Shown here: positions 1 to 64,000 of the stretch, in pieces
Layout of the letters: each line of letters starts with the position of its first letter
Numbering within the stretch: the stretch's first letter is position 1
Assembly (NCBI GenBank): GCA_023230525.1
Contig: JALNXE010000001.1
Location: 39,488 to 103,487, forward strand
Origin: Desulfobulbaceae bacterium
Lineage (GTDB): Bacteria; Desulfobacterota; Desulfobulbia; Desulfobulbales; SURF-16
Direction: 5' to 3'
DNA length: 64,000 nucleotides
Made by a program: the position numbers and the translations under genes
Notes under the pieces: model-generated
The model's input: the letters and a program-made list of their open reading frames with translations, nothing else
Told to the model about the DNA's origin: nothing
Database searches by the model: none

Positions 1-1
1 C

Positions 2-91
2 GAACTCGCCCTCATGGCAGACCTGCACCCCCTGCTCACCAAACGCGCCCAAGGCCGCGACATCTCAGGACTCAGCGCGTATGAGCAATAA
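2..91 (+). CDS. 3' end of an upstream gene running off the left edge (…ELALMADLHPLLTKRAQGRDISGLSAYEQ*)
   Basis: Frame 2 is open from the window edge to TAA at 89-91. It overlaps the hsdS start codon (81) by 11 nt, as expected for subunits of one operon. The fragment is too short to assign a family. Confidence 0.3.
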   Translation, partial: ELALMADLHPLLTKRAQGRDISGLSAYEQ

Positions 92-1370
92 GACGAAAAC
101 CACGACCCCGAAGCCCGACGGCAAAACCGCGTTGACGCCCAAGCTACGCTTTTCGGAGTTCCGGGATGCGGAGGGGTGGGACACCACGCCCGGCGATGAG
201 TTGTTCGAGCAGATTAACAACCGCCAAGCCCCAGCCGGGCTTCCGATTCTCGCCATCACGCAAGAGCACGGAGCCATTCCCCGCGACCTCATCGACTATC
301 ACGTCTCGGTGACTGATAAGAGCGTCGAAACCTACAAGGAGGTTCGGCCCGGAGATTTCATCATCAGCCTTAGATCCTTCCAAGGCGGCATCGAATATTC
401 CGATTACCACGGCATTTGCAGCCCAGCCTATGTCATTCTTCGCAAAAGAGCCGAGCTGTCCGACCTGTTCTTCAAGCAACACTTCAAATCCCACAGATTC
501 ATTCAACAGTTAACGAAAAATCTCGAAGGCCTTCGAGATGGGAAAATGGTCAGTTACAAACAGTTTTCCGAACTGCTGCTGCTGAATCCCTCTCCCCCCG
601 AACAACAAAAAATCGCCGAGTGCCTGAACTCCGTGGACGAGCTGATTACCGCCCAAGCCCGGAAACTGGACGCGCTCAAGACCCATAAAAAAGGGCTGAT
701 GCAGCAGCTTTTCCCCCGCGAAGGCGAAACCCAACCCCGCCTCCGCTTCCCCGAATTCCAAAACGCCGGGGAGTGGGACGGGCAACCCTTGAAAGAAGTA
801 TTCTCGATTTTCCAAGGTTTTGCCTTTTCAAGCAATGATAGCGTCGATCGAGGAAGTCGATGGCTGAAAATTGCAGATGTCGGAATACAACGGATGAACC
901 ACGATGCACCATCGTTTTTGCCCGTTGATTACAAGGAACGCTTCGCAAAGTTTTCAGTTAGACAGGGCGACTATGTGATTGCTTTAACTCGTCCGATCTT
1001 GAGCGGTCAGCTCAAGATAGCTCAAGTTGATAACATTTTTGATGGTGCTCTTTTGAACCAACGTGTTGGCAAACTCATAACCTCCCATCACCCGGCTTTT
1101 GTCTTTTTTCTGCTTCAAAGTTGGAAATTAATAGGTGACATCGAGAAGAGCATTTCAGGTAACGATCCCCCAAATCTGTCGGCGCAACAAATCGAAGGCA
1201 TCAAAACTTATGTTCCGCAACTCCCTGAACAACAACGCATCGCCGACTGCCTCACCAGCCTCGACGACCTCATCGCCGCGCAAACCCAAAAGCTCGAAGC
1301 CCTCAAGACCCACAAGAAAGGGCTGATGCAGCAGCTTTTCCCATCCCCCGACACAAAACAGCGGCATTAA
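81..1370 (+). CDS. hsdS: Type I restriction-modification specificity subunit HsdS (two target-recognition domains)
   Basis: 429 aa with two variable halves. Each half is followed by the conserved HsdS coiled-coil repeat (EQQKIAECLNSVDELITAQARKLDALKTHKKGLMQQLFP and EQQRIADCLTSLDDLIAAQTQKLEALKTHKKGLMQQLFP). An hsdM lies in the same locus. Confidence 0.9.
   Translation: MSNKTKTTTPKPDGKTALTPKLRFSEFRDAEGWDTTPGDELFEQINNRQAPAGLPILAITQEHGAIPRDLIDYHVSVTDKSVETYKEVRPGDFIISLRSFQGGIEYSDYHGICSPAYVILRKRAELSDLFFKQHFKSHRFIQQLTKNLEGLRDGKMVSYKQFSELLLLNPSPPEQQKIAECLNSVDELITAQARKLDALKTHKKGLMQQLFPREGETQPRLRFPEFQNAGEWDGQPLKEVFSIFQGFAFSSNDSVDRGSRWLKIADVGIQRMNHDAPSFLPVDYKERFAKFSVRQGDYVIALTRPILSGQLKIAQVDNIFDGALLNQRVGKLITSHHPAFVFFLLQSWKLIGDIEKSISGNDPPNLSAQQIEGIKTYVPQLPEQQRIADCLTSLDDLIAAQTQKLEALKTHKKGLMQQLFPSPDTKQRH
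1227..1358. repeat. 132-bp direct repeat, copy 1 (hsdS 3' conserved region); partner at 3577-3708
   Basis: Hand alignment of 1227-1358 with 3577-3708 gives 130/132 identical bases; the mismatches fall in caaacccaAa/caaacccaCa and agctcgaAgc/agctcgaCgc. A more diverged third copy is the central hsdS repeat at about 600-716. Confidence 0.85.
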
Positions 1371-1391
1371 TCTCAACACGAGTCCGACCAA

Positions 1392-2654
1392 ATGAAACAC
1401 CATGAACAAATAATCAAGGTAACTGACCTTCACTTGGATCAGGAAAACCCGCGTTTCCCTCCAGTCAATACCCAACGAGAAGCAATCAACGCAATGTTGG
1501 CGGATCAAGGAGAGAAGATTGCCACCCTGGCGTTGGATGTCTTTCAAAACGGACTCAACCCGAGCACCAAACTAATCATATTCAAGGCGGGGGCGCACTT
1601 TGTTGATGGTGACGGCAATCGAAGGCTAACGGCGCTAAAAATCTTGGAGACGCCATCACTGGCAGACGCGTTCCCCAAGATTCGAAAAAGGATTGATGCA
1701 ATTCTGAAACGGACTGGCGCAGTGCCGACAGAAGTTGGGTGTGTGATTTTCAGTGATCGCAACGCTGCACGGCACTGGATATCGATTAACCACGGCGGCG
1801 AACAAGAGGGGCGTGGTCAGACTAATTGGAATGCTGAACAAAAAGACCGTTTCGAGCGCAAACCCTCGATAGGCTTAGAGGCATTAGACCTCTTGACGCA
1901 TAAGGGCCACATTACCACTGCCGACAAGTCACAAGTGAACAAGTCAACCTTAGACCGCTTGTTGAGCTACAAGGAAGTGAAGTCGGAATTGTCTATCTCC
2001 AAGAAAGGTGATCACTTCGCTTTTGGAAATGTCGATCACCTGCGAAAAGTAGTTTTGAACCTGAGGGGCAAGGCTGTTGATGAGGTTTACACGGCAACGA
2101 AAGGAAATAAATTCGTCCAGGAAGCGATTGCCTCGCCTGGAACTGCCCCTGCAGATACAGGAGGTAATTCCACAGCCGGGCCCGGAAATCCACCTAATGG
2201 GGAACCCGGCCAAGGAAGCCGTTCCCGGAGGATAAAGAAACCGAGCCTTCCTGTTTTTGGAGGCAAACTGTCTCTTAAGACGGGCCACGTTAACAACCTA
2301 TACCGCGATGTCGAAAGTCTGCATGACTTCTATCAAACAGAAAAAAGCCGACTCTCCGCGGATTTTATTGTGATCATCAGGATGTCTTTGAGAATGCTGG
2401 CTGAGACTGCCGCGAAAGACACGAAAAAGGATCTCAAAGATTACCTAACAGAGCATTTCGATGCCGCAAAAAAATCTTTGGACCAGAACGCAAAAACCAC
2501 CTTGTCGAACCAAAGTGTGAGCAAGAATTCAATCGTTAAACTTTTTCACACTGGTGCCCACGATTACCACAATTCAAAGAACGCGGAACAGGCGTTTGCG
2601 CTTTCGATTATTCTCGGGGCAATACTAACCCTTAGCCACGGGAAACAACCATGA
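1392..2654 (+). CDS. ParB/Srx N-terminal-domain (ParB-like nuclease fold) protein, 420 aa, C-terminal two thirds unknown
   Basis: The N-terminus (KVTDLHLDQENPRF…FVDGDGNRRLTALKILE) resembles the ParB N-terminal domain with its DGxRR-type arginine motif. The stop overlaps the start of the downstream Dam-type methylase (ATGA at 2651-2654). Confidence 0.6.
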   Translation: MKHHEQIIKVTDLHLDQENPRFPPVNTQREAINAMLADQGEKIATLALDVFQNGLNPSTKLIIFKAGAHFVDGDGNRRLTALKILETPSLADAFPKIRKRIDAILKRTGAVPTEVGCVIFSDRNAARHWISINHGGEQEGRGQTNWNAEQKDRFERKPSIGLEALDLLTHKGHITTADKSQVNKSTLDRLLSYKEVKSELSISKKGDHFAFGNVDHLRKVVLNLRGKAVDEVYTATKGNKFVQEAIASPGTAPADTGGNSTAGPGNPPNGEPGQGSRSRRIKKPSLPVFGGKLSLKTGHVNNLYRDVESLHDFYQTEKSRLSADFIVIIRMSLRMLAETAAKDTKKDLKDYLTEHFDAAKKSLDQNAKTTLSNQSVSKNSIVKLFHTGAHDYHNSKNAEQAFALSIILGAILTLSHGKQP

Positions 2655-3511
2655 GCATTGCTCATTCACCGCTCCGATATCCGGGAGGGAAAAACTGCAT
2701 TTTTCCATTCGTTTCGAGCTTGATCGCCGAGAATAGATTGACCGGCTGTAAATATATTGAGCCTTACGCAGGTGGTGCAGGATTAGCGTTACGCCTCCTT
2801 TTTGAGGAATATGCGGGAACGATAGTCATCAACGACTTGGATCCTTTGGTTCATGCTTTTTGGCGCATGTGCATTAACGAGCCGGAGCGTTTCATCGGCT
2901 GGATCGAAAGAACGCCAGTCTCAGTTGCCACATGGAAAAAGTGTAAAGAAAAAATTCGGCGGGTAAACACCGAGGATGACTTCGAATTGGCGACCTCATT
3001 TTTTTTTCTGAATCGGACGAATGTTTCCGGGGTTTTGAAGGGAGGTGTGATCGGTGGAATTGACCAAACGGGAAATTACAAAATCGACGCCAGGTTCAAT
3101 AAGGTGGAGCTGATACGAAAGGTCGAGAAGATCGCACGTTTTTCCAACCGCATCCGTGTCGCAAACCTTGATGGTGTCGAGTTGATCAAAAGCTGCGCAG
3201 CAGGCACGACTGAATCCTTTATCTACCTTGATCCACCCTACTACCAGAAGGGAGCAAATCTATACCTCAATGCCTTCAAAGATGCGGATCACGAGAAGTT
3301 AGCCAAATATGTCAGCAAGCTATCCACCCCATGGTTGCTCTCATATGACAATCATTCCTTCATCACGAACCTATACCAGCGGTTTGAGAAGCGGGCTTAT
3401 AAGTTGCAGCACTCGACTTCCAACAAGATTGGTGACGAGGTACTGATCTTTTCCAAAAAGACCAAATTTCAGGAGTCGCTGGGTCATCTTACCTCTGTGG
3501 TTACCCTCTGA
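2651..3511 (+). CDS. Dam-family (D12 class) N6-adenine DNA methyltransferase
   Basis: Carries the N-terminal PLRYPGGK, the SAM-binding motif EPYAGGAGLAL and the catalytic motif IV YLDPPYY. At 286 aa it has the typical Dam/DpnIIA-like size. Confidence 0.85.
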   Translation: MSIAHSPLRYPGGKNCIFPFVSSLIAENRLTGCKYIEPYAGGAGLALRLLFEEYAGTIVINDLDPLVHAFWRMCINEPERFIGWIERTPVSVATWKKCKEKIRRVNTEDDFELATSFFFLNRTNVSGVLKGGVIGGIDQTGNYKIDARFNKVELIRKVEKIARFSNRIRVANLDGVELIKSCAAGTTESFIYLDPPYYQKGANLYLNAFKDADHEKLAKYVSKLSTPWLLSYDNHSFITNLYQRFEKRAYKLQHSTSNKIGDEVLIFSKKTKFQESLGHLTSVVTL

Positions 3512-3525
3512 CCCCCACCAGCATC

Positions 3526-3717
3526 ATGACCGACACCAACCAAAAACAACTGGGCAAGACCCTCTGGAACATCGCAGAACAACAACGCATCGCCGACTGC
3601 CTCACCAGCCTCGACGACCTCATCGCCGCGCAAACCCACAAGCTCGACGCCCTCAAGACCCACAAGAAAGGGCTGATGCAGCAGCTTTTCCCATCCCCGG
3701 AGGAGGTTGAAGCATGA
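3526..3717 (+). pseudogene. In-frame chimeric remnant: hsdM codons 1-16 fused to the last ~47 codons of hsdS
   Basis: MTDTNQKQLGKTLWNIA matches the HsdM N-terminus at 5848 (MTDQDQKQLGKTLWNIA). The rest (EQQRIADCLTSLDDLIAAQTHKLDALKTHKKGLMQQLFPSP) is the HsdS C-terminal repeat. At 63 aa it has no TRD and no methylase domain. Confidence 0.75.
3577..3708. repeat. 132-bp direct repeat, copy 2 (partner of 1227-1358)
   Basis: 130/132 identity to 1227-1358 in direct orientation, with an offset of 2350 bp. Confidence 0.85.
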
Positions 3718-4853
3718 GCCACATCGACCTCGCAAAAGAGATCCGAGACGCGAAAGAACGGATCGTCCTGATGTATGCGTTCAACGCCACGGGCAAAACG
3801 AGACTTTCCGTAGCCTACAAAGACGCGACGAAGGGCGAAGATGGTTCCCACTCCGGGGTCTACTACAACGCATACAGCGAAGACATTTTCGTTTGGCAGA
3901 ACGATCCCGAGAACGACGAATCAACCATCCGATTGGACATTCGGATGAGCAGCTTGAATCGATTTCACAGCTCCCTTTCCGAGGACGACATCCGGGAAAA
4001 GCTGAACAGGTATCGGCCGAGCTATCGGTTTGAGTTCATCCCCCACGAGAATCCCGAAGACGGCATCCAAGCCGTGCTTTTCTTCTACGAGGAAGCGGCG
4101 GCAGACGATCCAAGCAACATCTCGAAAGTCCCCATCAAGATTTCGCGAGGCGAAGAGAGGGTATTTGTTTGGTGCTTCTTTCTCGCGCTCTTCGAGGTCG
4201 AGGGCTGGGCAGATAAGCAGTCGTCGCATTTCTTCATTGATGACCCGGTTTCGAGTCTGGATGACCACTACATCTTCATTACCGCATCCACGCTCTTTGA
4301 CTTGATCGAAGAGCATTTTGAGAAACGAAAAGTCATCATCACGACCCATCACCTTGGCCTCTTTTCCATTCTGGCGGATTGGCTAAAAAAAGGGGAGAAA
4401 GCTGGGAAATTCAAAAAGCACGCGAAGGTTTGCATGTTGAGCGCCAAGGAAGGCGACCTGGCGCTGGAGAACTGCGACAACGACGTCTTCCTGTATCACC
4501 TGCGATTACTGCAGGCGTTGGAGCAGGCCTACGCCTGCAACGGAGTGAAGTCCTTTCACTTCGCACTGCTCCGGCAGGTGCTTGAGAACGTCGCCTCCTT
4601 CCTGGGCGTCGGTCAATTCCGCTACGTGCTTGAGCAAATTGGCATCACTGATGCCAACGAAGTGGCCAACATCATCAACACGCTTTCCCACAAAAAAGTC
4701 TATTACTTCGAAAGCGACGAACTCACGCCGGACAGCAAGAACCTGTTCGATAGCGTCTTCACCAAGATCAAGGGTAAGTATAACTTTGTTCTGCACGCGC
4801 CAGCCCCTGCGCCCGCACCAATTCCAGCACCCGCACCGGTAGCCACCACATGA
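3714..4853 (+). CDS. ABC/AAA_13-type ATPase, PrrC-like anticodon-nuclease candidate embedded in the type I R-M locus
   Basis: Motifs present: Walker A-like AFNATGKT, Walker B/D-loop FFIDDPVSSLDDHYIF, and an H-loop-like IITTHHLGLF. The C-terminal LRQVLEN…(35 aa)…LSH resembles the R-x3-E…H triad of PrrC. The 379-aa size and the position inside hsd genes both match the prr locus layout. The protein ends in a PAPAPAPIPAPAP tail. Confidence 0.55.
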   Translation: MSHIDLAKEIRDAKERIVLMYAFNATGKTRLSVAYKDATKGEDGSHSGVYYNAYSEDIFVWQNDPENDESTIRLDIRMSSLNRFHSSLSEDDIREKLNRYRPSYRFEFIPHENPEDGIQAVLFFYEEAAADDPSNISKVPIKISRGEERVFVWCFFLALFEVEGWADKQSSHFFIDDPVSSLDDHYIFITASTLFDLIEEHFEKRKVIITTHHLGLFSILADWLKKGEKAGKFKKHAKVCMLSAKEGDLALENCDNDVFLYHLRLLQALEQAYACNGVKSFHFALLRQVLENVASFLGVGQFRYVLEQIGITDANEVANIINTLSHKKVYYFESDELTPDSKNLFDSVFTKIKGKYNFVLHAPAPAPAPIPAPAPVATT

Positions 4854-5851
4854 ACGACCTCATCCTCTACACCACGGAAGACGGGCGGAGCCAAATCCAG
4901 CTCCGCACGGAGAATCAGACCGTCTGGCTCACCCAATTGGAGATGGCGGAACTCTTTGATGCCACGAAACAGAACATCTCCCTGCACCTAAAGAACCTCT
5001 TCGAGGACGGGGAACTGGACGAGGGGGCAGTTGTCAAGGAATCCTTGACAACTGCCGCGGACGGCAAGCGCTACTCAACATTGCTCTACAACCTTGATGC
5101 CATCCTGGCCGTGGGCTACCGGGTGCGCTCGCCCCGTGGCGTGCAATTCCGCCGCTGGGCCTCCACCATTCTCAAGGAATACCTGATCAAGGGCTTTGTG
5201 ATGGATGATGAGCGGCTGAAGAACCCGGATGGCCGCCCCGACCACTTCGACGAGATGCTGGCGCGCATCCGCGACATCCGGGCCTCCGAAAAACGCTTCT
5301 ACCAAAAGGTGCGCGACCTCTTTGCCCTGAGCAGCGACTACGACAAAACGGATAAAACCACGCAGGCCTTCTTTGCCACCGTGCAGAATCTGCTGCTCTT
5401 CGCCGTGACCCGGAAAACCGCCGCCGAACTCATCACCGCCCGAGCAAATCCGGCCGATCCACATTTCGGCCTGCTCGCCTGGAAGAACGACAAGGTGCGC
5501 AAGGCGGACATCCTGGTTGCCAAGAACTACCTGACCGAGGATGAGATCGACACCCTGAACCGGCTGGTGGTCATCTTCCTCGAAACCGCCGAACTGCGGG
5601 CCAAGAGCCGCCAGGAGACTCGGATGAGCTTCTGGAAGGGGAATGTGGACCAGATCATCACCTCCAACGGCTTCCCGCTGCTCGCCCACGCGGGCTCCAT
5701 CAGCCACGAACAGATGGAGACCAAGACGAGCGCCCTCTATCTCGACTACGACCAGCGCCGCAAACAGCAAGAAGCGCAGGAAGCTGACCAAGAGGACGAA
5801 GCCGACCTCAAAGCGCTCGAAGACAAAATCAAAGGACGCCCGAAGAAATGA
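4850..5851 (+). CDS. rhuM: RhuM-family protein (virulence protein RhuM-like, commonly linked to type I R-M loci)
   Basis: The N-terminal signature is typical of the RhuM family: ILYTTEDGRSQIQLRTENQTVWLTQLEMAELF…NISLHLKNLFEDGEL…AILAVGYRVRSPRGVQFRRWA. The start and stop overlap both neighbours. Confidence 0.8.
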   Translation: MNDLILYTTEDGRSQIQLRTENQTVWLTQLEMAELFDATKQNISLHLKNLFEDGELDEGAVVKESLTTAADGKRYSTLLYNLDAILAVGYRVRSPRGVQFRRWASTILKEYLIKGFVMDDERLKNPDGRPDHFDEMLARIRDIRASEKRFYQKVRDLFALSSDYDKTDKTTQAFFATVQNLLLFAVTRKTAAELITARANPADPHFGLLAWKNDKVRKADILVAKNYLTEDEIDTLNRLVVIFLETAELRAKSRQETRMSFWKGNVDQIITSNGFPLLAHAGSISHEQMETKTSALYLDYDQRRKQQEAQEADQEDEADLKALEDKIKGRPKK

Positions 5852-7470
5852 CCGACCAAGACCAAAAACAACTGGGCAAGACCCTCTGGAACATCGCCGA
5901 CCAACTGCGCGGAGCGATGAACGCGGACGATTTCCGCGACTACATGCTCTCCTTCCTCTTCCTGCGCTACCTCTCGGATAATTACGAGACGGCAGCGAAG
6001 AAGGAACTGGGCAAAGATTATCCAGATATTTCCAGTGACATTTTACTGAAAACGGGAGCGGCGACGCCTCTGCAAGTCTGGTATGAAGAGAACAAGACGG
6101 ACATCCCCGACTTCGAGAAGCAGATGCGCCGCAAGGTGCACTACGTCATCCAGCCGCCGCACCTCTGGAGCAGCATCGCCAACCTAGCCCGCACTCAGAG
6201 CGATGAATTGCTCAAGACCCTGCAAGAGGGATTCAAGTATATCGAAACCGAGTCCTTCCAAAGCGCCTTTCTCGGCCTGTTCTCGGAGATCAACCTCTAT
6301 TCGGAAAAACTCGGAAAGACTCAGACCGACAAAAACAAGAAGCTCTGCTCCATCATTGCGGAAATCGCCAAAGGGCTGGCGGAATTCTCCTCCGGCATCG
6401 ATGCCCTGGGCGATGCCTACGAATACCTGATCGGCCAGTTTGCCGCCGGTTCCGGCAAGAAGGCCGGCGAGTTCTATACCCCGCAGCAGATTTCCGACAT
6501 CCTCTCCGCCATCGTCACCCTCGACAGCCAGGAGCCCGCCACCGGCAAGAAGGGCCGGCTCGCCAGCGTCCTCGACTTTGCCTGCGGCTCCGGCTCCCTG
6601 CTCCTCAACGTGCGCAAGCGCATGGGGCCGCACGGCATCGGCAAGATTTACGGGCAGGAAAAGAACATCACCACCTACAACCTCGCCCGCATGAACATGC
6701 TGCTGCACGGGGTGAAGGATTCGGAGTTCGAAATCTACCACGGCGACACCCTGACCAACGATTGGGATATTCTGCGCGAGCTGAACCCCGCCAAAAAACC
6801 CAGCTTCGACGCCATCGTCGCCAATCCGCCCTTCAGCTACCGCTGGGACCCCACCGACGCCATGGGCGAAGACGTGCGCTTCAAGAACCACGGCCTCGCC
6901 CCCAAGTCCGCCGCCGACTTCGCCTTCCTCCTCCACGGCTTCCACTTCCTCAAAGACGAAGGCGTGATGGCCATCATCCTGCCCCACGGCGTGCTCTTCC
7001 GGGGCGGTGCGGAAGAACGCATCCGTACCAAGCTGCTGAAGGACGGGCACATCGACACCGTCATCGGCCTGCCCGCGAACCTCTTTTATTCCACCGGCAT
7101 CCCGGTCTGCATCCTCGTGCTCAAGAAGTGCAAGAAGCCCGACGACGTTCTTTTCATCAACGCCGCCGAACACTTCGTGAAAGGCAAACGCCAGAACCAA
7201 CTCACGGACGAGCACATCGCTAAGATCATCGAAACCTACAAAACACGCGAGCCGGAGCCCCGCTATTCTCGTCGGGTGGAGATGAAGGAGATTGAGAAGA
7301 ACGACTACAACCTGAACATCTCCCGCTATATCAGCACGGCGACAGCGGAGGAGGAGATCGACTTACAAGCAGTTAATGCAGAGTTAGTCACACTGGAGAA
7401 AGATGTTGAGATGGCACGGGACAAACACAATGCGTTTCTCAAAGAACTTGGATTGCCAGCCGTACCGTGA
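5848..7470 (+). CDS. hsdM: Type I restriction-modification DNA methyltransferase subunit HsdM (N6-adenine)
   Basis: HsdM N-terminal domain (FRDYMLSFLFLRYLSD), SAM motif LDFACGSGSLLL and catalytic IVANPPFS. 540 aa. Confidence 0.92.
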   Translation: MTDQDQKQLGKTLWNIADQLRGAMNADDFRDYMLSFLFLRYLSDNYETAAKKELGKDYPDISSDILLKTGAATPLQVWYEENKTDIPDFEKQMRRKVHYVIQPPHLWSSIANLARTQSDELLKTLQEGFKYIETESFQSAFLGLFSEINLYSEKLGKTQTDKNKKLCSIIAEIAKGLAEFSSGIDALGDAYEYLIGQFAAGSGKKAGEFYTPQQISDILSAIVTLDSQEPATGKKGRLASVLDFACGSGSLLLNVRKRMGPHGIGKIYGQEKNITTYNLARMNMLLHGVKDSEFEIYHGDTLTNDWDILRELNPAKKPSFDAIVANPPFSYRWDPTDAMGEDVRFKNHGLAPKSAADFAFLLHGFHFLKDEGVMAIILPHGVLFRGGAEERIRTKLLKDGHIDTVIGLPANLFYSTGIPVCILVLKKCKKPDDVLFINAAEHFVKGKRQNQLTDEHIAKIIETYKTREPEPRYSRRVEMKEIEKNDYNLNISRYISTATAEEEIDLQAVNAELVTLEKDVEMARDKHNAFLKELGLPAVP

Positions 7471-7505
7471 ACCACAAAGCGATTCAATGAGACCGCATAA
7501 CCATT

Positions 7506-7544
7506 AAGGATTGATGCGACACGCTTTTTGTCGCTTCAATCCTT
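7506..7544 (+). terminator. Stem-loop 36 nt downstream of hsdM (candidate intrinsic terminator)
   Basis: AAGGATTGA(7506-7514)/TCAATCCTT(7536-7544) plus GCGAC(7516-7520)/GTCGC(7530-7534) form a 14-bp interrupted stem with a T-rich loop. Only a short TTTG follows, so this is not a textbook U-tract. Confidence 0.45.
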
Positions 7545-8027
7545 TGTTCAAGAGCCGCGGGTTTGACCTTATATAGGGGATTGCCTCGGAAGGGATTTCT
7601 CAGAAGGATTGCACGGAGGGAAGATTGGCCACCGGATTGACGATTTTTCTCGTAACCGGTCTTGGAATCATAGGTGGCATGTCATGGCGCAATTCTTTTA
7701 CGTACTGAATTTTACCTGAAAACTCGATTTTGAGCGTACCTCTCCGTTACCCCCTTGGCTGGGGTTTCCAGAGAAAAATATTTTGTGGCTGAGTTACGGC
7801 CCCGCCTACTCAGGTCGACCCTCGGCAGGGGTATGGTCGGCCCGGAATCAGACTGAAAAGATACAGAAGTATGCCTCCGCAGAGTCGGCACCTGGGTTTC
7901 GGCATAGGGGCCTTCCGGTTCTTTGGTGAGGATAAATCCGTCAGGCACACCCTCTCGCCTTGGAGCGCGGCAAGAACAGTAAGGACCAGGAGCCGGAGCT
8001 TGGACATCGAGACAGCGCAGTTGCTGC

Positions 8028-9344
8028 TCATAAAGCCGTAGTGACTCCCCCTGGAAACGAAGCCTTCACCACCGGCAGTTGATCCCACCTGGTTGTATAC
8101 GCCTGGGAAAGGTATTCCCGCCTGAAAGTCCAGGACTTTTTATAGCCTGAAACAGCGTAGCGCAGCGTGTTGGAGCCCCATTTCCGGTTGATTTTGTCCT
8201 GGGCGTTCATCAAATCCTTATCGCTCTTGGTCCGGTCAAAGAGACTACGCTGCCGGCATGACTCCGGCATGATCTCCGCCAGCATGACGCCGGCTTTCTG
8301 AAAATCATATCCCGGCCGGTACAGCTCCTTGAGCCCCTTGAGTGCGTATTTTATCAAAACGGCTGTGGAAGAAGTAGGTTCCGGCAGTGTGACCATGATG
8401 CTTTTTGAATATTGCGGTTTTTCCGGCTTAAAGATGTTGGTGGCAAGAAAGACATGGAGAGAATTGGCAATTGACTGCTGAGAACGGAGCTTCTCGGCGG
8501 CCCTTGAAACGTAGGTGGCCACTGCTTCCCGCAGTTCCTCCAGTGATGTCACTGGGCGACCGAAAGACTTTGAGGTGATGATCCCCTTTTTTGCGGACGG
8601 AGCCTCCTCAATAGGAATGCATGGTATGCCGCGCAGCTCCCAGACGGTGCGCAGGCCCATGACGGTCAGATGCTTTCTCACCCAGTTGTCGTTGGCGTGT
8701 TTCAGGTCCCTGGCGGAAAAGATACCCTGGCTGTTAAGCTTTTTGGTGTACTGCCTACCGATCCCCCACACATCCGCAACCTCAATCCTCGCCAGGATTT
8801 CATCCGTATCGCCACAGCCGGTCAGATCAAAGACCCCTTGGTATTGTGGGTTCTTCTTTGCCATCCGGTTGGCGAGCTTGGCAAGGGTCTTGGTAGGGGC
8901 GAACCCGATGGAAACGGGAATGCCGGTCCATTGCCTGACCGTTTGCCGGATATGGCGACCATGTTCGGTAAGATCAAATTCCTTACCAGCCGGCAGAGAG
9001 ATAAACGCCTCGTCAATAGAATAGATCTCGACATCGGGTTCAAGGTGCTGCAAGACACTCATGACCCGATGTGACATGTCGCCGTACAGGGTGTAATTCG
9101 ATGAAAAGACCTGGACCCGGTTTTTCTTCAGGAAAGACTTTATCTTGAAATACGGCTCCGCCATCTTGATGCCGAGGGCCTTGGCCTCGTTTGACCGGGC
9201 AATGATGTTGCCGTCATTGTTTGACAGCACAACAATGGGCTTTTCCACCAGATCGGGACGGAACACCCGCTCACAGGAGACAAAGAAATTGTTGCAGTCA
9301 ACCAGGGCAACTATCCGGTTACTTTTCAAATTGATGGATGACAC
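8028..9344 (-). CDS. umuC: Y-family translesion DNA polymerase V catalytic subunit UmuC
   Basis: N-terminus IALVDCNNFFVSCERVFRPDL…VVLSNNDG and the overall Y-family layout. 438 aa, overlapping the upstream umuD. Confidence 0.9.
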   Translation of the reverse strand: MSSINLKSNRIVALVDCNNFFVSCERVFRPDLVEKPIVVLSNNDGNIIARSNEAKALGIKMAEPYFKIKSFLKKNRVQVFSSNYTLYGDMSHRVMSVLQHLEPDVEIYSIDEAFISLPAGKEFDLTEHGRHIRQTVRQWTGIPVSIGFAPTKTLAKLANRMAKKNPQYQGVFDLTGCGDTDEILARIEVADVWGIGRQYTKKLNSQGIFSARDLKHANDNWVRKHLTVMGLRTVWELRGIPCIPIEEAPSAKKGIITSKSFGRPVTSLEELREAVATYVSRAAEKLRSQQSIANSLHVFLATNIFKPEKPQYSKSIMVTLPEPTSSTAVLIKYALKGLKELYRPGYDFQKAGVMLAEIMPESCRQRSLFDRTKSDKDLMNAQDKINRKWGSNTLRYAVSGYKKSWTFRREYLSQAYTTRWDQLPVVKASFPGGVTTAL

Positions 9345-9768
9345 CGGTCACCACTCCCCATATCTCGCATTGACTCTCCTCGGTAATTTCCAGGGGCTCA
9401 TAGTTGGCGTTTTCGGCGACAAGCCGGCATGAATCATTGCTCTTTATCAACCGCTTGACAGTCAACTCACCGTTGACCGCGGCAATGACAATCCTGCCAT
9501 TGGTGGCTTCAATCGAGCGGTCAACGATCAGGATGCCGCCGTCATAGATTCCGGCGCCGGTCATGGAGTCTCCGGCCACCTTGACAAAGAAAGTAGCGGG
9601 CGGATTTTTGATCAGGAGTTCATTGAGATCAAGCAGCCGGTCGATGTAGTCATCAGCCGGGGAGGGGAAACCGGCGGACACCCCGCAGAGAAAAAGCGGA
9701 CGGACTATTTTTGTTTTCCGGCTAAAGCCGTATATCTCCGCTATCGAAGCATCCGTCTTGAGTTCCAT
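9319..9768 (-). CDS. umuD: UmuD (LexA-like S24 peptidase, polymerase V accessory subunit)
   Basis: S24 motifs (FFVKVAGDSMTGAGIYDGGILIVDRS…GELTVKRL) in a 149-aa protein immediately upstream of umuC. Confidence 0.88.
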   Translation of the reverse strand: MELKTDASIAEIYGFSRKTKIVRPLFLCGVSAGFPSPADDYIDRLLDLNELLIKNPPATFFVKVAGDSMTGAGIYDGGILIVDRSIEATNGRIVIAAVNGELTVKRLIKSNDSCRLVAENANYEPLEITEESQCEIWGVVTGVIHQFEK

Positions 9769-9769
9769 G

Positions 9770-10441
9770 TTAATTGTCCTTTATCTCGGCCAGGCAATCA
9801 GGGCTGTCGTTTTTCGGGTTGTTCACTCCGTTTCCTACCGGATAAGCGAGTATTTTACTGTCGGGAAAGGGTTTGAGCAAGGCCGGCAACCTTGCCCTGT
9901 CACTTTTCGGATCAAGCCACTGTTCATATTGGGCTTGTTCGATGATGGCTGGCATCCGGTCGTGAATCCTGCCCACGGTCATGTTGGCCCCGGTGGTGAT
10001 GATGCTGCAGGACTCGATGATCTCGTTATCCTCCCCTTGCCAATGCTCCCACAGACCAGCAAAGGCAAGGATGTCGGCATCCTTAAGCCGGATAAAATAC
10101 GGCTGCTTGATTTTGGCATTGTGCAGCCACTCATAAAAGCCCAGTGCCGGAATCAGGCAGCGGCGCTGCCTGATTCCGGCCCGAAAGGCGGGCTTGGAGG
10201 TAACAGTTTCCGCCCTGGCGTTAATCATCTTATAACCGATTTTCTTGTCCTTGGCCCAGAAAGGAATGAGGCCCCATTTAAGCATGACCAGCTCACGGTC
10301 ATGGGTGCCGGATACCACCCGCACCACCGCTATATCTGTACCCGGCGTAATATTATAGCGGGGGGTAAGATCGAGTGTATTTTTCAGGTTGAAATAGCCG
10401 GCCAGCTCTTCAAGAGTTGGCCGGGCAAAGCGTCCGCACAT
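9770..10441 (-). CDS. SOS-response-associated peptidase (SRAP/YedK family, abasic-site processing protein)
   Basis: Starts with the invariant MCGRF (catalytic Cys2). 223 aa, ending 1 nt before the umuD start, so it forms one operon with umuDC. Confidence 0.88.
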   Translation of the reverse strand: MCGRFARPTLEELAGYFNLKNTLDLTPRYNITPGTDIAVVRVVSGTHDRELVMLKWGLIPFWAKDKKIGYKMINARAETVTSKPAFRAGIRQRRCLIPALGFYEWLHNAKIKQPYFIRLKDADILAFAGLWEHWQGEDNEIIESCSIITTGANMTVGRIHDRMPAIIEQAQYEQWLDPKSDRARLPALLKPFPDSKILAYPVGNGVNNPKNDSPDCLAEIKDN

Positions 10442-10550
10442 AATATCTCACCACAGCTTGATCGGATGAATAAAGCTTGATTGGAGGATAATAACAGAAT
10501 ACCAGAGCTAGGCGCTGCATGGGCAGAATATTTTTTATGTTGAAAAGCTG

Positions 10551-10742
10551 CTATTCATTCCCGCCATCATTCAGATACGGTTCGACTTTCAAGTTATTGC
10601 GCAGCGTATCGGACTTATCGGCCACCATCCCGGCAATGGAGCCGAAGGCCTCGGCATGAAATGGCGTATAATAGCCCTTGAGGCTTTTGCGGATTTTTTT
10701 GGTCACCATAAAATCCTCCCATGCAGCAGGACAGTCGGTCAT
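10551..10742 (-). CDS. Hypothetical 63-aa protein
   Basis: The ORF start sits at exactly the position, within the 350-bp repeat, where the PLD-SNF2 helicase starts in the other copy (both begin MTD…). No recognisable domain. Confidence 0.3.
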   Translation of the reverse strand: MTDCPAAWEDFMVTKKIRKSLKGYYTPFHAEAFGSIAGMVADKSDTLRNNLKVEPYLNDGGNE

Positions 10743-11083
10743 GGGATTGCCCTAAAAGAGCTCGGTCGATCAAGTATCAGTCAAGTAGGAAAACATGCGC
10801 TATCATTTTGATATCACAGACATCATTTATTTTTCCGGATGCCTGATCCCGGTCCCAGTCAAGTACCCGTCAAGTAAACTTTTTGTTTTCTCCATTTTTA
10901 GCCTGCTCAACCTTCACTACGGTCCGAAGCGGCCCACCAAGGAACATATTTCATCAATTTAGGCGCGGCGGAAGAATCGTTAGGAACAATGGCCCGTGCC
11001 TCGGTAGCCTCCCGAATCAAACGTGAGGTCATCGAGCGGTTACGTTCTTCAATACCGAATCGTTCTCGCAGCGAGGTGTTTGT
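10734..11083. repeat. ~350-bp dispersed direct repeat, copy 1 (partner 58616-58956)
   Basis: Hand alignment shows roughly four fifths identity over the whole length. Four TCAAGTA boxes (10770, 10781, 10859, 10870) and a central palindrome are shared. Confidence 0.8.
10907..11083 (-). pseudogene. C-terminal remnant (~58 codons) of an AlbA_2/HATPase_c_4-type regulator paralogous to the 58753-60267 gene
   Basis: The minus-strand translation is …TNTSLRERFGIEERNRSMTSRLIREATEARAIVPNDSSAAPKLMKYVPWWAASDRSEG*. It aligns with the C-terminus …TNTSLRERFGIEEQNRSMASRLIRDAADARAIVPHDPSAAPKLMKYVPWWAAPD…. Similarity stops abruptly at 11083. Confidence 0.6.
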
Positions 11084-11147
11084 AGTAATATAGTATCATC
11101 TGTCTCTACCAACAAACTCCATCACATAGCACAGAACAGGAGAACCA

Positions 11148-11426
11148 ATGAACAAAAAAGAATTGATCAACCAGATAGCTGAATCAGCCAAAATAACAAA
11201 AGTAGCAGCTGATAGGGTACTCCTCGGCATGCTTGAGGCCATTACCGACTCATTGCAGAAAGGTGAGAATGTCACTCTCATTGGCTTTGGCACCTTCTCA
11301 ACAAGCAAGCGATCTGCTCGCACCGGCAGAAATCCTCAGTCTGGTAAAGCCATCAAGATTCCAGCCAAGACAGTGGTTAAGTTCAAAGCTGGAAAAAAAT
11401 TGGGAGATGAGGTGAATAACGGGTAG
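11148..11426 (+). CDS. HU/IHF-family nucleoid-associated DNA-binding protein
   Basis: MNKKELINQIAE…GFGTFSTSKRSARTGRNPQSGKAIKIPAKTVVKFKAGKKL is a canonical HU signature. 92 aa, with AGGAG-like RBS upstream. Confidence 0.9.
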   Translation: MNKKELINQIAESAKITKVAADRVLLGMLEAITDSLQKGENVTLIGFGTFSTSKRSARTGRNPQSGKAIKIPAKTVVKFKAGKKLGDEVNNG

Positions 11427-11772
11427 ATGTTAATCTGCTTGTCAGTCCGGCGTTTGTAGTAGGGATAACCCCAACATTCGTGCACAATGAGGGGCCATCT
11501 GATTAGTCAGGTTGCGGAGCGAAGAGACCTCAAAAATCTCGTAGCGTAGTAACCCTTTCCGCTGATTTTATTTTTTTCTTTTTTTTGGGGAGCGGACTCC
11601 TTGCCGGCCATCATCAATTTCGCGTTTATGCTGTCGTCCATAATAAGCATGTTGCCGAATGGAACCTATTTCATTGAAGAAAAGAAGGGGAGATTAATGT
11701 AAGGTACGGTTATGAACTGATCAGGAACCTTGAAACCGTACCTTAGAAATCCTTGCATGAAATACGATTTTC

Positions 11773-11784
11773 TGTAATATTACA
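11773..11784. promoter_or_regulatory. Perfect 12-bp palindrome TGTAATATTACA about 105 nt upstream of parA (candidate par operator/centromere-like site)
   Basis: Read directly from the sequence. A second inverted repeat, AAGGTACGGTT(11701-11711)/AACCGTACCTT(11734-11744), lies just upstream. Confidence 0.3.
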
Positions 11785-11890
11785 AATATACAAAAACGTA
11801 AAATGGAAGTTCAGGTCGTTACGGCCAATACCGCCAGCTTAACGTACTTTGCAATCCGTTTTCTGAAGTGTCCCCTAAAAGGATGGCAAT

Positions 11891-12517
11891 ATGATTATTG
11901 GACTTTTGAACCAAAAAGGTGGCGTCGGCAAAACGACGCTCAGTGTAAACCTGGCGGCTTGCCTGGCCCGCACCGGGGCGCGTGTCCTGCTGATCGATGC
12001 CGACCCTCAAGGTAGCGCTCTTGATTGGGCAGCCGCCCGTGAAAGCGAACCGCTTTTTTCCGTTGTTGGTCTGCCCAGGCCGACCCTGCATAAAGAAATC
12101 AACCAGATTGGGTACGGCTACGACCATATAATAATCGACGGCCCTGCCCGAGTTACCGATCTGGCCCGGTCGGCTATCATGGCTGCCGATTTCGTACTGA
12201 TTCCGGTGCAGCCAAGCCCTTATGATATTTGGGCGGCTGATGAAATCCTGAAGCTCATCGCCGAAGCCTCTGTTTACAAAGACAATCTTAAATCCGCTTT
12301 TGTGGTTAATCGCAAAATTACAAATACGGCTATTGGACGGGATGTGATTGAGGCTCTTGCCGCCTATCCAATACCAGTTCTGATTGCAACCATAGCCCAA
12401 CGAGTAATTTTTGCTGAAGCAGCAGCCCAAGGCAAAGCTGTTTATGAAATCAAAGAAGGGCCTGCATCGGTCGAGATCGAGGCCGTCGCAGCCGAGTTGA
12501 TGGAGTTCGTAAAATGA
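11891..12517 (+). CDS. parA: ParA-family partition ATPase (small, type Ib-like)
   Basis: Deviant Walker A ([11 protein letters not shown]) in a 208-aa protein, followed by a small overlapping RHH gene. Confidence 0.88.
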
Positions 12518-12750
12518 GTAGCAAAAAAATTTCGATCGGCGCTAAGCCGACCAGTAATAATACGCCGGGCACTGCCGATGAATGGGTGAAAAGCCGCACG
12601 GTCTCCGGCGAAGTCGAGCGAATGAAACGTTTAACTATTGATGTGCCGGAAAGCCTACACCGGGCAATCAAAGCAAAATGTGCAATGCGCGGTACCAAGA
12701 TCGCAGATGAAGTACGCGAACTTCTATTACAGAAATACGGAAATCTTTAA
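12514..12750 (+). CDS. Ribbon-helix-helix partition/centromere-binding protein (ParG/CopG-like)
   Basis: 78 aa. The C-terminal [34 protein letters not shown] fits an RHH fold. Start overlaps the parA stop (ATGA). Confidence 0.6.
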
Positions 12751-12976
12751 AAGTGTATTTGTTTTTTATAAAGCGGGGGGAAATAGGGGTTAAAAACTTG
12801 TTTTTTTGTTATATCTATTTCAGAGTAGAAATAGTTTTGTCATTGATTCATGATAACAGATAACAGATGTCGCTTTTTTTTCTGGCAGTTTGGAATTCGA
12901 AGAATGATTTTTTGTCCTGGCTGTAATGATGTTGTTTCCATTTGTCTGTTTACAAAAATTGTAGGGAGAATAAATA

Positions 12977-13339
12977 ATGGGTCTTTTTAATGCGATTGAC
13001 AAATTGGTTGAGCCGATTACCAAGGGAATATTTCCTCCCGGAGAAGATAGGTTTGAAGCCACCAGTTATGTCGAGTTTCAAAGGCGCACATACAATACAG
13101 CTTTCGCTGGGGCTTCCTTTATTTTCAAAACAGTTATGGTATGTTTCGTTATTTATTTAATGATTACTGTCATATCTGGAGAAAATAAAAATATTGACCA
13201 ACGTAGTATTAAAGAACATACCCCTACATTAGCTGAAGAATACTCTAAACTCCACTTCAGCAGCGATAAAGACGAATTTTGGGACAAACTCTCGGTCAGT
13301 GAGAGAGATGAATTACGCCGCAGCCTTCACATGAAATAA
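12977..13339 (+). CDS. Hypothetical single-pass membrane protein
   Basis: 120-aa ORF with one hydrophobic helix (FIFKTVMVCFVIYLMITVI) and a GGAG-type RBS. No family recognised. Confidence 0.35.
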   Translation: MGLFNAIDKLVEPITKGIFPPGEDRFEATSYVEFQRRTYNTAFAGASFIFKTVMVCFVIYLMITVISGENKNIDQRSIKEHTPTLAEEYSKLHFSSDKDEFWDKLSVSERDELRRSLHMK

Positions 13340-13389
13340 ATAAAACAATGTTGTAGTTTTATTTACAGGCCACTGCAGCTTCCCTGTGG

Positions 13390-16300
13390 TTAATCACCTT
13401 CTAAAGGTGGTTCTCCCGCTGCTTTTCCTGCGGCCAGTCTATCCCTCGTTTTTTGATCTGCATCGTCAAGTGATCTTGCTATTCGATTTCCTATAATTGG
13501 ATCTACTACTATTTCCCTTCCGCTATCAAATTTGTGCGTTCTGTCTTCATGTAGGTTCTTCATGGCATCCGCAGCAGCGCCAGTCTTTTTGCCAATTTCT
13601 ATCGGTGAGTCAAAAGAACGATGATTAGCAGCAGGATGACCTCTGAAATCTCCAGGGCCAATACCCTCCGTCCGTCCACTCGTTGCATTTGCCCCTGGCA
13701 TTACCTGTCCTTGGACATTTGCCATTTCTTCGCCGACCTCTCTTCTGCTTGCATCAATGGTAGCATCTGCCCGAACTTTTCCGTCACCCCAAGTATAATT
13801 GCCACTATTAAGGAATCTTTCTTGATGGTCTTGTAATTGATTCATGCCGGCCGCCCCGCCGGTAGCCATGTGATTAAGGGCAGCACCTGCTTTGTCGATA
13901 TTTTCAGGGCTACTTGAACCGTAGCGACTATTTGCATACCACTCAACAAAGGCAGTTGTAGCATCGGCCCCTGTAGTTTCAGTTGTGCGGGTCATTTTGC
14001 TGGCTTCATTCAAATATGAAGCCGCTTCGGTAGCACCGATCTTATTCGCCAAGTTTGTTGCAAATTGAAGTCCTTTGCTATCACCAAAGGTTTCGGCAAT
14101 AGCTCTTTCACGGATTTGGCTTTGAGCCTCAGTGAATTTTTTGGCTGTACTTTCATCAATCGCAAAAGATAGTTGTGTGCCATCCTTTCCGGTTCCTGTC
14201 ATTGTATATTCAGTGCCCCCTTTAAACCCTGTTCCAAATGCTTTCACTCCGATACTTGCGCCTGCAGAACCAGAGATACTTTCCTGCTGCTCTTTACTCA
14301 GGCCATGGGTGAAGCCGGATTTATCCCCTAGAGCCCTCTCCCAACCAGAGGCTTCGGAATTACTCAGCTTTTGACCATAGGCACGGGATTCGCCGCTGGT
14401 ATGACCATCAGTTTGTAGCTGGCTTCTCATCTTATCCCAACTCTCATTTGTACCAAGGGCATGAGATGCCTTTTCTGTATTGATATGTACGTTCTGTTCT
14501 GAAAGAGCCATGGGAGACATCCCATTTATTTGGGCAGATGTGAGATTGGTGCCGCCATGACCGTCCGAATTAAAACTACCCTTACCCCATGCGCCGTTAA
14601 GAATCTCCACACCAGCCCCACCAGCCCCGAGGGTTGTACCTGCCAGAGTGGAACCGCTCGGCATGACAGTATTCGTTTTGCCCTGAGTCGCTTGTCCGTC
14701 AGGGCCAAGAGAAACCGATGCTTGCCCGGCTGCTGTTCCTGCCTGTTGGTTAAAGCCCTGCTTCATCTCTGCATAGTCAGCATCCGAAGTCCCTGGTGGG
14801 ATTTGCCCTGATTTTTCTAATGCTTTCCTGGCGTTCATAGAGGCGTTGTAATTACCAACCGAACTATGGATACTATTGAAAGCCTCCGACGAGGCCATGT
14901 TGGAAAACCTATGCTGTGGCATTCCTTCCAAATTTCCTGAAGCTTTAAGCTGCTGGCTCATGGCCGCCGAGGTGCCCTCCGGAGTCAACAATGACCCGGC
15001 CTGTCCTCCCGCGCCACTCACGGCGCCGCTCAAGCTCCCGGCCATCATTGCCAGGGCATGACCACCGAATTTAATCAGCATCATGGTGAAGACACTTGCC
15101 AGCATGATACCCGACGAGCGGATAATGCCGAACATGCTCAGCATCTTTTCAGACAATGCAGGAAAAGCAGCCATCGAATAAACACCTAAAGATGACTGGC
15201 GCATCTCTTCAAAGGCATATTTTGCGTAATCCATTGCCGCAGTATGAATCACTGCATCAGTGATGCCCCAGATGGTCAGGAAACAGAAAAAGCCGAACAT
15301 GGCTGACAGCGCTTTCCCGAATACAGGAGTTGGCAAGAATAAGGCAAGGAACGGAATCATGCCAATGGCAATAGCGGTCATGATCGACTTGATAATTGGT
15401 ATCCACTCGTTCATGGCAATACCAACACCAACACCTTGAGAGGTGATCTTCCGGTTTGCCTCCATGAGCATTGCTGTTTCTACATCTTCCTGATAGTAGA
15501 AAGTATAAAGAATTTCTGAAATTTGTCGTTGCTGGATGAGCTTCTCTGGTGTGACATTATTACCCGTGGTGAATTTCAGGGTGCTGGTTATAAGGTCGGT
15601 ACAGGTAGTATGTTCAAGAAGATTGCTGGAATCAAAAGAAGCCTTGCCGCATGTTTTACTGATCGCTTCCGCATAACTATTGGGATTTTGAAAAATTGGC
15701 CGGATGAGATCCCATGCTTGGGTGCAGGTTTTTGTTACACCAGCCGGTTCAATCGCATCATAATAAACTGTAAAGATTGCAGGGCTTTGAGCCTTGTCAA
15801 GTTCGGTTAAAAAATCAGTGGTGCCATTGCGGAGAGTATCAAGAGACAAAGTTGTTCCAGGCCGCATCAGTTCAAAAGTCACACAATCCTTGGTATAGCG
15901 TATCAGGCTTGTTCTGAGATGATTGTCTTTGATGTATGAGTTTCTTACCGACTCCAAAGTTTTGAAACCTATGCCACCAGCACCTCTGGAGTATTCTGAA
16001 TCGAGAGCTGCGGCTGTATCAATAATATCAACCAGCCCTCTTTCAATTTTGTTTAGTGCACCGGCTGTAAAGACAACAGCATCAGGGATTCCTCCAATAA
16101 TCATAAATCTATTGAGTGTTGGATCATAAACAGTGATATTCCCCTTGGGAACAAACAGGCCAAAATAGAGAATTATCCCGAAGAAAATAGGTAAGGCCCA
16201 GCTTAACGGGGTGGCTTGCCTGCCATTAGCTGCCTGGACAAGCCAAGATATGGCCCCGGCAAGAAAACCTAAAACCGTAACCACTGTAAACAAACCTATA

Positions 16301-16476
16301 TATCCAGCATCACTGAAGATCAGGGCCAGTCGGGTAAAGGCTTGCGTAATCGGGCCAAAACCACCGTAGGTATAGTATTCCATGTCCATAGCATAGGCAG
16401 GAGCGGCATAGAATATGGCTGCAAGCAGAAATACCAGGCACAAAATGGCAGGGAATTTGATAGTAGTTTTTTCCAT
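13390..16476 (-). CDS. traG: F-type conjugative transfer protein TraG (mating-pair stabilisation/pilus assembly)
   Basis: 1028 aa with a signal/TM-rich N-terminal half of TraG_N type and a long G/S/T-rich C-terminal half. It is last in a traF-traH-traG block. Confidence 0.85.
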   Translation of the reverse strand: MEKTTIKFPAILCLVFLLAAIFYAAPAYAMDMEYYTYGGFGPITQAFTRLALIFSDAGYIGLFTVVTVLGFLAGAISWLVQAANGRQATPLSWALPIFFGIILYFGLFVPKGNITVYDPTLNRFMIIGGIPDAVVFTAGALNKIERGLVDIIDTAAALDSEYSRGAGGIGFKTLESVRNSYIKDNHLRTSLIRYTKDCVTFELMRPGTTLSLDTLRNGTTDFLTELDKAQSPAIFTVYYDAIEPAGVTKTCTQAWDLIRPIFQNPNSYAEAISKTCGKASFDSSNLLEHTTCTDLITSTLKFTTGNNVTPEKLIQQRQISEILYTFYYQEDVETAMLMEANRKITSQGVGVGIAMNEWIPIIKSIMTAIAIGMIPFLALFLPTPVFGKALSAMFGFFCFLTIWGITDAVIHTAAMDYAKYAFEEMRQSSLGVYSMAAFPALSEKMLSMFGIIRSSGIMLASVFTMMLIKFGGHALAMMAGSLSGAVSGAGGQAGSLLTPEGTSAAMSQQLKASGNLEGMPQHRFSNMASSEAFNSIHSSVGNYNASMNARKALEKSGQIPPGTSDADYAEMKQGFNQQAGTAAGQASVSLGPDGQATQGKTNTVMPSGSTLAGTTLGAGGAGVEILNGAWGKGSFNSDGHGGTNLTSAQINGMSPMALSEQNVHINTEKASHALGTNESWDKMRSQLQTDGHTSGESRAYGQKLSNSEASGWERALGDKSGFTHGLSKEQQESISGSAGASIGVKAFGTGFKGGTEYTMTGTGKDGTQLSFAIDESTAKKFTEAQSQIRERAIAETFGDSKGLQFATNLANKIGATEAASYLNEASKMTRTTETTGADATTAFVEWYANSRYGSSSPENIDKAGAALNHMATGGAAGMNQLQDHQERFLNSGNYTWGDGKVRADATIDASRREVGEEMANVQGQVMPGANATSGRTEGIGPGDFRGHPAANHRSFDSPIEIGKKTGAAADAMKNLHEDRTHKFDSGREIVVDPIIGNRIARSLDDADQKTRDRLAAGKAAGEPPLEGD

Positions 16477-16554
16477 TGGTTTCTATTCAGTAATCCCTCT
16501 TTCCCCTGGGGTTTCAACTCTTGTTGTAATAGCTGAATACTTTTCTAAAAGTGG

Positions 16555-17163
16555 TTAGTTTCCACCGTAATTACGCTCATAGAAGTCCCTGACATCCTCT
16601 TCATTATTAATTTTATTGCCTTGTTCGTCTGTCATATTTCTTTCACCAACGACATTAAGCTTCTCTTGCAACACCTGATTTTCATCAAAAATATATGCCT
16701 TGTCGAGTTCGGCGGTATTATCGTAGAAGGTTGGTTTCGGCCCCACAACTGGCCTTGTCAAATCTTGGACTCGTCGGTATGCTGCATAGTCCGCGGCTTG
16801 TGCGTACATCTGGTTTTTCATGTCTATCACTGCTTGGTAACATGCCTCTCGTTCCTTTGGGTCTAGGTATAGTGAGCATTTCTGGGATGTTTGATCTATA
16901 GCAGCTTGCAGTCGAGCCTGTGTTCGTTGTTGCGCCTGATCTTCTCGATTTTTTTGGTTGTCCCATGCTTGTTGTTCCGCGAGAGCCAGATTGTATGCCG
17001 CTAAGGCAACCAGGTATTGATTATATTCAGCCTTTCGACCTTCAAAATACTGTTGCATCTGTGGGGCTGTAGTTTGCCCTTTCTGAAAATTCGGAGTTGC
17101 CGCAAAACTAAGGATGGGAACTGCGAATGCTAAAGTTAAAAATAGACAAATTGTTTTTTTCAT
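16555..17163 (-). CDS. Secreted hypothetical protein (signal peptide, Q-rich coiled region) between traH and traG
   Basis: MKKTICLFLTLAFAVPILSFAATP is a signal peptide. 202 aa with only 2 Cys, so it is not TraN-like. Confidence 0.45.
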   Translation of the reverse strand: MKKTICLFLTLAFAVPILSFAATPNFQKGQTTAPQMQQYFEGRKAEYNQYLVALAAYNLALAEQQAWDNQKNREDQAQQRTQARLQAAIDQTSQKCSLYLDPKEREACYQAVIDMKNQMYAQAADYAAYRRVQDLTRPVVGPKPTFYDNTAELDKAYIFDENQVLQEKLNVVGERNMTDEQGNKINNEEDVRDFYERNYGGN

Positions 17164-17303
17164 AATTCCCTTCTCCTTTGATTACATTTTTTAGAACTGA
17201 AGTGGACCTTAGAAATTCTTTTCTTGTTTTCAAAAAGAATGTCGTGAAGGCGCTTATACCCAAGGGCGGTACTGAACAGAGTCCCGTTTGTGTCGAGGTT
17301 AGA

Positions 17304-18737
17304 TTATTGAATCCTTGCGACTACATCTTTCCCGAACCTACGGGTAACTTCTTGGTTCATCTTGCTTTCAAGGTCCTGCATATGTTCCAGATAGCTTAAA
17401 ATTGCGTTCATTTCTGATGTCGAGGCGATATAACTGGCTTTGGCCCCTTCTTTCAACTGTTGGATTTTCGACAACATGAGGGAAAGGTCTTGACCGGCAT
17501 TTTCTGCAAAGATAACCGCGGCACAAGTGTCTGGTCCACCACTTGACCCCGAAGCCTTTTTCTCCAACACTTCTCTGGCTTTTCTGGCAATCATTTCCGC
17601 CCGAACATACAAATCCGACATCATTTGCAGGCTGTAAGCAGCGGCGGTTATGTCGGCCAGGCCGCTTATGGTTGCACCGTCCGTATTGGTGCCAACGGCA
17701 CTTTTGAGAATAGGCAATGTTGATAACGGATTTGAGTCCATAAAATCCCGTTCTGCCGCTGTATATGTGCCTTTGTTGCGTATTTTGCCGGCTATACTAT
17801 TCAACTGAGTTCTCACATACGCTCCCATATCCCTATTGCCATCAGTAACCTGCGTACATTGGCCGGCAGAGTTTTTAATGTAAATATCACCATTGGCAAT
17901 GGATTTGATTGAATCAGTATTATTTTCTGAACATGGCAGCATGTAAGTAATTTTATATGCCTCAGCCGGTCCAGACAATTTGAGATCACCAACCAGACCA
18001 CGAATGAGATCAATATGAGACATAGGTATGCTCATCCTGTTTCCGACATTTTCGAGCAGCGAATCGCCGTTTAAAAACAAATCTTGCACATCTGCGTTAC
18101 ATCCCGAGGTTACAGCGGATACATCACCAGATGAAACAGCGCCGCCGCTGGCCTGTTCCGCTGTTGTCAGGTCAGTCCACATTTCCGATACACCACTGAC
18201 TAATTTGTTTTCCTTGACCGCGGTACCGAGTCTTTCCTTCATGTCTTCACCGGAATGAAAACCATCCTTGTCAGCTACTATCCCAACCATTGTCTTAGCT
18301 GCTGCACATTCGTCAATCTGCATCTGGTTAAGAGCATCAGACATGGATTCAAAGTTTTTAATCGTGTTGGAGCATTGCTCACAGAGAGTTTTAAGTCCGA
18401 GGTCGAAGGCCACCCCTGCGGCATTTGACAAGATGTGTTGGAGCTTATCCACCAGATAATCAGAATCCATAAACGAAAAACCGCCCAAAAACACATCAAT
18501 ACCACCGCAGCCGCTCTTTACTTTTGGCGTTTCGAGAGTTACCGGATAATCGGCGGTACTTTTCCAACGACCGGAAAAACTGCCAGCGGAATAATATCCT
18601 CGCTGTTGCCCTTCAAAATAGCCGGATTGAGTTGAGTTGCTCTGTTGCAACCAATCATCCACCCAACCAGCGTGAGCAACTTGGACTGAAATCGGACATA
18701 TCAAACTCATGGATAAAGCGAAGATCATCTTTTTCAT
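17304..18737 (-). CDS. traH: F-type conjugative transfer protein TraH
   Basis: Signal peptide plus SGCGGIDVFLGGFSFMDSDYLVDKLQHILSNAAGVAFDLGLKTLCEQC, which is the characteristic TraH core. Confidence 0.88.
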   Translation of the reverse strand: MKKMIFALSMSLICPISVQVAHAGWVDDWLQQSNSTQSGYFEGQQRGYYSAGSFSGRWKSTADYPVTLETPKVKSGCGGIDVFLGGFSFMDSDYLVDKLQHILSNAAGVAFDLGLKTLCEQCSNTIKNFESMSDALNQMQIDECAAAKTMVGIVADKDGFHSGEDMKERLGTAVKENKLVSGVSEMWTDLTTAEQASGGAVSSGDVSAVTSGCNADVQDLFLNGDSLLENVGNRMSIPMSHIDLIRGLVGDLKLSGPAEAYKITYMLPCSENNTDSIKSIANGDIYIKNSAGQCTQVTDGNRDMGAYVRTQLNSIAGKIRNKGTYTAAERDFMDSNPLSTLPILKSAVGTNTDGATISGLADITAAAYSLQMMSDLYVRAEMIARKAREVLEKKASGSSGGPDTCAAVIFAENAGQDLSLMLSKIQQLKEGAKASYIASTSEMNAILSYLEHMQDLESKMNQEVTRRFGKDVVARIQ

Positions 18738-19786
18738 TATCTTGCCCTCCAGGGCTGTTCTTCTGTCTCTAAAATTGCACCAGGGTCAAGTGCGCCGCCT
18801 TTCTGATAATCATACGTCTGGAAGGTATTTATGTTCGTTTCCCCGCCCAGATAGCGGATGGCCTGATACAGTTTCCGCTCCAGTTCCGATTGGGCCACTA
18901 CCCCGACTGATATCGGCATGGCTTGTTCTGTCCCGTCTTTGATGAGGATCAAGGTTGGAGTGGTAGTGATGTTAAACCGAGCCGCCAAAGTTGTTTCTTG
19001 GTCGATATCAATGAGTTTGATCTGCCAGCCGTATTTTTCCACGAAATAAGTAAGTATTGCCGTTTGCTTGTCACAGAATCCGCAGCCATGGCTTACAAAA
19101 AACAGCAAGGCATGATTTTCACGAGCAGCCGTTATGGTGCTGTATATTTCCTTTTGTTGTTCCTGTACCCTGGCCGATATACCAGGTGTTGTTGTCGGAT
19201 AAACCTGATTGATATTGAATTTATCACTGTATTTTTGAACGACGAATTTTGTGGCATTGGCATAAGCCAGAGCCTTCCGGCGAGCTACATCCTGCAAAAT
19301 CAGATATTCCAGGATGTTCTTCTCATTCGGGGTTTGTACTGCTTTTTTCTGCACTCCATTCAACAGCCCTTGAAATTCGTCTGGATGTAAATTCCAGATG
19401 TCGTCGATGGTGTACTTGTCCATCGACGGATTTATGGACTCGAATACCTTTGGCCCGGCCTCTCGTGTTATGGTTGCATTTTGCAGGTTGAGTGGTTCTT
19501 TGAACTTTTCATCCGGAGGTGGGTCTTTATACCAGAACCATCCTTCCTTGGCGGTTTCGTAGAAAGCTGGTTGCGGCAAAGAAACATCTTCAGCCAGGGC
19601 CTTTGTCGTCATGGTGACGGCCAAAAGCCAGCAACACAGCCAGATACTAAATCCAGCTACGCTAAGAAAACCGTTCTTTGGCTCAGGATTGAATTTTAAC
19701 AGAATCCTACGCTTCACTATATCCAAAGGTGTAATAATGCAGCCTTGGGCTTGTCCGGCCGTTTTTCTCGCCATCAGAACTACCAT
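18737..19786 (-). CDS. traF: Thioredoxin-fold conjugal transfer protein TraF/TrbB-like (CXXC present)
   Basis: The C-terminal thioredoxin-like domain carries FFVSHGCGFCDKQ. Its position is directly upstream of traH. Confidence 0.75.
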   Translation of the reverse strand: MVVLMARKTAGQAQGCIITPLDIVKRRILLKFNPEPKNGFLSVAGFSIWLCCWLLAVTMTTKALAEDVSLPQPAFYETAKEGWFWYKDPPPDEKFKEPLNLQNATITREAGPKVFESINPSMDKYTIDDIWNLHPDEFQGLLNGVQKKAVQTPNEKNILEYLILQDVARRKALAYANATKFVVQKYSDKFNINQVYPTTTPGISARVQEQQKEIYSTITAARENHALLFFVSHGCGFCDKQTAILTYFVEKYGWQIKLIDIDQETTLAARFNITTTPTLILIKDGTEQAMPISVGVVAQSELERKLYQAIRYLGGETNINTFQTYDYQKGGALDPGAILETEEQPWRAR

Positions 19787-20325
19787 AACGGCAGCGCCTT
19801 ATGGAGCATCAGGTCTGCGTGGACGAATCCGAAATACCTGCTGTCGTAACTGCGGGGGTTGGTGCCGATCATGAAGAAGTTTTTTTCTGGCACAATCCCT
19901 GAATATTGAAATTGAGGCAAAGGGCGCTTGAGGCTGTCAGCCTCCAACGCCTTGCCGATAAAAACACCCTGACAAAAAAATTGCCCTTCGGCATCACTGG
20001 TAAGCACTTCCCCGGGAGCGCAGCCCACTTTTTTTATCAGCTTATCGAGTTTTTTGTTCAACATAGGCTTGACATATTTTTCCACTTCTTCTCTGTTGCC
20101 TTGAAAAACGAGATAATCCCCGTTTTTGATTTGATCCCGATTAAATTCTGTCATGAAAAAAAGCCGATGGTCGAGTGAATCGCTGAGTGCGACAATGAGT
20201 CGTCCGGGGAGGGATGCCCCCAGCAACAAGGCAGCCACAAAAACCATTGCCCCGGTCTTTTCCCGGTGAGTCAACCGGAAGAGAAAGCGGGCCAACCGGC
20301 TATTTAGGAGAAATCTCATTACCAT
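19780..20325 (-). CDS. S26-family conjugative signal peptidase (TraF/TrhF-like pilin-processing peptidase)
   Basis: The C-terminal GTNPRSYDSRYFGFV motif is typical of plasmid TraF/TrhF signal peptidases. 181 aa. Confidence 0.75.
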   Translation of the reverse strand: MVMRFLLNSRLARFLFRLTHREKTGAMVFVAALLLGASLPGRLIVALSDSLDHRLFFMTEFNRDQIKNGDYLVFQGNREEVEKYVKPMLNKKLDKLIKKVGCAPGEVLTSDAEGQFFCQGVFIGKALEADSLKRPLPQFQYSGIVPEKNFFMIGTNPRSYDSRYFGFVHADLMLHKALPLW

Positions 20326-20671
20326 TTCGTATCACTACTTCTTTTAAAAGTATGACATGCCTGCTCTTTTCTGCCTCTGCATTGAGAATAGCTTCTGTCC
20401 TGTCCAAGTTTGACTTGAATTGCTCTTCCGTCATTTCACCTGCTTTTACCAAAGCCGTTTGCTCCCGTAGATAGCCCGTGAGGTCAAAGGTCAAAAGCTT
20501 CTGGGCCATGAAGTGGTCGTATCCCCAGAGCGCACCACCAACGATCAGAATCGTGATGACAATTATTTCCAGATAGCCAGGAGTTGTTTTGTGGGTTTCT
20601 GCCACTGGTGCTTTTGCTTCTGCTGTTAATGCTTTTTCTTCACCAGGAGCTGTTGGTTTTTCTTCTGTCAT
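20300..20671 (-). CDS. Single-pass inner-membrane protein, possibly TrbI (F-type)-like
   Basis: 123 aa with one TM (YLEIIVITILIVGGALWGY). Size, topology and tra context resemble F TrbI; no diagnostic motif. Confidence 0.35.
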   Translation of the reverse strand: MTEEKPTAPGEEKALTAEAKAPVAETHKTTPGYLEIIVITILIVGGALWGYDHFMAQKLLTFDLTGYLREQTALVKAGEMTEEQFKSNLDRTEAILNAEAEKSRHVILLKEVVIRNGNEISPK

Positions 20672-20679
20672 ATTTTTTT

Positions 20680-21735
20680 GTGATTACCACTAAGTTTCAG
20701 TTTTTTAACTGGTAGGACGTTATTTGTCCTATCTACCATGGCATACTCCTTCAAATGGATTCATTTAATTGAAGGAGAGGGCCATGGCAAAAAATCCAAT
20801 TCAGTTTCAAAAAGGTTTGAGTTTGACTCAGTTTTTTTCCAAATACGGCAGTGCCGAGAAATGTCGTCAGATTCTCTTTAACATGAGGTGGCCGCTGGGA
20901 TTTGTCTGCCCTGAGTGTGGCCATACCTGTTATTGTGAAATCAGCACCCGTAAAGTCTATCAGTGCAAGCGTTGCCACCGCCAAACATCTGTGACAAGTG
21001 GAACCATTTTCGACAATACAAAATTGCCGCTCAATATCTGGTTCCTTGCTATTTATCTTATCACCCAATCAAAAGATGGCATATCCTCACTCAATCTTTC
21101 GAGAACTATTGGGGTTTCAGCTAATGCCGCTCTGCGCGTAAAGCACAAGTTGCAACATGTCATGAAAAAACAAGATGATGCAACGCCGCTATACGGTTTC
21201 ATCCAAATCGACGATTCCTATCTTGGTGGCAAAAGCAGAGGCGGCAAAAGAGGACGCGGAGCATCCGGGAAAACACCTTTTATTGCTGCTGTTGCCACTG
21301 ACGAAGAAGGTCATCCTCTGCAAATGCGTTTCAGTCAGGTGAAGAAATTCTCTAAACAAGAAATTTTTCAATGGGCCGAGAAACACCTGGCGCCTGACAG
21401 TATTGTTGTCACTGATGGGTTTTGTTGTTTCACAGGAATCAAGAAAGCAGGTTATGTTCATCAGCGTATTATCACGGGAGGCGGTCATGACAGTGTTGAG
21501 ATCAAAGAGTTCAAATGGGTGAACACCATGCTTGGCAACGTCAAAAATGCCATCCGTGGCAGTTATCATGCAATCAGTGAAAAACATATACCCCGTTATC
21601 TTGCTGAATTTTGTTACCGATTCAACCGCCGTTTTGAGTTGGGTAAAATGGTACCAAGCTTGGCTCATGCAGCTGTGCATACTTTGCCCAGACCCACTAA
21701 ATTGTTGAAGTTGGCTGAAAGTCGGTGGTAATCAC
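20680..21735 (+). mobile_element. IS1595-family insertion sequence (1056 bp) with 11-bp perfect terminal inverted repeats and target-site duplication
   Basis: IRL is GTGATTACCAC (20680-20690) and IRR is GTGGTAATCAC (21725-21735). The element is flanked by identical ATATTTTTTT at 20670-20679 and 21736-21745. It holds a single transposase ORF. Confidence 0.85.
20769..21731 (+). CDS. IS1595-family (ISXO2-like) DDE transposase with N-terminal zinc ribbon
   Basis: N-terminal CPECGHTC…CKRCHRQ zinc ribbon plus IQIDDSYLGG…VVTDGF…RYLAEFCYRFNRR, typical of IS1595 transposases. Confidence 0.9.
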   Translation: MKERAMAKNPIQFQKGLSLTQFFSKYGSAEKCRQILFNMRWPLGFVCPECGHTCYCEISTRKVYQCKRCHRQTSVTSGTIFDNTKLPLNIWFLAIYLITQSKDGISSLNLSRTIGVSANAALRVKHKLQHVMKKQDDATPLYGFIQIDDSYLGGKSRGGKRGRGASGKTPFIAAVATDEEGHPLQMRFSQVKKFSKQEIFQWAEKHLAPDSIVVTDGFCCFTGIKKAGYVHQRIITGGGHDSVEIKEFKWVNTMLGNVKNAIRGSYHAISEKHIPRYLAEFCYRFNRRFELGKMVPSLAHAAVHTLPRPTKLLKLAESRW

Positions 21736-21779
21736 ATATTTTTTTCCAAAAAATTTCGTCAACATCGCACGCGTGGGTT

Positions 21780-22230
21780 AAAAGAATAGTTAAATATATA
21801 GTTAAAAAAATAGTTAGCGACTCAAAAAATTGCCTTTTTTCATCAGTAAATCAACGAGTTGCAAAAAGTGATCATAGGTCATACGACACGAAAACGTAGG
21901 TCATACAACACGAAAACATAGGTCATCCGACACGAAAACGTAGGTCATACGACACGATTTGACAGGTTTTCTTTCCAAACCGTAGGTCATACGACACGAT
22001 TTCATGAAAAACCGTAGGTCATACGACACAATTTTTTTAGCCCGCAACATGAATTTCTGGAAATGGTCTCAATTTGACACTAAAAACAAGAAAAACCGTG
22101 TCGTATGACCTACGTTTTACAAAAATACCGTAGGTCATACGACACGACCATAGGTCATACGACACAATTTCATGAAAATACGTAGGTCATACGACACGGT
22201 TTTCCAAAAACACCGTAGGTCATACGACAC
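21780..22230. repeat. Vegetative origin (oriV): AT-rich block with three 12-bp-spaced TAGTTA repeats, plus 11 iterons of core TAGGTCATACGACAC
   Basis: Iteron cores start at 21875, 21897 (1 mismatch), 21919 (1 mismatch), 21941, 21983, 22015, 22098 (inverted), 22131, 22151, 22183 and 22216. TAGTTA occurs at 21787, 21799 and 21811. The array abuts the 3' end of the trfA-like gene. Confidence 0.8.
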
Positions 22231-22234
22231 GGTA

Positions 22235-23197
22235 TTACGGTAAAGGAGTAGGTACTTTGTCATGATCTTCATGTCGAATACAGCAAATTTTATCATCGTC
22301 AGTGAGCATTGCTATCTCGGTAATTTTGACTTTCTGCAATTCGGCACAGGCTTTTTTGACCGTCTGCCGCCAACTCGTAGTACTGGAATCTTGTGAACCA
22401 CACATTTGCTGGAATGTCTTAAGATTAAGCGGATATGGATGCTTGTGGCTTTCGATATAATTGGCAAGGCAGCGAGTTACAGGCGACAACTTACGGAAGA
22501 TTTCCCATGAGTGGCTTGTAAAATTCTTACCGGCAAAAAGCAAAATCAAGTTAGGGTCAAGCCAGGTACGGTATGTTGTCGGCTTGCCTTCCTCATCATT
22601 GGTTGCTTCATAATTACCAATGAGACAAATGGATCCACTTCTCCCATAAGCCTTGGCGTTCAAGGCTAAAACATCATTGGCCCTGAGCCGTGAAATGCAA
22701 TCCCGCACCCTGTCATAATTGCGGCCGCTTTTTGACCAACCAACATCCCGCACCAAGTCTTTAATTGAAAATTCAAATGTTTCACCAAGTGGTATTCCCT
22801 GGCCGTATTTGAGAATTTGCAGCCACACGATTTCATCGTCCTCGGCTCGTAGCTCAATACCAGTGTAGATAATCGACACATATTCGTTATAGTGAAACAG
22901 CTGTTTACGCATCAAGGTTTTGCGTGGTTGGTTCTTGTTCGTGGCCGTGAACAGTGATGATCGAGCGTAGTCATTGGGGATGTGCCGCAAGTCGCTGCGC
23001 TTGCCCATGGTTTCAGGAAAAATATTATCAAGTTGAAACAGTTTGTTTGGGTCAATTCCTTTTCGGTGCAAATAGGCTTTTCGCTGAAAGCCGTCCATTT
23101 GTTTTTCTATGTTGGTGCGAGAAACAACGGTCTTTCCAGCGGCTTCAGAAGATCCGTCATTTTCCCTAAGAGTAATTTTTATTGGCTTACATTTCAT
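22235..23197 (-). CDS. trfA: TrfA-family plasmid replication initiator
   Basis: IPNDYARSSLFTA…VSIIYTGIELRAEDDEIVWLQILKY matches my recollection of the TrfA signature (PNxxARSxLF … IxYTGxxL…D…VxLQ). The iteron array lies immediately downstream. Confidence 0.8.
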   Translation of the reverse strand: MKCKPIKITLRENDGSSEAAGKTVVSRTNIEKQMDGFQRKAYLHRKGIDPNKLFQLDNIFPETMGKRSDLRHIPNDYARSSLFTATNKNQPRKTLMRKQLFHYNEYVSIIYTGIELRAEDDEIVWLQILKYGQGIPLGETFEFSIKDLVRDVGWSKSGRNYDRVRDCISRLRANDVLALNAKAYGRSGSICLIGNYEATNDEEGKPTTYRTWLDPNLILLFAGKNFTSHSWEIFRKLSPVTRCLANYIESHKHPYPLNLKTFQQMCGSQDSSTTSWRQTVKKACAELQKVKITEIAMLTDDDKICCIRHEDHDKVPTPLP

Positions 23198-24038
23198 TAC
23201 ACGTACCTGAATTCAAACTGCCGCATCGGTTTCCCCTGACCTTGGTTATCAAAGCGGTTAAACTTGGGCTTTTGGCTTCTAAATTAACTTTTTCCAGGAG
23301 GGTAACGATGCCCACATCGCCTTGAAGCTGAAAAACTTCATCGCCGCGGTCATAGATGAGGGCTGGAACTTCGGTGATGCTGTACTGCTTAAAGAGGGCG
23401 GGTTTGATCGAAACAGCCGGTTTAATCAGGTCACATGGCTGCTCCTGTGTATTTTCGCAGGTGGTATCTTTTTTCAGAACCTTGCTCCACCATTTTACTT
23501 TTTCTTTTGTGTTCTCTTTACCCAGACCGCCTACCATTCCCTTCATAACCGGCACAATTTCCGGCACTCCTTCGAGATAGGCCATGTACCTCTGAAACGA
23601 TGCCTCTGGGATGGAACTGGACAGGAAAAGATAAATCTTTTCAGAACCAGCAAGGATGCCTTTGACCTGCTCCCTTATCTCTTTCTTTGCCCTTGGTATA
23701 AGGTCTGCCTGTCCTTGTTCGTAACATTTCACCTTGTCCTGAAATTCCTTGGAACGATAAACGGCATTCGTCTCTTCAGCGGCCTTTTTCCCTGCTTCGC
23801 TATGCTTGTTTTCAGGGATGGTTATGGTCTTAGCCAGTTCTCTGGCCGTATCCATAGCTTTTCTGGTTGCTTCGTCGTCAATTACAGTCTGTTTCCTGGC
23901 CTTTTCCAAGAGAGCCGGCGGCAAAGCAGGGACAGTCTTATCAGAACAAGAACAAGAGCTTTCAGCGCCTTGCATCGATAAGGCCGATAAGCCGACAACC
24001 AATCCGGCCAGCATGATGATAAAAATTTGTCTTCGCAT
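23187..24038 (-). CDS. trbC: F-type pilus assembly protein TrbC
   Basis: Signal peptide MRRQIFIIMLAGLVVGLSALS plus IYLFLSSSIP…VMKGMVGG…VSIKPALFKQYSITEVPALIY, the TrbC_Ftype pattern. I prefer the ATG at 24038 (1 nt after the traU stop) over the ORF-track start at 24098. Confidence 0.75.
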   Translation of the reverse strand: MRRQIFIIMLAGLVVGLSALSMQGAESSCSCSDKTVPALPPALLEKARKQTVIDDEATRKAMDTARELAKTITIPENKHSEAGKKAAEETNAVYRSKEFQDKVKCYEQGQADLIPRAKKEIREQVKGILAGSEKIYLFLSSSIPEASFQRYMAYLEGVPEIVPVMKGMVGGLGKENTKEKVKWWSKVLKKDTTCENTQEQPCDLIKPAVSIKPALFKQYSITEVPALIYDRGDEVFQLQGDVGIVTLLEKVNLEAKSPSLTALITKVRGNRCGSLNSGTCNEM

Positions 24039-24039
24039 A

Positions 24040-24978
24040 TCATTCACAGCAAGTGCAACAACGTACCTTCCTGAATACCACCCAGAGAAATTCATCATTT
24101 GACCCCTTCATTCCTCGAATGGGGGGATTGAGGCCGCTATCATAGAACTTGGCTGCTTTGCCGATAGGGTATGTGCTCCGAAGATCGGGCCTGGCCGTAT
24201 GCATCTGGTAATGGCTCTTTGTCCAGACTGGAGTGAATGTGCAGCCACAAAGAGCATACGGGTCGCAAAGCATGAACAGACGGTTCAGCTTGAAGATCAG
24301 CCGTGACGCTGCCGTATTACTGGCCTGAACAATATTGTCGTTGTCCACATGGCCGCTTACGGGATAGGTTGACCCGCTGCTCCCAATACACCAGGGCATC
24401 GCGTCGAGTGGGAATCCACCATTTACGGCTAACGCATCTGACATACAAAGCAACTGCATTTCTTTATTGGCGAATAATGCAGCTTCGGGAGTGATAGTGG
24501 CTACAAGCTCATCGTTCTGCCACATTGCATCAAATTCAGACCACCATGCACCAACATCGTTATTTTCACACGGGGTCCCATCCAGCATCGAAAAAATAAA
24601 CGCATGTGCCTGGAAGAAAGTTGATTCATCGGCAATAGATACAGCATCGGAACTCTTATTCTTTCCGCCTAATATGTCATCAATTGAACCCTCGGCGTCT
24701 CCACCAGACCCCGTAAACGGAGAATAATTTGCCACTGAAACCGTATCTATGAATAAAGACGGGTCCCAATATTCGTATATTACACCCATCTCGAAAAACT
24801 CTGGTGGGGGCCTGGGGCATATACAAATCCCTAAAAACTTAAAATCCATATCATCCCAGTTTATATCCGTAACGGGGTTCCACGTATCGCCTGATTTAAG
24901 GATGCCAGCAAAGGCTGGGGGCGCAGAAAGCAAAAGCACTGAGGCCAACAGGTATTTATTCATCAATTTATTCATCAA
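24040..24978 (-). CDS. traU: F-type conjugative transfer protein TraU
   Basis: Signal peptide and the Cys-rich core (FLGICICPRPPP…, LLCMSD…, WCIGSSG). 312 aa, in traW-traU order. Confidence 0.88.
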   Translation of the reverse strand: MMNKLMNKYLLASVLLLSAPPAFAGILKSGDTWNPVTDINWDDMDFKFLGICICPRPPPEFFEMGVIYEYWDPSLFIDTVSVANYSPFTGSGGDAEGSIDDILGGKNKSSDAVSIADESTFFQAHAFIFSMLDGTPCENNDVGAWWSEFDAMWQNDELVATITPEAALFANKEMQLLCMSDALAVNGGFPLDAMPWCIGSSGSTYPVSGHVDNDNIVQASNTAASRLIFKLNRLFMLCDPYALCGCTFTPVWTKSHYQMHTARPDLRSTYPIGKAAKFYDSGLNPPIRGMKGSNDEFLWVVFRKVRCCTCCE

Positions 24979-25567
24979 TCTTTACCTCCTGCACCATCAT
25001 CATTTTTCCATTCTGGGTAATCACGCAAGGAGCAGCGGCTAATTGCAGACGATCAGCTATGGTTTTGGTCAGATAAAAGACCGGCCGTTGTAATTGCTTT
25101 ATCAAGGGGGCGGCGAATCCTGCGGAAATCAGCAATTTGATTTGCCGATTCTTGTAATAGGGTGACATCTCAAACCACTCCACTTGCTTTGCGTCCTCGC
25201 TATTGATGACCACCAATCCATCGGGTAGAGAGACATAATCCAAAGGGTTCCAGGTAAGGCCTCGCGGGTACATGATCTCCCCAATTTCACCAGGGATGTC
25301 GTGATTTAAGGTGTAGGTCATATCGACGAAAAACGTCCGATCTCTCTTGGCTGCAGGCAGGGCATGGATGTCTTTTGCTTTGTAGTTCTGCCTATGTTCC
25401 TCCATGACCTTTGCCAGCTTTTCATAGTCAATACCGGCCTTGATCTCTTCAATCAGGTCCGGCTCCACTACGGGATAGGTCATTCCGATGGCGCCAAGAT
25501 TCTTTCCATATGCAGGAGAGGCCAGCAGAAGGCCTAGAATAAGAATAACAAACTTACAGTTGCCCAT
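24968..25567 (-). CDS. traW: F-type conjugative transfer protein TraW
   Basis: KNLGAIGMTYPVVEPDLIEEIK is the TraW N-terminal signature. 199 aa. Confidence 0.8.
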   Translation of the reverse strand: MGNCKFVILILGLLLASPAYGKNLGAIGMTYPVVEPDLIEEIKAGIDYEKLAKVMEEHRQNYKAKDIHALPAAKRDRTFFVDMTYTLNHDIPGEIGEIMYPRGLTWNPLDYVSLPDGLVVINSEDAKQVEWFEMSPYYKNRQIKLLISAGFAAPLIKQLQRPVFYLTKTIADRLQLAAAPCVITQNGKMMMVQEVKIDE

Positions 25568-28100
25568 TTTTGCGCAACTCGACCATTTCCAGGATGGCCT
25601 CGTGATAGGTCATGCCGGATTTAACTCGCTTTTCGATCATGGCGATTTCAGAAGCCTTGGAGGTGTAAATAAAATAGGCGTAATCGTTTACTATCAAACG
25701 AGCCGGGCCAATTCCAAAGGGCGTGTCAAAGAAGATTTCTGAGTAGTATGGAGGGTTGGATTTGATACTTTTCAGGAGCTTCATTGAGAAATCATCGTAA
25801 TCAATCAATTTCAGGTTTTTCGCCTTATCAAAAGCAGGAGATTCCAAAAAGATTTTGAAGGCCGAGTTGTCTTTGATTACAGTTCCAACTTCACCAAATT
25901 GGTCCAGATCAAGAATAGATTGGGTGATAATCATGAAACTACCGGAGTATTTCCTGGCCCTGCGGTAGCCTTCGTTGACAACCGGAGCCAGCATTGAGGA
26001 CTTATCCAGAAACTGCCATGCTTCATCGAAAATAATCAGCCGATGCCGTGACCGATCTGAAAGGTAAAGGTCTTGAGTCACGGCATTGATAATGAGCATG
26101 GTGACAACCTTGTATAAATCAGGTTTTACCTTCAGGTTTTCCAACTCAAGTACAACAAACTCATCATGTCGAATATCAAAGGTGCTGGGGCCGCAAAAGA
26201 ATTTCCCGTAAAAGCCATACGATGTGTAATTCATCAAGAGAAAGCCTAATTTTCTGGCTTTCGCAATCAATTCCATGTTGGCATCAGATCCTTTATAATG
26301 TTCCATGCCGGGGCCATGAGGAAATACTTTCATAAATTCCACGACCGTATTTGCATCAGCATCCTGTCCTTTTTGATGCCATGCCCAATTTACCGCCCAA
26401 TAAAATAAATTTATTTCCTCTACATCATCGCATCCTGTTTTCGCATTGGCGTAGGCCATTTGCGCGAATACGGTTGCAATCGCAGATAATTCTTCCTCCG
26501 GCTCTATAATATTTGTGAAGGGATTAAGGCAGATCTCCGAATCAGGACTGAAATCCAGATACCTTGCACCCAGCATATCAGCCATTTTTTTGTAGGAACC
26601 ACCAATATCAATGATGCGGATTATGGAACCGCAAGCGTAATAATTAAAGGCTATGAAGTTGACCAGAAATGACTTGCCGGAACCAGATGTGGCGCAGCAA
26701 AAGCAATTAAAGTTGGTTGCCCCTTTTGCGAAAAAGTCCAACGAAACCAACTGCCCTTTCCGGCCAGTGAAGATCATATTCGGAATGCCGCCGGAACCAA
26801 CAAAATCGCCCTGAACTGGCAGCAATGGGGTGATTGAAGGTACTGATGCGGTAAAATCACGCTCCAGATTTTCTATGTTCTTACCGTCAGCGTATAGACA
26901 AAGAGGAAAAGACGAGATAAACAGGATTTTCAGAACCATGTTGTCTCGTTGCATCACATAGCCGTTATTCTCCCACAACCGTCTGACCCTGGTACATGAA
27001 TCTCTGGTATTTTCTACATCGTCCGAAAACACCCATAAAATGGGAATGATCTTGAGGAATTTGACACCATGTTCCAGATCATCTGCGGCCTCTATGTGTT
27101 CTGCTTGTTTACGGTAAAGCAGGGTAGATAATGAACCAACCCCTTTCTGATTGAGCATCAGATTGGTTTTTGCGTGGATTGTTACATCTATCCCCTTCTG
27201 AAAGACGATATTGAAGCAATAGAGAAAATCAGTCTTGATCTGGTCAGCATCCGAGATAATGCCCCATATCCCGCCAAACAGAGAGTTGGTCTGCATCGGG
27301 TCAACTTCTTTGGGAAAGCTCTTGGGGGTCGTGCAACACCAGTATTTATCTCCAGCCTGAATATAATCGCTACCTTCCTTGATAACGATATCCGCATTGA
27401 TAATCTGTTTTAGAATTGGAATATCAGGGCTGTAGGAATTGAAGTTATGCTCTGGATAATCCTTGGGGTAGGTATTGAATAACCGCCGCATCCATTCCAT
27501 AAGGTTGCCTGGTGGCATATTCCTGGGGTAAAGCTGCGCCGCTCTCAATGTCTCATTGATCTGCCGCCTGATGTCGATTAACGGTCCAATCTTCTTTTTA
27601 TCACCCAATTCGTCTGGCTCTGGCATACCAGACGCATCCCCAGGGACTTTAACCGCTACAAACAGCCGGAAATTTCTGACTGGAATAAAGCTACATGCCT
27701 CCAGCCCCTTTTTCCCTTCGAGTAAAAATTCCGTAACTCTTTCGGTATTGGTGACAATTATTGGTTCTGTTCTGGTTCGACTCTTTCGATACGCATCTAT
27801 GATTGGTTCTATGTGGGAATCAGCATGTAAAATAAACTGAATAATAGTGCCATAAGGCATCCCCGCCCTGAAAATACCCTCAAGTGAGTTCATGGCCTTT
27901 TCCCCTGCGTAGGTAAGCGGGGAACACTCCCATATCATCCCAAAGGTGCTGTCCTGGTTCACATAGATTTCATGCTCCTGGTCATAAGCGATATAGTTCA
28001 GGAAGGCAGAAAATGGATGCCGCCTGGTCAACTTGGCAAGATCGCTGTGTTTCAGGTATTCAGTATTGCCGTAAAGAAGCCTTTGGAAAAAGTCAATCAT
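25554..28100 (-). CDS. traC: F-type TraC (VirB4-family conjugative ATPase)
   Basis: 848 aa with Walker A CCATSGSGKS and Walker B LIIFDEAW, in the tra operon. Confidence 0.9.
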   Translation of the reverse strand: MIDFFQRLLYGNTEYLKHSDLAKLTRRHPFSAFLNYIAYDQEHEIYVNQDSTFGMIWECSPLTYAGEKAMNSLEGIFRAGMPYGTIIQFILHADSHIEPIIDAYRKSRTRTEPIIVTNTERVTEFLLEGKKGLEACSFIPVRNFRLFVAVKVPGDASGMPEPDELGDKKKIGPLIDIRRQINETLRAAQLYPRNMPPGNLMEWMRRLFNTYPKDYPEHNFNSYSPDIPILKQIINADIVIKEGSDYIQAGDKYWCCTTPKSFPKEVDPMQTNSLFGGIWGIISDADQIKTDFLYCFNIVFQKGIDVTIHAKTNLMLNQKGVGSLSTLLYRKQAEHIEAADDLEHGVKFLKIIPILWVFSDDVENTRDSCTRVRRLWENNGYVMQRDNMVLKILFISSFPLCLYADGKNIENLERDFTASVPSITPLLPVQGDFVGSGGIPNMIFTGRKGQLVSLDFFAKGATNFNCFCCATSGSGKSFLVNFIAFNYYACGSIIRIIDIGGSYKKMADMLGARYLDFSPDSEICLNPFTNIIEPEEELSAIATVFAQMAYANAKTGCDDVEEINLFYWAVNWAWHQKGQDADANTVVEFMKVFPHGPGMEHYKGSDANMELIAKARKLGFLLMNYTSYGFYGKFFCGPSTFDIRHDEFVVLELENLKVKPDLYKVVTMLIINAVTQDLYLSDRSRHRLIIFDEAWQFLDKSSMLAPVVNEGYRRARKYSGSFMIITQSILDLDQFGEVGTVIKDNSAFKIFLESPAFDKAKNLKLIDYDDFSMKLLKSIKSNPPYYSEIFFDTPFGIGPARLIVNDYAYFIYTSKASEIAMIEKRVKSGMTYHEAILEMVELRKNGQL

Positions 28101-28672
28101 TGTACTGCCTTTGACTTTTCACTTATATCTGTCAGTACCCATTGAGATTCTTTCAGCTTCAAATAGATATAGCGAGTCATAAACAGTTCGTCGTTCTCTC
28201 CTTTGTACGGCAGCATCAGTACCCGCATGATCTTGGGTGGTTCCAGCATCGGCCTGTCCGGTTCCTCCAGGAGTTCCGTGAGTGCCTTGTAACGGCTATT
28301 TTGAGCAGTTAGCTGGTTGATGTTGGTCTTTGAAACTTTGGTTACAATGATACTAAACCCATCGGTCCCTGCCGGTGGGCAGGGGATTGCTGTGCTGTCA
28401 ATATCGGTACAGGTCTTGGATTCGTTGGTTGCTCCAGGACAGGGAATAGTGTCACCATTGGCGTTTGTGCAGCTTGTCTCGCTTGCATGATCAGCATCGG
28501 GGAACCTGGCCTCCTTGTAGGCGGATGGCGTATCAATACACTTACCGGCATCATCTCTTGTGCGGCATTTGAAATTTTCCTCATAGGGGTTGACAACTTT
28601 TCCTAACCCGCCACAACCTGACAGAAGCAACGGAAGCAATAATAATGGCAGAATGACATATTTTAATTTCAT
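28097..28672 (-). CDS. traV: Outer-membrane lipoprotein TraV
   Basis: Lipobox LLLSGCGG and a Cys-rich mature N-terminus. The position between traB and traC is the same as in F. Confidence 0.65.
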   Translation of the reverse strand: MKLKYVILPLLLLPLLLSGCGGLGKVVNPYEENFKCRTRDDAGKCIDTPSAYKEARFPDADHASETSCTNANGDTIPCPGATNESKTCTDIDSTAIPCPPAGTDGFSIIVTKVSKTNINQLTAQNSRYKALTELLEEPDRPMLEPPKIMRVLMLPYKGENDELFMTRYIYLKLKESQWVLTDISEKSKAVQ

Positions 28673-29907
28673 AACGATTCGTCTCTTTTGTTGTCTTTAA
28701 TCTCCAGCTCTTTTCCTTCCGAGACAATGACAGTAATTTTCTTGGTAGCAGCCACTTCGATTACCGGTGTCGTCTGCTTTGCTAAATTCATGTAAAAATC
28801 TCGCAGGGTGGTTGCTCCCTCTGATAGTCCGCCACCAACGGCATACTTCCCGATCTGCGTTGGTTCAATAGTGTTGGTTGTTCCCAGGACAGATGTTGAG
28901 TTTGTGGTGGCCGCCGCTTTTAACGCGTCGCCGGCCCCGCCAAAAAATCCGGCTATGATCGCCCTGGCAGTTGCAGCGCCCATCCGGGAAACTACTCGTC
29001 CGGATAGGCCAACCTTGGAGTCAGAATCAGTTACAAAACCTTTGATCGGGGTATCAATAATGGCACTGCCTTCGTTGGATAGACAAGACAATGAGACCAG
29101 GCGAACATCAGCCCGTTCTTTGTCCAACCTGCCAACGGCCTCGGCTATAACGAAACAGCCGGCCAGGTTGGCCTTAATGTCATTTGGCAGCACTGCCGGG
29201 GTCTGGATACGGAGCAAAAGAGGTTCGGAGTTGCCCCCCTTGGCACCGCTCGAAGTAGCAGCATCGAAACCTGTCAAAAGTCTCGCCTCCATGAAAGAAG
29301 GAGGGAGATAGACCGTCCGGCCTTTTTTTTTAACGTCATCTTGGGGAAGAGCAGCTGCCTGGTTTGAAATCACTGAAATCTTGCCGACGATCTTCTTTTC
29401 CTGCTTCTGGTTTCCACGGCCACGGCCACTCACTTGAGGCGAGGGACCCAAATTACGAACACTTGATGATGGTTGCGTATTGTAAAATGCAGGCATTCCC
29501 TGTTCATCAAGAACTTGTTTTCCATTTGCATCTAATGCAGGTATAGGTATAGGTTTTCCCTGAGATAATTGTTCAGGCGTGGGGATAAGTAATTTCATAC
29601 TTTCCGCATCTTTGTTTTTCTTCTCTTGCATAGCCAAAAAATCGGTCTGGCTTTTTGTCAGATCGGTCATGCCCTTTTTCAGAGCATCAATCTGCCGCCC
29701 CTGTTCCTTGAGCATGGTCTTTTCAATCATGTCAGGGTCCAGGTAAATGGTCCTGTTTTTTTCTGTCCCCGCAACACTTACCTTTTTTTTAGCGCGGGAA
29801 TTGTAACCAGTAACAGCGATTACCAGAACAATGAGACCGACTACCGACCAGACGAAAACCTTTTTGTTTTGTGGTGTCAGGTTGTTGAACTTTTCTTTCA
29901 GGGTCAT
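28669..29907 (-). CDS. traB: TraB (VirB10-like) conjugative transfer protein
   Basis: 412 aa with an N-terminal TM, a Pro/Gln-rich linker and a C-terminal beta-domain, in traK-traB-traV order. Confidence 0.8.
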   Translation of the reverse strand: MTLKEKFNNLTPQNKKVFVWSVVGLIVLVIAVTGYNSRAKKKVSVAGTEKNRTIYLDPDMIEKTMLKEQGRQIDALKKGMTDLTKSQTDFLAMQEKKNKDAESMKLLIPTPEQLSQGKPIPIPALDANGKQVLDEQGMPAFYNTQPSSSVRNLGPSPQVSGRGRGNQKQEKKIVGKISVISNQAAALPQDDVKKKGRTVYLPPSFMEARLLTGFDAATSSGAKGGNSEPLLLRIQTPAVLPNDIKANLAGCFVIAEAVGRLDKERADVRLVSLSCLSNEGSAIIDTPIKGFVTDSDSKVGLSGRVVSRMGAATARAIIAGFFGGAGDALKAAATTNSTSVLGTTNTIEPTQIGKYAVGGGLSEGATTLRDFYMNLAKQTTPVIEVAATKKITVIVSEGKELEIKDNKRDESL

Positions 29908-30869
29908 TGCGATTGCTCCCGTTTTTCAACCACAAACACCCGGGTCGCTTCGCCGGCGTTCAGAACCTGATCTTCTATTGCCACGGCCAGGATGGATTCA
30001 CCGATATCAAGTGCTAGAAAGGTTTTCTCCTGCAATTCCATTGTCTCACCCTTCTTGGTAGAGGCCACCTTGAATTGCTTTAACCGCAATCCTACCCCTT
30101 CCACATCCACGGTCTGCATCAGGTTGACGCTCAGATCACCACACAAGGGAATCAGGGTGTCAACATTTGACACCTTGTAGCTGGATGGATAGCCGCCTTC
30201 GTAACCTTCCTTGATGATCTGCAAGACCTGTTTTTCCAAAGGCATGTTTTTGTAATGGTCGATATTTTTTTGGAAAACATCCTTTGCCGGTGCGGCCAGA
30301 TGCAGGGTTACAGATGAAATTTCTTGAGGTTCCGCAATCAGGGTATAAACTGCCCCATTGCAGACAATAAATAACTCGCTGGGAGTCTCAGCATAGGTTA
30401 GCAGTCCGTTGAACTCCTCGGCCTTGAATTTGATAAAGGCGCTATTGCCGGAAAAATGACCGGTAATGCCCTTTTCTTCCGAGAAAATCAAATCACTCAT
30501 CGACCCAGAACAGACAATCCGGTTGATGTCACGATTGGACAACTGTACGATGGTTGGCATTTCAGGGGCAATGAAGTTGACATGCGTAGGGTTGTCTGAA
30601 GGATAATTGGTAGTTGAAGGTTTTAGGGGTTTTGACTCCCTCATAACCGGGAATTGCTCTTCTTGTGGTGGAAGAATAGAGGTCTGGTCTTTCAGATCAT
30701 ATGTTTTTTCACTTGCCGGCTCTTCCAAAACAGGTGCTTGTTCTTCTTGTTTCGTTTGCACCATAAAATCCGCAACATGAGCTGAAGCGGGTGGAGCAGG
30801 TGCTTCTTCTGCTTGCACCGAGGCGCCAGCCAATAGCAAGCACAGGCTTATCCGTAAGATTTTCCTCAT
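29904..30869 (-). CDS. traK: TraK (VirB9/secretin-like) conjugative transfer protein
   Basis: Signal peptide, 321 aa, lying between traE and traB with overlapping stops and starts. Confidence 0.75.
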   Translation of the reverse strand: MRKILRISLCLLLAGASVQAEEAPAPPASAHVADFMVQTKQEEQAPVLEEPASEKTYDLKDQTSILPPQEEQFPVMRESKPLKPSTTNYPSDNPTHVNFIAPEMPTIVQLSNRDINRIVCSGSMSDLIFSEEKGITGHFSGNSAFIKFKAEEFNGLLTYAETPSELFIVCNGAVYTLIAEPQEISSVTLHLAAPAKDVFQKNIDHYKNMPLEKQVLQIIKEGYEGGYPSSYKVSNVDTLIPLCGDLSVNLMQTVDVEGVGLRLKQFKVASTKKGETMELQEKTFLALDIGESILAVAIEDQVLNAGEATRVFVVEKREQSQ

Positions 30870-31525
30870 TTCGTTTCCGTCTCCGCTTGCTTGTCCATCT
30901 TTATTTTTTCCTCTGCCAATTTATTGAGCTTCACTTCTGTTTCTGCTTCTGCTTTAAGTTCGGCATTATCCGCTCTGAGATTCTTCTCCTTGAACTCGCT
31001 AATCTCAAAACGGCCATCACGGATGCGATAAGCGACCACAAAGGTTTTGGCGGCCTTTTCGAGTTTTGTGTCTCCAGCATACTGGACTAAATTCCCAAAC
31101 ATCTCGATAGTGCCTTCTCTTATAGTGATTTTCTCCATGTAAAATGTCGAACTTACCTGCGATTCTTCAATACGACCCGCCAAGGAGTACCAGCTTTTTG
31201 AGGCTTCGGGATAGGCTTCGGAGGTGTAGAGAGAGAGCAGATCATTAAACTGCCCTCGGGCCGTGGGTGGGGAGTAGGTAGTAGCCAGGTTGACAATCTT
31301 TCTGCTTATATCTTTGATGTAAGTCTCGGTAGGCTTGCCCTGAACAAATTCCACCGTGCCGGTCATAGTGGGTGGAATCAGCACAACACGCTGGTATTTA
31401 ACAGCCCGATATACCATAAGTGAGTTGAAGCAGAAGGCCACAGCCATTACCACGAAAGCAAATTTAAGCAGTCGGTTTTCACCGAATAAATTGCTTGATT
31501 TTTGTACAAAAAAATCTACTTTCAC
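30866..31525 (-). CDS. traE: TraE (VirB5/8-position bitopic membrane protein of F-type systems)
   Basis: N-terminal TM (FAFVVMAVAFCFNSLMVY), 219 aa, in traL-traE-traK order. Confidence 0.75.
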   Translation of the reverse strand: MKVDFFVQKSSNLFGENRLLKFAFVVMAVAFCFNSLMVYRAVKYQRVVLIPPTMTGTVEFVQGKPTETYIKDISRKIVNLATTYSPPTARGQFNDLLSLYTSEAYPEASKSWYSLAGRIEESQVSSTFYMEKITIREGTIEMFGNLVQYAGDTKLEKAAKTFVVAYRIRDGRFEISEFKEKNLRADNAELKAEAETEVKLNKLAEEKIKMDKQAETETK

Positions 31526-31791
31526 TCGCCAAACTCCTGCTGGAAGTAGTCAGGATAGTTTTTCATCTTGACCATGCCAAAGACGTAGAGAAGATGTTTC
31601 AAGAATCCCCGTGCCTGAGAACGTTTGGTTTTGGTGTAGGAATACTGAGATACCAGGAAGACAAGCCACATTAACTTGCCGTAGATCAATGACAGGGTAA
31701 GGAAGAAGAGGAACAAGACCAACTCATCCACCTCAAACCACAGCACTTGAAACGGTTTAGATAGATATTGAGGAAACTTTTTGGAGATCAT
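31522..31791 (-). CDS. traL: TraL (F-type pilus assembly membrane protein)
   Basis: 89 aa. KFPQYLSKPFQVLWFEVDELVLFLFFL fits the TraL family pattern, and it directly follows the pilin gene. Confidence 0.7.
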   Translation of the reverse strand: MISKKFPQYLSKPFQVLWFEVDELVLFLFFLTLSLIYGKLMWLVFLVSQYSYTKTKRSQARGFLKHLLYVFGMVKMKNYPDYFQQEFGE

Positions 31792-31810
31792 TGCTTTGAT
31801 AACCTCATTG

Positions 31811-32104
31811 TTAAATAATTAAAGCGCCGACAGACTGCACAACGGTATCAGCGGAAAGCAGAAATGCACCTCCAAGGACAACGCCTGCCGCGGGAAGAAT
31901 CATCTGCCGGATAGCAAGAATGGCTGCAAAAGCCATAGAAGCGACACCAGCAACAAATCCAATAGGGCCAAGCAAAATCTCATTTACCGCAATATCGTAT
32001 AGATCATAGGCAAACGAACCAGCCGCCGGAGTTACCATTGCGAAGACACTGACTGTCTGGAGCAATAAAACGGTTGAGATGGTAATAATAGTTGCTTTTT
32101 TCAT
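31811..32104 (-). CDS. traA: Pilin precursor (TraA-like)
   Basis: 97 aa with a leader and two long hydrophobic segments. It is the first gene of the traL-E-K-B block. The assignment rests on size, topology and position only. Confidence 0.5.
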   Translation of the reverse strand: MKKATIITISTVLLLQTVSVFAMVTPAAGSFAYDLYDIAVNEILLGPIGFVAGVASMAFAAILAIRQMILPAAGVVLGGAFLLSADTVVQSVGALII

Positions 32105-32246
32105 GATTACTTCTCCTTGCGTTGTTGCATGAGCTTGTATTTTTAATTGAAAGGACCTGATTGTCTCTCAGAGTCGCAAAATATAACTGCTGGTAAGATG
32201 AGAAATATGCCGGAAGCGGCAACCGTTGATTTTTGACCCCGCGGAA

Positions 32247-32873
32247 TCAATATTTCGCCAGTTGTATCTCTACCTTTCGGTTGCTTTCTAAGGTGCTTCC
32301 GTAAATCATCCCTTTTCCTTCCGCTGACGCCACCTTGTAACCATTTCTCCGAAGCATTGTGGCAACAACCTCGGCTCGGGACCTGGAAAGTTCCAGGTTT
32401 TGGCTTTCGATTCCAATCGAACAGGTGTAGCCGGTGATATACAGAGGACAGGCGACACAACACTCGCGTAACTCCATCAGGAGCTTGTTGCCGGCATCCG
32501 GGGATAACCAGGCGCTGCCCAGGTCAAAATAAACCACGGAGAACGAACGGCGTTCTGGTCTATGGCGTTCTGGTCTGGCGTAAAAAGATGGTTGCCTGGA
32601 AATGATGAAAGTTTGATGGATTGGAATTTCTACAGGTGTGTTTATGACAAGCGGATAGTTGTAAAAATCCTGACGGATTTCAAGCCCAAAAGCAGGGCTG
32701 GTGAGCATAAAACATGTTCCGACAATCAGGATGATATTTTGAACTTGTTTTTTGGCTTGAGTCATCATTCCTGTCGCATTAAAGAAACTACCGTTTCTTT
32801 TTATTCGTTTGAGCGATTGTCGCATCTTTTCGTGGTCATTTTGCAATTTCTTGTTCACTTTTTTCGAGGTCAT
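32247..32873 (-). CDS. OmpA/MotB-family peptidoglycan-binding protein
   Basis: C-terminal OmpA-like domain (ITGYTCSIGIESQNLELSRSRAEVVATMLRRNG…NRKVEIQL) and an N-terminal TM. Confidence 0.75.
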   Translation of the reverse strand: MTSKKVNKKLQNDHEKMRQSLKRIKRNGSFFNATGMMTQAKKQVQNIILIVGTCFMLTSPAFGLEIRQDFYNYPLVINTPVEIPIHQTFIISRQPSFYARPERHRPERRSFSVVYFDLGSAWLSPDAGNKLLMELRECCVACPLYITGYTCSIGIESQNLELSRSRAEVVATMLRRNGYKVASAEGKGMIYGSTLESNRKVEIQLAKY

Positions 32874-33321
32874 TATTTGACATTGCCATGCCCTTTTTTT
32901 GCCCTTCCTTTTGCTCTGTTTTCACTTGTCTTTCTTTGGCTCTATGGGCTCTCTTTCGTACCCGATAAAGTTTTCTAATATCAAAATCTGACAGCTTAAA
33001 CCGATAGGTTAATTCAATCTCTGTTAGCAGAACTTTCATGGAAAGCCGTTTGCCTGGTTCCATGTTCATGAATCTGGAATACGCATAGCGTTCCCATTTG
33101 GTTTCCAGATCACAAGTGTCAAAGAGTGCCTCTTTGTCTTTCTTGCCTTTTTTTGTAATTTGCGGACGTAAAAAATCGTGCATTCCCCAAAGTTTTTCCA
33201 GCAATTTCAAGCCGATTAAATCGTTATCCGTGAGCGGGTCGCTTGTTGTGTTTATCCTTTCCATCCAGCGTAGTGTTTTTAGCGGAATTTTAGAGGTCTT
33301 CGCATATTCTTTGATTTCCAT
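32836..33321 (-). CDS. Putative HTH DNA-binding protein (MerR/excisionase-like N-terminus)
   Basis: MEIKEYAKTSKIPLKTLRWMER looks like an HTH, and the C-terminus is basic. No firm family. Confidence 0.4.
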   Translation of the reverse strand: MEIKEYAKTSKIPLKTLRWMERINTTSDPLTDNDLIGLKLLEKLWGMHDFLRPQITKKGKKDKEALFDTCDLETKWERYAYSRFMNMEPGKRLSMKVLLTEIELTYRFKLSDFDIRKLYRVRKRAHRAKERQVKTEQKEGQKKGMAMSNNDLEKSEQEIAK

Positions 33322-33862
33322 ATCCCTCTATTCTCCTGATAGCATTTGATAAAATCCTTCTGACCGATTGGATATGAATCCCAAAATGATTGGCAATCGT
33401 GTAAAAGCTGACGGGTTTTGGCTGTGAAAGAATCCACCGGGAAACGAGCCTTTGTCGATCAGTTAGTGCAGACAATGCCTCGGCAATGACAGAGTCATCC
33501 AGATCAGAAGATCCATTCAGGTCTGGGGATTGTTCTTTTTGAATTGCCATGGCTGCCTCTTGTTCGTTAGCTAAGGCAACACCAGCGGCCATTTGGATAC
33601 ATCTGGTGCGAAAGACTATACGGAAATACTTGCTCGTTAAGGACAAATCCTTGTTTTGCTCGATTAAGACCGAGATTACCTGATACACAGCAAGCTTGGC
33701 CTCTCCGGCCAAGTCACTTGTATCGCATGACATATACCGATAATAGGGTGCGGCTATGCACCATATCAACACCCTGTGGGAGTGCACCCAGGATTGAGCT
33801 AGTGGCCAGATGATTTGTCTATCTTGGTTTACAGATATGCTCTGGGGGGGCGTGATTTTCAT
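33290..33862 (-). CDS. Sigma-70 region-4-like transcription factor
   Basis: The C-terminal LTDRQRLVSRWILSQPKPVSFYTIANHFGIHIQSVRRILSNAIRRI resembles the sigma70 r4/LuxR-type HTH. Confidence 0.45.
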   Translation of the reverse strand: MKITPPQSISVNQDRQIIWPLAQSWVHSHRVLIWCIAAPYYRYMSCDTSDLAGEAKLAVYQVISVLIEQNKDLSLTSKYFRIVFRTRCIQMAAGVALANEQEAAMAIQKEQSPDLNGSSDLDDSVIAEALSALTDRQRLVSRWILSQPKPVSFYTIANHFGIHIQSVRRILSNAIRRIEGYGNQRICEDL

Positions 33863-34104
33863 GACTTGCTCTGCGGGGTTGAAATAGTTGCAGATTTTTT
33901 CTCCTTCTTCAACTTTTGTCTTATCAAGGTGTCTTGACGTGATGCTGATTTTGCAGATTCTATTGCCGCATTTCGATCAATGCGAGCCAGCCGGATTAAT
34001 CGATCGGCTTGGTTATTAACTTCCGGCAGTGACATTTTGGCCAAGTTGGTCAGGACTTGCTCAATGCGATCTAAACGAATCAATATCTCTTGCTCGCTAT
34101 TCAT
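33859..34104 (-). CDS. Hypothetical 81-aa protein
   Basis: The ORF is coupled by 4-nt overlaps to both neighbours in the regulatory block. No domain recognised. Confidence 0.3.
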   Translation of the reverse strand: MNSEQEILIRLDRIEQVLTNLAKMSLPEVNNQADRLIRLARIDRNAAIESAKSASRQDTLIRQKLKKEKKSATISTPQSKS

Positions 34105-34664
34105 CTGTCGTCGCTATGTTGCTGGTTGTCATTAGCGGCTAATGCTTCTTGCTGCCTGTTATGTTGTTCCTTTTGCAAGTCTGTTGGAGTAAAAATTTCT
34201 GATAGGATCAACTTAAATACAAGAAGGTCTATGCGTTGTTTGATCTCGACAACCTCATCCATGTTGGCGAGAACTTTTTTCTTGCGATTTAGCAGATCTG
34301 CAAGGTTTGCTTCGGGAAAATGTTCAGAAAGGTGGCTAATGTTCCTAATGGCTTCGACCATCTCCTCGCAAATGCGCGATGCAAAAACAGATAAATCGTG
34401 ATGGGAATTTTTCAGGTCAGGGTATTGCTGAGAAATGATATTTTTTCTGACAGGGCAGGAAGAACAAAGATCGGTAAGAAGAGTGATGTCATTTAAGTGC
34501 ACGGCAATTTTGCACATATCATTCAGGTAAGGGATATGTTTATCAGCACGACGGTTCTCGTATTTTGACAATGTGCTGGTACCTACCCCTATAGCTGAGC
34601 TCAGATTGCCAAGGGTTAGCCCTTGATTTTTCCTGGTAGACTTTATTTTTTCACCTAATCCCAT
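34101..34664 (-). CDS. XRE-family HTH transcriptional regulator
   Basis: IKSTRKNQGLTLGNLSSAIGVGTSTLSKYENR is a Cro/CI-type HTH. 187 aa. Confidence 0.8.
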   Translation of the reverse strand: MGLGEKIKSTRKNQGLTLGNLSSAIGVGTSTLSKYENRRADKHIPYLNDMCKIAVHLNDITLLTDLCSSCPVRKNIISQQYPDLKNSHHDLSVFASRICEEMVEAIRNISHLSEHFPEANLADLLNRKKKVLANMDEVVEIKQRIDLLVFKLILSEIFTPTDLQKEQHNRQQEALAANDNQQHSDDR

Positions 34665-34803
34665 GCCCCCTCCTGTATTTCTATTTTTGCGAAACTATTT
34701 ATTATTTATTCACATAATGCAATGTTTATTTTAATAAAACTAACAATAATAAACATATTTTCATTCTTCGGGAAGTTCATGGTATTGAAAACAGGTATTT
34801 ACG

Positions 34804-34829
34804 TATTTTGCGAAATTATTTGCAAAATA
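34804..34829. promoter_or_regulatory. Candidate operator in the divergent XRE/XRE intergenic region: TATTTTGC-N10-GCAAAATA
   Basis: 8-bp perfect inverted arms at 34804-34811 and 34822-34829. A related half-site, TTTTTGCGAAACTATTT, lies at 34684-34700. Confidence 0.3.
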
Positions 34830-34853
34830 CGAAAAAATGTATAAGATTGCGGC

Positions 34854-35492
34854 ATGGAGAAATTTAACAATATAGAAATGGGTAAGAGGATAAAACGAAT
34901 TAGGGACAGTCTTGGCCTAAACCAAACTGAGTTTGGTGAATTGTTGGGTGGGCTTGCCGCCAGTACAATCTCTGGGTATGAGACTGGAGATAGGGAGCCA
35001 AAGATCAAAATTCTCAAGAAAATTGCAAGTCTTGGGGAAATGTCTATTAGTTCTTTTGTGAGTTGCCTAGAGGGTGAAACACCTGGAGATAATATTCTGC
35101 AAGAAAAAGAGCCAACGCAAAAAGGACAAGTCTCTACCAGTACTGCTTCATGCATTCCATATGCTCAGGCACGTATGACGCAGCAGGTTGATCAGTTTCC
35201 AGAAAATAGCACAAAAGAAAAAAAACATAAATTTAACGACGACTATGAAGTCATTAGCATCAAGGAAATGGTGAACATGACCATTGAGGTGCTGGAGTCT
35301 AAAACAGTTTTTAGGGCAGCTCTGGTTTCAAGCGTTAGAGCATTTCATGATGCAGTGATAAAGGAGGAAGAAATGGATTCAGTACGACAGGAAATGAAAG
35401 AGATGAGTGAGCGCATGGAAAGAATGGAGCAAATGCTGCTTTCTCTCGGGGCCTCTCTGCCAGAAAAAAGAGACCAATCGGCCGTTGCTTAG
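34854..35492 (+). CDS. XRE-family HTH transcriptional regulator (divergent from 34101-34664)
   Basis: IKRIRDSLGLNQTEFGELLGGLAASTISGYETGDREP is a Cro/CI-type HTH. 212 aa with a coiled C-terminus. Confidence 0.8.
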   Translation: MEKFNNIEMGKRIKRIRDSLGLNQTEFGELLGGLAASTISGYETGDREPKIKILKKIASLGEMSISSFVSCLEGETPGDNILQEKEPTQKGQVSTSTASCIPYAQARMTQQVDQFPENSTKEKKHKFNDDYEVISIKEMVNMTIEVLESKTVFRAALVSSVRAFHDAVIKEEEMDSVRQEMKEMSERMERMEQMLLSLGASLPEKRDQSAVA

Positions 35493-35737
35493 ATTGGTCA
35501 CTGTAGGGTTATTATCAACAACTTCTCATAATAAAAATATACAAAAAAATACCCAAGTAACTAACGAAAGTGATGAAGAGTTGTTGTAAAAAAAAAATTG
35601 GGAGGAATTGAGAAGGATTTTTTAAGAGTAATATAAGCGAAAAGAGATAATGGAAGAGATCAATTTGTGCCGTGTGATAAATGTCCAATGAGTGCTTTTT
35701 GCTGTGGGTTTTGTTCGTTCACTTGCCGACCACATTT

Positions 35738-35855
35738 TTTTGTTAGTTTCGGCTTTAAAAAGTCTTGGACGTTCATGCGGGAATACCTCTCCAGGGCGTA
35801 TACAACGAAATGGGATCAATTGCCGGTGGTGAAGGCTTCGTTTCCGCGGAGTTGA
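35738..35855 (+). pseudogene. umuC 3'-terminal remnant (last ~38 codons only)
   Basis: …GFKKSWTFMREYLSRAYTTKWDQLPVVKASFP aligns with the UmuC C-terminus GYKKSWTFRREYLSQAYTTRWDQLPVVKASFP (8031-8140, opposite strand). The nucleotide identity is high over ~100 bp and nothing upstream is UmuC-like. Confidence 0.75.
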
Positions 35856-35916
35856 TTCGATGTTTCTTGAAAAGGCAAGGGGGTAGAACTCTTGTGTGGA
35901 ATAAAACAGCAGCTGG

Positions 35917-36114
35917 CCAGGTTGCCGACAATTAAGGTTTTGATTGCAAAAATCCATTCCTAGGTTGGCCCATGTCGCGCAATTTGCAATCAGTTTTCCC
36001 GACACCGAGGACAGCGCCGGGCAGATCCGGGGGCAGTTCACCGGGTCGGTGATTGCAAAAGTCTCCGCTATTTTGTTTCAAATTCTGGGGCGTATCGGAG
36101 ATATTTTGACTTCC
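35917..36114. repeat. Structured ~200-bp repeat R1 (partner R2 at 49242-49453, direct orientation)
   Basis: Shared blocks in the same order: CCAGGTTGC, TGATTGCA, TTTGCAATCAG, CAGCGCCGG-CAGATC, GATTGCA, CCGCTATTTTGTTTCAAAT. The 10-mer TGATTGCAAA occurs at 35941 and 36050, and both copies are complementary to 35983-35992. Confidence 0.75.
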
Positions 36115-36327
36115 AATGAATAGTAGCAAGACTAACCTTGGACTTGTTGCTCTTATGATAATCTTCGATTTGGCAATCTTAGGGGCTGAACATGAAAATC
36201 ACCGGTTTACCCGGTGCATTTTCTGGTTGGAAATAAGTTCCACGTCCCCAGAATTCCGATAGAAGGATGGGATACGGCATTCTTTTCGAATATGGCTGAC
36301 TTCACTCCTCCTATAAATTTAATCACC

Positions 36328-37458
36328 TTAATCAAGATGTCCTCTAAGTTCCAGAACCTGCAAAAGCTGTTCTCGGATTTCCTTTGCCGTCGCTGCAAGA
36401 TCAACGGTGGCAAATCGAATCTCATGGTTCTGGATCTCAACGGCCTCGTTAACCATATCGCCCACTGAGGGGTGAAGGAGCAGTCCCGAGGCGCTCTCCG
36501 CGAGCGAGTCGCCGTTGCCTTCCTGGGACCTCAAGTAAGCGTAAATCTGATAGATATATCCACTTCGCAGTGTTTCTTCCCGATACCAGCCACGTGTTAC
36601 CACGGAGTTGAACTTGGTGTCTATGACGATGCGGCGTCCCGCGTCTGAATGGTTAAGGATGATGTCGGTTCTCATGGAGGGGAGGATTTTATCGATGCCC
36701 GGACTCTTGTTTTCAACCAGCCAGCCAATCGTTTTGCCAGCGTCAACACGCCATCCTTTCCTGGAAAGTACGACATCGTAAAATCCCGCAAGACCTTTCT
36801 CGTAAAGCTTCCTAACCCAGGCAATTTCTCTGTCAGGTAACGATAGATTTTTCGCGCCTGCGGATTCCGTAGGCAAGGCAAGGTTGAAGGCCAGCTGCGC
36901 CACAGAAACCATTGGCTGATCATTTGCATCGTGTCTGCCGAAGCGGTCGATGGCCCCATCGCCACGCCTTGGCCGCTCCCCGGTTACGCCAATACGCCTT
37001 AAGCTTGCCGCCAACGATCTGCATCGATGAACCAGTCCATCACGGTCGACTATTTTGGAAATTTTCTCTAGCGCTGCTCGGATATAACGGTTTCGGGCAG
37101 TATCGACAGTCAATTCGTTGAAGCGGCAAGCTACCTTCCCTCGATCAAGTAGTCGGTGTGTTTCGGTGTTCAGCAAGTCAATGCGCCCGCGCACACGACC
37201 AAGAACTGCTTCCCGGGATTGGTACCCATAACTCAAGTTCCGTTGAATGCGGCGCTCGACCTGATAACAGAGCATTTCTGCGACCAGATCCGGAATGTCA
37301 TCGGGGTTATCCTCTACGGCTACGTTTTTATTTTCGAGAACCCGGAAGAGATCCGATGCATACAGCATTAGCAGCCAAAGGTTGCGCACCGGGATGCGGC
37401 CAATACGACCAATCCCTTCATGGGCGTCTGACATCAAGTTGGCAGCAGCAATGGCCAT
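36328..37458 (-). CDS. mcrC: McrC (nuclease subunit of McrBC-type modification-dependent restriction system)
   Basis: 376 aa. The C-terminal PD-(D/E)xK-like RRIVIDTKFN…IYQIYAYL motif is present, and the gene lies 2 nt downstream of mcrB. Confidence 0.85.
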   Translation of the reverse strand: MAIAAANLMSDAHEGIGRIGRIPVRNLWLLMLYASDLFRVLENKNVAVEDNPDDIPDLVAEMLCYQVERRIQRNLSYGYQSREAVLGRVRGRIDLLNTETHRLLDRGKVACRFNELTVDTARNRYIRAALEKISKIVDRDGLVHRCRSLAASLRRIGVTGERPRRGDGAIDRFGRHDANDQPMVSVAQLAFNLALPTESAGAKNLSLPDREIAWVRKLYEKGLAGFYDVVLSRKGWRVDAGKTIGWLVENKSPGIDKILPSMRTDIILNHSDAGRRIVIDTKFNSVVTRGWYREETLRSGYIYQIYAYLRSQEGNGDSLAESASGLLLHPSVGDMVNEAVEIQNHEIRFATVDLAATAKEIREQLLQVLELRGHLD

Positions 37459-37460
37459 AA

Positions 37461-40049
37461 TCAGAATCCTTCAAGCAGGAGCTTCCTGGCCTTCTGAGAT
37501 TTTTCAAGCGTATCGAACCAGTATTCATCGAGCAACGGCCCGATCTCGGTGTCAACGACCTGGCGGAACCATTCCCGAGCATCACTAATCGGAACATCGA
37601 ACGGAGGCGTGACATAGCTGTGCCCCACTCGGAACTGAGGCCCGAGACCGGTATCAGCTGAGATGTCGTTGTTCAGAGCATTGAGACGCTTCTCAATCTC
37701 AACGAGGATTTCTGAATCAATGCCGCACTGGGATTGAACCCAGTCGTGCCAAGGCTTACCAAGGATGGGCTCCAGATCGATGAAGGCAAAACGGCGACGC
37801 AGCGCAAAATCGACCAGCGCAAGAGAGCGGTCTGCAATATTCATCGTGCCGATGACGTATAGATTGTCCGGAATAAAAACTCGCTCATCATCCGAACGTT
37901 TGTAGGAAAGCTCCAATGCTTCATTCGGCGTTCGCTTATCCACCTCGAGCAGCGTCAACATCTCGCCGAAAATCTGTGCGGGGTTTCCGCGGTTGATTTC
38001 TTCAATGACGACGACGTGCCTTGACATGGGATCTTTCGCGGCTGCCTTCATCATCTCCACAAAAGGTCCATCTACCAGTGTAAGCTTTCCGTCGCCAACC
38101 GGTCGCCAACCACGAATAAAGTCCTCATAAGAAAGGTTCGGGTGAAACTGAACCGCTCGGACCTTGCTGTCATCGCGTTGCCCTATCAACGCAAATGCCA
38201 ATCTTTTGGCCAGCCAGGTCTTTCCAGTTCCTGGCGGCCCCTGGAGGATCAGGTTTTTCTTGGTCCGAAGACACTTGAGAATCTTTTCGAGTTTTTCTCG
38301 GACGATAAAACAACCATCTGTTAAAATGTTATCTATTGAATACGGAACTATTGGTCGAGACCCATCCAAGATAGAAGTTGAGGTCGAAAAAAAATCAGTA
38401 AAATGCTTGTAGTTATTCAACTCTGATTGAGACTGATTTAACAATTCCAGTCCTTTTTTGGAAATCTGTACGAACCCTCTCCTGGGGAAATCAACCAATT
38501 CAGCCTTCTTTAGGTAAGACTTTGCCCAAGCTGCACGATTATCAAATAATGGCTGGCCTGTAGATTCGAGGGTGATGACATCATATTTTTCCAGCCCCAT
38601 TTCAGACTTAAGTTTCTGGTACACTTCTCTCGCAAGTTGCTCCCGCCCATCACTTAACAGTCTCAAAAGTGGGATCATTAATAAGTCAAATTTTGGGAGT
38701 AACTTTTTTAAATCGGCATCAACTTCATCTGGGGCAACCTCTTCTTCAAACACTTCGTCATCCTGCGCATCTGGGTCTGTCGCATTCGGATGGGCAGATG
38801 TCCCGCTGTCTTTAAAAAGCCAAGCCGCGAGGGAAAGTTCCGGAAAGGAGTGGACTGGATAAGCGTCCTCTTGAAAGCGAGCTTCGAGGGTATCCAGCAC
38901 CACCAGATAATCACTCGCATTGCAACGCCCCTTTGGGCCGTTCATGCCTATCTGGATATTGAGTTTTTTGCCGATGTAACGCTGGGACTGGCCATCAAGC
39001 GTCGGGAAATTCCAAGGGCGAATCCAGTAGAGCCCCATGGTAAGGTTCCATCCGACACCCCAGCGCAGCGTCGCGTTGTCGTAGGCAGCGACAAATGCCG
39101 ACCGTGCATTAGCATCATCCGATTCCGCAAAAGCAATCGCCTGGGCGAAGGCTTCCCAGAGTGTGTCAATGTCATCTTGTTGTCGTTTGTAGCTGTAGCC
39201 AAAAAACCATGTCCTCTGATTGTTGAGAACAGGAATTCCTTCAAAGGATTCGGGAACAGTCTCTGACACACCAAGCAGGCTTGCCAGTTCGCTCGCTATG
39301 GTTTTGCGATTGGCATCAGTAATCCCCCGGTTGAATATGCCCATGACCGTAAATGGGCAGATGTCTTTCAGAGGACCTCCCGGCACGCTTTCTTGGTATT
39401 GGTCATTGAGAATAGACATGCAATCGACTTTTTTGGCGATAGCGTGAATTCGGGAAATCAGCTCGTCACGCCGGTTTCTAAAAGTGAGAAGCTTGTCGGC
39501 CACCGCCTCATAAAACCGGGTCCAGTGGAAGCGGCGTTTGTCGACGGCGCTATCGCCGAAACGCTCCCGCCAATAGGGAGCGTTTCGGAATCGGTTGATG
39601 TCCTGCGCCTTTTCCTCGAACGTAAATCCGATGAGGGCGTCTGTGGTCCAGTCCCCTGGCAAGACGCGCCAGATCGTGCTTCGATTGGTATAGAAGTACC
39701 ACTCACGTGGCGGATCGAAGGGTTTCCAGTCAACCTTTAAGGTACGGCCATCTCCGAGGTTCTCTTTTACCGTGCCAATGGCTTTGATCGCCATGACTGA
39801 AACGGTCTGGCCACGGTTATCAAAGGGCAGATCGTGTTTCCGCGTATAGGACGATTTGATTGAAATACGGTCCCCAACCTGGATGGACTTGACCGCATCG
39901 AGGTATTTGCCTTGATAACCATTCTCCCAAATGCCTTGCTGCAGAAAACGGGGTGTTTGATCATTAGTTCCACCGTATGAGGACCCGACAAACCAGCAGG
40001 CTCGGGCTCCGGCCCCTTCAGGTTTAGAAGTCATAATCTGTTCTCCCAT
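37461..40049 (-). CDS. mcrB: McrB-family AAA+ GTPase with a long (~560 aa) N-terminal extension including an Mrr_N-type winged helix
   Basis: LILQGPPGTGKTW, VVVIEEINRGN, GTMNIADRSLALVDFALRRRF are the McrB GTPase motifs. The segment LLMIPLLRLLSDGREQLAREVY…NRAAWAKSYLKKAELVDFPRRGFVQISKKGLELL resembles the Mrr N-terminal wHTH. The first ~130 aa look like a PUA/EVE-like barrel, which is inference. Confidence 0.88.
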   Translation of the reverse strand: MGEQIMTSKPEGAGARACWFVGSSYGGTNDQTPRFLQQGIWENGYQGKYLDAVKSIQVGDRISIKSSYTRKHDLPFDNRGQTVSVMAIKAIGTVKENLGDGRTLKVDWKPFDPPREWYFYTNRSTIWRVLPGDWTTDALIGFTFEEKAQDINRFRNAPYWRERFGDSAVDKRRFHWTRFYEAVADKLLTFRNRRDELISRIHAIAKKVDCMSILNDQYQESVPGGPLKDICPFTVMGIFNRGITDANRKTIASELASLLGVSETVPESFEGIPVLNNQRTWFFGYSYKRQQDDIDTLWEAFAQAIAFAESDDANARSAFVAAYDNATLRWGVGWNLTMGLYWIRPWNFPTLDGQSQRYIGKKLNIQIGMNGPKGRCNASDYLVVLDTLEARFQEDAYPVHSFPELSLAAWLFKDSGTSAHPNATDPDAQDDEVFEEEVAPDEVDADLKKLLPKFDLLMIPLLRLLSDGREQLAREVYQKLKSEMGLEKYDVITLESTGQPLFDNRAAWAKSYLKKAELVDFPRRGFVQISKKGLELLNQSQSELNNYKHFTDFFSTSTSILDGSRPIVPYSIDNILTDGCFIVREKLEKILKCLRTKKNLILQGPPGTGKTWLAKRLAFALIGQRDDSKVRAVQFHPNLSYEDFIRGWRPVGDGKLTLVDGPFVEMMKAAAKDPMSRHVVVIEEINRGNPAQIFGEMLTLLEVDKRTPNEALELSYKRSDDERVFIPDNLYVIGTMNIADRSLALVDFALRRRFAFIDLEPILGKPWHDWVQSQCGIDSEILVEIEKRLNALNNDISADTGLGPQFRVGHSYVTPPFDVPISDAREWFRQVVDTEIGPLLDEYWFDTLEKSQKARKLLLEGF

Positions 40050-40121
40050 AATGAGACATGTCTGGAGTGCATTCCTTGAATTGCAAAATGCTTTAGTACT
40101 TTCGAGAACATGTGCAAAAAA

Positions 40122-41756
40122 CTATCTAATCGAGACGCACTCATCACCAACGCGTTGGTATCCGCTGTCACAAACCCATTTATGGCCGGTGTAATCGACA
40201 CTTGCGTTCGGGGGGACATAAAATTTCACACACTTATCACCTTCCGGGCGATAGCCACTGTCACAGACCCACTTGCGACCGGTGTAGTCAACACTAGCGT
40301 TTACAGGAACTTTGAATTTCACGCATTCGTTCTCCACCTGCCGATAACCGCTGTCACAAACCCATTTACGGCCGGTGTAATCGACGCTTGCGTTCGGGGG
40401 GACATAAAATTTCACACACTTATCACCTTCCGGGCGATAGCCACTGTCACAAACCCACTTGCGACCAGTGTAGTCAACACTAGCGTTTACAGGAACTTTG
40501 AATTTCACGCATTCGTTCTCCGCCTGCCGATAACCGCTGTCACAAACCCATTTACGGCCGGTGTAATCGACGCTTGCGTTCGGGGGGACATAAAATTTCA
40601 CACACTTATCACCTTCCGGGCGATAGCCACTGTCGCAAACCCAGTTTCGCCCTGTGTAATCAATGTGCGCGTTCGCAGGGATTCCACTCGACCTTCTTGT
40701 TTCCTGCACTGGCCTCGATTCAACTCTCGGAGGAGTCAGGCTAGATCGATGTTGCGGATTTGTCTGGCTTTGAGTTTTAGTTTGGGAAACGGGCGGTTTA
40801 TAAGCGGCTTTTGCTCTTCTAAGCGTACTCAATAAGTCTTCGCCAATCCAGCCATCCTGGGTGATGCCAGCGTCGCGCTGAAAAGCCTTCACCGCGTCGG
40901 CAGTCCGGCGACCATAATCGCCATCCACCGGTCCAGGGTCGTAGCCGAGATCGGTTAGGAGCTGTTGAGCTTCTTTGGTGTATTGGGAGCGGGGCTTCTT
41001 GGGAGCGCTACTCTTCGATACGCCTGGGGATACCGCTGGGTAGGAGCGGCTGCCCAACTGTCTGGCCTCTCGAATGGCCTCCGCGACGATTTGGGTTCGG
41101 TAGGATTCAACATCTCGTTCAGCTAGCGATCGGGAACCTTGGCGATGCTGATACCGCCCACAGCGGCTGTTGTAATCATTAACGATCCGGTTGAATTCAT
41201 CGACACCTTCATTTGTATCAATAATGTCTCTCATCGCCTCGATACGAATGCCTTCCCGGACGCACCAGCGAATCTCCGGCACGGAAAGCACATTGTTGGT
41301 ACCGACCGAAGGCTTTGTATATTGCAGTCCGACGCTTTGGGTCGCGCTTGGCGCTTGGACTGCCGGAGCGGGGCTGCTCTGCGGGTAGCTGTAGCTCTGA
41401 GACGACGATGGCGGATTGTATGAAGGTGTTTTGTTGCTTTGACTTCCATTGTTAATCAGCCAGATCACAAAAACAACCCCAATAATGCCAAGAATCCATT
41501 TACCCCCCGAGCCACTGCTGCTTTTGCCAGAGTTCACGGTTTCGATGGGTGGAGGAGAGTTTGTGGTTTTCTGCTCGGGTTCGGACGTGGCTGGTTCCCG
41601 TTGAGTCTGGAGCGGTTGCTTCGGGGTCGGGGGCTTAGCCTCCGCTTTTGGTTCGAGCTTTAAAGGCTCGTCGATGCCACTGAGCTCGGACGCCAAGTCT
41701 GAAAGCCCGGAGAATCCTTTTTTATCCTTATCGTTATCACCAGCCATGGGCATCAA
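40122..41756 (-). CDS. Membrane-anchored protein with peptidoglycan-binding domain (PG_binding_1-like) and six C-terminal Cys repeats
   Basis: It has an N-terminal cytoplasmic KKGFSGLSDLASELS motif and one TM (WILGIIGVVFVIWLI). These are followed by QQLLTDLGYDPGPVDGDYGRRTADAVKAFQRDAGITQDGWIG (PGBD-like) and then 6 x ~31-aa repeats NASVDYTGRKWVCDSGYR…C(V)KF. Confidence 0.7.
   Translation of the reverse strand: MMPMAGDNDKDKKGFSGLSDLASELSGIDEPLKLEPKAEAKPPTPKQPLQTQREPATSEPEQKTTNSPPPIETVNSGKSSSGSGGKWILGIIGVVFVIWLINNGSQSNKTPSYNPPSSSQSYSYPQSSPAPAVQAPSATQSVGLQYTKPSVGTNNVLSVPEIRWCVREGIRIEAMRDIIDTNEGVDEFNRIVNDYNSRCGRYQHRQGSRSLAERDVESYRTQIVAEAIREARQLGSRSYPAVSPGVSKSSAPKKPRSQYTKEAQQLLTDLGYDPGPVDGDYGRRTADAVKAFQRDAGITQDGWIGEDLLSTLRRAKAAYKPPVSQTKTQSQTNPQHRSSLTPPRVESRPVQETRRSSGIPANAHIDYTGRNWVCDSGYRPEGDKCVKFYVPPNASVDYTGRKWVCDSGYRQAENECVKFKVPVNASVDYTGRKWVCDSGYRPEGDKCVKFYVPPNASVDYTGRKWVCDSGYRQVENECVKFKVPVNASVDYTGRKWVCDSGYRPEGDKCVKFYVPPNASVDYTGHKWVCDSGYQRVGDECVSIR
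40125..40673. repeat. In-frame tandem coding repeat, 93-nt unit in a 186-nt super-unit (six copies)
   Basis: Successive 186-bp units are nearly identical at the nucleotide level, with only a few substitutions (e.g. cagaccc/caaaccc, ctccacctg/ctccgcctg). Confidence 0.9.
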
Positions 41757-41932
41757 CCCCTTCCGTTTCGCACATAAATTTCATGCCGAGCTTCCTCATA
41801 TGAACGTCAACCCCCAAGCGCCCAGGCCGCCAATGCCCATACAAAAAATAATCACCGGAGTATATCCAGAGCTTTTCTTCTTGGCGGGCAGCCCTGTATC
41901 CGGATGCCCGTGAGCCTGCCCCAGATCGCCGA

Positions 41933-42397
41933 TCATCTTGGCTGGCCGCTTACTCCCAACTGCCGACCCAAGATCTCGAACAACCTCCGCTTGACCACCT
42001 GTGGGCTTGTGTCGCCTTCATATTCACCGAGGTTCAATCGTGTCTCGCCGGTGAAGAGGCCAATCATCAGCGGCCCCATTTTGCTGCCACCCTCGGCTTG
42101 AAGGAGCTTGCCAGCTTCGCTGCCGAGCATTTTGGCCAGCATTCCAATATCGGCCTGCTCAAGGGGAAGAGTCATAATCGGCCGGTGGGATGGACCGTAA
42201 GGATTTCTGTCGATACGGTAAAAAACCGACATGGCGTAGTGGTAGGTCATCCCCTGATACTCGGCCTTCTTACCCTGAATTTCCATGGTGAAGTCAAGAA
42301 CGGTCTTCGGTTTCTTCTGGAAGTGAGGAAGAAATCTCCCCAGACCCAGGTCTCTCCGGCATGGACGCTCGACCATGGAGCAGGAAGAGTTGGTCAC
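41933..42397 (-). CDS. Hypothetical 154-aa protein (GTG start, 4-nt overlap with the upstream 49-aa ORF)
   Basis: The ORF is in operon context; no domain recognised. The start is GTG at 42397, overlapping the TGA of the small ORF (GTGA). Confidence 0.4.
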   Translation of the reverse strand: MTNSSCSMVERPCRRDLGLGRFLPHFQKKPKTVLDFTMEIQGKKAEYQGMTYHYAMSVFYRIDRNPYGPSHRPIMTLPLEQADIGMLAKMLGSEAGKLLQAEGGSKMGPLMIGLFTGETRLNLGEYEGDTSPQVVKRRLFEILGRQLGVSGQPR

Positions 42398-42543
42398 TTG
42401 GTCAGCTCCAGCAAGGCGAACAGCGGCTTTTGAGGTGCTGATGGGTGTAAGCTGGTTTGGCGTTGTGCCTGTGGGATAATCCGGGTGTCCGAGGTCAGAT
42501 CGGAGAGTCCAGAAAATCCGCGTTTGTTGTCTTTTTTATCCAT
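42394..42543 (-). CDS. 49-aa peptide MDKKDNKRGFSGLSDLTSDTRIIPQAQRQTSLHPSAPQKPLFALLELTK (below the ORF-track cutoff)
   Basis: Found by hand translation. A GAAGGGGA Shine-Dalgarno sits 6-7 nt upstream of the ATG at 42543. It shares the K(K/R)GFSGLSDL(A/T)S motif with the N-terminus of the 544-aa protein and is translationally coupled to the next gene. Confidence 0.4.
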   Translation of the reverse strand: MDKKDNKRGFSGLSDLTSDTRIIPQAQRQTSLHPSAPQKPLFALLELTK

Positions 42544-42583
42544 ATATCCCCTTCAAAATCCGCTATTACAGATTGCTCCTTGG

Positions 42584-44530
42584 CTACGAATCCCACCTCA
42601 ATGAGAAATGTTCATCTAATAAATGAAAAATCACATCCGTGTCGATTACGGTGCTGAATTGTGGAATCTTCGTAAGGGATACTTCTCGCTTTATTTTGTC
42701 GAGAATCCCAAAATCTTTCTTTCTCATCTCAACGTAGCCATACCCACGCAAAAATGAAGTTGATGACAGTCCGAAGTCACGCCCTTTGAACACGATTTTG
42801 TCACGCGGATAGAAGTAGCACTTATCATATTCGAAATAGCCATTTCTTTTTATTTGCGACTCATAAAACTCGACCCGGCGATCAAATGTAACATGAGATA
42901 AATATGAGTAGAACTCGACGACCGTCTTGATTTGTGCTGATTTGTCTTTGTTGAAGAAAAAGCCTTGCTCATCTACAGAGATCTTGACCTCTTGGCCTCC
43001 AGACATCGTAAGATAAATATTGGCCTGCTCAGTTTTTCCCGTTTCGATGAAGTTGGTCTTATGGGTTGTGACTGCTCGATAGAATCCAATATGACGAATA
43101 TCGTTGGTGCTATACGTCCTCCCCTTAAATGAAAATGTGTTGCCGTTTAGATTAAATTCTCTGAATTGAGAAAGGAGCTTGCTTCGGTTTGCGGCTATTT
43201 CTTGAAGGGCCTTGTCATCATTGGTAATGCGATCAGAAATTTCACCTGCATCCTCAAATACCCCAAGAAGAGCCTTTGTAAGCTGCTGAGCAAAATCGAG
43301 CTTGTCATGCTTGTTGAACATATGAATCGCCAAATCTCGAACGGTCCAAGCAGCGTGTTGGCTCGCATCATGCTCGGGATCAATTTCCCAATTCTTGACG
43401 AGCTGACAAAGCTGGTTAACTTTTTGCGATAAATATGAATCTGGCCGCCTACTATCTAAGTCAGCTTTTATCTGGGTAATGAATTCCTCGATTTTCGATA
43501 CTTCTGAATGAAGAACCCTTTGTTCCGCTATCTCGCCGAGCGCATCTGCATCCTCAGCGGTGCGTTCGGCAACCTTACCAACTTCCGCGAACACTTCCTG
43601 CAGCATGTTCGTGAGTTGTTGTGAGAAATCGAGCTTGTTATGCTTGTTGAACATATGAATCGCCAGGCCACGAACCAGACCTGCAACGCGGTCGCTCGCG
43701 TCGTGATCGAGCCCTCGACTCTTTGTGCTGACCTGAATCGGCTGGGCGACGGAATCCCAATTCTTAACAACCTGGATTAGCTGGTTCACCAGGGGGGCCA
43801 ATGTGGAATCGGGCCGTTCCGCATCCACGGCGGCCCGCAGTTTTTCCACGAGGGCTCTTATGTTCCCTTCTTCCTTGTCAAGGAACCCCTGTGCCTCTAC
43901 CTCATACGAATCAACAAGGTCGGCTATCAGAATAGGGCCGTGTTCCTCGCCATCGTCAGTCGCGGATTCGACGGCAACGGTAACTGCCTCCACGAGTTCT
44001 TTTGGGGAGAGGTTGTCAAGGGCCGACTTGATAACCTGGCGATAGTGTCTCCTCCGTTCTTGGATTTCAGCTTCTACGGCCGAGAGATCCGACACTTCCG
44101 GAAAACCGGAAACAACCCGTTCCTCGTTAATGATCGCGCTCAGCTCCTCGGGGTCGATATCTTCAAACGCCCAGGCGATCTCAAGAATCCATTCCGCAAC
44201 GTCATTGGCAATGTGATCAGGCAAACGAGCAAGGCCTGCCGCAAGCAGGTTCGCCCGAGCAATTGACGACAGTTTGTCGACAGCGAGCAAATCCGCTGGC
44301 GAGGTCTCGAGGAGCGACAACACCTCTCCGGCTCGTTTAGGTCCAATACCGGGCAGCCAAGCTACTTCAGCGGAGAGCCTTTTCCGGGGGTTGGTCAAAT
44401 CGGAACGCGCCTCTATGCAATCACTTGAGTCGAGCAGCAAGCTACGTTCGTCGGCCAATTCCATGATTCGCCGTCGGTTATCGCGGGGGCTGGCAGTCAG
44501 AATATGAAAAGGATTTTGTAATAGGTCCAT
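42584..44530 (-). CDS. 648-aa protein with a degenerate J-domain-like N-terminus, an internally duplicated helical module and a beta-rich C-terminal domain
   Basis: NPFHILTASPRDNRRRIMELADERSLL…NPRKRLSAEVAWL has J-domain helix I-II spacing but no HPD. An internal repeat is present (…VKNW…RGLAIHMFNKHNKLDFSQQLT… / …VKNW…RDLAIHMFNKHDKLDFAQQLT…). It lies between the AAA+ gene and the small ORF. Confidence 0.45.
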   Translation of the reverse strand: MDLLQNPFHILTASPRDNRRRIMELADERSLLLDSSDCIEARSDLTNPRKRLSAEVAWLPGIGPKRAGEVLSLLETSPADLLAVDKLSSIARANLLAAGLARLPDHIANDVAEWILEIAWAFEDIDPEELSAIINEERVVSGFPEVSDLSAVEAEIQERRRHYRQVIKSALDNLSPKELVEAVTVAVESATDDGEEHGPILIADLVDSYEVEAQGFLDKEEGNIRALVEKLRAAVDAERPDSTLAPLVNQLIQVVKNWDSVAQPIQVSTKSRGLDHDASDRVAGLVRGLAIHMFNKHNKLDFSQQLTNMLQEVFAEVGKVAERTAEDADALGEIAEQRVLHSEVSKIEEFITQIKADLDSRRPDSYLSQKVNQLCQLVKNWEIDPEHDASQHAAWTVRDLAIHMFNKHDKLDFAQQLTKALLGVFEDAGEISDRITNDDKALQEIAANRSKLLSQFREFNLNGNTFSFKGRTYSTNDIRHIGFYRAVTTHKTNFIETGKTEQANIYLTMSGGQEVKISVDEQGFFFNKDKSAQIKTVVEFYSYLSHVTFDRRVEFYESQIKRNGYFEYDKCYFYPRDKIVFKGRDFGLSSTSFLRGYGYVEMRKKDFGILDKIKREVSLTKIPQFSTVIDTDVIFHLLDEHFSLRWDS

Positions 44531-44542
44531 GCTCCCCTCCGG

Positions 44543-46012
44543 TTACTTGTCATCCCGGACGAATCCTATACGTCTGCTTTTTTTCTCTTGGTCTTTTGGA
44601 AGGCTGTTCAACGCTGCATCAATGCTCTCTTGATCGAGCTCTGTCTTACTGGCCTTGGCAGCGAGCCGTGCGGCCTCGCGTATGACAAAGGCCGAATCGG
44701 AGAGCGCCTTACCCGTGAGCGCATTGAGGATCTTGTCCACGTTAAGATCGTCTGCTTTCGGCAGCTTGCTCAAGAGTGAGTCCACCAGCGAAGCCACTTC
44801 TTCCCTCGACGGCATGCCAACCTCGATGATGTGGTCAAAACGGCCGCGCCGCAGAATCGCCGGATCGATCATTTCGATCAGGTTCGTCATGGCGATAATC
44901 AGCACCTTGTTCTTGATGGCTTCCGGAATCCGACGAAGAAACTCGGCTACCTCTTCGACGTGATGCAATCCGGACGAGCTCCCAGAGCGTCTATCCGACA
45001 GAAAAGATTCCATCTCGTCGATGACGATGACGGACGGAGCGCCATCAATCGCCTTGTCAAAAACCTCGGAGATCTTCTTGCTGGTTTCGTGAATGTAGGG
45101 GCTGCCGACACTGTTCGAATCAATCGAGTAGCTTGGCCAATCGATAAACTCGACAAGACGCTCCACAGCAAAGGTTTTGCCACAACCTGGCGGCCCATGC
45201 AGGACGATGGCGGAAGGAAAATCGATACCCAAGACTTGATATTTCTCGGCATTGAAGATGATGTCGATGACGTGTTCGTTGAAAAACTCCTCAAGCTGTG
45301 GTCGCCCTGGAAGTGTGAACACCTTGGCCTCGGCCGGTTCCTCGGATGATTGCGGCTGTTCAGGTTCGAAAGCCTCCTTAGCAATGGTGGTCTTTGCCTC
45401 GGTCTTGGGTTGAGAAGACGGCTTGCATTTAGCCAGTAGACCAGCATTTGCAGGCAAGGTAAATCCGGCAGCCTTTATAATTTCTGCCAGATCGCCAGCG
45501 GGCATCCAGCCAGTGAGTTTAGTCAAGCGCCGGAAGGATTCCGTTGATATGACGACCCCACCGGTGATCCAGGTTCCCAAGACAACCTCATCATCTACGT
45601 GAGGTGTCAGCGTCCAGGCCGGGAGCAGTCTGGAGTACTGTTCCACATAAACGGCATCGTGGAAGGAGGCATCCTCGGATAGTTTGCGAGACTCTTTGAG
45701 AGCGAAAGCAAAGGCCAGTGCATCGACCTTGCTTTCAGGGGATTTCCCATTTTCAACCGGAGTCAGGGTGTACTTTTTATGGCTGCTCAGACTCTGGAGT
45801 GCTTCAGCTCCGAACGAAACATCCCCGAACACGGATTCGTCAAGAAAACCGCATTCATTCCACTTCCTCGCCAGCTCCGGCAGTGTGAGCAGGATATTAT
45901 TTGAACCATTGGTATCGAAAATCTGCCACTCATCTCCTGAATAGAGAAGCGACCGGATTTTCGACCCGTCTGGCAATTCATACCCTTTAGGCAGCCATAA
46001 ATCCTTCGCCAT
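44543..46012 (-). CDS. Classic-clade AAA+ ATPase (Cdc48/FtsH-like single AAA module) with an unknown ~250-aa N-domain
   Basis: Walker A LHGPPGCGKT, Walker B SVIVIDEME and second region of homology TNLIEMIDPAILRRGRFD. Confidence 0.88.
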   Translation of the reverse strand: MAKDLWLPKGYELPDGSKIRSLLYSGDEWQIFDTNGSNNILLTLPELARKWNECGFLDESVFGDVSFGAEALQSLSSHKKYTLTPVENGKSPESKVDALAFAFALKESRKLSEDASFHDAVYVEQYSRLLPAWTLTPHVDDEVVLGTWITGGVVISTESFRRLTKLTGWMPAGDLAEIIKAAGFTLPANAGLLAKCKPSSQPKTEAKTTIAKEAFEPEQPQSSEEPAEAKVFTLPGRPQLEEFFNEHVIDIIFNAEKYQVLGIDFPSAIVLHGPPGCGKTFAVERLVEFIDWPSYSIDSNSVGSPYIHETSKKISEVFDKAIDGAPSVIVIDEMESFLSDRRSGSSSGLHHVEEVAEFLRRIPEAIKNKVLIIAMTNLIEMIDPAILRRGRFDHIIEVGMPSREEVASLVDSLLSKLPKADDLNVDKILNALTGKALSDSAFVIREAARLAAKASKTELDQESIDAALNSLPKDQEKKSRRIGFVRDDK

Positions 46013-46015
46013 AAA

Positions 46016-48511
46016 TCATCCCCTGATAATGTTGGCAACATCCATCAAATCATTTTCAGATCCTCTTCCAATCTTGATTGAATAGAGTTCACCAACAACA
46101 GCACGAAGCTTTTCAATATCATCAGTACGCATAAATTGCGCACCGAGCTTGGTAAGTTCCTGGAAACGGTGTTTGTCGGCAAAGAGATGAGGCGAGCTGG
46201 CCATCCACTTGAACCGATCGACCACAAACCAATCCTGCCGCCAGAGAATCTCCCAGTTCTTTCCTTTCAACTCATCAAGGTAGTGTTCGAAATTCTGGTT
46301 CGTTTCTCCAATACAACGTTGCGCCGTCTTCGCCAAGTTGTCGAAGGCCGACGATTCGGACGGGCGGGCATGCTGCCGAATATGTTCGTCGAAGAAGGTC
46401 ACCACACCATCGAGGTCAATCTGGCGAATCTCCTTGAGGTGTTCCTTTCGAACCTGGGCAAGAAGTCGCCGTGCCTCGAGCACCTTCTCCATGGCCTCCT
46501 GGGACTTCTCGGTCTCTTTTTCTTCTGGATCGAGCGAGACGGCGGATTCAAGTTTCTGCCGTGCTTGCTCCAGTTTTGGGTTGTCCACTACCTCATTGAT
46601 CTCATCGATGCGATTCAGCGTTCTTTCGCCTTCCTCGACGACCATGACGGCGGCGGCGGTGTAGTCGAGCTGTCCCTCCTGACGGGAATAGAAGTTCTTC
46701 CCTGAGTGGAAGGTCCCGCCGATGCAGGGCACGGATACTTCGATGATAATATTACCGGAGTCCAGGATTTCGTATTCGCATTCAAGATCGGCTCCGGCGT
46801 GAATCACGCCATCATCGAAATCGGAGCCGGAAATTTTCAAGACGCCGATGGGGCGGTTGTCGGTAATGGGGTCTTCGATCTCACCCTCCCAAAGTTTCAG
46901 ATTGAGTGAGCCAGACGCGCCCGCTTTGAGAGACTCAGCCGCCTTAAATATCTTTTTGCCCTTCTTCGGCAGTGAATCGCCCGAACGGATCAGATAGTCA
47001 AGTACGGGGCGGCCGCCGAGTTTCTCCAAGACCTCGATGCCAACTGAGTGAGAGGCCGGGATGGCATCCACTGTGGCGGCGGTTCGGGTAATGACAATCT
47101 TGTCCTGTTCCAGGGCAATGGGGCCACCCACGGAATCGAACATAAACACCTTGAAGGTGTTGTCGCCAGTTTTTGTCAGGGTAACGTCGATGGTTGCGCC
47201 ATGCTTGAGAGGAAGGCGGCCGGAGGTCCAGCCGGTGTCGACGCTATCGATCTGAAACTCAGAGCCAACCGCAGCTTGGCCTGCCAATTGGACGGCGATC
47301 TTTGCTTTAACATCCGGTGTGCGGGCGATGTAATTGAAAGACAGCGCCAGCCCGCCTCCGGAAGAAATTTGCCCACGGGTATTCTTGCGCGACCGGTTCT
47401 GGGAACTCCAGTCAATGGATTCCGCGAAGAGGCTTGCGCCTTCCGCCACGGCCGTCATGGGATTTACATCGGTGCTTCCCGGAATACCCAGCTCAAAGGC
47501 GACCTTGTCGCGCAGGGGTTTGTAATTGGTCGGGCCACCGACGAACACAATACGTTCCAGGTCATGCGGAGAAAGACCGGCCTTATTGAGTGTCTCTCGA
47601 GCAGACTCGATTGATTCGCCTACGCGCTCGGAGATCAGCTTGTCATAGGTGGCTCGCTGCAAAGGAATATCGAGATAGATTTCATTGCCGCTAAGATCCC
47701 GAACGCGGGCCTCGGTTTCCGATAGGCTGATTACGGAATCTTCACGGGCCGAGAGTTCAATCTTAGCGCGCTCGGTGGCCCAAGCGGACAGCCGAATGAG
47801 CGACTTGAAACTCGGATTCACGGAAAAGTCTTCAGGGAGGTCGAAGTTTTCCAGCAGCCAAGGTCGCACAACGTTATCGACGAGGACGCGGTCAAAATCC
47901 CTGCCGCCACACATGGCAATACCACCGTGGGCGAGGAGGTTGACCCGCCCACCAATGCTTTCGGCAATGGCGATATCGAGTGTGCCGCCACCTAGGTCAT
48001 AGATCAGAAACATGCCGTCGGTATTGCGGGCACGCATGACGCTCATGACCGCCGCGACCGGTTCCTGCATAAGCGCAATCTTGCCGAGACCAGCCATGCT
48101 GGCGGCCTGCATGGTGGCGTCCTTCTGCATCTGGTTAAACGCCGCAGGAACGGTTATGACGGTTCCTGTATCGGGATCGTTTCTGATTTCCTCTGGTAAG
48201 TAGCCGAACAGAACCTTTAGAACCTCTGCGGAGCATTCTTCGGGGGTCTTTGTGAGGTTCATCGCAGAAAGCTGAACTGGCGTGCTCGTCCCCATGAGCC
48301 GCTTGAACAGCATCGCCGCGTTATCTGGGCTGTGCGGAGCCGAATCGTAGGCCCGCTTGCCCACGTATTTGTTGCCGCGTCGGTCGATATAGATCACCGA
48401 TGGCGTCACATCATTCTGTTCAGGACTCTTCCAGGTTCGGGTTTCGGAACCGTCATAGGAACAGATAGCGCTGTTAGTTGTACCCAGGTCAATGCCTATG
48501 AAATTTTTCAT
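46016..48511 (-). CDS. Non-canonical Hsp70-family ATPase (831 aa, extended C-terminus)
   Basis: Hsp70 NBD motifs IGIDLGTTNSA, TVPAAFN, IYDLGGGTLDIA, VFVGGPTNYKPLR. The beta-rich substrate-binding-like region is followed by a ~230-aa helical tail that is longer than in DnaK. Confidence 0.9.
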   Translation of the reverse strand: MKNFIGIDLGTTNSAICSYDGSETRTWKSPEQNDVTPSVIYIDRRGNKYVGKRAYDSAPHSPDNAAMLFKRLMGTSTPVQLSAMNLTKTPEECSAEVLKVLFGYLPEEIRNDPDTGTVITVPAAFNQMQKDATMQAASMAGLGKIALMQEPVAAVMSVMRARNTDGMFLIYDLGGGTLDIAIAESIGGRVNLLAHGGIAMCGGRDFDRVLVDNVVRPWLLENFDLPEDFSVNPSFKSLIRLSAWATERAKIELSAREDSVISLSETEARVRDLSGNEIYLDIPLQRATYDKLISERVGESIESARETLNKAGLSPHDLERIVFVGGPTNYKPLRDKVAFELGIPGSTDVNPMTAVAEGASLFAESIDWSSQNRSRKNTRGQISSGGGLALSFNYIARTPDVKAKIAVQLAGQAAVGSEFQIDSVDTGWTSGRLPLKHGATIDVTLTKTGDNTFKVFMFDSVGGPIALEQDKIVITRTAATVDAIPASHSVGIEVLEKLGGRPVLDYLIRSGDSLPKKGKKIFKAAESLKAGASGSLNLKLWEGEIEDPITDNRPIGVLKISGSDFDDGVIHAGADLECEYEILDSGNIIIEVSVPCIGGTFHSGKNFYSRQEGQLDYTAAAVMVVEEGERTLNRIDEINEVVDNPKLEQARQKLESAVSLDPEEKETEKSQEAMEKVLEARRLLAQVRKEHLKEIRQIDLDGVVTFFDEHIRQHARPSESSAFDNLAKTAQRCIGETNQNFEHYLDELKGKNWEILWRQDWFVVDRFKWMASSPHLFADKHRFQELTKLGAQFMRTDDIEKLRAVVGELYSIKIGRGSENDLMDVANIIRG

Positions 48512-48513
48512 AG

Positions 48514-48888
48514 TTACAGCTTCCTCAAAGTGACGGTTCCTGTCTTAACCAAACCTTCTTTCCCCATAATGATCGGCTCCAGCATCTGATCGACTATCAA
48601 GGCATCTTTCGCATCGAACTCTTCGATATTCAGGGGGGTAGCGGCCATGCCGGGGTCGAAGGGATGCCCCTCGACGTTGACGATTCGCAAACCCGTTTGT
48701 TCCAGAGCCTCTTCGACCTTTTTTATGAACCAACGAAACTGGCTCTTGTACCGGTTCTGTTCTCCGGCATCGAGTTTTAGCAGCAGGCGATCAAACACCC
48801 GGCCAAAACGCCAGGACTCAACCGCCATACTGATCACCGCATCCCGCATAGCCTCGGGGTGAGTTATGGTTTGCTCGGAATCCAACAT
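48514..48888 (-). CDS. GrpE-like nucleotide-exchange factor (C-terminal domain only, 124 aa)
   Basis: ALEQTGLRIVNVEGHPFDPGMAATPLNIEE…IVDQMLEPIIMGKEGLVKTGTVTLRK parallels the GrpE beta-domain pattern (G-x-FDP-x-H/M-x-A … RpA-V-V-V). It ends 2 nt before the Hsp70 start. Confidence 0.65.
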   Translation of the reverse strand: MLDSEQTITHPEAMRDAVISMAVESWRFGRVFDRLLLKLDAGEQNRYKSQFRWFIKKVEEALEQTGLRIVNVEGHPFDPGMAATPLNIEEFDAKDALIVDQMLEPIIMGKEGLVKTGTVTLRKL

Positions 48889-49241
48889 ATTTTTCTCCGT
48901 GTCCTTAAAGAATTCTCAAGTAGTACCGCCGAATATAATCGAACGCGTTGTCGAATAGATCCTGAACTTTGAAGTGAAAAAGAGGTAATATTCAGATATC
49001 TTTTCTGGTTAATTTGGCATTGAATATGTTCAAATCCTTGGAGCAACATATTTACAAATCGTGATCACTATTCTATTCGGTACAATAATTTGCAAGGGAA
49101 ATATGGCATGTTGTCATCTTTGGGTTGGTGCTCAGTATAATTGAGATGTGTCATGGCAAGGAAAATGCCTGACATGAATACAGCAAGTAAACATTCTTCC
49201 TGAGAGGGTGAGATATGAATGTACATGCAATCACCAGCCAA

Positions 49242-49453
49242 CCAGGTTGCTGGCAATTGAATTTTTGATTGCATTTTGATCGCTGCAGCTGCTCCGGACA
49301 AAGCGATTTTGCAATCAGATTCCCCGGTATCGAGGGCAGCGCCGGTCAGATCGGCGGCCAGCTCCCCAGGGCGGGGATTGCATTTTCTTTTTTGGAGTCC
49401 GCTATTTTGTTTCAAATTTGGGGGGAGTATATTAGGGAGATAGTGTGACTTCT
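49242..49453. repeat. Structured ~200-bp repeat R2 (partner R1 at 35917-36114)
   Basis: Same ordered blocks as R1. TGATTGCA (49266) and GATTGCA (49376) are both complementary to TGCAATC(A) at 49310-49317. Confidence 0.75.
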
Positions 49454-49570
49454 ATCGCTGGGGCAAGTCCACTTTTTTTTAAGTCTGACACATTCACGCC
49501 TTTCTTGTAAAGTGAGCGGCTTCTTCATGGGATTCATTCGAATACTTACATCTTTTTGTTGTTAGAAAAA

Positions 49571-50437
49571 TTATCTTTTCCGCTTACTCTTATGAAAAGT
49601 TGGTGGTTCCCAGGGCCATTCATCATCTGTATTATTCAAGCTTTCTTCATCCTCATCTTCACAATCCCCTAAGCCGTCCTCATCATATAATAGGGTTAAA
49701 ACCTGGCCATAAGAGTTAATAGGCAAGGCCCATTCAAGGATTTCTGAATGACTTTTTAACTTTTTACCGGCAACCCAGATATTTGCCTTTACTGAGTCAA
49801 ACAGATCATCTGGAATATCGCCTTTCAAAGCAGCAAATGTCTGGGTATCAGAAGGAACATCGCGGTTGTCCATATCAATATAAAGATTGAAGTTTTTAGC
49901 TGCACGAAACCAAGCTAACTTATTCTTTTCGCATACCAATAGTGCGCAGCTCTCTTCAGTCAATTCAATATATCTAATCACCGTAGCTAATTTAGAGGTT
50001 TGACTCATCTCTGACAACTTCATTATATTGTCCCAGCCAGGGTCATGTTCTTCGACAAGTTTCAGGAAAACACTTCTTGGCATCAAGAGCTCTGCCGCAA
50101 ATTCATTAGCCCTTAGCTCTATTGGTGAGTTGCTTTTAGAATTTGTCCCAATGGAGCTTCGTGGGCAAAAAAATGAGTTTGAATCAAAAGTATCCAGGCA
50201 GAAATGCCCCAGCTCATGGGCTCCTGTAAAATTTTTTCTCCCGATTTCGTTTATTGTTGAATTGACGCAAATCATTCCATTGAGAGCATGATCAAGAAAT
50301 AAAATTCCATCAATCTCCTTCAGGGATTTTTCAATGTAAAATATGCCCAACTTCTCACATATATTACGTGGGATGATAGGTAGCGAATCCAGACCTAATT
50401 CATCTAATAATTTGACTGCCTCATTTCTCGGGTCCAT
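49571..50437 (-). CDS. capP: ImmA/IrrE-family zinc metallopeptidase, CapP-like (CBASS-associated protease)
   Basis: HEXXH motif (GAHELGHF). The preferred start is MDPRNEAV at 50437, 7 nt after the HTH gene stop. It is paired with an XRE HTH and divergent from a CBASS operon. Confidence 0.75.
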   Translation of the reverse strand: MDPRNEAVKLLDELGLDSLPIIPRNICEKLGIFYIEKSLKEIDGILFLDHALNGMICVNSTINEIGRKNFTGAHELGHFCLDTFDSNSFFCPRSSIGTNSKSNSPIELRANEFAAELLMPRSVFLKLVEEHDPGWDNIMKLSEMSQTSKLATVIRYIELTEESCALLVCEKNKLAWFRAAKNFNLYIDMDNRDVPSDTQTFAALKGDIPDDLFDSVKANIWVAGKKLKSHSEILEWALPINSYGQVLTLLYDEDGLGDCEDEDEESLNNTDDEWPWEPPTFHKSKRKR

Positions 50438-50444
50438 AAACGGC

Positions 50445-50795
50445 TCATTTCTTTTTTGACTTAAAAAAATCGACCATTTTTTCAATCGTTTCTTTGTCTT
50501 CAGAATTCAATGATTGGAATCCCCGGAAAAAAGTTCTGATATCTTGATCATGTAATAAAGCGCCTAACTCAGACTCATCTGTTTTACCCAACAGATAATC
50601 AATGGATACATTTAAAACAGATGCGATTCTCTGCAGGACCGGTATCGTTGGTGTTCTTGTCCCTTTCTCGATTTGCGAAATAGCCGCCGGGGTTACACCA
50701 GATTTTCCCGCGAGCTGGGCCTGGTTAAGGTTCTTCCCTTCTCGGGCAAGAGTGATACGCTGCCGCAATATCTCCTTATTAAATTCTTTCATCAT
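50445..50795 (-). CDS. capH: XRE-family HTH repressor, CapH-like
   Basis: LNQAQLAGKSGVTPAAISQIEKGTRTPT is a Cro/CI HTH. 116 aa, upstream of the metallopeptidase and divergent from the CD-NTase operon. Confidence 0.75.
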   Translation of the reverse strand: MMKEFNKEILRQRITLAREGKNLNQAQLAGKSGVTPAAISQIEKGTRTPTIPVLQRIASVLNVSIDYLLGKTDESELGALLHDQDIRTFFRGFQSLNSEDKETIEKMVDFFKSKKK

Positions 50796-50844
50796 AGAAA
50801 AGCACCTCCAGTAAATGTTTAGTCAGCTTGATACTACAAGAAAA

Positions 50845-50940
50845 TTAACAGAACGGAAAGAAAAAATTAACAGAAACAATTGACAGAAAACAGAGCTAGG
50901 ATTATTATTCTGTTAATTTATTATTTTTACACTGTTAACA
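50845..50940. promoter_or_regulatory. Cluster of TTAACAGAA-type boxes (candidate CapH operators) between capH and the CBASS operon
   Basis: TTAACAGAA at 50845 and 50867, TTGACAGAA at 50880, inverted TTCTGTTAA at 50908, and CTGTTAACA at 50932. Confidence 0.4.
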
Positions 50941-50960
50941 AAACAGAAAGGAGTTACTAC

Positions 50961-51134
50961 ATGGCAACGAACCCACCCTCAGGCGATGGACACCGAAACG
51001 GCGCAGTACGTAAACGTTCTCAGGTGTATAATCCGCAAAATAACCGTTGGACAAAAAGAGAAAAAGACTCTGGTAGGTTTATGGATCAAAAGTCAGATGA
51101 CAAGCCATTCAAAGGCGTGCGGAAGGAAAAATGA
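50961..51134 (+). CDS. 57-aa highly basic hypothetical protein (MATNPPSGDGHRNGAVRKRSQVYNPQNNRWTKREKDSGRFMDQKSDDKPFKGVRKEK)
   Basis: An AAAGGAG RBS lies 7 nt upstream of the ATG at 50961; the ORF-track start at 50880 is unlikely. No family recognised. Confidence 0.35.
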   Translation: MATNPPSGDGHRNGAVRKRSQVYNPQNNRWTKREKDSGRFMDQKSDDKPFKGVRKEK

Positions 51135-51356
51135 CGCAAAGCGCTGTATGTTGTATTTACAGATAACAGTGCACCCCATATATTGTGCACATAGCTTGAC
51201 AAACTCACGCATCGTGTTTAATAATTTTCCCAAATTATCCGTTTTTTTAGGGGAGGGATGGGGGTGTCAATACAGACCGATAAGTGCACTTTGAGCCAAT
51301 AACCTTTATCCATCTTATTTTGCTGAATTTTAATAAAATTTGACAAGGACATCCTT

Positions 51357-52361
51357 ATGCCTGATCTACAAAAGCAGTTTGTTAAGTTCCATGACAACAT
51401 CAAACTCGGCAACTTTGACGAAAACCAGACTCTTCGAGAGAAACGGGATACACTCCTTAAAGATTTAAAATCGAGAATTGAAGAAAATGCTCCATCATTT
51501 GAGAGTTTCGGTCAAGGTAGTTATGCTATGAACACTGGCATTGTGCCAAAAGACGGGAATTATGATATTGACGTTGGAATCATTTTCGACTGCTCTCGTG
51601 AGAGGTATCCAGATCCGGTTGATTTAAAAAAGATAGTGAGAAATGCGCTTAGCAATGGAAATCGAACCGTAGTTATCAGGAGGCCCTGTGTCACTGTAAC
51701 CTACATGAAAAATGGGAAAGTTGATTATCATGTGGATTTAGCGATTTATGTAAAACGGAATGAAGATAATCTTCTGGATCTCGCCATCGGGAAAGAATTC
51801 TCAGAAGAAGAAAATAAAGTTTGGCAGAAATCTGACCCCAAGGGGTTGATAGATAAAATTAACAACAGCTTTGTTAATAGCGATGACCAGGCGCAAATGC
51901 GCAGATGTATACGATATTTAAAAAAGTGGCGTGATCACAACCTCCATTCTGTTAACTCTGGAAAACCATTCAGCATCGCCCTCACATGTTCTGCCTATAA
52001 TTGGTTTCAACCGAGCAAAGATATTTTTTCTGGAAAATATCAAGACTTAGATGCATTGCTTGATTTGGTTAAAACCAAACTGAGCCATTTTGACAGTCTA
52101 GGATGGTTGACTATTTCCCTTCCTGTAGAACCATATGAAGACCTTAACAAAGTAATGACAGTTACTCAGATGAAAACATATAAGGAAAAATTCGCAAATC
52201 TTCGGGATGCTCTAATTGCAGCAAAGAATGAAGATCTCGAAGATGAAGTATGTAAGCTGTTACGTATACAGTTTGGTGATGATTTCCCAGTTCCGGAAAA
52301 GAAAGATACCGCAAAAAAAGCTGCTGTAGCTGGTTATGCACCGGCTGGAGGGAGCGCATAA
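51357..52361 (+). CDS. CD-NTase (cGAS/DncV-like nucleotidyltransferase, SMODS) of a type II CBASS
   Basis: Pol-beta NTase motif GQGSYAMNTGI…DYDIDVGIIF in a 334-aa protein, followed by Cap2/Cap3/SAVED genes. The C-terminus is …YAPAGGSA. Confidence 0.8.
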   Translation: MPDLQKQFVKFHDNIKLGNFDENQTLREKRDTLLKDLKSRIEENAPSFESFGQGSYAMNTGIVPKDGNYDIDVGIIFDCSRERYPDPVDLKKIVRNALSNGNRTVVIRRPCVTVTYMKNGKVDYHVDLAIYVKRNEDNLLDLAIGKEFSEEENKVWQKSDPKGLIDKINNSFVNSDDQAQMRRCIRYLKKWRDHNLHSVNSGKPFSIALTCSAYNWFQPSKDIFSGKYQDLDALLDLVKTKLSHFDSLGWLTISLPVEPYEDLNKVMTVTQMKTYKEKFANLRDALIAAKNEDLEDEVCKLLRIQFGDDFPVPEKKDTAKKAAVAGYAPAGGSA

Positions 52362-54111
52362 CGTGGAGGGTTTTGATTTCAAAAACTCTCTCTCAGCACA
52401 TCCCAATGTCACTTCCCTTAAAGAAATAAGTCTCAATGATATTGCGACGCGGGCTGTGTTTATTAAGGATAAGCTTGCAAAAGCTTTTATTGCCATTGTT
52501 CAAGTTGGGCCATTAGAGTATCAACTCTTCATCGGCGAGCCTAAAGGGTTTCCGGGGAAATTACCTTGGATTTTTTTCTTCAATCCAGAGCTACATGATT
52601 TCCATAACCATGTAAATTACAATGGTGAAATATGTTACACTGTTCAAAGTGATGGCATGTTCATTAATGTCAATCAGCCAGGGGCTGTGTTACATCAAGC
52701 ATTAAGTCAAGTTATTGAGATTCTTTCTGGCAGTGCAGACCGAAACTTATCAGAGCTTCATGAAGAGTTTGAAGGGTATTGGCATTCATTACCAGGCATC
52801 TTCGAGGCTCGATGTTTTTTTACCCCTACCCAAAATATTGATCAGATTACTGCTCTTTGTAATCCTGTATCAAAGCAAAATTTCACTCCCCGTATTTTAT
52901 TTAAAGAACCTCTCCCAGAAGGTTACGGCTATAATTATAGGCTGAAATCCCAACAGTCCAGAAAAGCATGGCATATACCGCTTGAAAAAAAAATATTACC
53001 TCCCAACCCTGATGCAGGATTAACCCCATTTTATGTCCGAAATTTATTGGATTCTGCCTCAGAATCACATAAAATCCAATTCCTTAAGTCTCAAGAGAAA
53101 AAAAAGAAAAAAGGGAAAAAACAAACTACAAGACAATGTGATATTTTGCTTTTTTCTCAAATGAGGCCGTCAGGTGCAATGTCTCTTTTTGGGGTCGTAG
53201 TAACAGGTACTTCAAAAACACCGTTTTTCTTGAGTTCAGAAGATAAAGGATGGGAATTAATCCCTTTTTCAATACAAAGACACAATCTTGAATATATTCT
53301 TGAACGTGGTGGAGCCCAGACATCATTACAGAAAAGAACTGTAGCGATATTTGGGTGTGGTGCTGTTGGATCGAGGATTGTAGAGCAGCTTGCTTTGTCA
53401 GGAATAGGGAAGTTAATTATTTTTGATAGTGATGATCTGAGTGAAGATAATATTTATCGGCATGTTCTCGGTGGGAAATATATTGATGAAAACAAAGCTG
53501 GAGCCATGGCTAAGTATTTAAAAGAACGCCTACCATATATAAGCGTTGTCCCTAAACCTATAAAAAGTGACCAGTGGTTGCAGAAAAAGGAATTGGAAGG
53601 TGTAGATATAATTGTGGATGCCACTGCTGATTTCACATCCATGCGAGCAATAAACCAAAATATGATTCAGGATTCTCTCTCTGTTCCAATCGTTTATTGT
53701 TGGTTAGAACCTTGCAGCATTGGGGGGCATTCTCTTTTGGTAGATGGAATTGCAGAAGGTTGCCTAGAATGTTTATTTGACAATACCGAGTTTGGTCCGT
53801 TTCTACGATGTGCCTTCCTGGAACCATACCAAAATTTAACAAAAGATTTGACAGGCTGCGGTGGAGTTTTCACCCCATTTTCATCTCTCGATGCCATAAA
53901 AACTGCCACATTATCTACTGAATTAGTTATAGAATACCTTCTCAAAAAACAAACCACCTCTTATAGCTTTTGGGTTGGGAATGACGATATTGCCAAGAAG
54001 GAAGGATTAAAAACAACTGAATGGTATAAAAAAGCCGCCAATAAAAATAGTTCAGAGATTGCAAAGAGATTTCGTCAAAAGCATTGTCCTGCCTGTGGAG
54101 GACAAATTTAA
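52336..54111 (+). CDS. cap2: Cap2 (E2-like + E1/ThiF-like fusion)
   Basis: Contains an N-terminal UBC-like region (HVNYNGEICYTV) and a ThiF/E1 Rossmann fold (VAIFGCGAVGSRIVEQLALSGIGKLIIFDSDDL). A C-terminal CPACGG zinc motif is also present. The exact start is uncertain. Confidence 0.8.
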   Translation: MHRLEGAHNVEGFDFKNSLSAHPNVTSLKEISLNDIATRAVFIKDKLAKAFIAIVQVGPLEYQLFIGEPKGFPGKLPWIFFFNPELHDFHNHVNYNGEICYTVQSDGMFINVNQPGAVLHQALSQVIEILSGSADRNLSELHEEFEGYWHSLPGIFEARCFFTPTQNIDQITALCNPVSKQNFTPRILFKEPLPEGYGYNYRLKSQQSRKAWHIPLEKKILPPNPDAGLTPFYVRNLLDSASESHKIQFLKSQEKKKKKGKKQTTRQCDILLFSQMRPSGAMSLFGVVVTGTSKTPFFLSSEDKGWELIPFSIQRHNLEYILERGGAQTSLQKRTVAIFGCGAVGSRIVEQLALSGIGKLIIFDSDDLSEDNIYRHVLGGKYIDENKAGAMAKYLKERLPYISVVPKPIKSDQWLQKKELEGVDIIVDATADFTSMRAINQNMIQDSLSVPIVYCWLEPCSIGGHSLLVDGIAEGCLECLFDNTEFGPFLRCAFLEPYQNLTKDLTGCGGVFTPFSSLDAIKTATLSTELVIEYLLKKQTTSYSFWVGNDDIAKKEGLKTTEWYKKAANKNSSEIAKRFRQKHCPACGGQI

Positions 54112-54593
54112 TGCGTATGGCTTATTCGCTGGAGCATGATCGGAAGTTTATTATTACTGAGCCTGTTGTTGATCTCCTTATGAATTACCGCCAAACAGAC
54201 AAATGGCAAAAAGAAGCTGGAGGTTTGCTCATAGGAAGACATCTCTTAGAAGAGGATCATCTTGTTGTAGATCGGATCACTGAGCCTACATGGTGGGATA
54301 AACGGTTACGGACATTTTTTTTTCGTTCAAACAGGCATAATCGGATTTTATATAAGACGTGGAATGATTCGAATAAAACCCTAACTCTATTGGGACTTTG
54401 GCATACCCATCCTGAACCTATTCCAACCCCTTCAGTAGTAGATTATAAAGATTGGGAAAACACTCTTCTTCAAGGGGAGTATTTTGGTGATTTTCTTGTC
54501 TTTATGATAGTCGGCACTCAAAAAATACGGATATGGCGCGGCGATAAACATGCCCGATTTTTAGAAATGAATGAGATATTGAAGAATGAATAA
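54111..54593 (+). CDS. cap3: Cap3 (JAB/JAMM-family isopeptidase)
   Basis: JAMM motif LWHTHPEPIPTPSVVD plus an upstream EAGGLLIG. The start is taken at the TAATG overlap with the cap2 stop; the ORF track starts at 54084. Confidence 0.8.
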   Translation: MRMAYSLEHDRKFIITEPVVDLLMNYRQTDKWQKEAGGLLIGRHLLEEDHLVVDRITEPTWWDKRLRTFFFRSNRHNRILYKTWNDSNKTLTLLGLWHTHPEPIPTPSVVDYKDWENTLLQGEYFGDFLVFMIVGTQKIRIWRGDKHARFLEMNEILKNE

Positions 54594-55662
54594 AAAAGTT
54601 AATGTGTTGAATTTGCTTTGGCAGTTTTGGAATCAGTGGCTCAAATATAGAAATGTTGATCCCATTATAGGTTTTGCAAGGCTATTGGTAGGTCTTGGAG
54701 TAGGGCTCATTGCTCCTGGGGGAGTATGGTGGCTTATGGTTGCCCTGGAAATCAGACCTGAAAAACTACCGGTCTCACTTACATTTAGCTTTGGGCCTGA
54801 AACCGTTACATATACTGGATTGATTTTGTTGGCGATTGGTGTCTCTCTGGGGATTTGGGGAGTCCATAGGGTAAGAAAGACGCGATCCTGTTGTTTAATT
54901 TACATGCGAGGTATGCCAGGTATGCATGATCAGCCTCCTTTTGTTGATTTGCCGCCTAGGTATCGATTCGGAGAGGTTACGCATTTTTTACTAGATTCCC
55001 ATAATCGAAGTCCGCAGGATGTACTTCAGGATATCGAAATGTTAAGAAAAATGCTTGATGACAAAATATTATCGATGAATATCGAAGCACCCATTGTCAT
55101 ATTTGCAGGTTTAGCACCTGTGCCCCTCTTGTATGCCACAGGGGTATGCTTGTTGAATCGCAGCAATCTTAAGGTAATGGATTACAATCGGTTCGAGCAA
55201 AAATGGCACATGCTAGACGATCTTGATGATGGTGACCATTTAAAGATATTATACCCTAAATGTGTAGTAGGAACTGAAATAGCAATTGCAATTTCTTTTA
55301 CTCTTTTGATTAGCAAATCACAGCTCCCACCAAATTTCAGGGATAAAACTATTTGGATTTATTTGAATAAATCAGAACCAAAGGCTGATGCTCTTAGCAG
55401 CGAAGAAAAACTTAAAAGAGTGTTGCGAGAGTTGCATGACATGATCCGCAACTTACGGAGTCGCAAAGGCTACGAAGATGTGGGGAAAATTCATTTATTT
55501 GTCGCTGCACAATCTTCAACCGTATTTAAGTTAGGCACGGAATTTCAAGCCAATGTTTATCCTGATATTCGTATATATCATTTTAATGGAGGTGAAGGGA
55601 AATATACGTGGGGTGTTTCAGTAAAGAATAACAAAATTGAGGTAGTTGAAGCATCCAGCTGA
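54586..55662 (+). CDS. Transmembrane-SAVED CBASS effector (Cap14-like by my recollection of the nomenclature)
   Basis: It has N-terminal hydrophobic helices (LLVGLGVGLIAPGGVWWLMVAL, YTGLILLAIGVSLGIWGV). The C-terminal SAVED-like features are IVIFAGLAPVPLLYATG and IHLFVAAQSSTVFKLG…IRIYHF. Confidence 0.65.
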   Translation: MNKKVNVLNLLWQFWNQWLKYRNVDPIIGFARLLVGLGVGLIAPGGVWWLMVALEIRPEKLPVSLTFSFGPETVTYTGLILLAIGVSLGIWGVHRVRKTRSCCLIYMRGMPGMHDQPPFVDLPPRYRFGEVTHFLLDSHNRSPQDVLQDIEMLRKMLDDKILSMNIEAPIVIFAGLAPVPLLYATGVCLLNRSNLKVMDYNRFEQKWHMLDDLDDGDHLKILYPKCVVGTEIAIAISFTLLISKSQLPPNFRDKTIWIYLNKSEPKADALSSEEKLKRVLRELHDMIRNLRSRKGYEDVGKIHLFVAAQSSTVFKLGTEFQANVYPDIRIYHFNGGEGKYTWGVSVKNNKIEVVEASS

Positions 55663-55918
55663 TGGTTTCTCCAGACTCATCAAAGCAGCGGAAGCTCTTA
55701 ATACAGATGGATTCAATTTTCATCATCAATCTCCTGAAATTCTTGCTTCCCTTGTGGCGCCTTATGGCGTAGGAATAAAGGAACATTATGTTGTGAGTAT
55801 GATTATCTTGTAAGTTTATAAACCTGATATGCTTCTACTTCCAGGTTCATTCTTTTCCTTCCTATGCTTTTTATACTGACTTGCCATAGGAAACCAAGCC
55901 GGAAACAGGACGCGTCTT

Positions 55919-58624
55919 TCACCACGGGACAGAAAGACGATCCACAACATCCCTTCTTGCCAGAACCCTGGAGCAGAGTTCCCAGCGGTCACGGTCTGGG
56001 TCGATAGTTGTCTGGTATCGCATCTCGAAAACATTGCGGGCCTTCTGCCGAAGATGAATATATTCGTCCATCATCTTTTCAAGTAACTCAACGCTTTCAA
56101 TCCACTCATCCTCGATAGTGTCCGGAAGCCCGCCGAAAATATCGTATCTGTCTTTCATCCGACGGGAAAGCACCTGGTATACCTTCTCATCTTGGGTATC
56201 GTGATAAACGAGATTCAGCATATCCACATTGCGACGGGCCTGTCCAAACCGCTTGATGCGGCCTAACCGCTGTTCGAGCCGCGATGGATTCCAAGGCAGA
56301 TCGACATTAATAAGTGTGCCGAGAGTCTGCAGGTTCAGGCCTTCGCAGGCCGCATCTGTCGCAACCACAAGTCGGATTTCCCGTTTTTTGACAGAGTTCT
56401 TAATCTCCTCACGTTCTACTGAAGCGAAATCCTCCCCTCTGAACAGCCCACTCTTGCCAGTTCCGGCATAGACCCCGATTGTCTCACCAGCCAAAGATTT
56501 TGCCAATTCTTTACCAACGGAATAGGCGGTGTCGTAATACTGGCTGAAGATGATACAGCCATGCTCAAGCCAGGATTTCCCCTCACTTTGTTGCTCAGTG
56601 AGAAAGTGCTTTACCGCAGAAAGCTTAGGGTCTCGTGCTTCAGGCCGTGACAACTCTCGAACGATGGTCTGCAGATACGCAGCCTCTTCCCTGGTAAGAG
56701 AACCCAATGCCTCCAGCATCAACCGGGCCTGCTCCTCTTCCTCAAGTATTTCTCGGTGCAACATTTTTTCTGCTGTCGACCGGCCGGAGGCAAAACTTGA
56801 GCATATCCGCTGGAGAAGCATGGTCTTCATGAACCCCGCTGCTTTGGTGCGCTTTTGTAATGCTATGGTAAAAGACTCGGCTGCCTGGTAGGCAAGATCG
56901 AATGGTAAGTTTGTCAGCAAACCCAGGCCATTAAACCCTATACCCGCATAGGTCGTGGCAGGCACATCAGGATTCGGATGGATGCTTACCCCGATCTTTT
57001 CCAGCAGTCCCGCCTCTTCCAAAGTCTGCCGGCGTCGCAAAACCGTATGGCGAGTAATGGGGTTATTTTCTCGCAGAAATCCCGGTTCCATGGCTTGGCC
57101 GACAGCCTGTTGCTCAAGGAAACCCAAGGAACCAAACCCCTGATCGGAATAAAATACTTGCTCAGGCATTCCCAGCTGCAAACGTAATGCTGCAAACAGG
57201 GCGTTCTCACTCGCAGGAGGCAACGGATTGCGCAACCATTCCCAGGTGTCTCTTTCCTCAAGTGGCACTTCATCGCCCTTGATCACCGGAAGAGCTTTTC
57301 CAAAGTCGGCCCACCTGCTGTAAAATTCCTTGCCAAGAACAAAATCCGCACCGGCATTAAGGATAAGCAAGAGGTCCCAAAGTTCATGGACTTCAGTCTG
57401 GATCGGAGTTGCAGTACCAAGCAGTAGGTTCTTGGTCCGACCACCGATCTTCAACATGAATTCTAGCAGGTTGTTTGCCTCTTCCTTTCTTTGACCAAGC
57501 CCCCCACGTCGTCTTGCCTTATGCGCCTCGTCAAGAACCACTGTTCCATATTTCCGCTCAAGTAGAAATTGACGTTCGTTGGTTCCATGAAAGATGAGGC
57601 CTGTGGAAACAATGGCAATGCGGAACGGGCAACGGATGATGTCTTCAGAGCCGCGGGTCTTGATGATATGCCCCTTAGGGTCGGACCACACCTTCTTATT
57701 TGATGACCATACCGCACTCGGGATGCCGAGTTTATCAGACAGCTCCACCTGCCATTGCACTGTCAGCGTTGAAGGACAAAGGATCAAGACTGGTCCATCA
57801 TCAAGCAGAGCTGAAACCATAGAGCTTGCTGCCAGTGACAGTGTTTTGCCGACGCCTACCTCATCGGCAAGGAGGAGTCGAGCCTTGCCATAGGTCTCGC
57901 GATGCTGCAGGAACATGGTAACAAAGGAGCGCTGCCACGGCTGGAGCTGCTCCCCGCCACGATATATCGGGCTCTCGGCCAGGGCAGCGGCGGGCAGTTC
58001 ACCAGTTTTTATTTCCTCGAAGCGGATTTCGACACGATCAGCAACACGCTTGATTTCTTCAACAATGGCATCAGGAAGGGGGTAGGAGTCCTGCCAGAGA
58101 GCATCGAACTCCTCTTCAACCCAGGCAACACCTTCCGGCGATGGGTCTTCCCAGAGGATCTCATAGTTCTGAGCAAAGGCGCTCTTGGTTTCGTTGATGG
58201 AACCAAGAAAGCAGGTTTTGTTACCACTGGACAGCTCTATGACTCCTGCCTTGCCGTGAATGAATACACGGTCCTTTGGTACCACCCGTATTTCAACCCT
58301 GCCGCTGGTCAATAACTCATGCAGTTGCCGGTAACGGTCCCGATGGAGGAGCGCTTCAACTTCGGAAGGGACCTTGTTCCAACGCTCCTTGAGCGCTGTT
58401 TCACGGACATGTTTGGAAACGACCACATCGGCCGCGTCCAATTCGCTGTTGCATACTATCTGTACTTTTGGGATAGAGGCGATCTCTTCTCCAACCAACT
58501 CAAAAATCGAGCTGCGGAAATAGCCGGCAATGCGCTTATACGATTTTGCCTCCCGAAGCCGATCAGCGAGAAAAGCTCGGTCAAGCCGTTGTCTGCGGGA
58601 GGAGAAGCGGTTGATGTCGGTCAT
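55919..58624 (-). CDS. PLD (HKD) nuclease-domain / SNF2-family helicase fusion
   Basis: N-terminal HKD motif FIHGKAGVIE…FLGSINET. Helicase motifs LLADEVGVGKT, VVLDEAHKARR, ATDAACEGLNLQ, DLPWNPSRLEQRLGRIKRFGQ. Confidence 0.88.
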   Translation of the reverse strand: MTDINRFSSRRQRLDRAFLADRLREAKSYKRIAGYFRSSIFELVGEEIASIPKVQIVCNSELDAADVVVSKHVRETALKERWNKVPSEVEALLHRDRYRQLHELLTSGRVEIRVVPKDRVFIHGKAGVIELSSGNKTCFLGSINETKSAFAQNYEILWEDPSPEGVAWVEEEFDALWQDSYPLPDAIVEEIKRVADRVEIRFEEIKTGELPAAALAESPIYRGGEQLQPWQRSFVTMFLQHRETYGKARLLLADEVGVGKTLSLAASSMVSALLDDGPVLILCPSTLTVQWQVELSDKLGIPSAVWSSNKKVWSDPKGHIIKTRGSEDIIRCPFRIAIVSTGLIFHGTNERQFLLERKYGTVVLDEAHKARRRGGLGQRKEEANNLLEFMLKIGGRTKNLLLGTATPIQTEVHELWDLLLILNAGADFVLGKEFYSRWADFGKALPVIKGDEVPLEERDTWEWLRNPLPPASENALFAALRLQLGMPEQVFYSDQGFGSLGFLEQQAVGQAMEPGFLRENNPITRHTVLRRRQTLEEAGLLEKIGVSIHPNPDVPATTYAGIGFNGLGLLTNLPFDLAYQAAESFTIALQKRTKAAGFMKTMLLQRICSSFASGRSTAEKMLHREILEEEEQARLMLEALGSLTREEAAYLQTIVRELSRPEARDPKLSAVKHFLTEQQSEGKSWLEHGCIIFSQYYDTAYSVGKELAKSLAGETIGVYAGTGKSGLFRGEDFASVEREEIKNSVKKREIRLVVATDAACEGLNLQTLGTLINVDLPWNPSRLEQRLGRIKRFGQARRNVDMLNLVYHDTQDEKVYQVLSRRMKDRYDIFGGLPDTIEDEWIESVELLEKMMDEYIHLRQKARNVFEMRYQTTIDPDRDRWELCSRVLARRDVVDRLSVPW

Positions 58625-58651
58625 GCGACTGCCCTCAAAGAGTTCTGCCGA

Positions 58652-58759
58652 TCAAGTATCAGTCAAGTAGGAAAACAGAGGATATCATATTGATATCGCA
58701 GACATCATCTATTCTTCTTGATGCCTGGGTCTCGGTCCCAGTCAAGTACCCATCAAGTA
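58652..58759. promoter_or_regulatory. Two pairs of 11-bp-spaced TCAAGTA boxes flanking the palindrome GATATCA-N3-TGATATC (candidate operator/promoter module)
   Basis: TCAAGTA at 58652, 58663, 58742 and 58753; the palindrome is at 58681-58697. The same architecture is conserved in the repeat copy at 10770-10876. Confidence 0.35.
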
Positions 58760-60267
58760 ACTTTTTCATTTTTAGCCTGCTCAGCCTTCATATGGTCCGG
58801 AGCGGCCCACCAAGGAACATATTTCATCAATTTTGGCGCGGCGGAAGGATCGTGAGGAACAATGGCCCGTGCATCAGCAGCGTCCCGGATCAAACGAGAT
58901 GCCATCGAACGATTTTGTTCTTCTATCCCGAATCGTTCTCGCAGCGAGGTGTTTGTCAGAAAGTCGCGCTGGACATATTTCAGACAGGCGTGCAGATAAC
59001 AGGCACGAACCCGGTCATCCTTGTCCATTTCAGCCAGCGTCCGGTGAGAAAAAAGTATGGTGCGGGTGAATCCTTCCGGTGCTTCAAAAAGGGGCGCAGG
59101 AAGCTGAAAAGCCTCGGTCTGGAATACAACCTTGTCAATGCCGCTGCCGCGTTCCTCGCAGATGCGGAAACGTCGCATCAGAGAGGCGAGGGCCTCGTTG
59201 CGGGATTTTGGCGGAGTGTCGAGAAAACGCTCAGTGGACACCAGTGGCGTTCCGGGGTTGGTAATTTCGACTCGATCCTCAAACAGTTCCACCATCGGCC
59301 CGGCACCGGTAACAAAAAAATCCTGATGGATAAGGGCATTGGCCACCAGCTCCCGGATGGCAAGCTCCGGATACATGGGAACAGTTTTGCGTAAAGCCCG
59401 TTCAATCACTTCATTGGTCGGCACCAGGGCCATAATGAAACTGATCAGGCCTTCAAAGCCGGTGGCATATCCCTTGCCGTCAACCTGTTCACGCTGGGTT
59501 TCAACCCGTCCTTTCCCTCTGTAAAGGATGATGCGTGTGGTTTTACGTTTCAGTTTCGGAAAGTCATCCAGCTTTCTGGCAAACAGAATCGCGCCGAGAT
59601 TGGTGATGTTCCAGCCGCCTGCCTCGCATGGCTGGATGAGATTGTCTTCCCTGAGTGCGTCAAGAATGGCAGCCCGCCCATCGGGCAGAGGCAATTCCAG
59701 CAGTTCGAAATACGATGGGGCATCGAGAAGACGGAGCACCTCATCGCTTTCAAGATGTGTCTCGGCAATCCCGGCTTCAAAAGGGGTTTGATCGAGATGG
59801 CGCCACAAGGCCCGTTCCTTTTCCGGGAAGTCCTTTAACTTCTTTTTATAGGAACCGACCCGGATGAACTCTTGGGACTTGAATTTTACCGGGTGACGGA
59901 AGGCCGCCCCGATCTCCAGCAGAACAACCGGTTTTTCATCCACTGTTAAAGAAAAGAACCGGAAATTGATTTTGGGTTCGAGCAGCTTCAGAAGCCAGTT
60001 TTCCTGCGCTTCATTGCCGACCTTGATTGAACCAGGGACGAAGGTGGTGCCGATGATTTTATGGGTCGAGTTGTCAATCCCCCAGATCAGGTAGGCATTG
60101 ACTTTGCCCAGCAGCGCCGCTGAATTTGCCAATGCCGACAGATACTCCCCTATTTCCTCGGAATCTGCACGGTTGTGTTTGAACTCCACCCACTCGGTTT
60201 CAGTCGGCAGCTTTCGCAGTTCATGAACAAGGCCGGTTAAATATTCTATTGACCGGTCAACGGTCAT
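58753..60267 (-). CDS. AlbA_2 (Schlafen-like 'divergent AAA') + HATPase_c_4-type putative regulator
   Basis: TETEWVEFKHN… is the AlbA_2 signature, followed later by IRELVANALIHQDFFVTGAGPMVELFEDRVEITNPG. The preferred start is MTVDRS at 60267, with an AGGAG 7 nt upstream, 13 nt after the methylase stop. Confidence 0.7.
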   Translation of the reverse strand: MTVDRSIEYLTGLVHELRKLPTETEWVEFKHNRADSEEIGEYLSALANSAALLGKVNAYLIWGIDNSTHKIIGTTFVPGSIKVGNEAQENWLLKLLEPKINFRFFSLTVDEKPVVLLEIGAAFRHPVKFKSQEFIRVGSYKKKLKDFPEKERALWRHLDQTPFEAGIAETHLESDEVLRLLDAPSYFELLELPLPDGRAAILDALREDNLIQPCEAGGWNITNLGAILFARKLDDFPKLKRKTTRIILYRGKGRVETQREQVDGKGYATGFEGLISFIMALVPTNEVIERALRKTVPMYPELAIRELVANALIHQDFFVTGAGPMVELFEDRVEITNPGTPLVSTERFLDTPPKSRNEALASLMRRFRICEERGSGIDKVVFQTEAFQLPAPLFEAPEGFTRTILFSHRTLAEMDKDDRVRACYLHACLKYVQRDFLTNTSLRERFGIEEQNRSMASRLIRDAADARAIVPHDPSAAPKLMKYVPWWAAPDHMKAEQAKNEKVT

Positions 60268-60280
60268 AGTGTCACTCCTA

Positions 60281-63142
60281 TTATCCCAAACGCTGATTCT
60301 TGACGAGTTCACACAGCACCCGTGCCACACTCGCCTCGTCGGGGCGGATAGCTTCGAGGTGTCTGGCAAGATAATCGGCCAATTTCACGACCAGTTCGCG
60401 CTGGGTCATGTCGCCGTAGTAGTCGGGAATGTTGAACATCAGGTGGGCCAGCACCTCATTGCCGTCCATATTTTTTGCCAACTCCATCACCGCATAGAGC
60501 ACGGCGCGCAGCACCGACTGTTGCAGTTCCGAGCCCTCGCCCATCTCGGCCCGTCCGAATTCCACCGCGCTTTTCAGCCGGGCGCTGTTGGCTTTGCGGC
60601 TAGCCATGAGTGCCTGGTAGTCTCGCACCTTGAATGCCTTGGCAAAGTTCTGGTAGTTGTCCAGGGTCTTGGCGCCGCGGGCCTCCAGGTCGAGCATCTT
60701 GAGGTAGAAGCGTTCGGCGCCGGAAAGCCGGTCCCAGTGGCGTTTCTCGATGCCTTGCGGCACCAGGCACTGGTTGGCGGTGTCCACGGCAAAGGCGATG
60801 AGCCCGTCCACAAAGGTGGTCTCGCCCTTGATCCTTGGCCGGATCGCCTCGGCGGTCATGTCGCGGCCGTCGATAATGGCGTAGCGGGTGAGCACCCGCA
60901 GGGCAGCGGCGTAGCCCGCCATCTGGATGTCGGCGTCCTCGAAGACGTTTTCGTCGCGGTAGAGGCCCTTGGCCTCCTGGTTGAGACCGGTGAGCGCGGC
61001 CACTTGGGCCTCCACCTCTTCCTGGATCTCCCAGGCGAGATCGTCACGGGTGGTCTTGTGGGTACCAAGGCGTTTGCGACAGACAAGAAGCACAGTGCCC
61101 TTGACGTGGCTTCCTTCACGGAGAGCGCTATCCGTTTCGGTGACCACATACCAGGCTGCAGTAACTTGCAGCCCTGAGGCCCAGACGATGTTGGCCATGT
61201 CAGCCCAGATGGAACCGGACTGATGGGTGAACATAATGACCTGGATGCCATTGTCCGGCATGCACTCGGTCATCTGCTTGTAGGCCGCCACCATACCACG
61301 ACGGAAGTCCTCATCTTCACCTTTGATGGCCAAGGATCGCCGGCTGTCCCAGGTCCAGTCGGCAAATTCAGGTGGCGGGTTCTTGCGCAGCCAAGCAATA
61401 AAAAAATCCAAGATTTCTTCGTACTTAACAGCATCTCCATAGGGGGGATCGGTGATGTAAATGTCATTGTTGGGAAGCTTTTCAGTAGTCGGTTTTGAAC
61501 ATATTTCATAGTGGCTTTTCACTGGATACGTAGTGAATCTGTCCTTGAAAAAACGACTCCCGTATGAAAAACTTTGGCAGGCATAGTTATAAATTGTGTT
61601 AAGCGCTTGATTGTCAAAAGTTTCAGCGACATACTCTCTGGCAGGATGCCATCGACTCAATTTAGAGTTGCAATTTAAGAGCGAGGTTAACCCTGACAAA
61701 GTCAGTGCACTTATTTCTCTTCGAATCAAACCACCTATAAGCAACTGCCGTGGATTGAATACATGCTGCCAGTGCGTCCAGCCCCGTGCTCTAATCAAAT
61801 CCAAGCCCTGGTATCGTGGAGGACCACCAACCTCAATTCTCATATCAGGAATCCACCCCTTGGTCTGCCAATTGATGATGTGGTCAGAAATGAAGTTTTC
61901 TACAACACGCTCACGTTCCATGTCTTCTGCAGTGACAGCACGAAACTCGTAGTTATAATTCTTTCTATTCTTTTTAGGACGCAACCATTGCACACAATAA
62001 AGACGTTCCTGAAAAATGTCATCCAACCTTGGCTTGTAATCGTGTTGCTCCCACATCCGAAGACGATTGGCAATTGTTCCGTCGGTTTTTTGAAAATCAC
62101 CGCGAAGCGTTGAAATTTTGGTTTTGTATGTAGCCCCTTCAACATGATGAATTAAATGTGCTTCTCCATATTTACCTTCCCGGCCAATCGTACAAGCTGC
62201 CGCCGCTTGCATTTCTGCCTCGCTGGCTCCACTGCGTATTAGAATGTCATATCGCTTAGTTTTCGGATCTGGTACCAGTTCGGCAAGGACCTTTCGGGTT
62301 GTACTTATTATCCTGGTAGGCAATAGAGGCACCATCCAACCGCTTTGTGGGCAACGAACTTCCATGCAATATAGAAAAACCTTGGCGCGCCACCCCATTC
62401 CATCATTCTCAACGTCGAGATTATCGATTTCCCTCTGAACTCGATCCACCAGTTTCTGTTGTTTATATAGCAATTGTTCTCTGCTTTCTTTGGTCCCGCC
62501 GATGACATTTAAGGCGCCCCAGGTGAGCATGCAGGCAACTGGATTCAAATCAGATGCATAGACATCACATCCGAGCCGGGCAGCTTCGAAAGGAATCTGA
62601 CCGGAACCACAAAAAGTATCAGCCACCTTGGGGCGATGGCCGAAACGCATAATGCCAAGCTGATCAACAAGTTCAGGAAATGAAAATGCATTGGTTCCCA
62701 CATGGGTATTGACCTCGGACCAGATAGGTGCAAACAGGCCCTCGCCACACTCTTCCGGCCGGCACGAAGCCTGGACCCATTCACGATACGGAGCATTATG
62801 GCCAACCGTACGGTATTCATTCAGGAAGAAGCGACTGCTTTTATCGTTCTTTTCCTCCAGACGTTGTTCAAGGGAACGCGGGTCCATCCCCATCAGCATC
62901 TCGAAGATGGCCAAATCCCTGGCCGCATCATCGGTGGCAGGCAGCAGGCAACCAAGGATACAGGCCTTGTTCATGATCAGCGGTTTACGCCCCTTCCAGT
63001 ATGACCCAAGGGCTGTGAGTGTCTTACCACTGCCAGCCATCTGTTCCTTGTAAGCCTCAGCAGAAAGTTTCTGCACCGGCAACAGCCGTTCAATCAAAGC
63101 CGGCGTATCTTTAAGGGAAAATGGGATGATTTCTTTACTCAT
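60281..63142 (-). CDS. DUF1156-type DNA methyltransferase (N6A/N4C class, DPPY)
   Basis: The N-terminus LPVQKLSAEAYKEQ…YWKGRKPL parallels the DUF1156 LP…EK…WWARRPL pattern as I recall it. SAM motif DTFCGSGQIPFEAARLGCDVYASDLNP and catalytic YITDPPYGDAV. 953 aa. Confidence 0.8.
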   Translation of the reverse strand: MSKEIIPFSLKDTPALIERLLPVQKLSAEAYKEQMAGSGKTLTALGSYWKGRKPLIMNKACILGCLLPATDDAARDLAIFEMLMGMDPRSLEQRLEEKNDKSSRFFLNEYRTVGHNAPYREWVQASCRPEECGEGLFAPIWSEVNTHVGTNAFSFPELVDQLGIMRFGHRPKVADTFCGSGQIPFEAARLGCDVYASDLNPVACMLTWGALNVIGGTKESREQLLYKQQKLVDRVQREIDNLDVENDGMGWRAKVFLYCMEVRCPQSGWMVPLLPTRIISTTRKVLAELVPDPKTKRYDILIRSGASEAEMQAAAACTIGREGKYGEAHLIHHVEGATYKTKISTLRGDFQKTDGTIANRLRMWEQHDYKPRLDDIFQERLYCVQWLRPKKNRKNYNYEFRAVTAEDMERERVVENFISDHIINWQTKGWIPDMRIEVGGPPRYQGLDLIRARGWTHWQHVFNPRQLLIGGLIRREISALTLSGLTSLLNCNSKLSRWHPAREYVAETFDNQALNTIYNYACQSFSYGSRFFKDRFTTYPVKSHYEICSKPTTEKLPNNDIYITDPPYGDAVKYEEILDFFIAWLRKNPPPEFADWTWDSRRSLAIKGEDEDFRRGMVAAYKQMTECMPDNGIQVIMFTHQSGSIWADMANIVWASGLQVTAAWYVVTETDSALREGSHVKGTVLLVCRKRLGTHKTTRDDLAWEIQEEVEAQVAALTGLNQEAKGLYRDENVFEDADIQMAGYAAALRVLTRYAIIDGRDMTAEAIRPRIKGETTFVDGLIAFAVDTANQCLVPQGIEKRHWDRLSGAERFYLKMLDLEARGAKTLDNYQNFAKAFKVRDYQALMASRKANSARLKSAVEFGRAEMGEGSELQQSVLRAVLYAVMELAKNMDGNEVLAHLMFNIPDYYGDMTQRELVVKLADYLARHLEAIRPDEASVARVLCELVKNQRLG

Positions 63143-63717
63143 TTATAATCCTTGAATAAGGGCAACTTGAACAAATCTTCCTGCCTTGGCCTGGGGTGAC
63201 GTTTTCTGCCCGTCGCCGGCTTTTCGCCATCGGAAAGGGCATGAAAAAGGGCGCGTCTCCAGCCGCGTTGGGTATCTTCGGGCAAACCTGCCTCAGCCAC
63301 GGTCATGGCAAAGAGCCACCAGCGCTCCTCGGGGCGCAGTGCCGCCCACTTGCTGCAAATAACAGACAGTTGTTCGGCGTTCGCCGTCTCCGCTGCCCAG
63401 GCCAGCACGCACAGCTCCTTACCCAGCAACCGGTCTACCAGATTGGCGCCGGTATGCCAGCGGCCGGTGAGCACACTGGCCGCCTTGAGCCGGGCGTTGA
63501 ACTCTCGGCGGGCAGGGTCGGCAATGGCGGACCAGACCGGGCGTTTCAGTACGACCCGCTCCTCCATGCGGGGAGCACCACCCTCCTCCCCCCTGTATCC
63601 GTAATCTTCAATGATCACCACCGGTTCGTTCCGCGCGGCCGGAATCTGAACACGGAACAGGTGGGCGCCGAAACTGTCCGGGGCGCCGAAGTCGATGGTT
63701 TTGGGGTTCTCACTCAC
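63139..63717 (-). CDS. Small accessory protein, probably DUF3780-type (by position and size)
   Basis: 192 aa, coupled by 4-nt overlaps between the upstream partial gene and the DUF1156 methylase. The family assignment is from gene-neighbourhood recollection, not from a motif. Confidence 0.45.
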   Translation of the reverse strand: MSENPKTIDFGAPDSFGAHLFRVQIPAARNEPVVIIEDYGYRGEEGGAPRMEERVVLKRPVWSAIADPARREFNARLKAASVLTGRWHTGANLVDRLLGKELCVLAWAAETANAEQLSVICSKWAALRPEERWWLFAMTVAEAGLPEDTQRGWRRALFHALSDGEKPATGRKRHPRPRQEDLFKLPLFKDYK

Positions 63718-64000
63718 TGCTCGATATCCCCGGAGTGCAGCTCGATGCCGAGTTTACCGGCAAAATCCCTGAGGTCATAACCCGAGGCGAAATGCGCCTT
63801 GCGGAAGGTCATGGTAACCGGCGTGTCGGGTGTGAATTTCTCCAGTACCTTGGAAAGAAGCGCTTCGATGAATGCTGCATCTACCTGGATTTCGCCTACA
63901 TTGACTGCGATCATCTGGTTGCCCTGGCCGACGGTCAGCACGATTCCCTCGAAGGTGACGGATTTATCCGCGGCCTGCTTCAACCCCTCGAAGGTCTTGC
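63714..64000 (-). CDS. C-terminal ~95 aa of a gene running off the right edge (probably the DUF499-type ATPase of the same module)
   Basis: The minus-strand frame stays open to the window edge; the ORF-track 'start' is an internal TTG. The family is inferred only from the usual DUF499-DUF3780-DUF1156 order. Confidence 0.35.
   Translation of the reverse strand, partial: KTFEGLKQAADKSVTFEGIVLTVGQGNQMIAVNVGEIQVDAAFIEALLSKVLEKFTPDTPVTMTFRKAHFASGYDLRDFAGKLGIELHSGDIEQ

Follow-up and report, generated by a model that had tools for sequence, protein, structure and literature searches.

The window analysed here, a 64,000-nucleotide stretch of a Desulfobulbaceae contig, contains a 13.3-kb Hsp70...McrBC block bracketed by two direct repeats, R1 and R2. 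The bracketed genes are a small ORF, Hsp70, an IetA-like AAA protein, two unknowns, a PG-binding repeat protein, an Mrr_N-AAA_5 (McrB-like) protein and McrC. None of these is a recombinase, as a sequence-only reading of this DNA had already observed for the interval, and no recombinase gene, attI site or intI remnant was found anywhere within the window. The same reading had placed a umuC remnant immediately before R1. The remnant is indeed there, with 87.5% amino acid identity to the intact UmuC encoded at 8028-9344, and the same junction between the umuC end and block A recurs in another contig (L035). On the other side, R2 lies 354 nt from the start of the first gene (48888), matching the earlier estimate of ~350 nt.

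R1 and R2 proved to be two copies of one element, in the same orientation and with the same block order, as had been proposed (mean column identity 76%, self-BLAST E = 2e-15). The window holds no other copies. The longest exact match between the two was at most 21-27 nt. The matching copies cover 35891-36132 (R1) and 49217-49447 (R2), and on both the conserved unit is bigger than the limits given in the sequence-only reading (Table 1). The two copies differ in type. R1-type copies have a small hairpin TCACC/GGTGA, lack the T-run and contain the G block, whereas in R2-type copies the small hairpin is TCCCC/GGGGA and is followed by a T-run. The outer extension of R1 was kept in L004, L028, L066, L114 and L124, with similarity ending after CTGAAC.

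Table 1. Features of the bracketed locus, in window coordinates.
Feature	Position	Strand	Evidence or remarks
umuC 3' remnant abutting R1	35746..35846	+	100 bp
R1 core, R1-type	35891..36132	+	nhmmer E = 9.8e-62, alignments
R1 box 3, TGATTGCA	35941..35948	+	motif scan; degenerate partner box 2 at 35927-35933 (alignment)
R1 box 4 (TGCAATCA on + strand)	35985..35992	-	homologous box is the crossover region in L004/L112
R1 box 5, TGATTGCA	36050..36057	+	motif scan
R1 right module: block E TCCGCTATTTTGTTTCAAATT, F GGAGATAT, G TTGACTTCCAATGAATAGTAG	36064..36126	+	
R1 outer extension	36133..36191	+	conserved module; sixth GCAATC box at 36172-36178; ends ...GGGGCTGAAC
attC-like hairpin, 3' end of McrBC operon	36185..36232	-	constrained DNA fold, -11.0 kcal/mol
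Bracketed cargo	36328..48888	-	
Module L, conserved, A/T-rich, non-coding	49043..49204	+	between R2 and Hsp70 operon
R2, R2-type	49193..49447 (right limit about 49423-49447)	+	nhmmer E = 6.2e-71
R2 box 1, ATGCAATCA	49225..49233	+	motif scan, alignment
AGCCAAC-CAG-GTTGCTG, AAC-N3-GTT inverted boxes	49236..49252	+	read from sequence
R2 boxes 2+3, GCAATT-N8-GATTGC inverted pair	49253..49273	+	
R2 box 4 (TGCAATCA on + strand)	49310..49317	-	motif scan
Small hairpin TCCCCAGGGCGGGGA, box 5 (GATTGCA, 49376-49382) and T-run	49363..49397	+	terminator-like
R2 block E	49398..49418	+	21-nt exact match with R1

Conserved modules, grouped around five to six GCAATC boxes in inverted pairs, make up the mosaic element; its core of ~230 bp extends up to ~400 bp with accessory modules. 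In all copies, as determined by alignment, the boxes read [T/G]GCAATC or GATTGC[A/C]. The motifs TGCAATCA/TGATTGCA were found at every site claimed for them (R1, 35941-48, 35985-92 and 36050-57; R2, 49266-73, 49310-17 and 49376-82). The earlier inventory had missed box 1 of R2, a fourth box in that copy, the degenerate pair GCAATY-N8-GATTGC and the sixth box of R1 (36172-78). The box motif was not enriched in the window outside R1 and R2, and other regulatory regions there were without it. The modules vary in their association. The right module of R1 (E/F/G) was found standing alone at other loci, and module L adjoined element copies in variable order (L040/L042/L113, L047, L066 and L065). A short form in L025a arose by deletion between two direct GATTGCATTTT repeats. 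The AAC-N3-GTT boxes at 49236-49252, which resemble an integron 'simple site', occur in R2-type copies only and are not conserved in type B. The terminator-like structure at 49363-49397 lies on the + strand, antisense to the genes, and is present in 24/30 copies.

Family copies were gathered from two independent pattern scans, and 30 distinct copies formed the alignment and covariation set. With nhmmer, ~50 full or partial copies were identified on ~35 MAG or metagenome contigs, both plasmid-like and chromosomal, from sulfate-reducer-type or Desulfobacterota-type plasmids and chromosomes. The sequence-only reading had envisaged an element that flanks different cargo in related replicons, and each of the ~50 occurrences was indeed a boundary between unrelated cargo. 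The cargo was defence-rich and differed from copy to copy (Thoeris, Pycsar, BREX-like, HigBA, ParDE). Chromosomal contexts included ychF, LysR, a citrate transporter and a sulfatase, with no transfer genes there. A BLAST search of R1 against a plasmid collection gave no match. A scan of viral contigs gave a single match, inside a phage gene, which was judged to be chance. The element has a marked polarity: neighbouring genes were opposite to it in strand in 32/37 cases on the left and 26/30 on the right. Upstream genes were co-oriented in 26/30 cases, and for most of them 0-100 nt separated the stop codon from the edge of the element; the gap from the element to the next start codon ranged from -18 to 536 nt. 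The GCAATC-box element is a previously undescribed family, one-directional and non-coding. An ORF across R2 (49068-49415, minus) was rejected as a protein, given single-nucleotide indels in the core and a frame broken in several copies. A short leader peptide from the conserved TTGACTT was likewise rejected, as 'MT' alone is conserved while lengths and sequences differ.

The element has sharp edges. Copies 94-99% identical to it (L085, L087, L114/L135, L065 and L042) have unrelated DNA on both sides, those with 97-99% identity being placed between wholly different genes. Their similarity edges fall at 49190-49197 and 49417-49432, and the left edge recurs within +/-4 bp in seven different contexts. 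A change of partner within the element was seen in the pair L004/L112, which is ~99% identical leftwards of box 4, ParDE genes included, and 76-88% identical rightwards, with unrelated genes beyond the right side. The identity switch lies at box 4, +/-15 nt. Truncated copies, in turn, have breakpoints at many different positions with no shared overlap region, and linkage within the element falls at all three long invariant stretches. The same pattern of scattered breakpoints and linkage decay would be expected from homologous or illegitimate recombination.

The suggestion that the repeats act as an attenuator, a pair of alternative cruciforms or a structured ncRNA found no support in covariation or in Rfam. 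The inner stem for which two compensatory double changes had been reported (columns 121-124 with 174-178) was paired in 75.6% of cells across the 30 copies. No covariation measure rose above shuffles, and 354/500 shuffles reached the observed percentage paired. Consensus folding and pair counting showed that the stems that do pair are sequence-invariant. Rfam returned no match, either at the gathering score on the window or in E-value mode on two loci. Single-strand folding exceeded shuffles only moderately, with no difference between the two strands (z about -2.7). Together, the invariance of the boxes, the stems that do not covary and the strand-equal folding fit protein-binding sites in double-stranded DNA.

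Other identities were considered and set aside. Sigma-70 promoter scans in both orientations found none positionally conserved across copies; in the right module, a candidate promoter on the + strand was present in 4/27 copies and is not conserved. Module L and the G block show a 15/21 inverted match, as might a MITE or IS remnant, yet no copy has both. Block E matches the XerD arm of a dif/cer-like site at 8/11 positions, as read from the sequence, but the partner arm is absent. When the consensus of the element was inspected by eye for sigma-54, Xer/dif, parS, tRNA-like, Tn3/Tn7-end and JUMPStart/ops sites, none proved to fit.

An integron-type G|TT junction falls at the outer edge of R1. 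The hairpin at 36185-36232 (48 nt: TTCCAAC...central stem CACCGG/CCGGTG...GTTCAGC) is the single attC-like hairpin among the intergenic regions of the window, and 36185-36191 is the reverse complement of GTTCAGC. The conserved R1 sequence begins exactly at the final GTT of this hairpin. R1-type copies share the edge ...GCTGAAC| (G|TTCAGC on the complementary strand), and the attC-like hairpins before it are variable. As part of our best, still tentative, reading, an outer edge at G|TT after an attC-like hairpin may be the signature of an integron-integrase-type junction. The hairpin itself is weak (-11 kcal/mol) and scores as terminator-like too, and it could equally be the intrinsic terminator of the McrBC operon.

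Integron components were also found beside the element elsewhere. In two separate integrons, L114/L135 and L072, element copies adjoin a degraded integron integrase (TIGR02249, E = 3e-46) with a conserved attI. In L135, a whole small integron (intI-attI-cassettes) lies between an R2-type and an R1-type copy, and the order of these, R2-type...R1-type, is the arrangement seen around the block in the window. That contig also has a tandem of two element copies that no gene separates. The element shares its arrays with canonical attC sites, and as the cassettes beside attI use these, the idea that the element is itself an attC was dropped. A strict scan for the RYYYAAC...GTTRRRY pair found none in the elements. 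The box 4-box 5 unit (~75 nt) has a bulge between an outer stem of 7 bp and a weak inner stem, and the whole element (230-400 bp) does not fold as one hairpin. An integron or CALIN would call for a neighbouring integrase or for two or more attC sites on one strand within 4 kb; the window contains neither an integrase nor an attI remnant, and just one attC-like hairpin. An integrase occurs on only 2 of ~35 element-bearing contigs, where the integron may simply be cargo. Other contigs with homologues of the integrase either end at it or are chromosomal, and none carries the element.

Several known systems share part of this organization. As in integrons and in CALIN, clusters of attC sites without an integrase (Cury et al. 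2016, PMC4889954), modules in the same orientation alternate with a non-coding repeat that begins directly behind the stop codon. Defence and toxin-antitoxin genes again abound in the cargo, intI, attI and canonical attC occur in some of these arrays, and the edge of R1 falls at a G|TT junction. The sites themselves differ, attC measuring 57-141 bp with RYYYAAC/GTTRRRY and the element 230-400 bp with GCAATC/GATTGC. Since the element coexists with canonical attC and brackets a whole integron, it would be a higher-level boundary and not an attC. The modules it separates, operons of several genes that carry regulators of their own, reach 13 kb; known cassettes are far smaller, the biggest being ~2 kb, and IntegronFinder groups attC sites <4 kb apart (PMC4889954). 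The VCR/VXR repeats of Vibrio, long species-specific attC repeats of sedentary chromosomal integrons, are similar in that each cassette of a large array has highly similar repeats on its flanks (PMC13638679, PMC12614218), and VCR homology is reported to promote cassette shuffling in Vibrio chromosomal integrons (PMC12614218). VCRs, however, are true attC sites with AAC/GTT boxes and one long imperfect hairpin, while the element has local hairpins and lacks those boxes.

Outside integrons, the CUP repeats of the IncN pKM101/R46 leading region are bound by ArdK (Delver & Belogurov 1997, cited in PMC6289460), and a role as recombination hot spots has been suggested for them (PMC6289460). They resemble the element as direct repeats of a few hundred bp before successive operons, on a conjugative plasmid and near umuDC-like genes. 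In this comparison, made by description, CUP repeats differ in having a defined promoter and ArdK operator and in ending near the start codon; the element has no conserved promoter, its spacing varies or the gene is absent, and its copies are chromosomal too. Accretion or cis-mobilisable elements, whose tandem arrays are divided by full att sites, offer a further likeness, in that ~240-bp multi-box direct repeats part modules without a recombinase of their own and partial copies lie at array ends. For the element, no cognate integrase or core site was found, and its partial-copy breakpoints do not coincide at one overlap region.

Taken from the sequence comparisons, our preferred reading, which we put forward as possible and no firmer, is that the element is a protein-bound boundary or recombination module for the exchange of defence modules. 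The GCAATC boxes would serve as double-stranded DNA binding sites for a recombinase or an accessory protein, not as RNA stems. A module lying between two direct copies could then be looped out, or replaced by a module from another replicon. The 13.3-kb Hsp70...McrBC block of the window would be one such exchangeable module, its downstream end joined to R1 via the attC-like hairpin. We infer that the boxes are bound by protein, that modules are moved by recombination at the element rather than by ordinary homologous exchange, and that R1 x R2 recombination could excise the block. RecA-type exchange between R1 and R2, which have 76% identity and a longest exact match of 21 nt, would be inefficient. 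The sequence-only reading had raised both a recombination site and a boundary element; recurrence, variable cargo, the L004/L112 switch and the arrangement in L135 favour these options. A more specific version, which we think unlikely, is that the element is a composite recombination site one level above attC, with the boxes recognised by an integron-type or other tyrosine recombinase.

The polarity of the element relative to genes would also suit a portable regulatory leader, which seems rather unlikely to us. Here the element and module L would form a shared promoter/operator, and a plasmid- or island-encoded repressor on the GCAATC inverted repeats would switch all modules together, with module shuffling a by-product of copy identity. 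Such a leader would be analogous to the ArdK-bound CUP repeats upstream of IncN leading-region genes (PMC6289460) or to Reg576 operators. Boxes 2 and 3 make a typical palindromic operator (GCAATY-N8-GATTGC), a weak -35/-10 (TTGTCC-17-CAAAAT) occurs just upstream of this palindrome in 8 copies, the A/T-rich module L has promoter-like hexamers (TTGCAA-17-AATAGT), and R2 is 354 nt upstream of the Hsp70 operon. Neither orientation, however, has a promoter at a conserved position, and the distance to the start codon spans -18 to 536 nt. Several copies are without a co-oriented downstream gene; R1 faces the umuC remnant, and in L135 a convergent intI lies ahead of copy E#3 and E#1 comes straight after E#2. 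The HigBA module of L051 retains its own upstream region with no element, the box motif is nowhere else in the regulatory regions of the window, and no recurring candidate regulator was seen among the 119 neighbouring proteins scanned. The hairpin and T-run on the + strand, found in 24/30 copies, could alternatively end a small antisense RNA of ~130-170 nt after box 5, the element then being an ORF-less cassette that acts on its neighbours; we regard this as improbable. The box 2/3 stem tolerates G-T wobble on the + strand only, 6 copies carry a double change, C-G to A-T, in the small hairpin TC[C/A]CC...GG[G/T]GA, and the tandem copies of L135 without an intervening gene look cassette-like. 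Covariation was nonetheless not above shuffles, Rfam gave no match, a conserved + strand promoter was not found, and folding z-scores were the same on both strands. The double change, moreover, is possibly a single event, its six copies being one subfamily that is also without the T-run.

Passive homology arms would require no machinery of their own. The element would be a stretch conserved from the flank of an ancestral island or integron and since copied around, an analogue of the '3'-conserved-segment', and RecA-dependent or transformation-driven double crossovers between copies would swap the modules. This is an unlikely account in our judgement, and it is consistent with the heterogeneous breakpoints of truncated copies, the coincidence of linkage dips with the longest invariant stretches, the L025a short form and the lack of a consistently associated recombinase. 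There is precedent in the homology-driven cassette shuffling that PMC12614218 describes for chromosomal integrons. It leaves unexplained, however, five or six invariant boxes amid drifting sequence, the strict polarity towards genes, and similarity edges within +/-4 bp in unrelated contexts. Exact identity between R1 and R2 is also at most 21-27 nt. A Frpo/ssi-type single-strand promoter or priming signal of the leading region, expressing modules early in the recipient, scarcely merits belief and is already largely refuted. The geometry suits an F-like plasmid, since the tra genes (13-31 kb) share a strand with the modules and the element is on the would-be T-strand, and umuDC-flanked leading-region islands with repeated Frpo-like elements have been described (PMC11541004). 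Known Frpo/ssi sequences, though, form one long hairpin of -94 to -102 kcal/mol with z about -9 (-9.2: ColIb Frpo1, F ssiD), whereas the element reaches -33 kcal/mol (z about -2.7), whichever strand is folded. No -35/-10 hexamers are rebuilt in the stem, copies occur in chromosomal contexts without transfer genes, and the cargo is defence, not anti-defence.

Little has been established, to our knowledge, about how defence islands obtain and exchange entire multi-gene systems at fixed hotspots. Integrons account only for small, promoter-less, single-gene cassettes. The element offers a testable candidate junction for the exchange of larger modules, among them the 13-kb McrBC/Hsp70 block, which sits on a conjugative plasmid, BREX-like, Thoeris and Pycsar systems, toxin-antitoxin modules and a whole integron. 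The GCAATC boxes provide a sequence handle for arrays in anaerobe genomes that attC-based tools would miss. Should the element prove to be just a regulatory leader or passive homology, the finding would be ordinary, though the element would remain useful for marking a modular defence hotspot. If the composite-site reading were true, whole multi-gene defence systems and even complete small integrons could be excised as circles and re-inserted across replicons, conjugative plasmids included, amounting to a 'super-cassette' system for defence islands.

The two copies that bracket the 13-kb defence block, R1 and R2, were direct repeats with matching block order, as the sequence-only reading had described, with a mean column identity of 76% (MAFFT, 35850-36200 against 49175-49540). 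The pair was recovered at E = 2e-15 by self-BLAST of the window, in which pattern and profile searches found no third copy. The TGCAATCA/TGATTGCA motifs were confirmed where that reading had placed them. Its inventory of boxes (GCAATC/GATTGC motifs) was correct for those listed but incomplete, as three more were found. One, at 49225-33, lies upstream in R2; a degenerate one makes a tight inverted pair with box 3 (GCAATY-N8-GATTGC); and a sixth box is located right of R1 (36172-78). Also borne out were the positions of R1 after a umuC remnant, a 100-bp umuC 3' end at 35746-35846, and of R2 upstream of the first array gene, whose start codon (48888) is 354 nt away. This umuC copy is inverted and lies 26 kb from an intact umuD-umuC-SRAP operon (8028-10441, - strand). 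The same junction, umuC end, 70 nt and block A (a conserved stretch of the element), occurs in another contig, L035 (2047-2143), where a KfrA gene separates it from that locus's own umuC end.

The repeat does occur elsewhere, and there it flanks variable cargo. Two independent pattern scans, one for block E with each species represented by one genome and one for block A in metagenomes, followed by an nhmmer profile search, gathered some 50 copies, full or partial, with unrelated neighbours, from about 35 contigs. The sources were one Desulfobacteraceae MAG, two 'Proteobacteria' MAGs, and subsurface and sediment metagenomes. On many contigs there were two to four copies, directly oriented and spaced 170 bp to 12 kb apart. 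Neighbouring proteins differed from site to site and were rich in defence functions (Thoeris ThsA/ThsB, a Pycsar cyclase and effector, BrxL, ResIII and SNF2 helicases, YhcG nucleases, an S_4TM effector, HigBA, ParDE and PRiA4_ORF3); chromosomal copies lay beside ychF, a LysR regulator, a citrate transporter or a sulfatase. With the element read as '+', neighbours were on the '-' strand in 32 of 37 cases on the left and 26 of 30 on the right. The gene on the right mostly had its stop codon 0-100 nt from the element, in some cases overlapping it, and the distance to the next start codon ranged from -18 to 536 nt.

The core has a fixed order of parts (see table). A subset of copies, of R1 type, carries an accessory module of blocks F and G and the sixth box, ending ...GGGGCTGAAC. 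The A/T-rich module L (49043-49204) adjoins copies, on one side or the other, in five further locus groups. The right module (E-F-G) is also found by itself, as is the left part (boxes 1-4), and one short-form copy has a deletion between two direct GATTGCATTTT repeats. In contig L135 (2425-3039), tandem copies 166 bp apart hold just a fragment of module L, an 'empty' module. Two loci, L010 (3605-3660) and L040 (496-524), have an extra conserved stretch after block E (GTATATARCAGAYGRTCCYGAGC...GGTCT), unseen in other copies.

Features of the bracketed block, order of the element core and attC sites of associated integrons
Feature	Position	Strand or orientation	Detail
McrC	36328-37458	-	between R1 and R2
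Mrr_N/AAA_5 McrB-like protein	37461-40049	-	between R1 and R2
PG-binding repeat protein (PG_binding_1)	40122-41756	-	between R1 and R2
Two function-unassigned proteins		-	between R1 and R2
IetA-like AAA ATPase		-	between R1 and R2
Hsp70	46016-48511	-	between R1 and R2
Small ORF		-	between R1 and R2
Box 1	core 1	+	ATGCAATCA
Palindrome	core 2	+	GGTTGCCGGCAA
Boxes 2 and 3	core 3	+	GCAATY-N8-GATTGC
Spacer	core 4	+	~40 nt
Box 4	core 5	+	
GC-rich conserved centre	core 6	+	
Small hairpin	core 7	+	TC[C/A]CC...GG[G/T]GA
Box 5	core 8	+	
T-run	core 9	+	24/30 copies
Block E	core 10	+	CCGCTATTTTGTTTCAAATT
attC, L072	1761-1820		GGCCAAC...GTTATTC; fold -23.7 kcal/mol
attC, L114	2325-2380		ACCAAAC...GTTAGTC; fold -19.3 kcal/mol

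As had been noted, no recombinase is among the genes between R1 and R2, and tblastn with XerD and Hin gave no match in the window. Within the PG_binding_1 gene, six 93-bp tandem repeats (40135-40692, 70-100% identity) produced spurious EGF and zinc-finger Pfam matches. The Hsp70-family protein (831 aa), the IetA-like ATPase and the small ORF form an operon (44543-48888) directly upstream of the McrBC-like pair; because a PADLOC model matched the ATPase only, the three may constitute an undescribed defence system. To the right of R2, which abuts the capP 3' end, lies a capH/capP pair (PADLOC E = 1.6e-21 and 1.8e-51), part of a divergent type II CBASS operon (51357-55662); the complete system (49571-55662) comprises a CD-NTase, E1/E2, JAB, a SAVED effector and the divergent capH/capP regulators. 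DISARM-like genes follow at 55919-63717 (SNF2/PLD helicase, DUF1156 methylase, DUF3780 protein), with an AlbA_2/HATPase_c_4 gene inserted among them.

The replicon, which carries TraE/K/B/C/U/F/H/G, TrfA and iterons, is a conjugative plasmid of F type. About 12 iterons (GGTCATACGACAC) adjoin the gene for the TrfA initiator, midway through the transfer cluster, beside an IS1595-family transposase (21862-22249, 22235-23197, 20769-21731). A second pair of direct repeats (10734-11083 and 58616-58956; ~350 bp, 86% identity, 47.9 kb apart) encloses the whole T4SS, oriV and defence region, and may be a scar that a large rearrangement or insertion left behind. The left copy is flanked by the SRAP and HU genes; the right one overlaps the AlbA_2/HATPase_c_4 gene (58753-60369, - strand) at its 3' end, as well as the SNF2/PLD gene start. 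The type I R-M region (HsdS, D12 methylase, AAA_13, RhuM, HsdM) contains repeated segments (595-724, 1222-1351 and 3572-3701; 3526-3588 and 5848-5910), the first 60 nt of hsdM being duplicated upstream of the AAA_13 gene. These could reflect specificity-subunit shuffling or a duplication remnant.

Folding was analysed across 30 distinct full-length copies. The inner stem, in which compensatory changes had been proposed, paired in just 75.6% of cells, and the outer stems (boxes 2/3 and 4/5) were uninformative because their sequence is invariant. No measure gave covariation above column shuffles, 354 of 500 of which reached the observed percentage paired, and Rfam returned no match; the earlier suggestion of an attenuator, alternative cruciforms or a structured RNA was thus not upheld. 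RNAalifold predicted only local stems (boxes 2/3, 4/5 and inner), and DNA folding was modestly better than for shuffles, equally on both strands (z -2.7 and -2.8). An ORF overlapping R2 was rejected as protein-coding on account of single-nucleotide indels in the core. Invariant inverted boxes, drifting intervals and strand-symmetric folding have the look of putative protein-binding sites in duplex DNA.

Copies with 94-99% identity to R2 (L085, L087, L114/L135, L065, L042, L086, L124) had unrelated DNA on both sides, and their similarity edges recurred at 49190-49197 on the left and 49417-49432 on the right. Loci L004 and L112 share a near-identical ParDE module and left element part; identity falls to 76-88% exactly from box 4 rightwards, and the genes beyond are unrelated. 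Association between informative alignment columns shows dips at three places: box 2, the stretch after box 4, and box 5. These patterns show that recombination has occurred at the element and within it. They fit site-specific and homologous exchange alike, since truncated copies break at several points and the longest invariant stretches are where the dips fall.

Several copies lie beside integron parts. Contig L114 carries a split tyrosine recombinase whose C-terminal half matches integron-integrase model TIGR02249 (E = 3e-46, model positions 194-313 of 315); it is 49% identical, integron-specific insertion included, to IntI1. A second, N-terminal integrase fragment at the end of L072 is 67% identical to it. 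The two contigs share an attI-like region up to ...GACAATAACTTG|TT and diverge beyond. Adjacent cassettes end in canonical attC hairpins, with similar sites in L051/L062 and L041, which excludes the element as the attC of these integrons. L135, a longer contig with the same integron as L114, reads BrxL operon, E#3, intI, attI, PIN_12 cassette, attC, trypsin-like cassette, E#2, E#1 and further genes, E#1-E#3 being element copies. E#3, an R2-type copy, lies 72 nt from the stop codon of intI; E#2 is of R1 type. A whole small integron is thus bracketed by R2-type and R1-type direct copies, as R2 and R1 bracket the 13-kb block. The R1-type outer edge is the complement of G|TTCAGC, preceded in gene orientation by variable hairpins starting ...AAC. 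In the window this hairpin (TTCCAAC-...-GTTCAGC, 36185-36232, 48 nt, fold -11 kcal/mol) is the only one of its kind among intergenic regions. The edge looks like the distal end of an integron array, its last attC fused to what was once the right flank of attI, though the hairpin is weak and could equally well be a terminator. No attI or intI remnants were found in the window; other relatives of the integrase, at contig ends or among housekeeping genes, had no element nearby.

Our tentative preference is for a protein-bound boundary or recombination module. A putative protein would occupy the boxes, and the stretch between two direct copies would be a unit that can be looped out or replaced; the McrC end of the window unit may have been joined to R1 through an integron-integrase-type event. 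A portable promoter/operator leader, like the IncN CUP repeats, seems rather unlikely, as a conserved promoter was not found and some copies lack a downstream gene. Passive homology arms, a slightly less probable account, would leave the invariant boxes, the polarity and the recurrent sharp edges unexplained. Jointly, these two ordinary explanations amount to a real possibility, somewhat short of an even chance. It is improbable that the element encodes an antisense small RNA whose 3' end is the hairpin and T-run on the + strand. An Frpo-type single-strand promoter was initially suggested by the geometry of the plasmid and the nearby umuC (PMC11541004), but fold stability and the chromosomal copies refute this reading, to which we give almost no credence.

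Accretion arrays of integrative elements are among the nearest known systems, together with CUP repeats (PMC6289460), CALIN and integron cassette arrays (PMC4889954), and the long attC repeats, VCR for example, that are specific to a species (PMC12614218, PMC13638679). The element resembles these in its polar, repeat-delimited, defence-rich array logic and physically co-occurs with integron parts. It lacks the defining attC boxes, appears to depart from attC in length and in the single-hairpin fold as well, and sits one level higher, delimiting multi-gene operons and even an integron; judged on these features, it is therefore placed outside the attC family. For specialists, the unexpected points would be a second, larger-scale boundary repeat within integron-associated defence arrays, and a 13-kb defence 'cassette' carried by a conjugative plasmid.

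Follow-up and report, generated by a model that had tools for sequence, protein, structure and literature searches.

What does an Hsp70 gene set do among the defence genes of a mobile element, and does it belong to a chaperone or defence system that already has a name? In the 64,000-nucleotide stretch of DNA analysed here (the window), seven minus-strand ORFs are packed with gaps of 2, 3, 12, 40, -4 and 176 nt (Table 1). The initial annotation read them as seven genes of a mobile Hsp70 machine. The ORFs and gaps are as it described, and the motifs it quoted (IGIDLGTTNS, DLGGGTLD, VGGPTNYKPLR, GPPGCGKT, VIVIDEME, DPAILRRGRFD) are all found in the sequence. The number of genes has to be revised: the 49-aa peptide and the 154-aa protein taken for separate products are both pieces of a single ~250-aa gene (P250), in which alignment with intact homologues identifies a nonsense change (TGG>TGA) along with two frameshifting deletions of 1 nt each. 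Thus, the window cassette comprises five intact genes and one pseudogene (six in total), and the true gap between P250 and the last gene (PGB) is 39 nt. McrBC lies immediately downstream, with McrB starting 72 nt past the cassette, and an XRE/M78 pair and a type II CBASS lie upstream, in keeping with the placement between McrBC and CBASS first reported. The defence neighbours in the window also include a DISARM-like block and type I RM.

Table 1. Coordinates of the cassette features in the window.
Feature	Position	Strand	Description
GrpE-like protein	48514..48888	-	124 aa, putative truncated nucleotide-exchange factor; two long helices, then a small beta domain
Hsp70	46016..48511	-	831 aa, atypical; NBD 1-363, insert 372-475, SBDβ 476-586, long C-terminal tail
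AAA+ ATPase (Cdc48/VAT-like)	44543..46012	-	489 aa; single classic-clade module, novel ~250-aa N-domain
Adaptor P648	42584..44530	-	648 aa; J-like N-terminus 1-60, LPGIGPKRA 59-72, α/β C-terminal domain 465-648
P250 pseudogene	41796..42543	-	Intact form ~250 aa, tail-anchored; N-terminal tag KRGFSGLSDLTSD, middle domain without assignment, C-terminal glycine-zipper TM
P250 fragment	42543-42394	-	49-aa ORF
P250 fragment	42397-41933	-	154-aa ORF
P250 fragment	41936-41796	-	46-aa ORF, unlisted before
PGB	40122..41756	-	544-aa bitopic envelope protein; tag KKGFSGLSDLASE, TM 82-100, PG_binding_1 260-312, repeat array
Tandem repeats inside the PGB gene	40135..40692	-	93-nt (31-aa) repeats; family D1, 5 copies of a 186-nt unit, 93-nt spacing

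The gene-neighbourhood search that the initial annotation proposed recovers the same core order (GrpE-like, Hsp70, AAA+, adaptor, PGB) in ~80 genomes from >15 phyla, and purifying selection on the five intact genes is strong (dN/dS 0.03-0.18; 0.03-0.06 for the Hsp70). Based on this recurrence and these ratios, the arrangement is not due to chance. The Hsp70, which is 51-92% identical among cassette relatives, is always accompanied by the GrpE-like protein and P648, and in the loci compared the GrpE-like gene is always directly upstream of the Hsp70 gene. The AAA+ is present in almost all loci, and the minimal form, on an Aminobacter plasmid, is an adaptor/GrpE-like/Hsp70 triad.

The distribution of the cassette is sporadic, with near-identical copies across distant phyla. 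Its carriers agree with the original picture of a mobile, non-housekeeping Hsp70 set joined to an AAA+ and an envelope protein. Besides the conjugative-plasmid-like DNA of the window, it occurs in an SXT-like ICE beside traF, in a recombinase-trio island and a Tn7-like transposon (on an IncP plasmid), both without transfer genes, and in a ~13-kb integrase/relaxase island (IME) beside relaxase/NikA genes, where it is the sole cargo. Hundreds of metagenome contigs carry this IME, with several insertion sites represented among them; phage-borne copies of the cassette were not found. With 2,161 clusters of the adaptor family at 50% identity, one lineage so frequent in metagenomes and repeated pick-up by mobile elements, the cassette is abundant.

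Anti-phage genes usually lie beside the cassette, an unnormalised observation on its neighbours. In six relatives (L007, L009, L014, L020, L029 and L031) Hachiman follows directly, with the HamA start 4-8 nt past the PGB stop codon, and in L024 it comes after one extra gene. Other flanks in relatives carry type I, type IV and Mrr restriction genes, PDC candidates and HEC-05. At some loci, chromosomal sites included, the neighbours are housekeeping genes (PurL, aminotransferase, MlaE).

From its sequence, the large chaperone is a genuine Hsp70 with intact ATPase motifs and an SBDβ. Pfam places the NBD at residues 5-363 (PF00012, E 2e-53), the phosphate-1/2 and adenosine motifs are present, and the nearest solved structure is DnaK (E 1.9e-52). 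An hhalign comparison of 58 family members with E. coli DnaK (prob 100%) aligns residues 1-586 to DnaK 1-482, with residues 476-586 forming a canonical SBDβ opposite DnaK 389-482. The intact NBD motifs and the tail had been recognised initially; the SBDβ that precedes the tail had been missed. The DVLLLD linker of DnaK is replaced by the ~100-aa insert (372-475), and the aligned position reads TAATVDAIP. The protein is not a bona fide DnaK: no DVLLLD linker joins NBD and SBD, and it scores 205 bits against the NCBIfam DnaK cutoff of 648.

The likeness of the 124-aa protein to GrpE is remote. It matches Pfam GrpE (PF01025) at E 0.008 and 16.3 bits, under the 25.8-bit cutoff, and GrpE is the top family, sub-threshold, for 23 of 51 diverse homologues (best E 7.9e-4). 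When the family is aligned to a small GrpE profile with hhalign, residues 30-101 pair with E. coli GrpE ~100-175 at a score of 34.3 (P 1.3e-4, prob 53%), compared with a maximum of 25.8 among 40 column-shuffled profiles. The AF2 model, which is of low confidence (pLDDT 64.5), has helices at 11-36 and 41-64 and three strands, a secondary structure compatible with the four-helix-bundle/β-domain half of GrpE. GrpE was not retrieved by Foldseek with this model or by PDB profile searches with the protein, which lacks the long N-terminal dimerisation helix that in GrpE contacts the Hsp70 NBD. We retain the GrpE call of the initial annotation as a weak, putative identity that lies above the shuffled controls and below the Pfam threshold.

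The adaptor P648 belongs to a family of ~550–650 aa proteins and has no match in Pfam, PADLOC or NCBIfam; a fold search with its full-length AF2 model (pLDDT 82.7) gave generic solenoids only. Its N-terminus had been described as a J-like domain without HPD. The absence of HPD is clear, since the position reads ERSLLLDS and D34 alone is near-invariant in 58 homologues. The J-likeness is weak, and lies above shuffled controls: compared with 9 J-domains, hhalign gives a score of 25.9 (P 3.1e-4, prob 39%, J positions 6-75; shuffled maximum 16.4) with a ~12-residue deletion in P648 at the HPD site, and the modelled helices (7-10, 19-29, 35-46, 48-57) are compatible with a J fold. Pfam DnaJ (PF00226) matches none of the 58 N-termini of the family. 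The HhH-like motif that follows (LPGIGPKRA) is also weak. The helical core is conserved to ~340, includes an invariant WDxVAQPIQVSxKSRGLDH, and is followed by two helical repeat modules and the variable C-terminal domain. Among relatives the core is constant and the C-termini are swappable, with fusions to P250, PG_binding_1+BamE, a UvrD-like helicase and ankyrin repeats.

The third gene does encode a classic AAA module behind a ~250-aa N-domain, as first described. PF00004 covers residues 269-399 (E 1e-27), with Walker A (GPPGCGKT), Walker B (VIVIDEME), sensor-1 (MTN), the Arg finger region (DPAILRRGRFD) and an aromatic pore loop (PYIH); among solved structures, VAT/p97/Cdc48 come nearest (E 2.5e-48). 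It is not Cdc48/p97 proper, given the single AAA module in place of D1+D2, an N-domain whose profile has no PDB match, and a TIGR01243 score of 99 bits against a cutoff of 803.

PGB is the membrane- and peptidoglycan-anchored repeat protein that had been predicted: it has one TM, with the N-terminal tag on the cytosolic side, PG_binding_1 (Pfam E 7e-16) and EGF_MSP1_1-like Cys-rich repeats (31-aa, two-Cys). Its homologues are 464 to 620 aa long, the gene differing in length among relatives. P250, whose TM spans residues 226-244 in the intact homologue of locus L001, is confined to the closest clade, and the rest of the cassette is far more widespread. The envelope partners share an N-terminal peptide, K/R-G-F-S/A-G-L-S/D-S/D-L/M-x-S-D, which is kept in 49 loci, distant clades included; each cassette encodes one to three membrane proteins with this tag on the cytosolic side. 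Direct fusions of the adaptor core to the tagged partners exist in some relatives and lack the tag. The cassette encodes nothing recognisable as a nuclease, protease or NADase effector.

The window copy is probably impaired. Its glycine-zipper gene (P250) has decayed to a pseudogene, and it lacks the HTH_73 regulator gene found 5' of the cassette in close relatives. Homology between the window DNA and relatives is limited to 48893-40128.

Does the cassette match a known system? PADLOC-DB v2.0 contains no model for it, and five of the seven ORF products have no match there; the Hsp70 reaches only E 0.014 to PDC-M61B, and the AAA+ matches only generic IetA/TRIP13 models (IetA 2.6e-27). Our literature search found no paper describing the cassette, which upholds the earlier statement that it matches no named defence system, nor any bacterial defence system that rests on a complete Hsp70 cycle and has been validated by experiment.

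The cassette resembles DnaK-DnaJ-GrpE in having an Hsp70 with NBD and SBDβ, a protein remotely and putatively GrpE-like and a partner with a weakly J-like N-terminus. It differs in the insert that replaces DVLLLD, the short sub-threshold GrpE-like protein and the missing HPD, and it adds an AAA+, tagged envelope proteins and mobile, non-housekeeping carriage. In the bacterial HscA/HscB-IscU (LPPVK) and HscC/DjlC sets, a specialised Hsp70 works with partners of its own and a motif in the client. A similar logic of dedicated Hsp70, co-chaperone and client peptide could apply here, the GFSGLSDL tag being the candidate peptide, but the cassette Hsp70 is far under the NCBIfam HscA cutoff and has other partners, clients and genomic context.

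The Hsp70-ClpB/Hsp104 bi-chaperone and membrane-protein extraction by Cdc48/Msp1 use Hsp70 and/or a hexameric threading AAA+. The cassette likewise appears to pair an Hsp70 with a threading AAA+, and its likely substrates are membrane-anchored with exposed cytosolic termini; in contrast to those machines, its AAA+ has just one Cdc48-like module, preceded by an unrelated N-domain, and its activity is a prediction. In Zorya, ZorB is an inner-membrane protein anchored by a periplasmic peptidoglycan-binding domain. The cassette shares with this defence-island system an inner-membrane protein with such a domain, but has no MotAB-like stator, no ZorCD-type effectors and no PADLOC Zorya match. The resemblance to IetAS (Gao et al. 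2020) lies in the AAA module, which matches the PADLOC IetA models noted above and NCBIfam IteA; the similarity does not extend beyond the generic AAA core (IteA 84 bits, cutoff 510), and an IetS protease partner gene is absent from the cassette.

Two further systems recruit Hsp70 relatives. Type III CoCoNuT combines the Hsp70-like CnuD, which has a degenerate Walker A and HEAT repeats, with McrBC homologues whose McrB carries NxD (Bell et al. 2024, PMC11090510). The cassette is similar in that an Hsp70-family gene adjoins McrBC in a defence context, but the window McrB reads MNIADRS (canonical NxxD, not NxD), the Hsp70 ATPase motifs are intact, and the cassette mostly occurs without McrBC; we do not assign it to CoCoNuT. 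In the predicted GAP1-N2 GTPase-centric conflict systems, Hsp70, GrpE and DnaJ-FNIII are proposed to form an NTP-driven thresholding device (Kaur et al. 2020, PMC7159879). These share with the cassette a predicted conflict role and the recruitment of an Hsp70, and their GrpE and J-protein have putative counterparts in its GrpE-like and J-like proteins. However, they are centred on a GTPase, have a bona fide DnaJ and occur mainly in Actinobacteria and Firmicutes, whereas the cassette has an AAA+ in place of the GTPase, no HPD and a broad phyletic spread.

We see about an even chance that this horizontally mobile, self-contained Hsp70 machine is an anti-phage/anti-MGE conflict system at the cell envelope, where sensor-effector action is plausible. 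The kept gene order, the minimal triad, the dN/dS ratios, carriage by varied mobile elements, the defence-gene neighbours, the failure to find phage-borne copies, the variable adaptor C-termini, the shared tag, the SBDβ and intact AAA+ motifs, and GrpE-like and J-like scores above controls speak for this reading. The housekeeping flanks of some loci, the lack of a PADLOC model and of a recognisable effector, the missing HPD and Pfam DnaJ matches, the low-confidence GrpE-like model and the partial decay of the window copy speak against it. More tentatively, it could be the first example of Hsp70-powered immunity, a possibility we rate somewhat short of even, in which the machine would read an N-terminal address peptide and arm or disarm envelope proteins on entry of phage or foreign DNA, with the adaptor C-termini as interchangeable sensors. 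The J-like N-terminus of the adaptor would dock on the Hsp70, which the GrpE-like protein would reset, and the tag would direct the envelope proteins (PGB and the glycine-zipper P250) to an adaptor/Hsp70/AAA+ complex. Binding of the tag to the adaptor is suggested by one observation, the adaptor-partner fusions without a tag. ATP-driven remodelling or extraction might keep the envelope proteins inactive, or activate them, in response to a signal sensed by the variable C-terminus of the adaptor or by the periplasmic PG-binding protein. This would lead either to abortive infection, through damage to the envelope or membrane, or to incoming DNA being blocked. If defensive, the cassette would represent a new mechanistic class, chaperone/unfoldase control of envelope effectors via a peptide address tag, and would link bacterial immunity to the Hsp70/Cdc48 biology of eukaryotes. 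If not, it would still offer a tractable model for an HPD-less J-like adaptor and a minimal GrpE driving a specialised Hsp70.

Four other accounts were weighed against this conflict system. Under the first, P250 and PGB are latent toxins restrained by Hsp70/AAA+, as in toxin-antitoxin-chaperone modules, and loss of the cassette or titration of the chaperone kills, stabilising the element. Such an addiction module would suit the constant association with mobile elements, on them or next to them, and the small IME that has no other cargo, as well as the glycine-zipper tail anchor of P250 and its inactivation in the window, as a toxic gene might be; chaperone-dependent TA systems are a known precedent (TAC preprint). 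We think it unlikely, with P250 present in the closest clade only while the other parts range much wider, and with sensor-like variable C-termini (helicase and ankyrin fusions) that are unexpected for simple addiction. Addiction and defence are compatible, because many abortive-infection systems are TA-like.

It is quite unlikely, in our view, that the cassette is a mobile module for proteostasis or envelope stress, in loose parallel to the transmissible locus of stress tolerance, that acts in disaggregation or quality control under heat, oxidative or envelope stress or in folding and insertion of the element's envelope proteins. A genuine Hsp70 with SBDβ, an NEF-like protein, an unfoldase-type AAA+ and a peptidoglycan-binding partner are what such a module could contain, and a 2026 review describes DnaK derivatives as functionally unexplored. 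However, the J-like domain has no HPD, sHSP, ClpB and protease partners are missing, and the sporadic distribution, near-identical copies across phyla, variable adaptor C-termini and tightly adjoining defence genes argue otherwise.

A role in the mobile element's own life cycle (DNA transfer, establishment or exclusion at the envelope) in place of host defence is very improbable. It would accord with the position beside relaxase/NikA in the IME and traF in the ICE and with the PG-binding envelope protein, but the Tn7-like transposon and the recombinase-trio island carry the cassette without transfer genes, and it also occupies chromosomal sites between housekeeping genes. The least probable account is an accessory or regulatory front end for the adjacent nucleic-acid-targeting system (McrBC here, Hachiman elsewhere), perhaps like CnuD in CoCoNuT, whose pairing of Hsp70-like proteins with McrBC is a precedent (PMC11090510): the closeness of McrB in the window and of HamA in the seven relatives, the weak HhH motif and the helicase fusion speak for it, but McrBC and Hachiman are absent beside most loci, the McrB and Hsp70 motifs are unlike those of CoCoNuT, and the IME carries the cassette alone.

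Seven minus-strand open reading frames (ORFs), described in the initial annotation as a mobile, non-housekeeping Hsp70/AAA+ cassette, have exactly the spacings and motifs that it reported; its count of seven separate genes is replaced by six, including one pseudogene. In the 831-aa protein, Pfam places an Hsp70 nucleotide-binding domain at residues 5-363 (E 2e-53); the 489-aa protein has a classic AAA module (269-399, E 1e-27), and the 544-aa product contains PG_binding_1 together with Cys-rich repeats. The GrpE match of the 124-aa protein is sub-threshold (E 0.008), and the 648-aa protein (here, the adaptor) and the 49- and 154-aa products have no Pfam match. PADLOC and NCBIfam contribute generic AAA similarity only (e.g., IetA/IteA, far under cutoff). 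All close relatives have a single ~250-aa gene, encoding a tail-anchored protein (P250), between the adaptor and PG-binding genes. Protein and DNA alignments place the 49-aa ORF, the 154-aa ORF and an extra 46-aa ORF as collinear pieces of this gene, broken in the window by TGG>TGA and two single-base deletions; thus, they are fragments of a single interrupted gene and the gene count is revised.

DNA similarity to relatives starts at 48893 (the start codon of the GrpE-like gene) and stops at 40128 (the stop of the PG-binding gene). A 79-aa HTH_73 gene that lies directly upstream of the GrpE-like gene in close relatives is absent from the window. Purifying selection on the five intact genes is strong (dN/dS 0.03-0.18 against three relatives), and this copy of the cassette is probably impaired. 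A promoter and terminator scan performed no better than on shuffled sequence, Rfam gave no match anywhere in the window, and near-identical DNA was found neither in plasmids nor in complete E. coli genomes.

The 831-aa protein had been described as an Hsp70 with an extended helical tail. The nucleotide-binding domain stands, and the notion of such a domain plus a tail only does not, because a 58-member profile matches E. coli DnaK (100% probability) over a span that starts at residue 1 and takes in the substrate-binding β-sandwich (residues 476-586 on DnaK 389-482, SBDβ). A ~100-residue insert takes the place of the conserved DVLLLD linker. Judged by its sequence, this is a genuine peptide-binding Hsp70. 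The AAA+ protein has VAT, p97 and Cdc48 as its closest solved structures (E 2.5e-48); it keeps Walker A/B, sensor-1 and the Arg finger intact, and its aromatic pore-loop reads PYIH at the position of KYYG in VAT. Its 250-residue N-domain has no match among solved structures.

GrpE is the top Pfam family for 23 of 51 diverse members of the 124-aa family, each sequence being sub-threshold. Alignment with hhalign to a small GrpE profile (the actual E. coli sequence and four more that were entered by hand) gave P 1.3e-4, covering E. coli GrpE ~100-175, and scored above all 40 column-shuffled templates as well as the reversed and crossed controls. Such alignments were informative only with small multi-sequence templates, partly entered by hand, and with shuffled, reversed and crossed controls; against a single E. 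coli GrpE or DnaJ sequence hhalign was not significant. The AF2 model of the 124-aa protein shows two long helices followed by strands, which is compatible with GrpE at a pLDDT of 64.5 with the β part uncertain, and Foldseek with this low-confidence model returned no GrpE match. The protein lacks the long N-terminal helix of GrpE.

The adaptor is modelled confidently (AF2, pLDDT 82.7) as a mostly helical protein with a C-terminal α/β domain; a full-length fold search returned generic, non-significant solenoids only and is uninformative for the 60-aa J-like region. The first ~60 residues follow the pattern NPFxILGAT.RDDRRRIxELAEE..L..D....A...LTNPRKRL.AE.AWLPG, and hhalign aligns them to a whole J-domain (P 3.1e-4, above every control) with a ~12-residue deletion at the expected HPD position. 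No member of the adaptor family matches Pfam DnaJ, and HPD, the defining feature of the J-domain family, is absent. 'J-like without HPD' is a reasonable but unproven description of this N-terminus. A weak HhH motif (LPGIGPKRA) follows the J-like region. The constant core spans residues 1 to ~340 and includes the invariant WDxVAQPIQVSxKSRGLDH, after which come zero to two helical repeat modules (three in one relative) and then a variable C-terminus of unrelated domains: two β-rich kinds, a membrane anchor, a fused P250, PG_binding_1+BamE, a UvrD-like helicase or ankyrin repeats.

The cassette is real, widespread and, as had been proposed, mobile, and a full-text literature search found no published description of it. 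Homologues of the 648-aa protein number 1,743 in a 90%-clustered database, and a profile search of 1.84 billion representatives placed 2,161 clusters at 50% identity in the adaptor family (1,642 at E<=1e-10). Scanning a single genome for each species yielded 117 loci in Pseudomonadota, Desulfobacterota, Acidobacteriota, Chloroflexota, Bacteroidota, Cyanobacteria, Myxococcota, Nitrospirota, Verrucomicrobiota, Caldisericota and several candidate phyla, among which 70-90% identity frequently bridges different phyla. The order GrpE-like, Hsp70, AAA+ is constant in every locus with enough sequence and is followed either by the adaptor, (P250) and the PG-binding protein or by the PG-binding protein and the adaptor. 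A distant plasmid variant is reduced to the adaptor, the GrpE-like protein and Hsp70; since it keeps these three alone, it points to them as the ancestral unit, and the variant gives independent support for reading the adaptor and the GrpE-like protein as co-chaperones.

Carriers include an SXT-like ICE in V. cholerae, where the cassette adjoins traF and is intact with HTH_73 and P250 (L001 5333-14246), a tyrosine-recombinase-trio island in E. coli, and a Tn7-like transposon on an Aeromonas IncP plasmid. In loci L120-L129 the five-gene cassette, at 10001-17504 in L120, is the sole cargo of a ~13-kb integrative mobilisable element, laid out as integrase, AlpA, DUF5338, NikA-like, relaxase, cassette and an opposite-strand YhcG/DUF1016 nuclease-like gene; it occupies several different chromosomal insertion sites and occurs on hundreds of metagenome contigs, and an identical GrpE-like protein of this lineage is found on 339 contigs. 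Only 12 of 72,556 plasmids carry a cassette relative, and neither 50,697 phage genomes nor IMG/VR contained a copy. In the clade whose AAA+ is followed by the PG-binding protein and then the adaptor, we observed a conserved ~214-aa protein 3' of the adaptor without a Pfam match. On the Aeromonas plasmid its gene precedes five more small co-oriented genes, one annotated as RDD-family; all of these may be additional parts of this variant.

A cytosolic N-terminal peptide, K/R-G-F-S/A-G-L-S/D-S/D-L/M-x-S-D (the tag), is common to the membrane proteins of the cassette in 49 loci that include the most distant clades, at times with two such genes per locus. In the window it heads two products, the PG-binding protein (TM 82-100) and that of the P250 pseudogene; intact homologues of P250 end in a glycine-zipper tail anchor (226-244). 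In the aligned P250 fusions (P0044 and P0054) the N-terminus of P250 itself gives way to the adaptor core, which suggests that the tag normally recruits membrane proteins to the adaptor or the machine. The leading mechanism, which we put forward tentatively, is that the adaptor would dock on Hsp70 via its J-like end, the GrpE-like protein would recycle Hsp70, and the tag would address envelope proteins to the Hsp70 SBD, the adaptor or the AAA+ protein. ATP-driven remodelling or extraction would then arm or restrain the tagged proteins, with the trigger being a signal read by the variable C-terminus of the adaptor or by the periplasmic PG-binding repeat-bearing protein. We consider this specific tag-addressed scheme rather unlikely to be right as it stands.

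Coordinates of features in the window and in related loci
Feature	Locus	Position	Strand	Remarks
Hsp70/AAA+ cassette	window	48888-40122	minus	
Extra 46-aa ORF	window	41936-41796		
McrB homologue	window	37461-40049		862 aa; Mrr_N 454-538, AAA_5 GTPase module, NxxD (MNIADRS)
XRE HTH + M78/IrrE-like peptidase pair	window	49571-50795	minus	diverges from CBASS
Type II CBASS operon	window	51357-55662	plus	CD-NTase, E1/E2 Cap2-like, JAB Cap3-like, SAVED effector
DISARM-like block	window	55919-63142	minus	beside CBASS
~200-nt element, first copy	window	49424-49229	minus	~80% identical to second copy, co-oriented, non-coding
~200-nt element, second copy	window	36090-35904	minus	
Hachiman pair	L007	8899-12868		
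Hachiman pair	L009	14036-17996		
Hachiman pair	L014	13913-17894		
Hachiman pair	L020, L029, L031			
~13-kb mobilisable element	L120	5467-18555		
~214-aa protein	L043, L046, L054, L061, L066, L067, L075, L084, L085, L088	~11620-12300		
Aeromonas plasmid, genes after the adaptor	L089	10647-14454		

The defence-island setting described for the cassette holds, with an Mrr_N-McrB/McrC pair directly downstream and a type II CBASS operon upstream. The neighbourhood also includes a DISARM-like block encoding a PLD-SNF2 helicase fusion (901 aa), a Schlafen AlbA_2/HATPase_c_4 protein (538 aa) and a DUF1156 methyltransferase (953 aa), with type I RM genes further out, on an element that carries TrfA and F-type Tra genes. 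The XRE/M78 pair probably belongs to CBASS and not to the Hsp70 cassette, because its divergent layout fits CapH/CapP-type regulators. In the cassette's closest clade a Hachiman pair (HamA/HamB) comes next in the same orientation, and in six relatives the start of HamA only 4-8 nt past the stop of the PG-binding gene suggests co-transcription; in L024 Hachiman follows after one extra gene, and L010 and L011 retain remnants of HamA. Aggregated annotation counts for flanks elsewhere include type I, type IV and Mrr restriction genes, PDC-S02/S20/S21/S68 and HEC-05, and some loci border housekeeping genes. From this gene association, a role in conflict or defence has about an even chance of being correct. 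Competing explanations are an addiction or TAC-like module, a stress-proteostasis module, an accessory to the adjoining nuclease system, and a function in the life cycle of the carrying element. The initial interpretation, a chaperone-based defence module acting at the envelope, is plausible but unproven, and there is a substantial chance that the cassette represents a new class of defence system.

Like specialised Hsp70s of the HscA/HscB type, the cassette has dedicated partners and a client motif, for which the tag is a candidate; like Hsp70-ClpB and Cdc48/Msp1, it couples to a threading AAA+, as predicted here from sequence features. A DnaK-DnaJ-GrpE operon is ruled out by the linker, the lack of HPD and scores below the family thresholds, and IetAS by a match confined to the AAA core, far under cutoff, with no protease. 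Nor is the cassette one of the GTPase-centred Hsp70/GrpE/DnaJ conflict systems (Kaur et al. 2020). A 2025 preprint describes DnaK-like domains fused to EACC1-protease defence modules, in an architecture unlike that of the cassette; these fusions are another sign of Hsp70-fold recruitment to immunity. A 2026 review describes DnaK derivatives as unexplored. CoCoNuT, considered for the adjoining McrBC, is ruled out, as the window McrB carries NxxD and its Hsp70 neighbour has intact motifs. This McrB has an extra ~450-aa N-terminal region preceding the AAA_5 module.

The two copies of a ~200-nt element bracket the Hsp70 cassette and McrBC. The element has an invariant start, AATTTGAAACAAAATAGCGGA, and a TGCAATC...GATTGCA inverted repeat inside; it has no match in Rfam or the plasmid database, and covariation in RNAalifold is weak. 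Its exact 21-mer occurs on 26 metagenome contigs (L094-L119), and nhmmer often shows co-oriented copies in arrays, spaced by 1.5-4.6 kb. The genes that follow vary in kind and frequently resemble defence genes (TIR_2, NB-ARC/NACHT+LRR, Mrr_cat, cytidine deaminase, SEFIR, VWA, radical SAM). One possibility is that defence cassettes share the element as a promoter or leader; another is that it forms an integron-attC-like junction within a cassette array.

Follow-up and report, generated by a model that had tools for sequence, protein, structure and literature searches.

A conserved N-terminal tag on the membrane proteins of an uncharacterised Hsp70-like/AAA+ cassette, a probable docking or client motif

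The cassette and its closest described relatives

The recognition of a short motif by a specialised bacterial Hsp70 is known from HscA, which with its co-chaperone HscB recognises the LPPVK motif of the dedicated client IscU. Short motifs or free tails are also what classical-clade AAA+ ATPases, among them Vps4/CdvC with their MIT-MIM pairing and Msp1/ATAD1, use to engage membrane-associated substrates, and a candidate defence pair, IetAS (Gao et al. 2020), reportedly consists of the AAA+ protein IetA and the protease IetS. Chaperone- or NTPase-centred conflict systems have also been described, including the MoxR-vWA ternary and GTPase/Hsp70/tubulin systems (Kaur et al. 2020, PMC7159879) and the CoCoNuT systems with their Hsp70-like CnuD proteins (Bell et al. 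2024, PMC11090510).

The cassette described here lies in the window, by which we mean the whole stretch of 64,000 nucleotides from a Desulfobulbaceae bacterium that was analysed. It is made up of a small protein (g1), an Hsp70-like protein (g2), an AAA+ protein (g3), a protein of ~550 aa (g4) and one to three membrane proteins whose N-terminus is inside the cell; of these g6 is the constant membrane subunit, and other tagged membrane proteins such as g5 are optional. In the window the genes and the features within them are as follows.

48514 to 48888, minus strand: g1, an ORF for a small protein of 124 aa, the first gene of the cassette
46016 to 48511, minus strand: g2, Hsp70-like ATPase of 831 aa (Pfam HSP70, E=2.2e-53, residues 5-363 only)
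44543 to 46012, minus strand: g3, classical-clade AAA+ ATPase of 489 aa (Pfam AAA, E=1.2e-27, residues 269-399)
42584 to 44530, minus strand: g4, helical protein of 648 aa with a degenerate J-like N-terminus (AF2 pLDDT 79)
41796 to 42543, minus strand: g5, disrupted pseudogene of a tail-anchored protein of ~250 aa (aligned to 8 intact orthologues)
42487 to 42525, minus strand: first tag copy, KRGFSGLSDLTSD, within the 49-aa head that survives of g5
40122 to 41753, minus strand: g6, intact membrane protein of 543 aa (Pfam PG_binding_1, E=7.2e-16)
41685 to 41723, minus strand: second tag copy, KKGFSGLSDLASE, N-terminal in g6
41454 to 41498, minus strand: transmembrane helix of g6
40162 to 40663: tandem repeat of 186 bp in g6, 2.7 copies, 96% identity

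This arrangement is highly conserved. A total of 95 related loci were compared, and the tagged peptidoglycan-binding protein adjoins the cassette wherever the upstream sequence suffices: g1, the Hsp70-like gene and the AAA+ gene adjoin g6 in all 53 metagenome loci with enough upstream sequence, with g4 present in nearly all of them, and at least one other cassette gene is found in 71 of 80 loci, the other nine having less than 520 nt upstream of g6. The same linkage is seen in genome loci, on an E. coli chromosome, on an Aeromonas plasmid and on four IMG/VR contigs.

The most conserved cassette protein across divergent loci is g2. It has an actin-like nucleotide-binding domain (residues 1-363), an insert of ~110 aa, a probable SBD-beta-like domain (residues ~481-585) and a helical C-terminus. 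Its matches in the PDB, to the nucleotide-binding domains of DnaK (E=1.9e-52), are confined to the first of these and end at residue 363, and the profile of its C-terminal part gives weak matches to the substrate-binding domain of DnaK (E=0.0065 and 0.012), a peptide-binding module in g2 being plausible. The gene lying upstream of it in all related loci with enough flank, g1, may be GrpE-like; its score against Pfam GrpE is 16.3 bits (E=0.0083, over 45 residues), below the cutoff of 25.8, and its profile has no match in the PDB. The Walker A (GPPGCGKT) and Walker B (VIVIDEME) motifs are visible in the translation of g3, and its AAA module is nearest to PAN, FtsH, Cdc48 and CdvC, preceded by an N-terminal domain of ~240 aa in which Pfam recognises neither MIT nor any other known domain.

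The initial annotation gave g4 a "J" label, which proved weak. No match to its sequence was found in Pfam, NCBIfam or the PDB, and hhalign against a small J-domain alignment gave a probability of 33% with the HPD loop falling within a 13-residue gap; g4 was rejected as a J-domain protein (Hsp40), there being neither a profile match nor an HPD tripeptide. The AF2 model is helical to about residue 455 and ends in a beta-rich domain, and Foldseek returned weak alpha-solenoid likenesses only. More than 1700 relatives of g4 were found. Its C-terminal module is exchangeable between loci and comes in at least three types; that of the window is "type B" together with a duplicated helical segment, unlike the canonical form of 548 aa.

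From N- to C-terminus g6 carries the tag, a low-complexity linker, the transmembrane helix, a periplasmic domain with cysteines (RWC...RC), PG_binding_1 and Cys-rich repeats. The Cys-containing periplasmic domain is conserved and the Cys-rich repeat region is variable.

Like HscA-IscU, the cassette has a non-housekeeping Hsp70 paralogue in an operon with partners that bear one short invariant motif. However, g2 scores far below the HscA and DnaK cutoffs (205 bits against 648 for NCBIfam DnaK) and has the additional insert and a different C-terminus, by these measures being Hsp70-like and not a DnaK or HscA equivalog; furthermore the co-chaperone-like g4 lacks an HPD loop, the tagged partners are membrane proteins, an AAA+ ATPase is obligatory and binding of the tag by g2 is hypothetical. 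The likeness to Vps4/CdvC and Msp1/ATAD1 lies in a single-ring classical-clade AAA+ protein with an extra N-terminal domain and in membrane-bound partners, one of them tail-anchored, several of which have a common short terminal motif. The resemblance of g3 to these is in the AAA module alone, and the tag is N-terminal and off the MIM consensus.

The best match of g3 in a defence library is IetA (PADLOC, E=2.6e-27; NCBIfam IteA_antiphage, E=8.9e-24), but it scores 84 bits against an NCBIfam cutoff of 510 and the cassette has no gene for an IetS-like protease, and on these two grounds the cassette was rejected as IetAS; IetAS itself, as modelled in PADLOC and NCBIfam, is without an Hsp70, g4 or tagged membrane proteins. 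The systems of PMC7159879 and PMC11090510 are similar in placing Hsp70-like and AAA+ ATPases in mobile, patchily distributed multigene cassettes in defence-island contexts, and an McrBC pair adjoins the cassette in the window, whereas the cassette has no vWA, GTPase, tubulin, HEPN or coiled-coil McrB component. Neither paper describes tagged peptidoglycan-binding membrane proteins or g4, and the architectures do not match. A candidacy of g2 as CoCoNuT CnuD was likewise rejected, with architectures that differ and an adjacency to McrBC that is not conserved in other loci.

The tag and the proteins that bear it

Both copies of the tag in the window fit the pattern K[KR]GFSGLSDL[TA]S on the minus strand. 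When aligned over 13 codons they are identical at 10 of 13 residues as against 25 of 39 bases, with different codons at eight of the 10 identical residues, which bears out the initial observation that the motif is kept as a peptide whilst the DNA is only loosely alike; the match is far beyond chance. The motif opens the orthologues of both proteins in all related loci examined, and the proposal of selection at the protein level is also upheld. A GAAGGGG Shine-Dalgarno sequence precedes both ORFs, so that the strong ribosome-binding site claimed for the 49-aa ORF is indeed present, and translation of the minus strand from 42543 to 42394 reproduces the reported peptide, MDKKDNKRGFSGLSDLTSDTRIIPQAQRQTSLHPSAPQKPLFALLELTK followed by a stop. 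The start reported for the second protein, (M)MPMAGDNDKDKKGFSGLSDLASELSGIDEP, is correct, and its length is 543 aa from the likely ATG at 41753 rather than the 544 aa first given.

Across the family the consensus is [KR]-G-F-[SA]-G-L-S-x-L-[VAT]-S-[DE]-[VI]. The tag is present in 134 of 148 cluster representatives (50% identity) at a median offset of 10 residues; its G and F were fixed by the search pattern, and among the positions that were freely scored G(+3) reaches 95% and the L, L and S about 90%. An exhaustive search with residues 1-260 of g6 returned 1646 clusters (50% identity) at E<=1e-3, and the tag opens nearly all of the best 150 of these 1646. It is found on g6 in every locus whose contig includes the N-terminus, in some as a variant such as KGFSALMDLVS; it lies about 8-12 residues into the protein, and a low-complexity linker follows. 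In the AF2 model of an intact g5 orthologue (P0004, overall pLDDT 80) residues 1-36 have a pLDDT below 50 and the tail is not docked on the protein's own domain. This disordered tail, together with a peptidoglycan-binding domain that is periplasmic and therefore places the N-terminus of g6 inside the cell, agrees with the cytoplasmic location first proposed for the motif.

Besides g5 and g6, no fewer than three further accessory families, otherwise unrelated, bear the tag. One is a 231-aa family (L002, L036, L038, L042, L044, L050, L051, L061), and more tagged accessory proteins occur in L088, L045 and L085 and, as a 349-aa protein, in Aeromonas. In three proteins (P0097, P0126, P0128) the tag is duplicated in tandem, as is typical of short linear motifs. 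The tag is missing from five of the six stand-alone relatives of g5 (P0076, P0074, P0079, P0072, P0073) and from the g5 homologue of L020, which belongs to a different Hsp70 system without AAA+ or g4. The exception is P0075 (L024), a tagged g5 relative whose neighbours are helicase, DprA-like and DISARM-like genes; the 4 kb upstream of it and the 10 kb downstream contain no cassette. The comparison supports a tag that is specific to proteins whose genes accompany the Hsp70-like/AAA+ cassette.

Fusions between cassette genes are also informative. Fusions of g5 to g6 carry a single tag (L018, P0043, P0162, P0167), and fusions of g4 to g6 (P0123, P0139, P0168) or to g5 (P0033, P0061) carry none. 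Such fusions point to a physical complex, and the tag is dispensable once g4 and the membrane protein form one covalent chain. Deletion could also have produced the fusions that involve g4; however, the g4-g6 architecture is common to P0139 and P0168, which are about 50% identical, and this speaks for its stability.

What the tag may do

Taken together we consider it probable that the shared peptide is the membrane-subunit tag of an uncharacterised Hsp70/AAA+ cassette, serving as a docking or client motif, and that g5 is a recent pseudogene. We infer a short linear motif that links the membrane subunits to the ATPase machine because the tag sits on a disordered cytoplasmic tail; its bearers are unrelated proteins of one machine, and it is lost in g4 fusions, as would be expected of such a motif. 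The cytoplasmic machine of Hsp70-like protein, AAA+ protein and g4 would seize each membrane subunit by its tag, and this grip would control the ATP-driven holding, remodelling or extraction of those subunits. As to the receptor, the clues conflict: g4 is favoured by the fusions and g2 by its conservation and SBD-like domain, and the untagged, AAA+-less L020, a single case, favours the AAA+ protein or g4.

An alternative, which we regard as unlikely, is that the AAA+ ATPase uses the tag as a substrate or degron-like handle and not as a stable docking site, the N-domain or pore of g3 taking the free tail so that the tagged membrane proteins are unfolded or extracted, in the manner of Msp1/ATAD1 acting on tail-anchored proteins or of ssrA-type tags. 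The position of the tag on an N-terminal tail that is free, disordered and continued by a long linker would suit such a handle, as would a tail-anchored g5, a g3 of the classical unfoldase clade with intact Walker motifs and the untagged g5 homologue of L020, the sole Hsp70-type system seen without AAA+. L020 is however one case and is also without g4, no protease encoded in the cassette was found with Pfam, PADLOC or NCBIfam, and g4 fusions that drop the tag suit an adaptor link better than a degron.

Less likely still is that the tag forms a short amphipathic helix (F-x-x-L-x-x-L-x-x-x-V) by which the membrane subunits bind one another or the membrane's inner face, and makes no contact with the ATPases. 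The hydrophobic spacing would suit such a helix, and AF2 places a four-residue helix at residues 14-17 with low confidence; several tagged proteins often occur in one cassette, and the tag can be duplicated in tandem. Most of the divergent cassettes however have g6 as their only tagged protein and keep the tag near-invariant, it is precisely in fusions of g4 with a membrane protein that the tag disappears, and the stand-alone g5 relatives keep their transmembrane anchor without it.

The 49-aa ORF as the head of a dead gene

The first of the two tagged ORFs was initially described as an unannotated peptide of 49 aa, although the public metagenome-assembled genome (MAG) record has it as hypothetical protein M0P70_00400 of Desulfobulbaceae bacterium. 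Alignment with intact orthologues indicates that it and two further small ORFs that were called separately (154 and 46 aa) are one dead gene, g5, the remnants and lesions of which are the following.

42394 to 42543, minus strand: 49-aa remnant
41933 to 42397, minus strand: 154-aa remnant
41796 to 41936, minus strand: 46-aa remnant
42394 to 42396, minus strand: premature stop, TGA in the window and TGG (Trp) in all aligned orthologues
42322 to 42323, minus strand: first -1 frameshift, one base missing, CAC-TTCC against the orthologues' GACTTTTC
41939 to 41940, minus strand: second -1 frameshift, GCC-AAG against the orthologues' GCCAAAG
41799 to 41858: C-terminal transmembrane anchor, severed by the second -1 frameshift

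In the intact protein the tag stands at the N-terminus, followed by a disordered linker, then an alpha/beta core and lastly a transmembrane helix at the C-terminus. When repaired to 249 aa the window copy matches 76 proteins, many of them intact at ~250 aa, with 75 to about 88% identity to these and 100% coverage in many phyla, and intact orthologues are present in 13 of 15 genome loci, again from many phyla. All eight aligned intact orthologues, as well as L001 and L002, read AAG TGG CCA where the window reads AAG TGA CCA. The TGG to TGA substitution is therefore the origin of the 49-aa ORF and also of the GTGA overlap reported with the next gene, which is an artefact; the frame of the supposed GTG start is the true g5 frame only past the -1 deletion 72 nt downstream. 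The ratio dN/dS is 0.167 for the window copy against intact orthologues and 0.102 among intact pairs, a rise that fits recent decay.

It would seem very unlikely that g5 is intact in the organism and that the stop and the two single-base deletions are sequencing or assembly errors of the MAG. Both deletions do lie in short homopolymer or low-complexity contexts (TTTT, AAA), and the related metagenome contigs L001 and L002 have scattered frameshifts of their own, in L002 in g4 too. However, there are three lesions within 750 bp, one of them a substitution, and none in the ~11 kb of flanking cassette and McrBC genes; the window copy also carries replacements at near-invariant positions (D62H, H117Y), and its dN/dS is somewhat raised.

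The candidate 49-aa ORF as an independent small gene was rejected, its stop being a Trp codon in intact orthologues with two frameshifts downstream, and the search of related clusters, which found the motif conserved, did not find the ORF conserved as a small gene: the orthologues encode ~250 aa with no conserved boundaries for a 49-aa sORF. The role initially proposed for it, that of a translationally coupled small protein competing with the membrane protein's tag or serving as its decoy, is highly improbable. The fragment does retain its ATG and Shine-Dalgarno sequence along with the tag and some of the linker; lying within the operon it may still be made, and could then compete, incidentally, for the receptor of the tag. 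However, the intact orthologues read through the stop site, no family of short tag-only ORFs emerged when the 49-aa peptide was the query (three proteins were returned, itself and two decayed copies of 81 and 84 aa, each truncated elsewhere), and the further degraded copies L065 and L019 break at yet other points.

Mobility and wider significance

The window is a conjugative element (TrfA, TraC, TrbI, TraK), and near the cassette are McrBC, an SNF2-PLD protein and CBASS; here McrB and McrC come directly after the cassette, and they are absent beside it in other loci. The E. coli copy adjoins RADAR, a Tn7-like element carries the Aeromonas copy as cargo, and the Thiohalobacter copy lies inside F-type tra genes; defence islands of E. 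coli and Vibrio, Vibrio cholerae included, carry the cassette. The cassette is horizontally mobile: across phyla its proteins share 80-93% identity (the tagged g6 about 80%). PADLOC has no models for g1, g2, g4, g5 or g6 and recognises the AAA+ module alone, and our literature search returned no published description of the cassette and no functional data for it. From its genomic context, namely the defence islands and mobile elements, we infer that it may be a conflict system against phages or other mobile elements.

The tag marks the membrane arm of a large gene cassette whose genes are annotated in public records as "Hsp70 family protein", "ATP-binding protein", "hypothetical" and "peptidoglycan-binding", and whose tagged membrane protein forms a family of at least 1646 clusters at 50% identity. 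As a near-invariant motif of 12 residues it offers a direct search handle for every subunit of such systems, and its F, L, L and S are a precise mutational target for the coupling of the Hsp70-like/AAA+ machine to envelope proteins. The copies in E. coli and Vibrio defence islands make the cassette open to experimental test. For the locus itself the record is corrected from three small "genes" to one dead gene.

Finally, and as a tentative proposal only, the tag could be the universal handle of unrecognised, very widespread and mobile Hsp70-based conflict systems that are triggered by infection. The Hsp70-like ATPase, the AAA+ unfoldase and a helical adaptor would then hold, extract or release tagged membrane proteins on infection, the exchangeable module of g4 would be the sensor, and the tagged set would consist of a peptidoglycan-anchored envelope protein with swappable tail-anchored or single-pass effectors. 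If true, this would be a bacterial counterpart of the eukaryotic Hsp70/AAA+ triage of tail-anchored proteins, put to use in immunity.

Decay of g5 in the window

A short N-terminal peptide motif, here called the tag, is common to a 49-aa ORF and to g6, the PG-binding membrane protein of the minus-strand cassette g1-g6. The minus strand at 42543-42394 translates to MDKKDNKRGFSGLSDLTSDTRIIPQAQRQTSLHPSAPQKPLFALLELTK followed by a stop, and the large ORF with its end at 40122, g6, has the N-terminus (M)MPMAGDNDKDKKGFSGLSDLASELSGIDEP. The two copies of the tag are encoded at:

42487-42525, minus strand: tag copy 1, coding stretch in the 49-aa ORF
41685-41723, minus strand: tag copy 2, coding stretch at the g6 N-terminus

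The initial annotation described these sequences accurately, in that the motif it gave as K(K/R)GFSGLSDL(A/T)S is found in both proteins and is alike as peptide, with 10 of 13 residues identical, but only loosely so as DNA, with 25 of 39 bases identical and different codons at eight of the ten identical residues. The peptide is not unannotated, as the public MAG record (Desulfobulbaceae bacterium) has it as hypothetical protein M0P70_00400, and the suggestion that it is an independent small protein, acting as a decoy or competitor for the g6 tag, is wrong, the ORF being the head of a dead gene, g5, of ~250 aa. Used as a query, the 49-aa peptide matched only itself and two longer proteins, P0002 (81 aa) and P0003 (84 aa), on whose contigs (related loci L001 and L002) TGG stands at the position of the window's TGA and the frame runs on.

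When the 49-aa ORF was joined with ORFs of 154 aa (41933-42397) and 46 aa (41796-41936), reading the TGA as Trp and mending two frameshifts, a 249-aa protein was obtained that has 76 homologues, dozens of which are intact at ~250 aa and are 75-87% identical to the repaired g5 over their full length. A scan of reference genomes found g5 at 15 loci in very different phyla, in 13 of which the gene is intact, with hosts that include Kiloniella, Oligella, Thalassolituus, Desulfopila, Acidobacteria, Nitrospirales and Hydrogenedentota. Alignment with eight intact orthologues placed the lesions of the window copy as follows:

42396-42394, minus strand: premature stop, TGG>TGA
between 42323 and 42322, minus strand: first frameshift, one base absent
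between 41940 and 41939, minus strand: second frameshift, one base absent

In this alignment the supposed GTGA overlap into the next gene is simply AAG-TGG-CCA turned into AAG-TGA-CCA by mutation. Relative to the ancestral protein, the "154-aa ORF" starts out of frame for ~25 codons, and the window copy has the replacements D62H and H117Y at near-invariant residues.

When the repaired window g5 is paired with intact orthologues, dN/dS is 0.167; it is 0.102 for intact pairs and 0.06-0.09 for neighbouring genes. The rise over the intact pairs is modest, so the decay is recent. It is unlikely that the lesions are an assembly error and that the gene is intact in the organism, since the ~11 kb of genes flanking g5 are free of lesions, and the sequence evidence points to decay that is both recent and real. 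Reassignment of the stop codon or programmed recoding of the TGA was rejected, as the TGA comes together with two frameshifts and the other genes end normally.

The AF2 model of a g5 orthologue, P0004 (pLDDT 80), consists of a disordered stretch at residues 1-36 that holds the tag, a confident alpha/beta core at 45-225 and then a C-terminal TM helix, and as modelled g5 is a tail-anchored protein. Foldseek comparison of the model with the PDB and BFVD gave no match at E<=1e-3 (TM-scores <0.3), Pfam, NCBIfam and PADLOC gave nothing for the 49-aa ORF, the 154-aa ORF or intact g5, and tblastn of g5 in plasmid and phage collections gave no match. The gene is accessory, being intact in ~26 closer loci, absent from most divergent cassettes and degraded in L045, L063 and L065, as well as in L001, L002 and L019. 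Five stand-alone distant relatives (P0076, P0074, P0079, P0072 and P0073) are without the tag. Another relative, P0075 (L024:4159-5055), is tagged, RGFAGLSSLVSD, and has a different C-terminus; its gene lies between a DprA-like gene and SNF2, NYN, DUF1156 and DUF499 genes, and no Hsp70 cassette was found near it within the L024 sequence examined, which makes it the only case in which the tag is not tied to the cassette.

The cassette and its tagged membrane proteins

The gene order g1-g2-g3-g4-g5-g6 is kept in all related loci, and the products are:

g1: ~125 aa, GrpE likeness below threshold
g2: 831 aa, Hsp70-like
g3: ~489 aa, AAA+ ATPase
g4: ~548 aa in related loci, 648 aa in the window, no family match
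g5: ~250 aa
g6: 490-640 aa, PG_binding_1

Pfam and PDB matches to g2 cover the Hsp70 nucleotide-binding domain only, with a profile of the C-terminal region matching DnaK SBD-beta weakly (E=0.0065). The AAA+ protein g3 belongs to the classical clade and has intact Walker motifs, its best match in the defence library being IetA, far below the family cutoff. At the N-terminus of g4 there is a faint J-domain likeness in which the HPD loop is missing, and the AF2 model has a long helical body followed by a beta-rich C-terminal domain; Foldseek of this model against the PDB gave no match at E<=1e-3 (TM-scores <0.3). The C-terminus of g4, in the window the last third of the protein (42584-43500; cf. 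L011:8348-9994), is modular and swappable on an N-terminal body that is ~90% identical. It occurs in at least three unrelated forms, type A being the canonical beta-rich domain, type B that of the window and type C helical with two TM segments, and this swapping looks like one sensor or effector module being replaced by another. Type B, in which a helical segment is duplicated, is shared with V. cholerae and V. mediterranei. Pfam, NCBIfam and PADLOC gave nothing for g4 types A and C or for the other tagged proteins.

The Cys-rich C-terminal repeats of g6 are encoded by a 186-bp tandem repeat at 40162-40663 in the window (2.7 copies, 96% identical, with a 93-bp sub-period). The periplasmic end of g6 appears to expand and contract quickly, as the length of the protein differs from ~490 to 640 aa among loci, and the repeat probably also accounts, as an antisense artefact, for a 241-aa ORF on the plus strand (40110-40835).

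An exhaustive search with g6 residues 1-260 (E<=1e-3, clustered at 50% identity) gave 1646 clusters. The motif proved to be conserved in related cassettes: the tag is present on 134 of 148 g6 cluster representatives, its median offset being 10 residues, and the 14 without it are either truncated fragments or fusions with g4. The consensus reads [KR]-G-F-[SA]-G-L-S-x-L-[VAT]-S-[DE]-[VI]; G and F were set by the search pattern, and of the positions left free, G(+3) reaches 95% conservation and L, L and S ~90%. The motif is genuine, under strong selection and more widely shared than the initial annotation could reveal.

A metagenome scan for g6 found 80 loci at 35-83% identity, and g1, the Hsp70 and the AAA+ genes are beside g6 in all 53 that have enough upstream sequence, with g4 in nearly all. 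At least one other cassette gene is present in 71 of the 80, the other nine having <520 nt upstream of g6, and the same link is found in four IMG/VR contigs, one E. coli chromosome and one Aeromonas plasmid. Unrelated tagged proteins also take the g5 slot, namely a family of 231 aa, an Aeromonas 349-aa protein, and proteins in L088, L045 and L085. The tag, being specific to one cassette and common to membrane proteins of it that are not related to one another, is by its distribution a hallmark of the cassette's membrane subunits.

In some cassettes extra, unrelated tagged single-pass membrane proteins without a Pfam family, one of them starting MNDKKGFSRLSDLTSD, are found between g4 or g5 and g6, at:

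L002:2693-3526
L036, L038, L042 and L044 (~231 aa)
L050, L051 and L061
L111:17732-18781

Some g6 proteins (P0097, P0126, P0128 and L079:4912-6072) have two tandem tags with a repeated linker between them.

Fusions, variants and a possible docking role for the tag

Fusions of g5 with g6 have a single tag, in the order tag, g5 core, TM, g6 periplasmic domain, PG-binding domain, and are found at L018:10001-11461 and in P0043, P0129, P0162, P0167, P0177 and P0223. This layout fixes the g5 core as cytoplasmic, and the fusions show that g5 and g6 work together at the membrane. A second set of fusions is tagless and joins the helical body of g4 either to the g6 TM segment with its periplasmic part (P0123, P0139 and P0168) or to the g5 core (P0033 and P0061). 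P0139 and P0168 have the same architecture at ~50% identity, which points to an evolutionarily stable fusion, and judged from these proteins the tag is dispensable once g4 is covalently joined to the membrane protein.

A distant Hsp70 system in a Phycisphaerales MAG (L020:3135-10711) is without AAA+ and g4, and its g5 homologue is untagged. Its other products are a protein of 612 aa whose N-terminus is more J-like, one of 239 aa, an Hsp70-like protein that shares 30% identity with g2, a coiled-coil TM protein of 366 aa and a 170-aa protein that is FHA-like by sequence pattern. A rule that absence of AAA+ means absence of the tag was rejected, L020 being its sole support; L079, which has no AAA+ and keeps the tag, is a deleted, decayed cassette in which the Hsp70 end, the whole AAA+ gene and the g4 start are gone (L079:1253-4859). 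Other decaying cassettes have frameshifts in g5 (L001 and L002) and also in g4 (L002), a split Hsp70 gene on the Aeromonas plasmid (L111:8995-11492), or an IS element that interrupts g6 in Oligella (L008).

The tag is near-invariant; the N-terminal tail that bears it is cytoplasmic and disordered, and after the tag comes a low-complexity linker. We infer that the tag may be a client or docking motif, linking the membrane subunits with a cytoplasmic machine of the Hsp70-like, AAA+ and g4 proteins. Its candidate receptors are the SBD-like domain of g2, g4, and the N-domain or pore of g3, and the clues conflict. Specialised Hsp70s such as HscA recognise one dedicated motif, and this precedent, with g2 being the most conserved component, would favour the SBD-like domain. 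The fusions would favour g4. The N-domain or pore of g3 would be favoured by the position of the tag on a free N-terminal tail, the tail anchoring of g5 and the untagged state of the AAA+-less L020. The C-terminal domain of g4, considered as receptor on account of the fusions in which it is lost along with the tag, was rejected, as it comes in at least three unrelated types and the tag is invariant; one type is moreover membrane-anchored, and it is from this type that the P0139 and P0168 fusions derive.

Genomic setting of the cassette

A search of the available literature library found no description of the cassette or of the tag motif. Hsp70-containing conflict systems (Kaur et al. 2020, PMC7159879) and the CnuD proteins of CoCoNuT systems (PMC11090510) differ in architecture from the tagged cassette, and linkage of the cassette to CoCoNuT or McrBC was rejected, as the adjacency is not conserved among related loci. 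In the window the cassette is found with a defence island:

36328-40049: McrBC, McrB with an Mrr_N domain and McrC
49571-50795: ImmA/IrrE and XRE regulator
51357-54111: CBASS CD-NTase and E1/E2 (Cap2-like) protein
55919-58624: SNF2-PLD helicase

The window belongs to a conjugative element that has TrfA and, of F type, TraC, TrbI and TraK; the features of island and element also take in 22235-30869. Elsewhere the cassette lies within F-type tra genes and, in E. coli HeN100, beside RADAR; on an IncP plasmid it is Tn7-like cargo. In the E. coli genome collection a megablast with the cassette as query gave no match, and one E. coli copy was then recovered by distant blastn. Across phyla the cassette proteins are 80-93% identical, with g6 at ~80%. 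A conflict or defence role for the cassette is plausible from the company that these genes keep.
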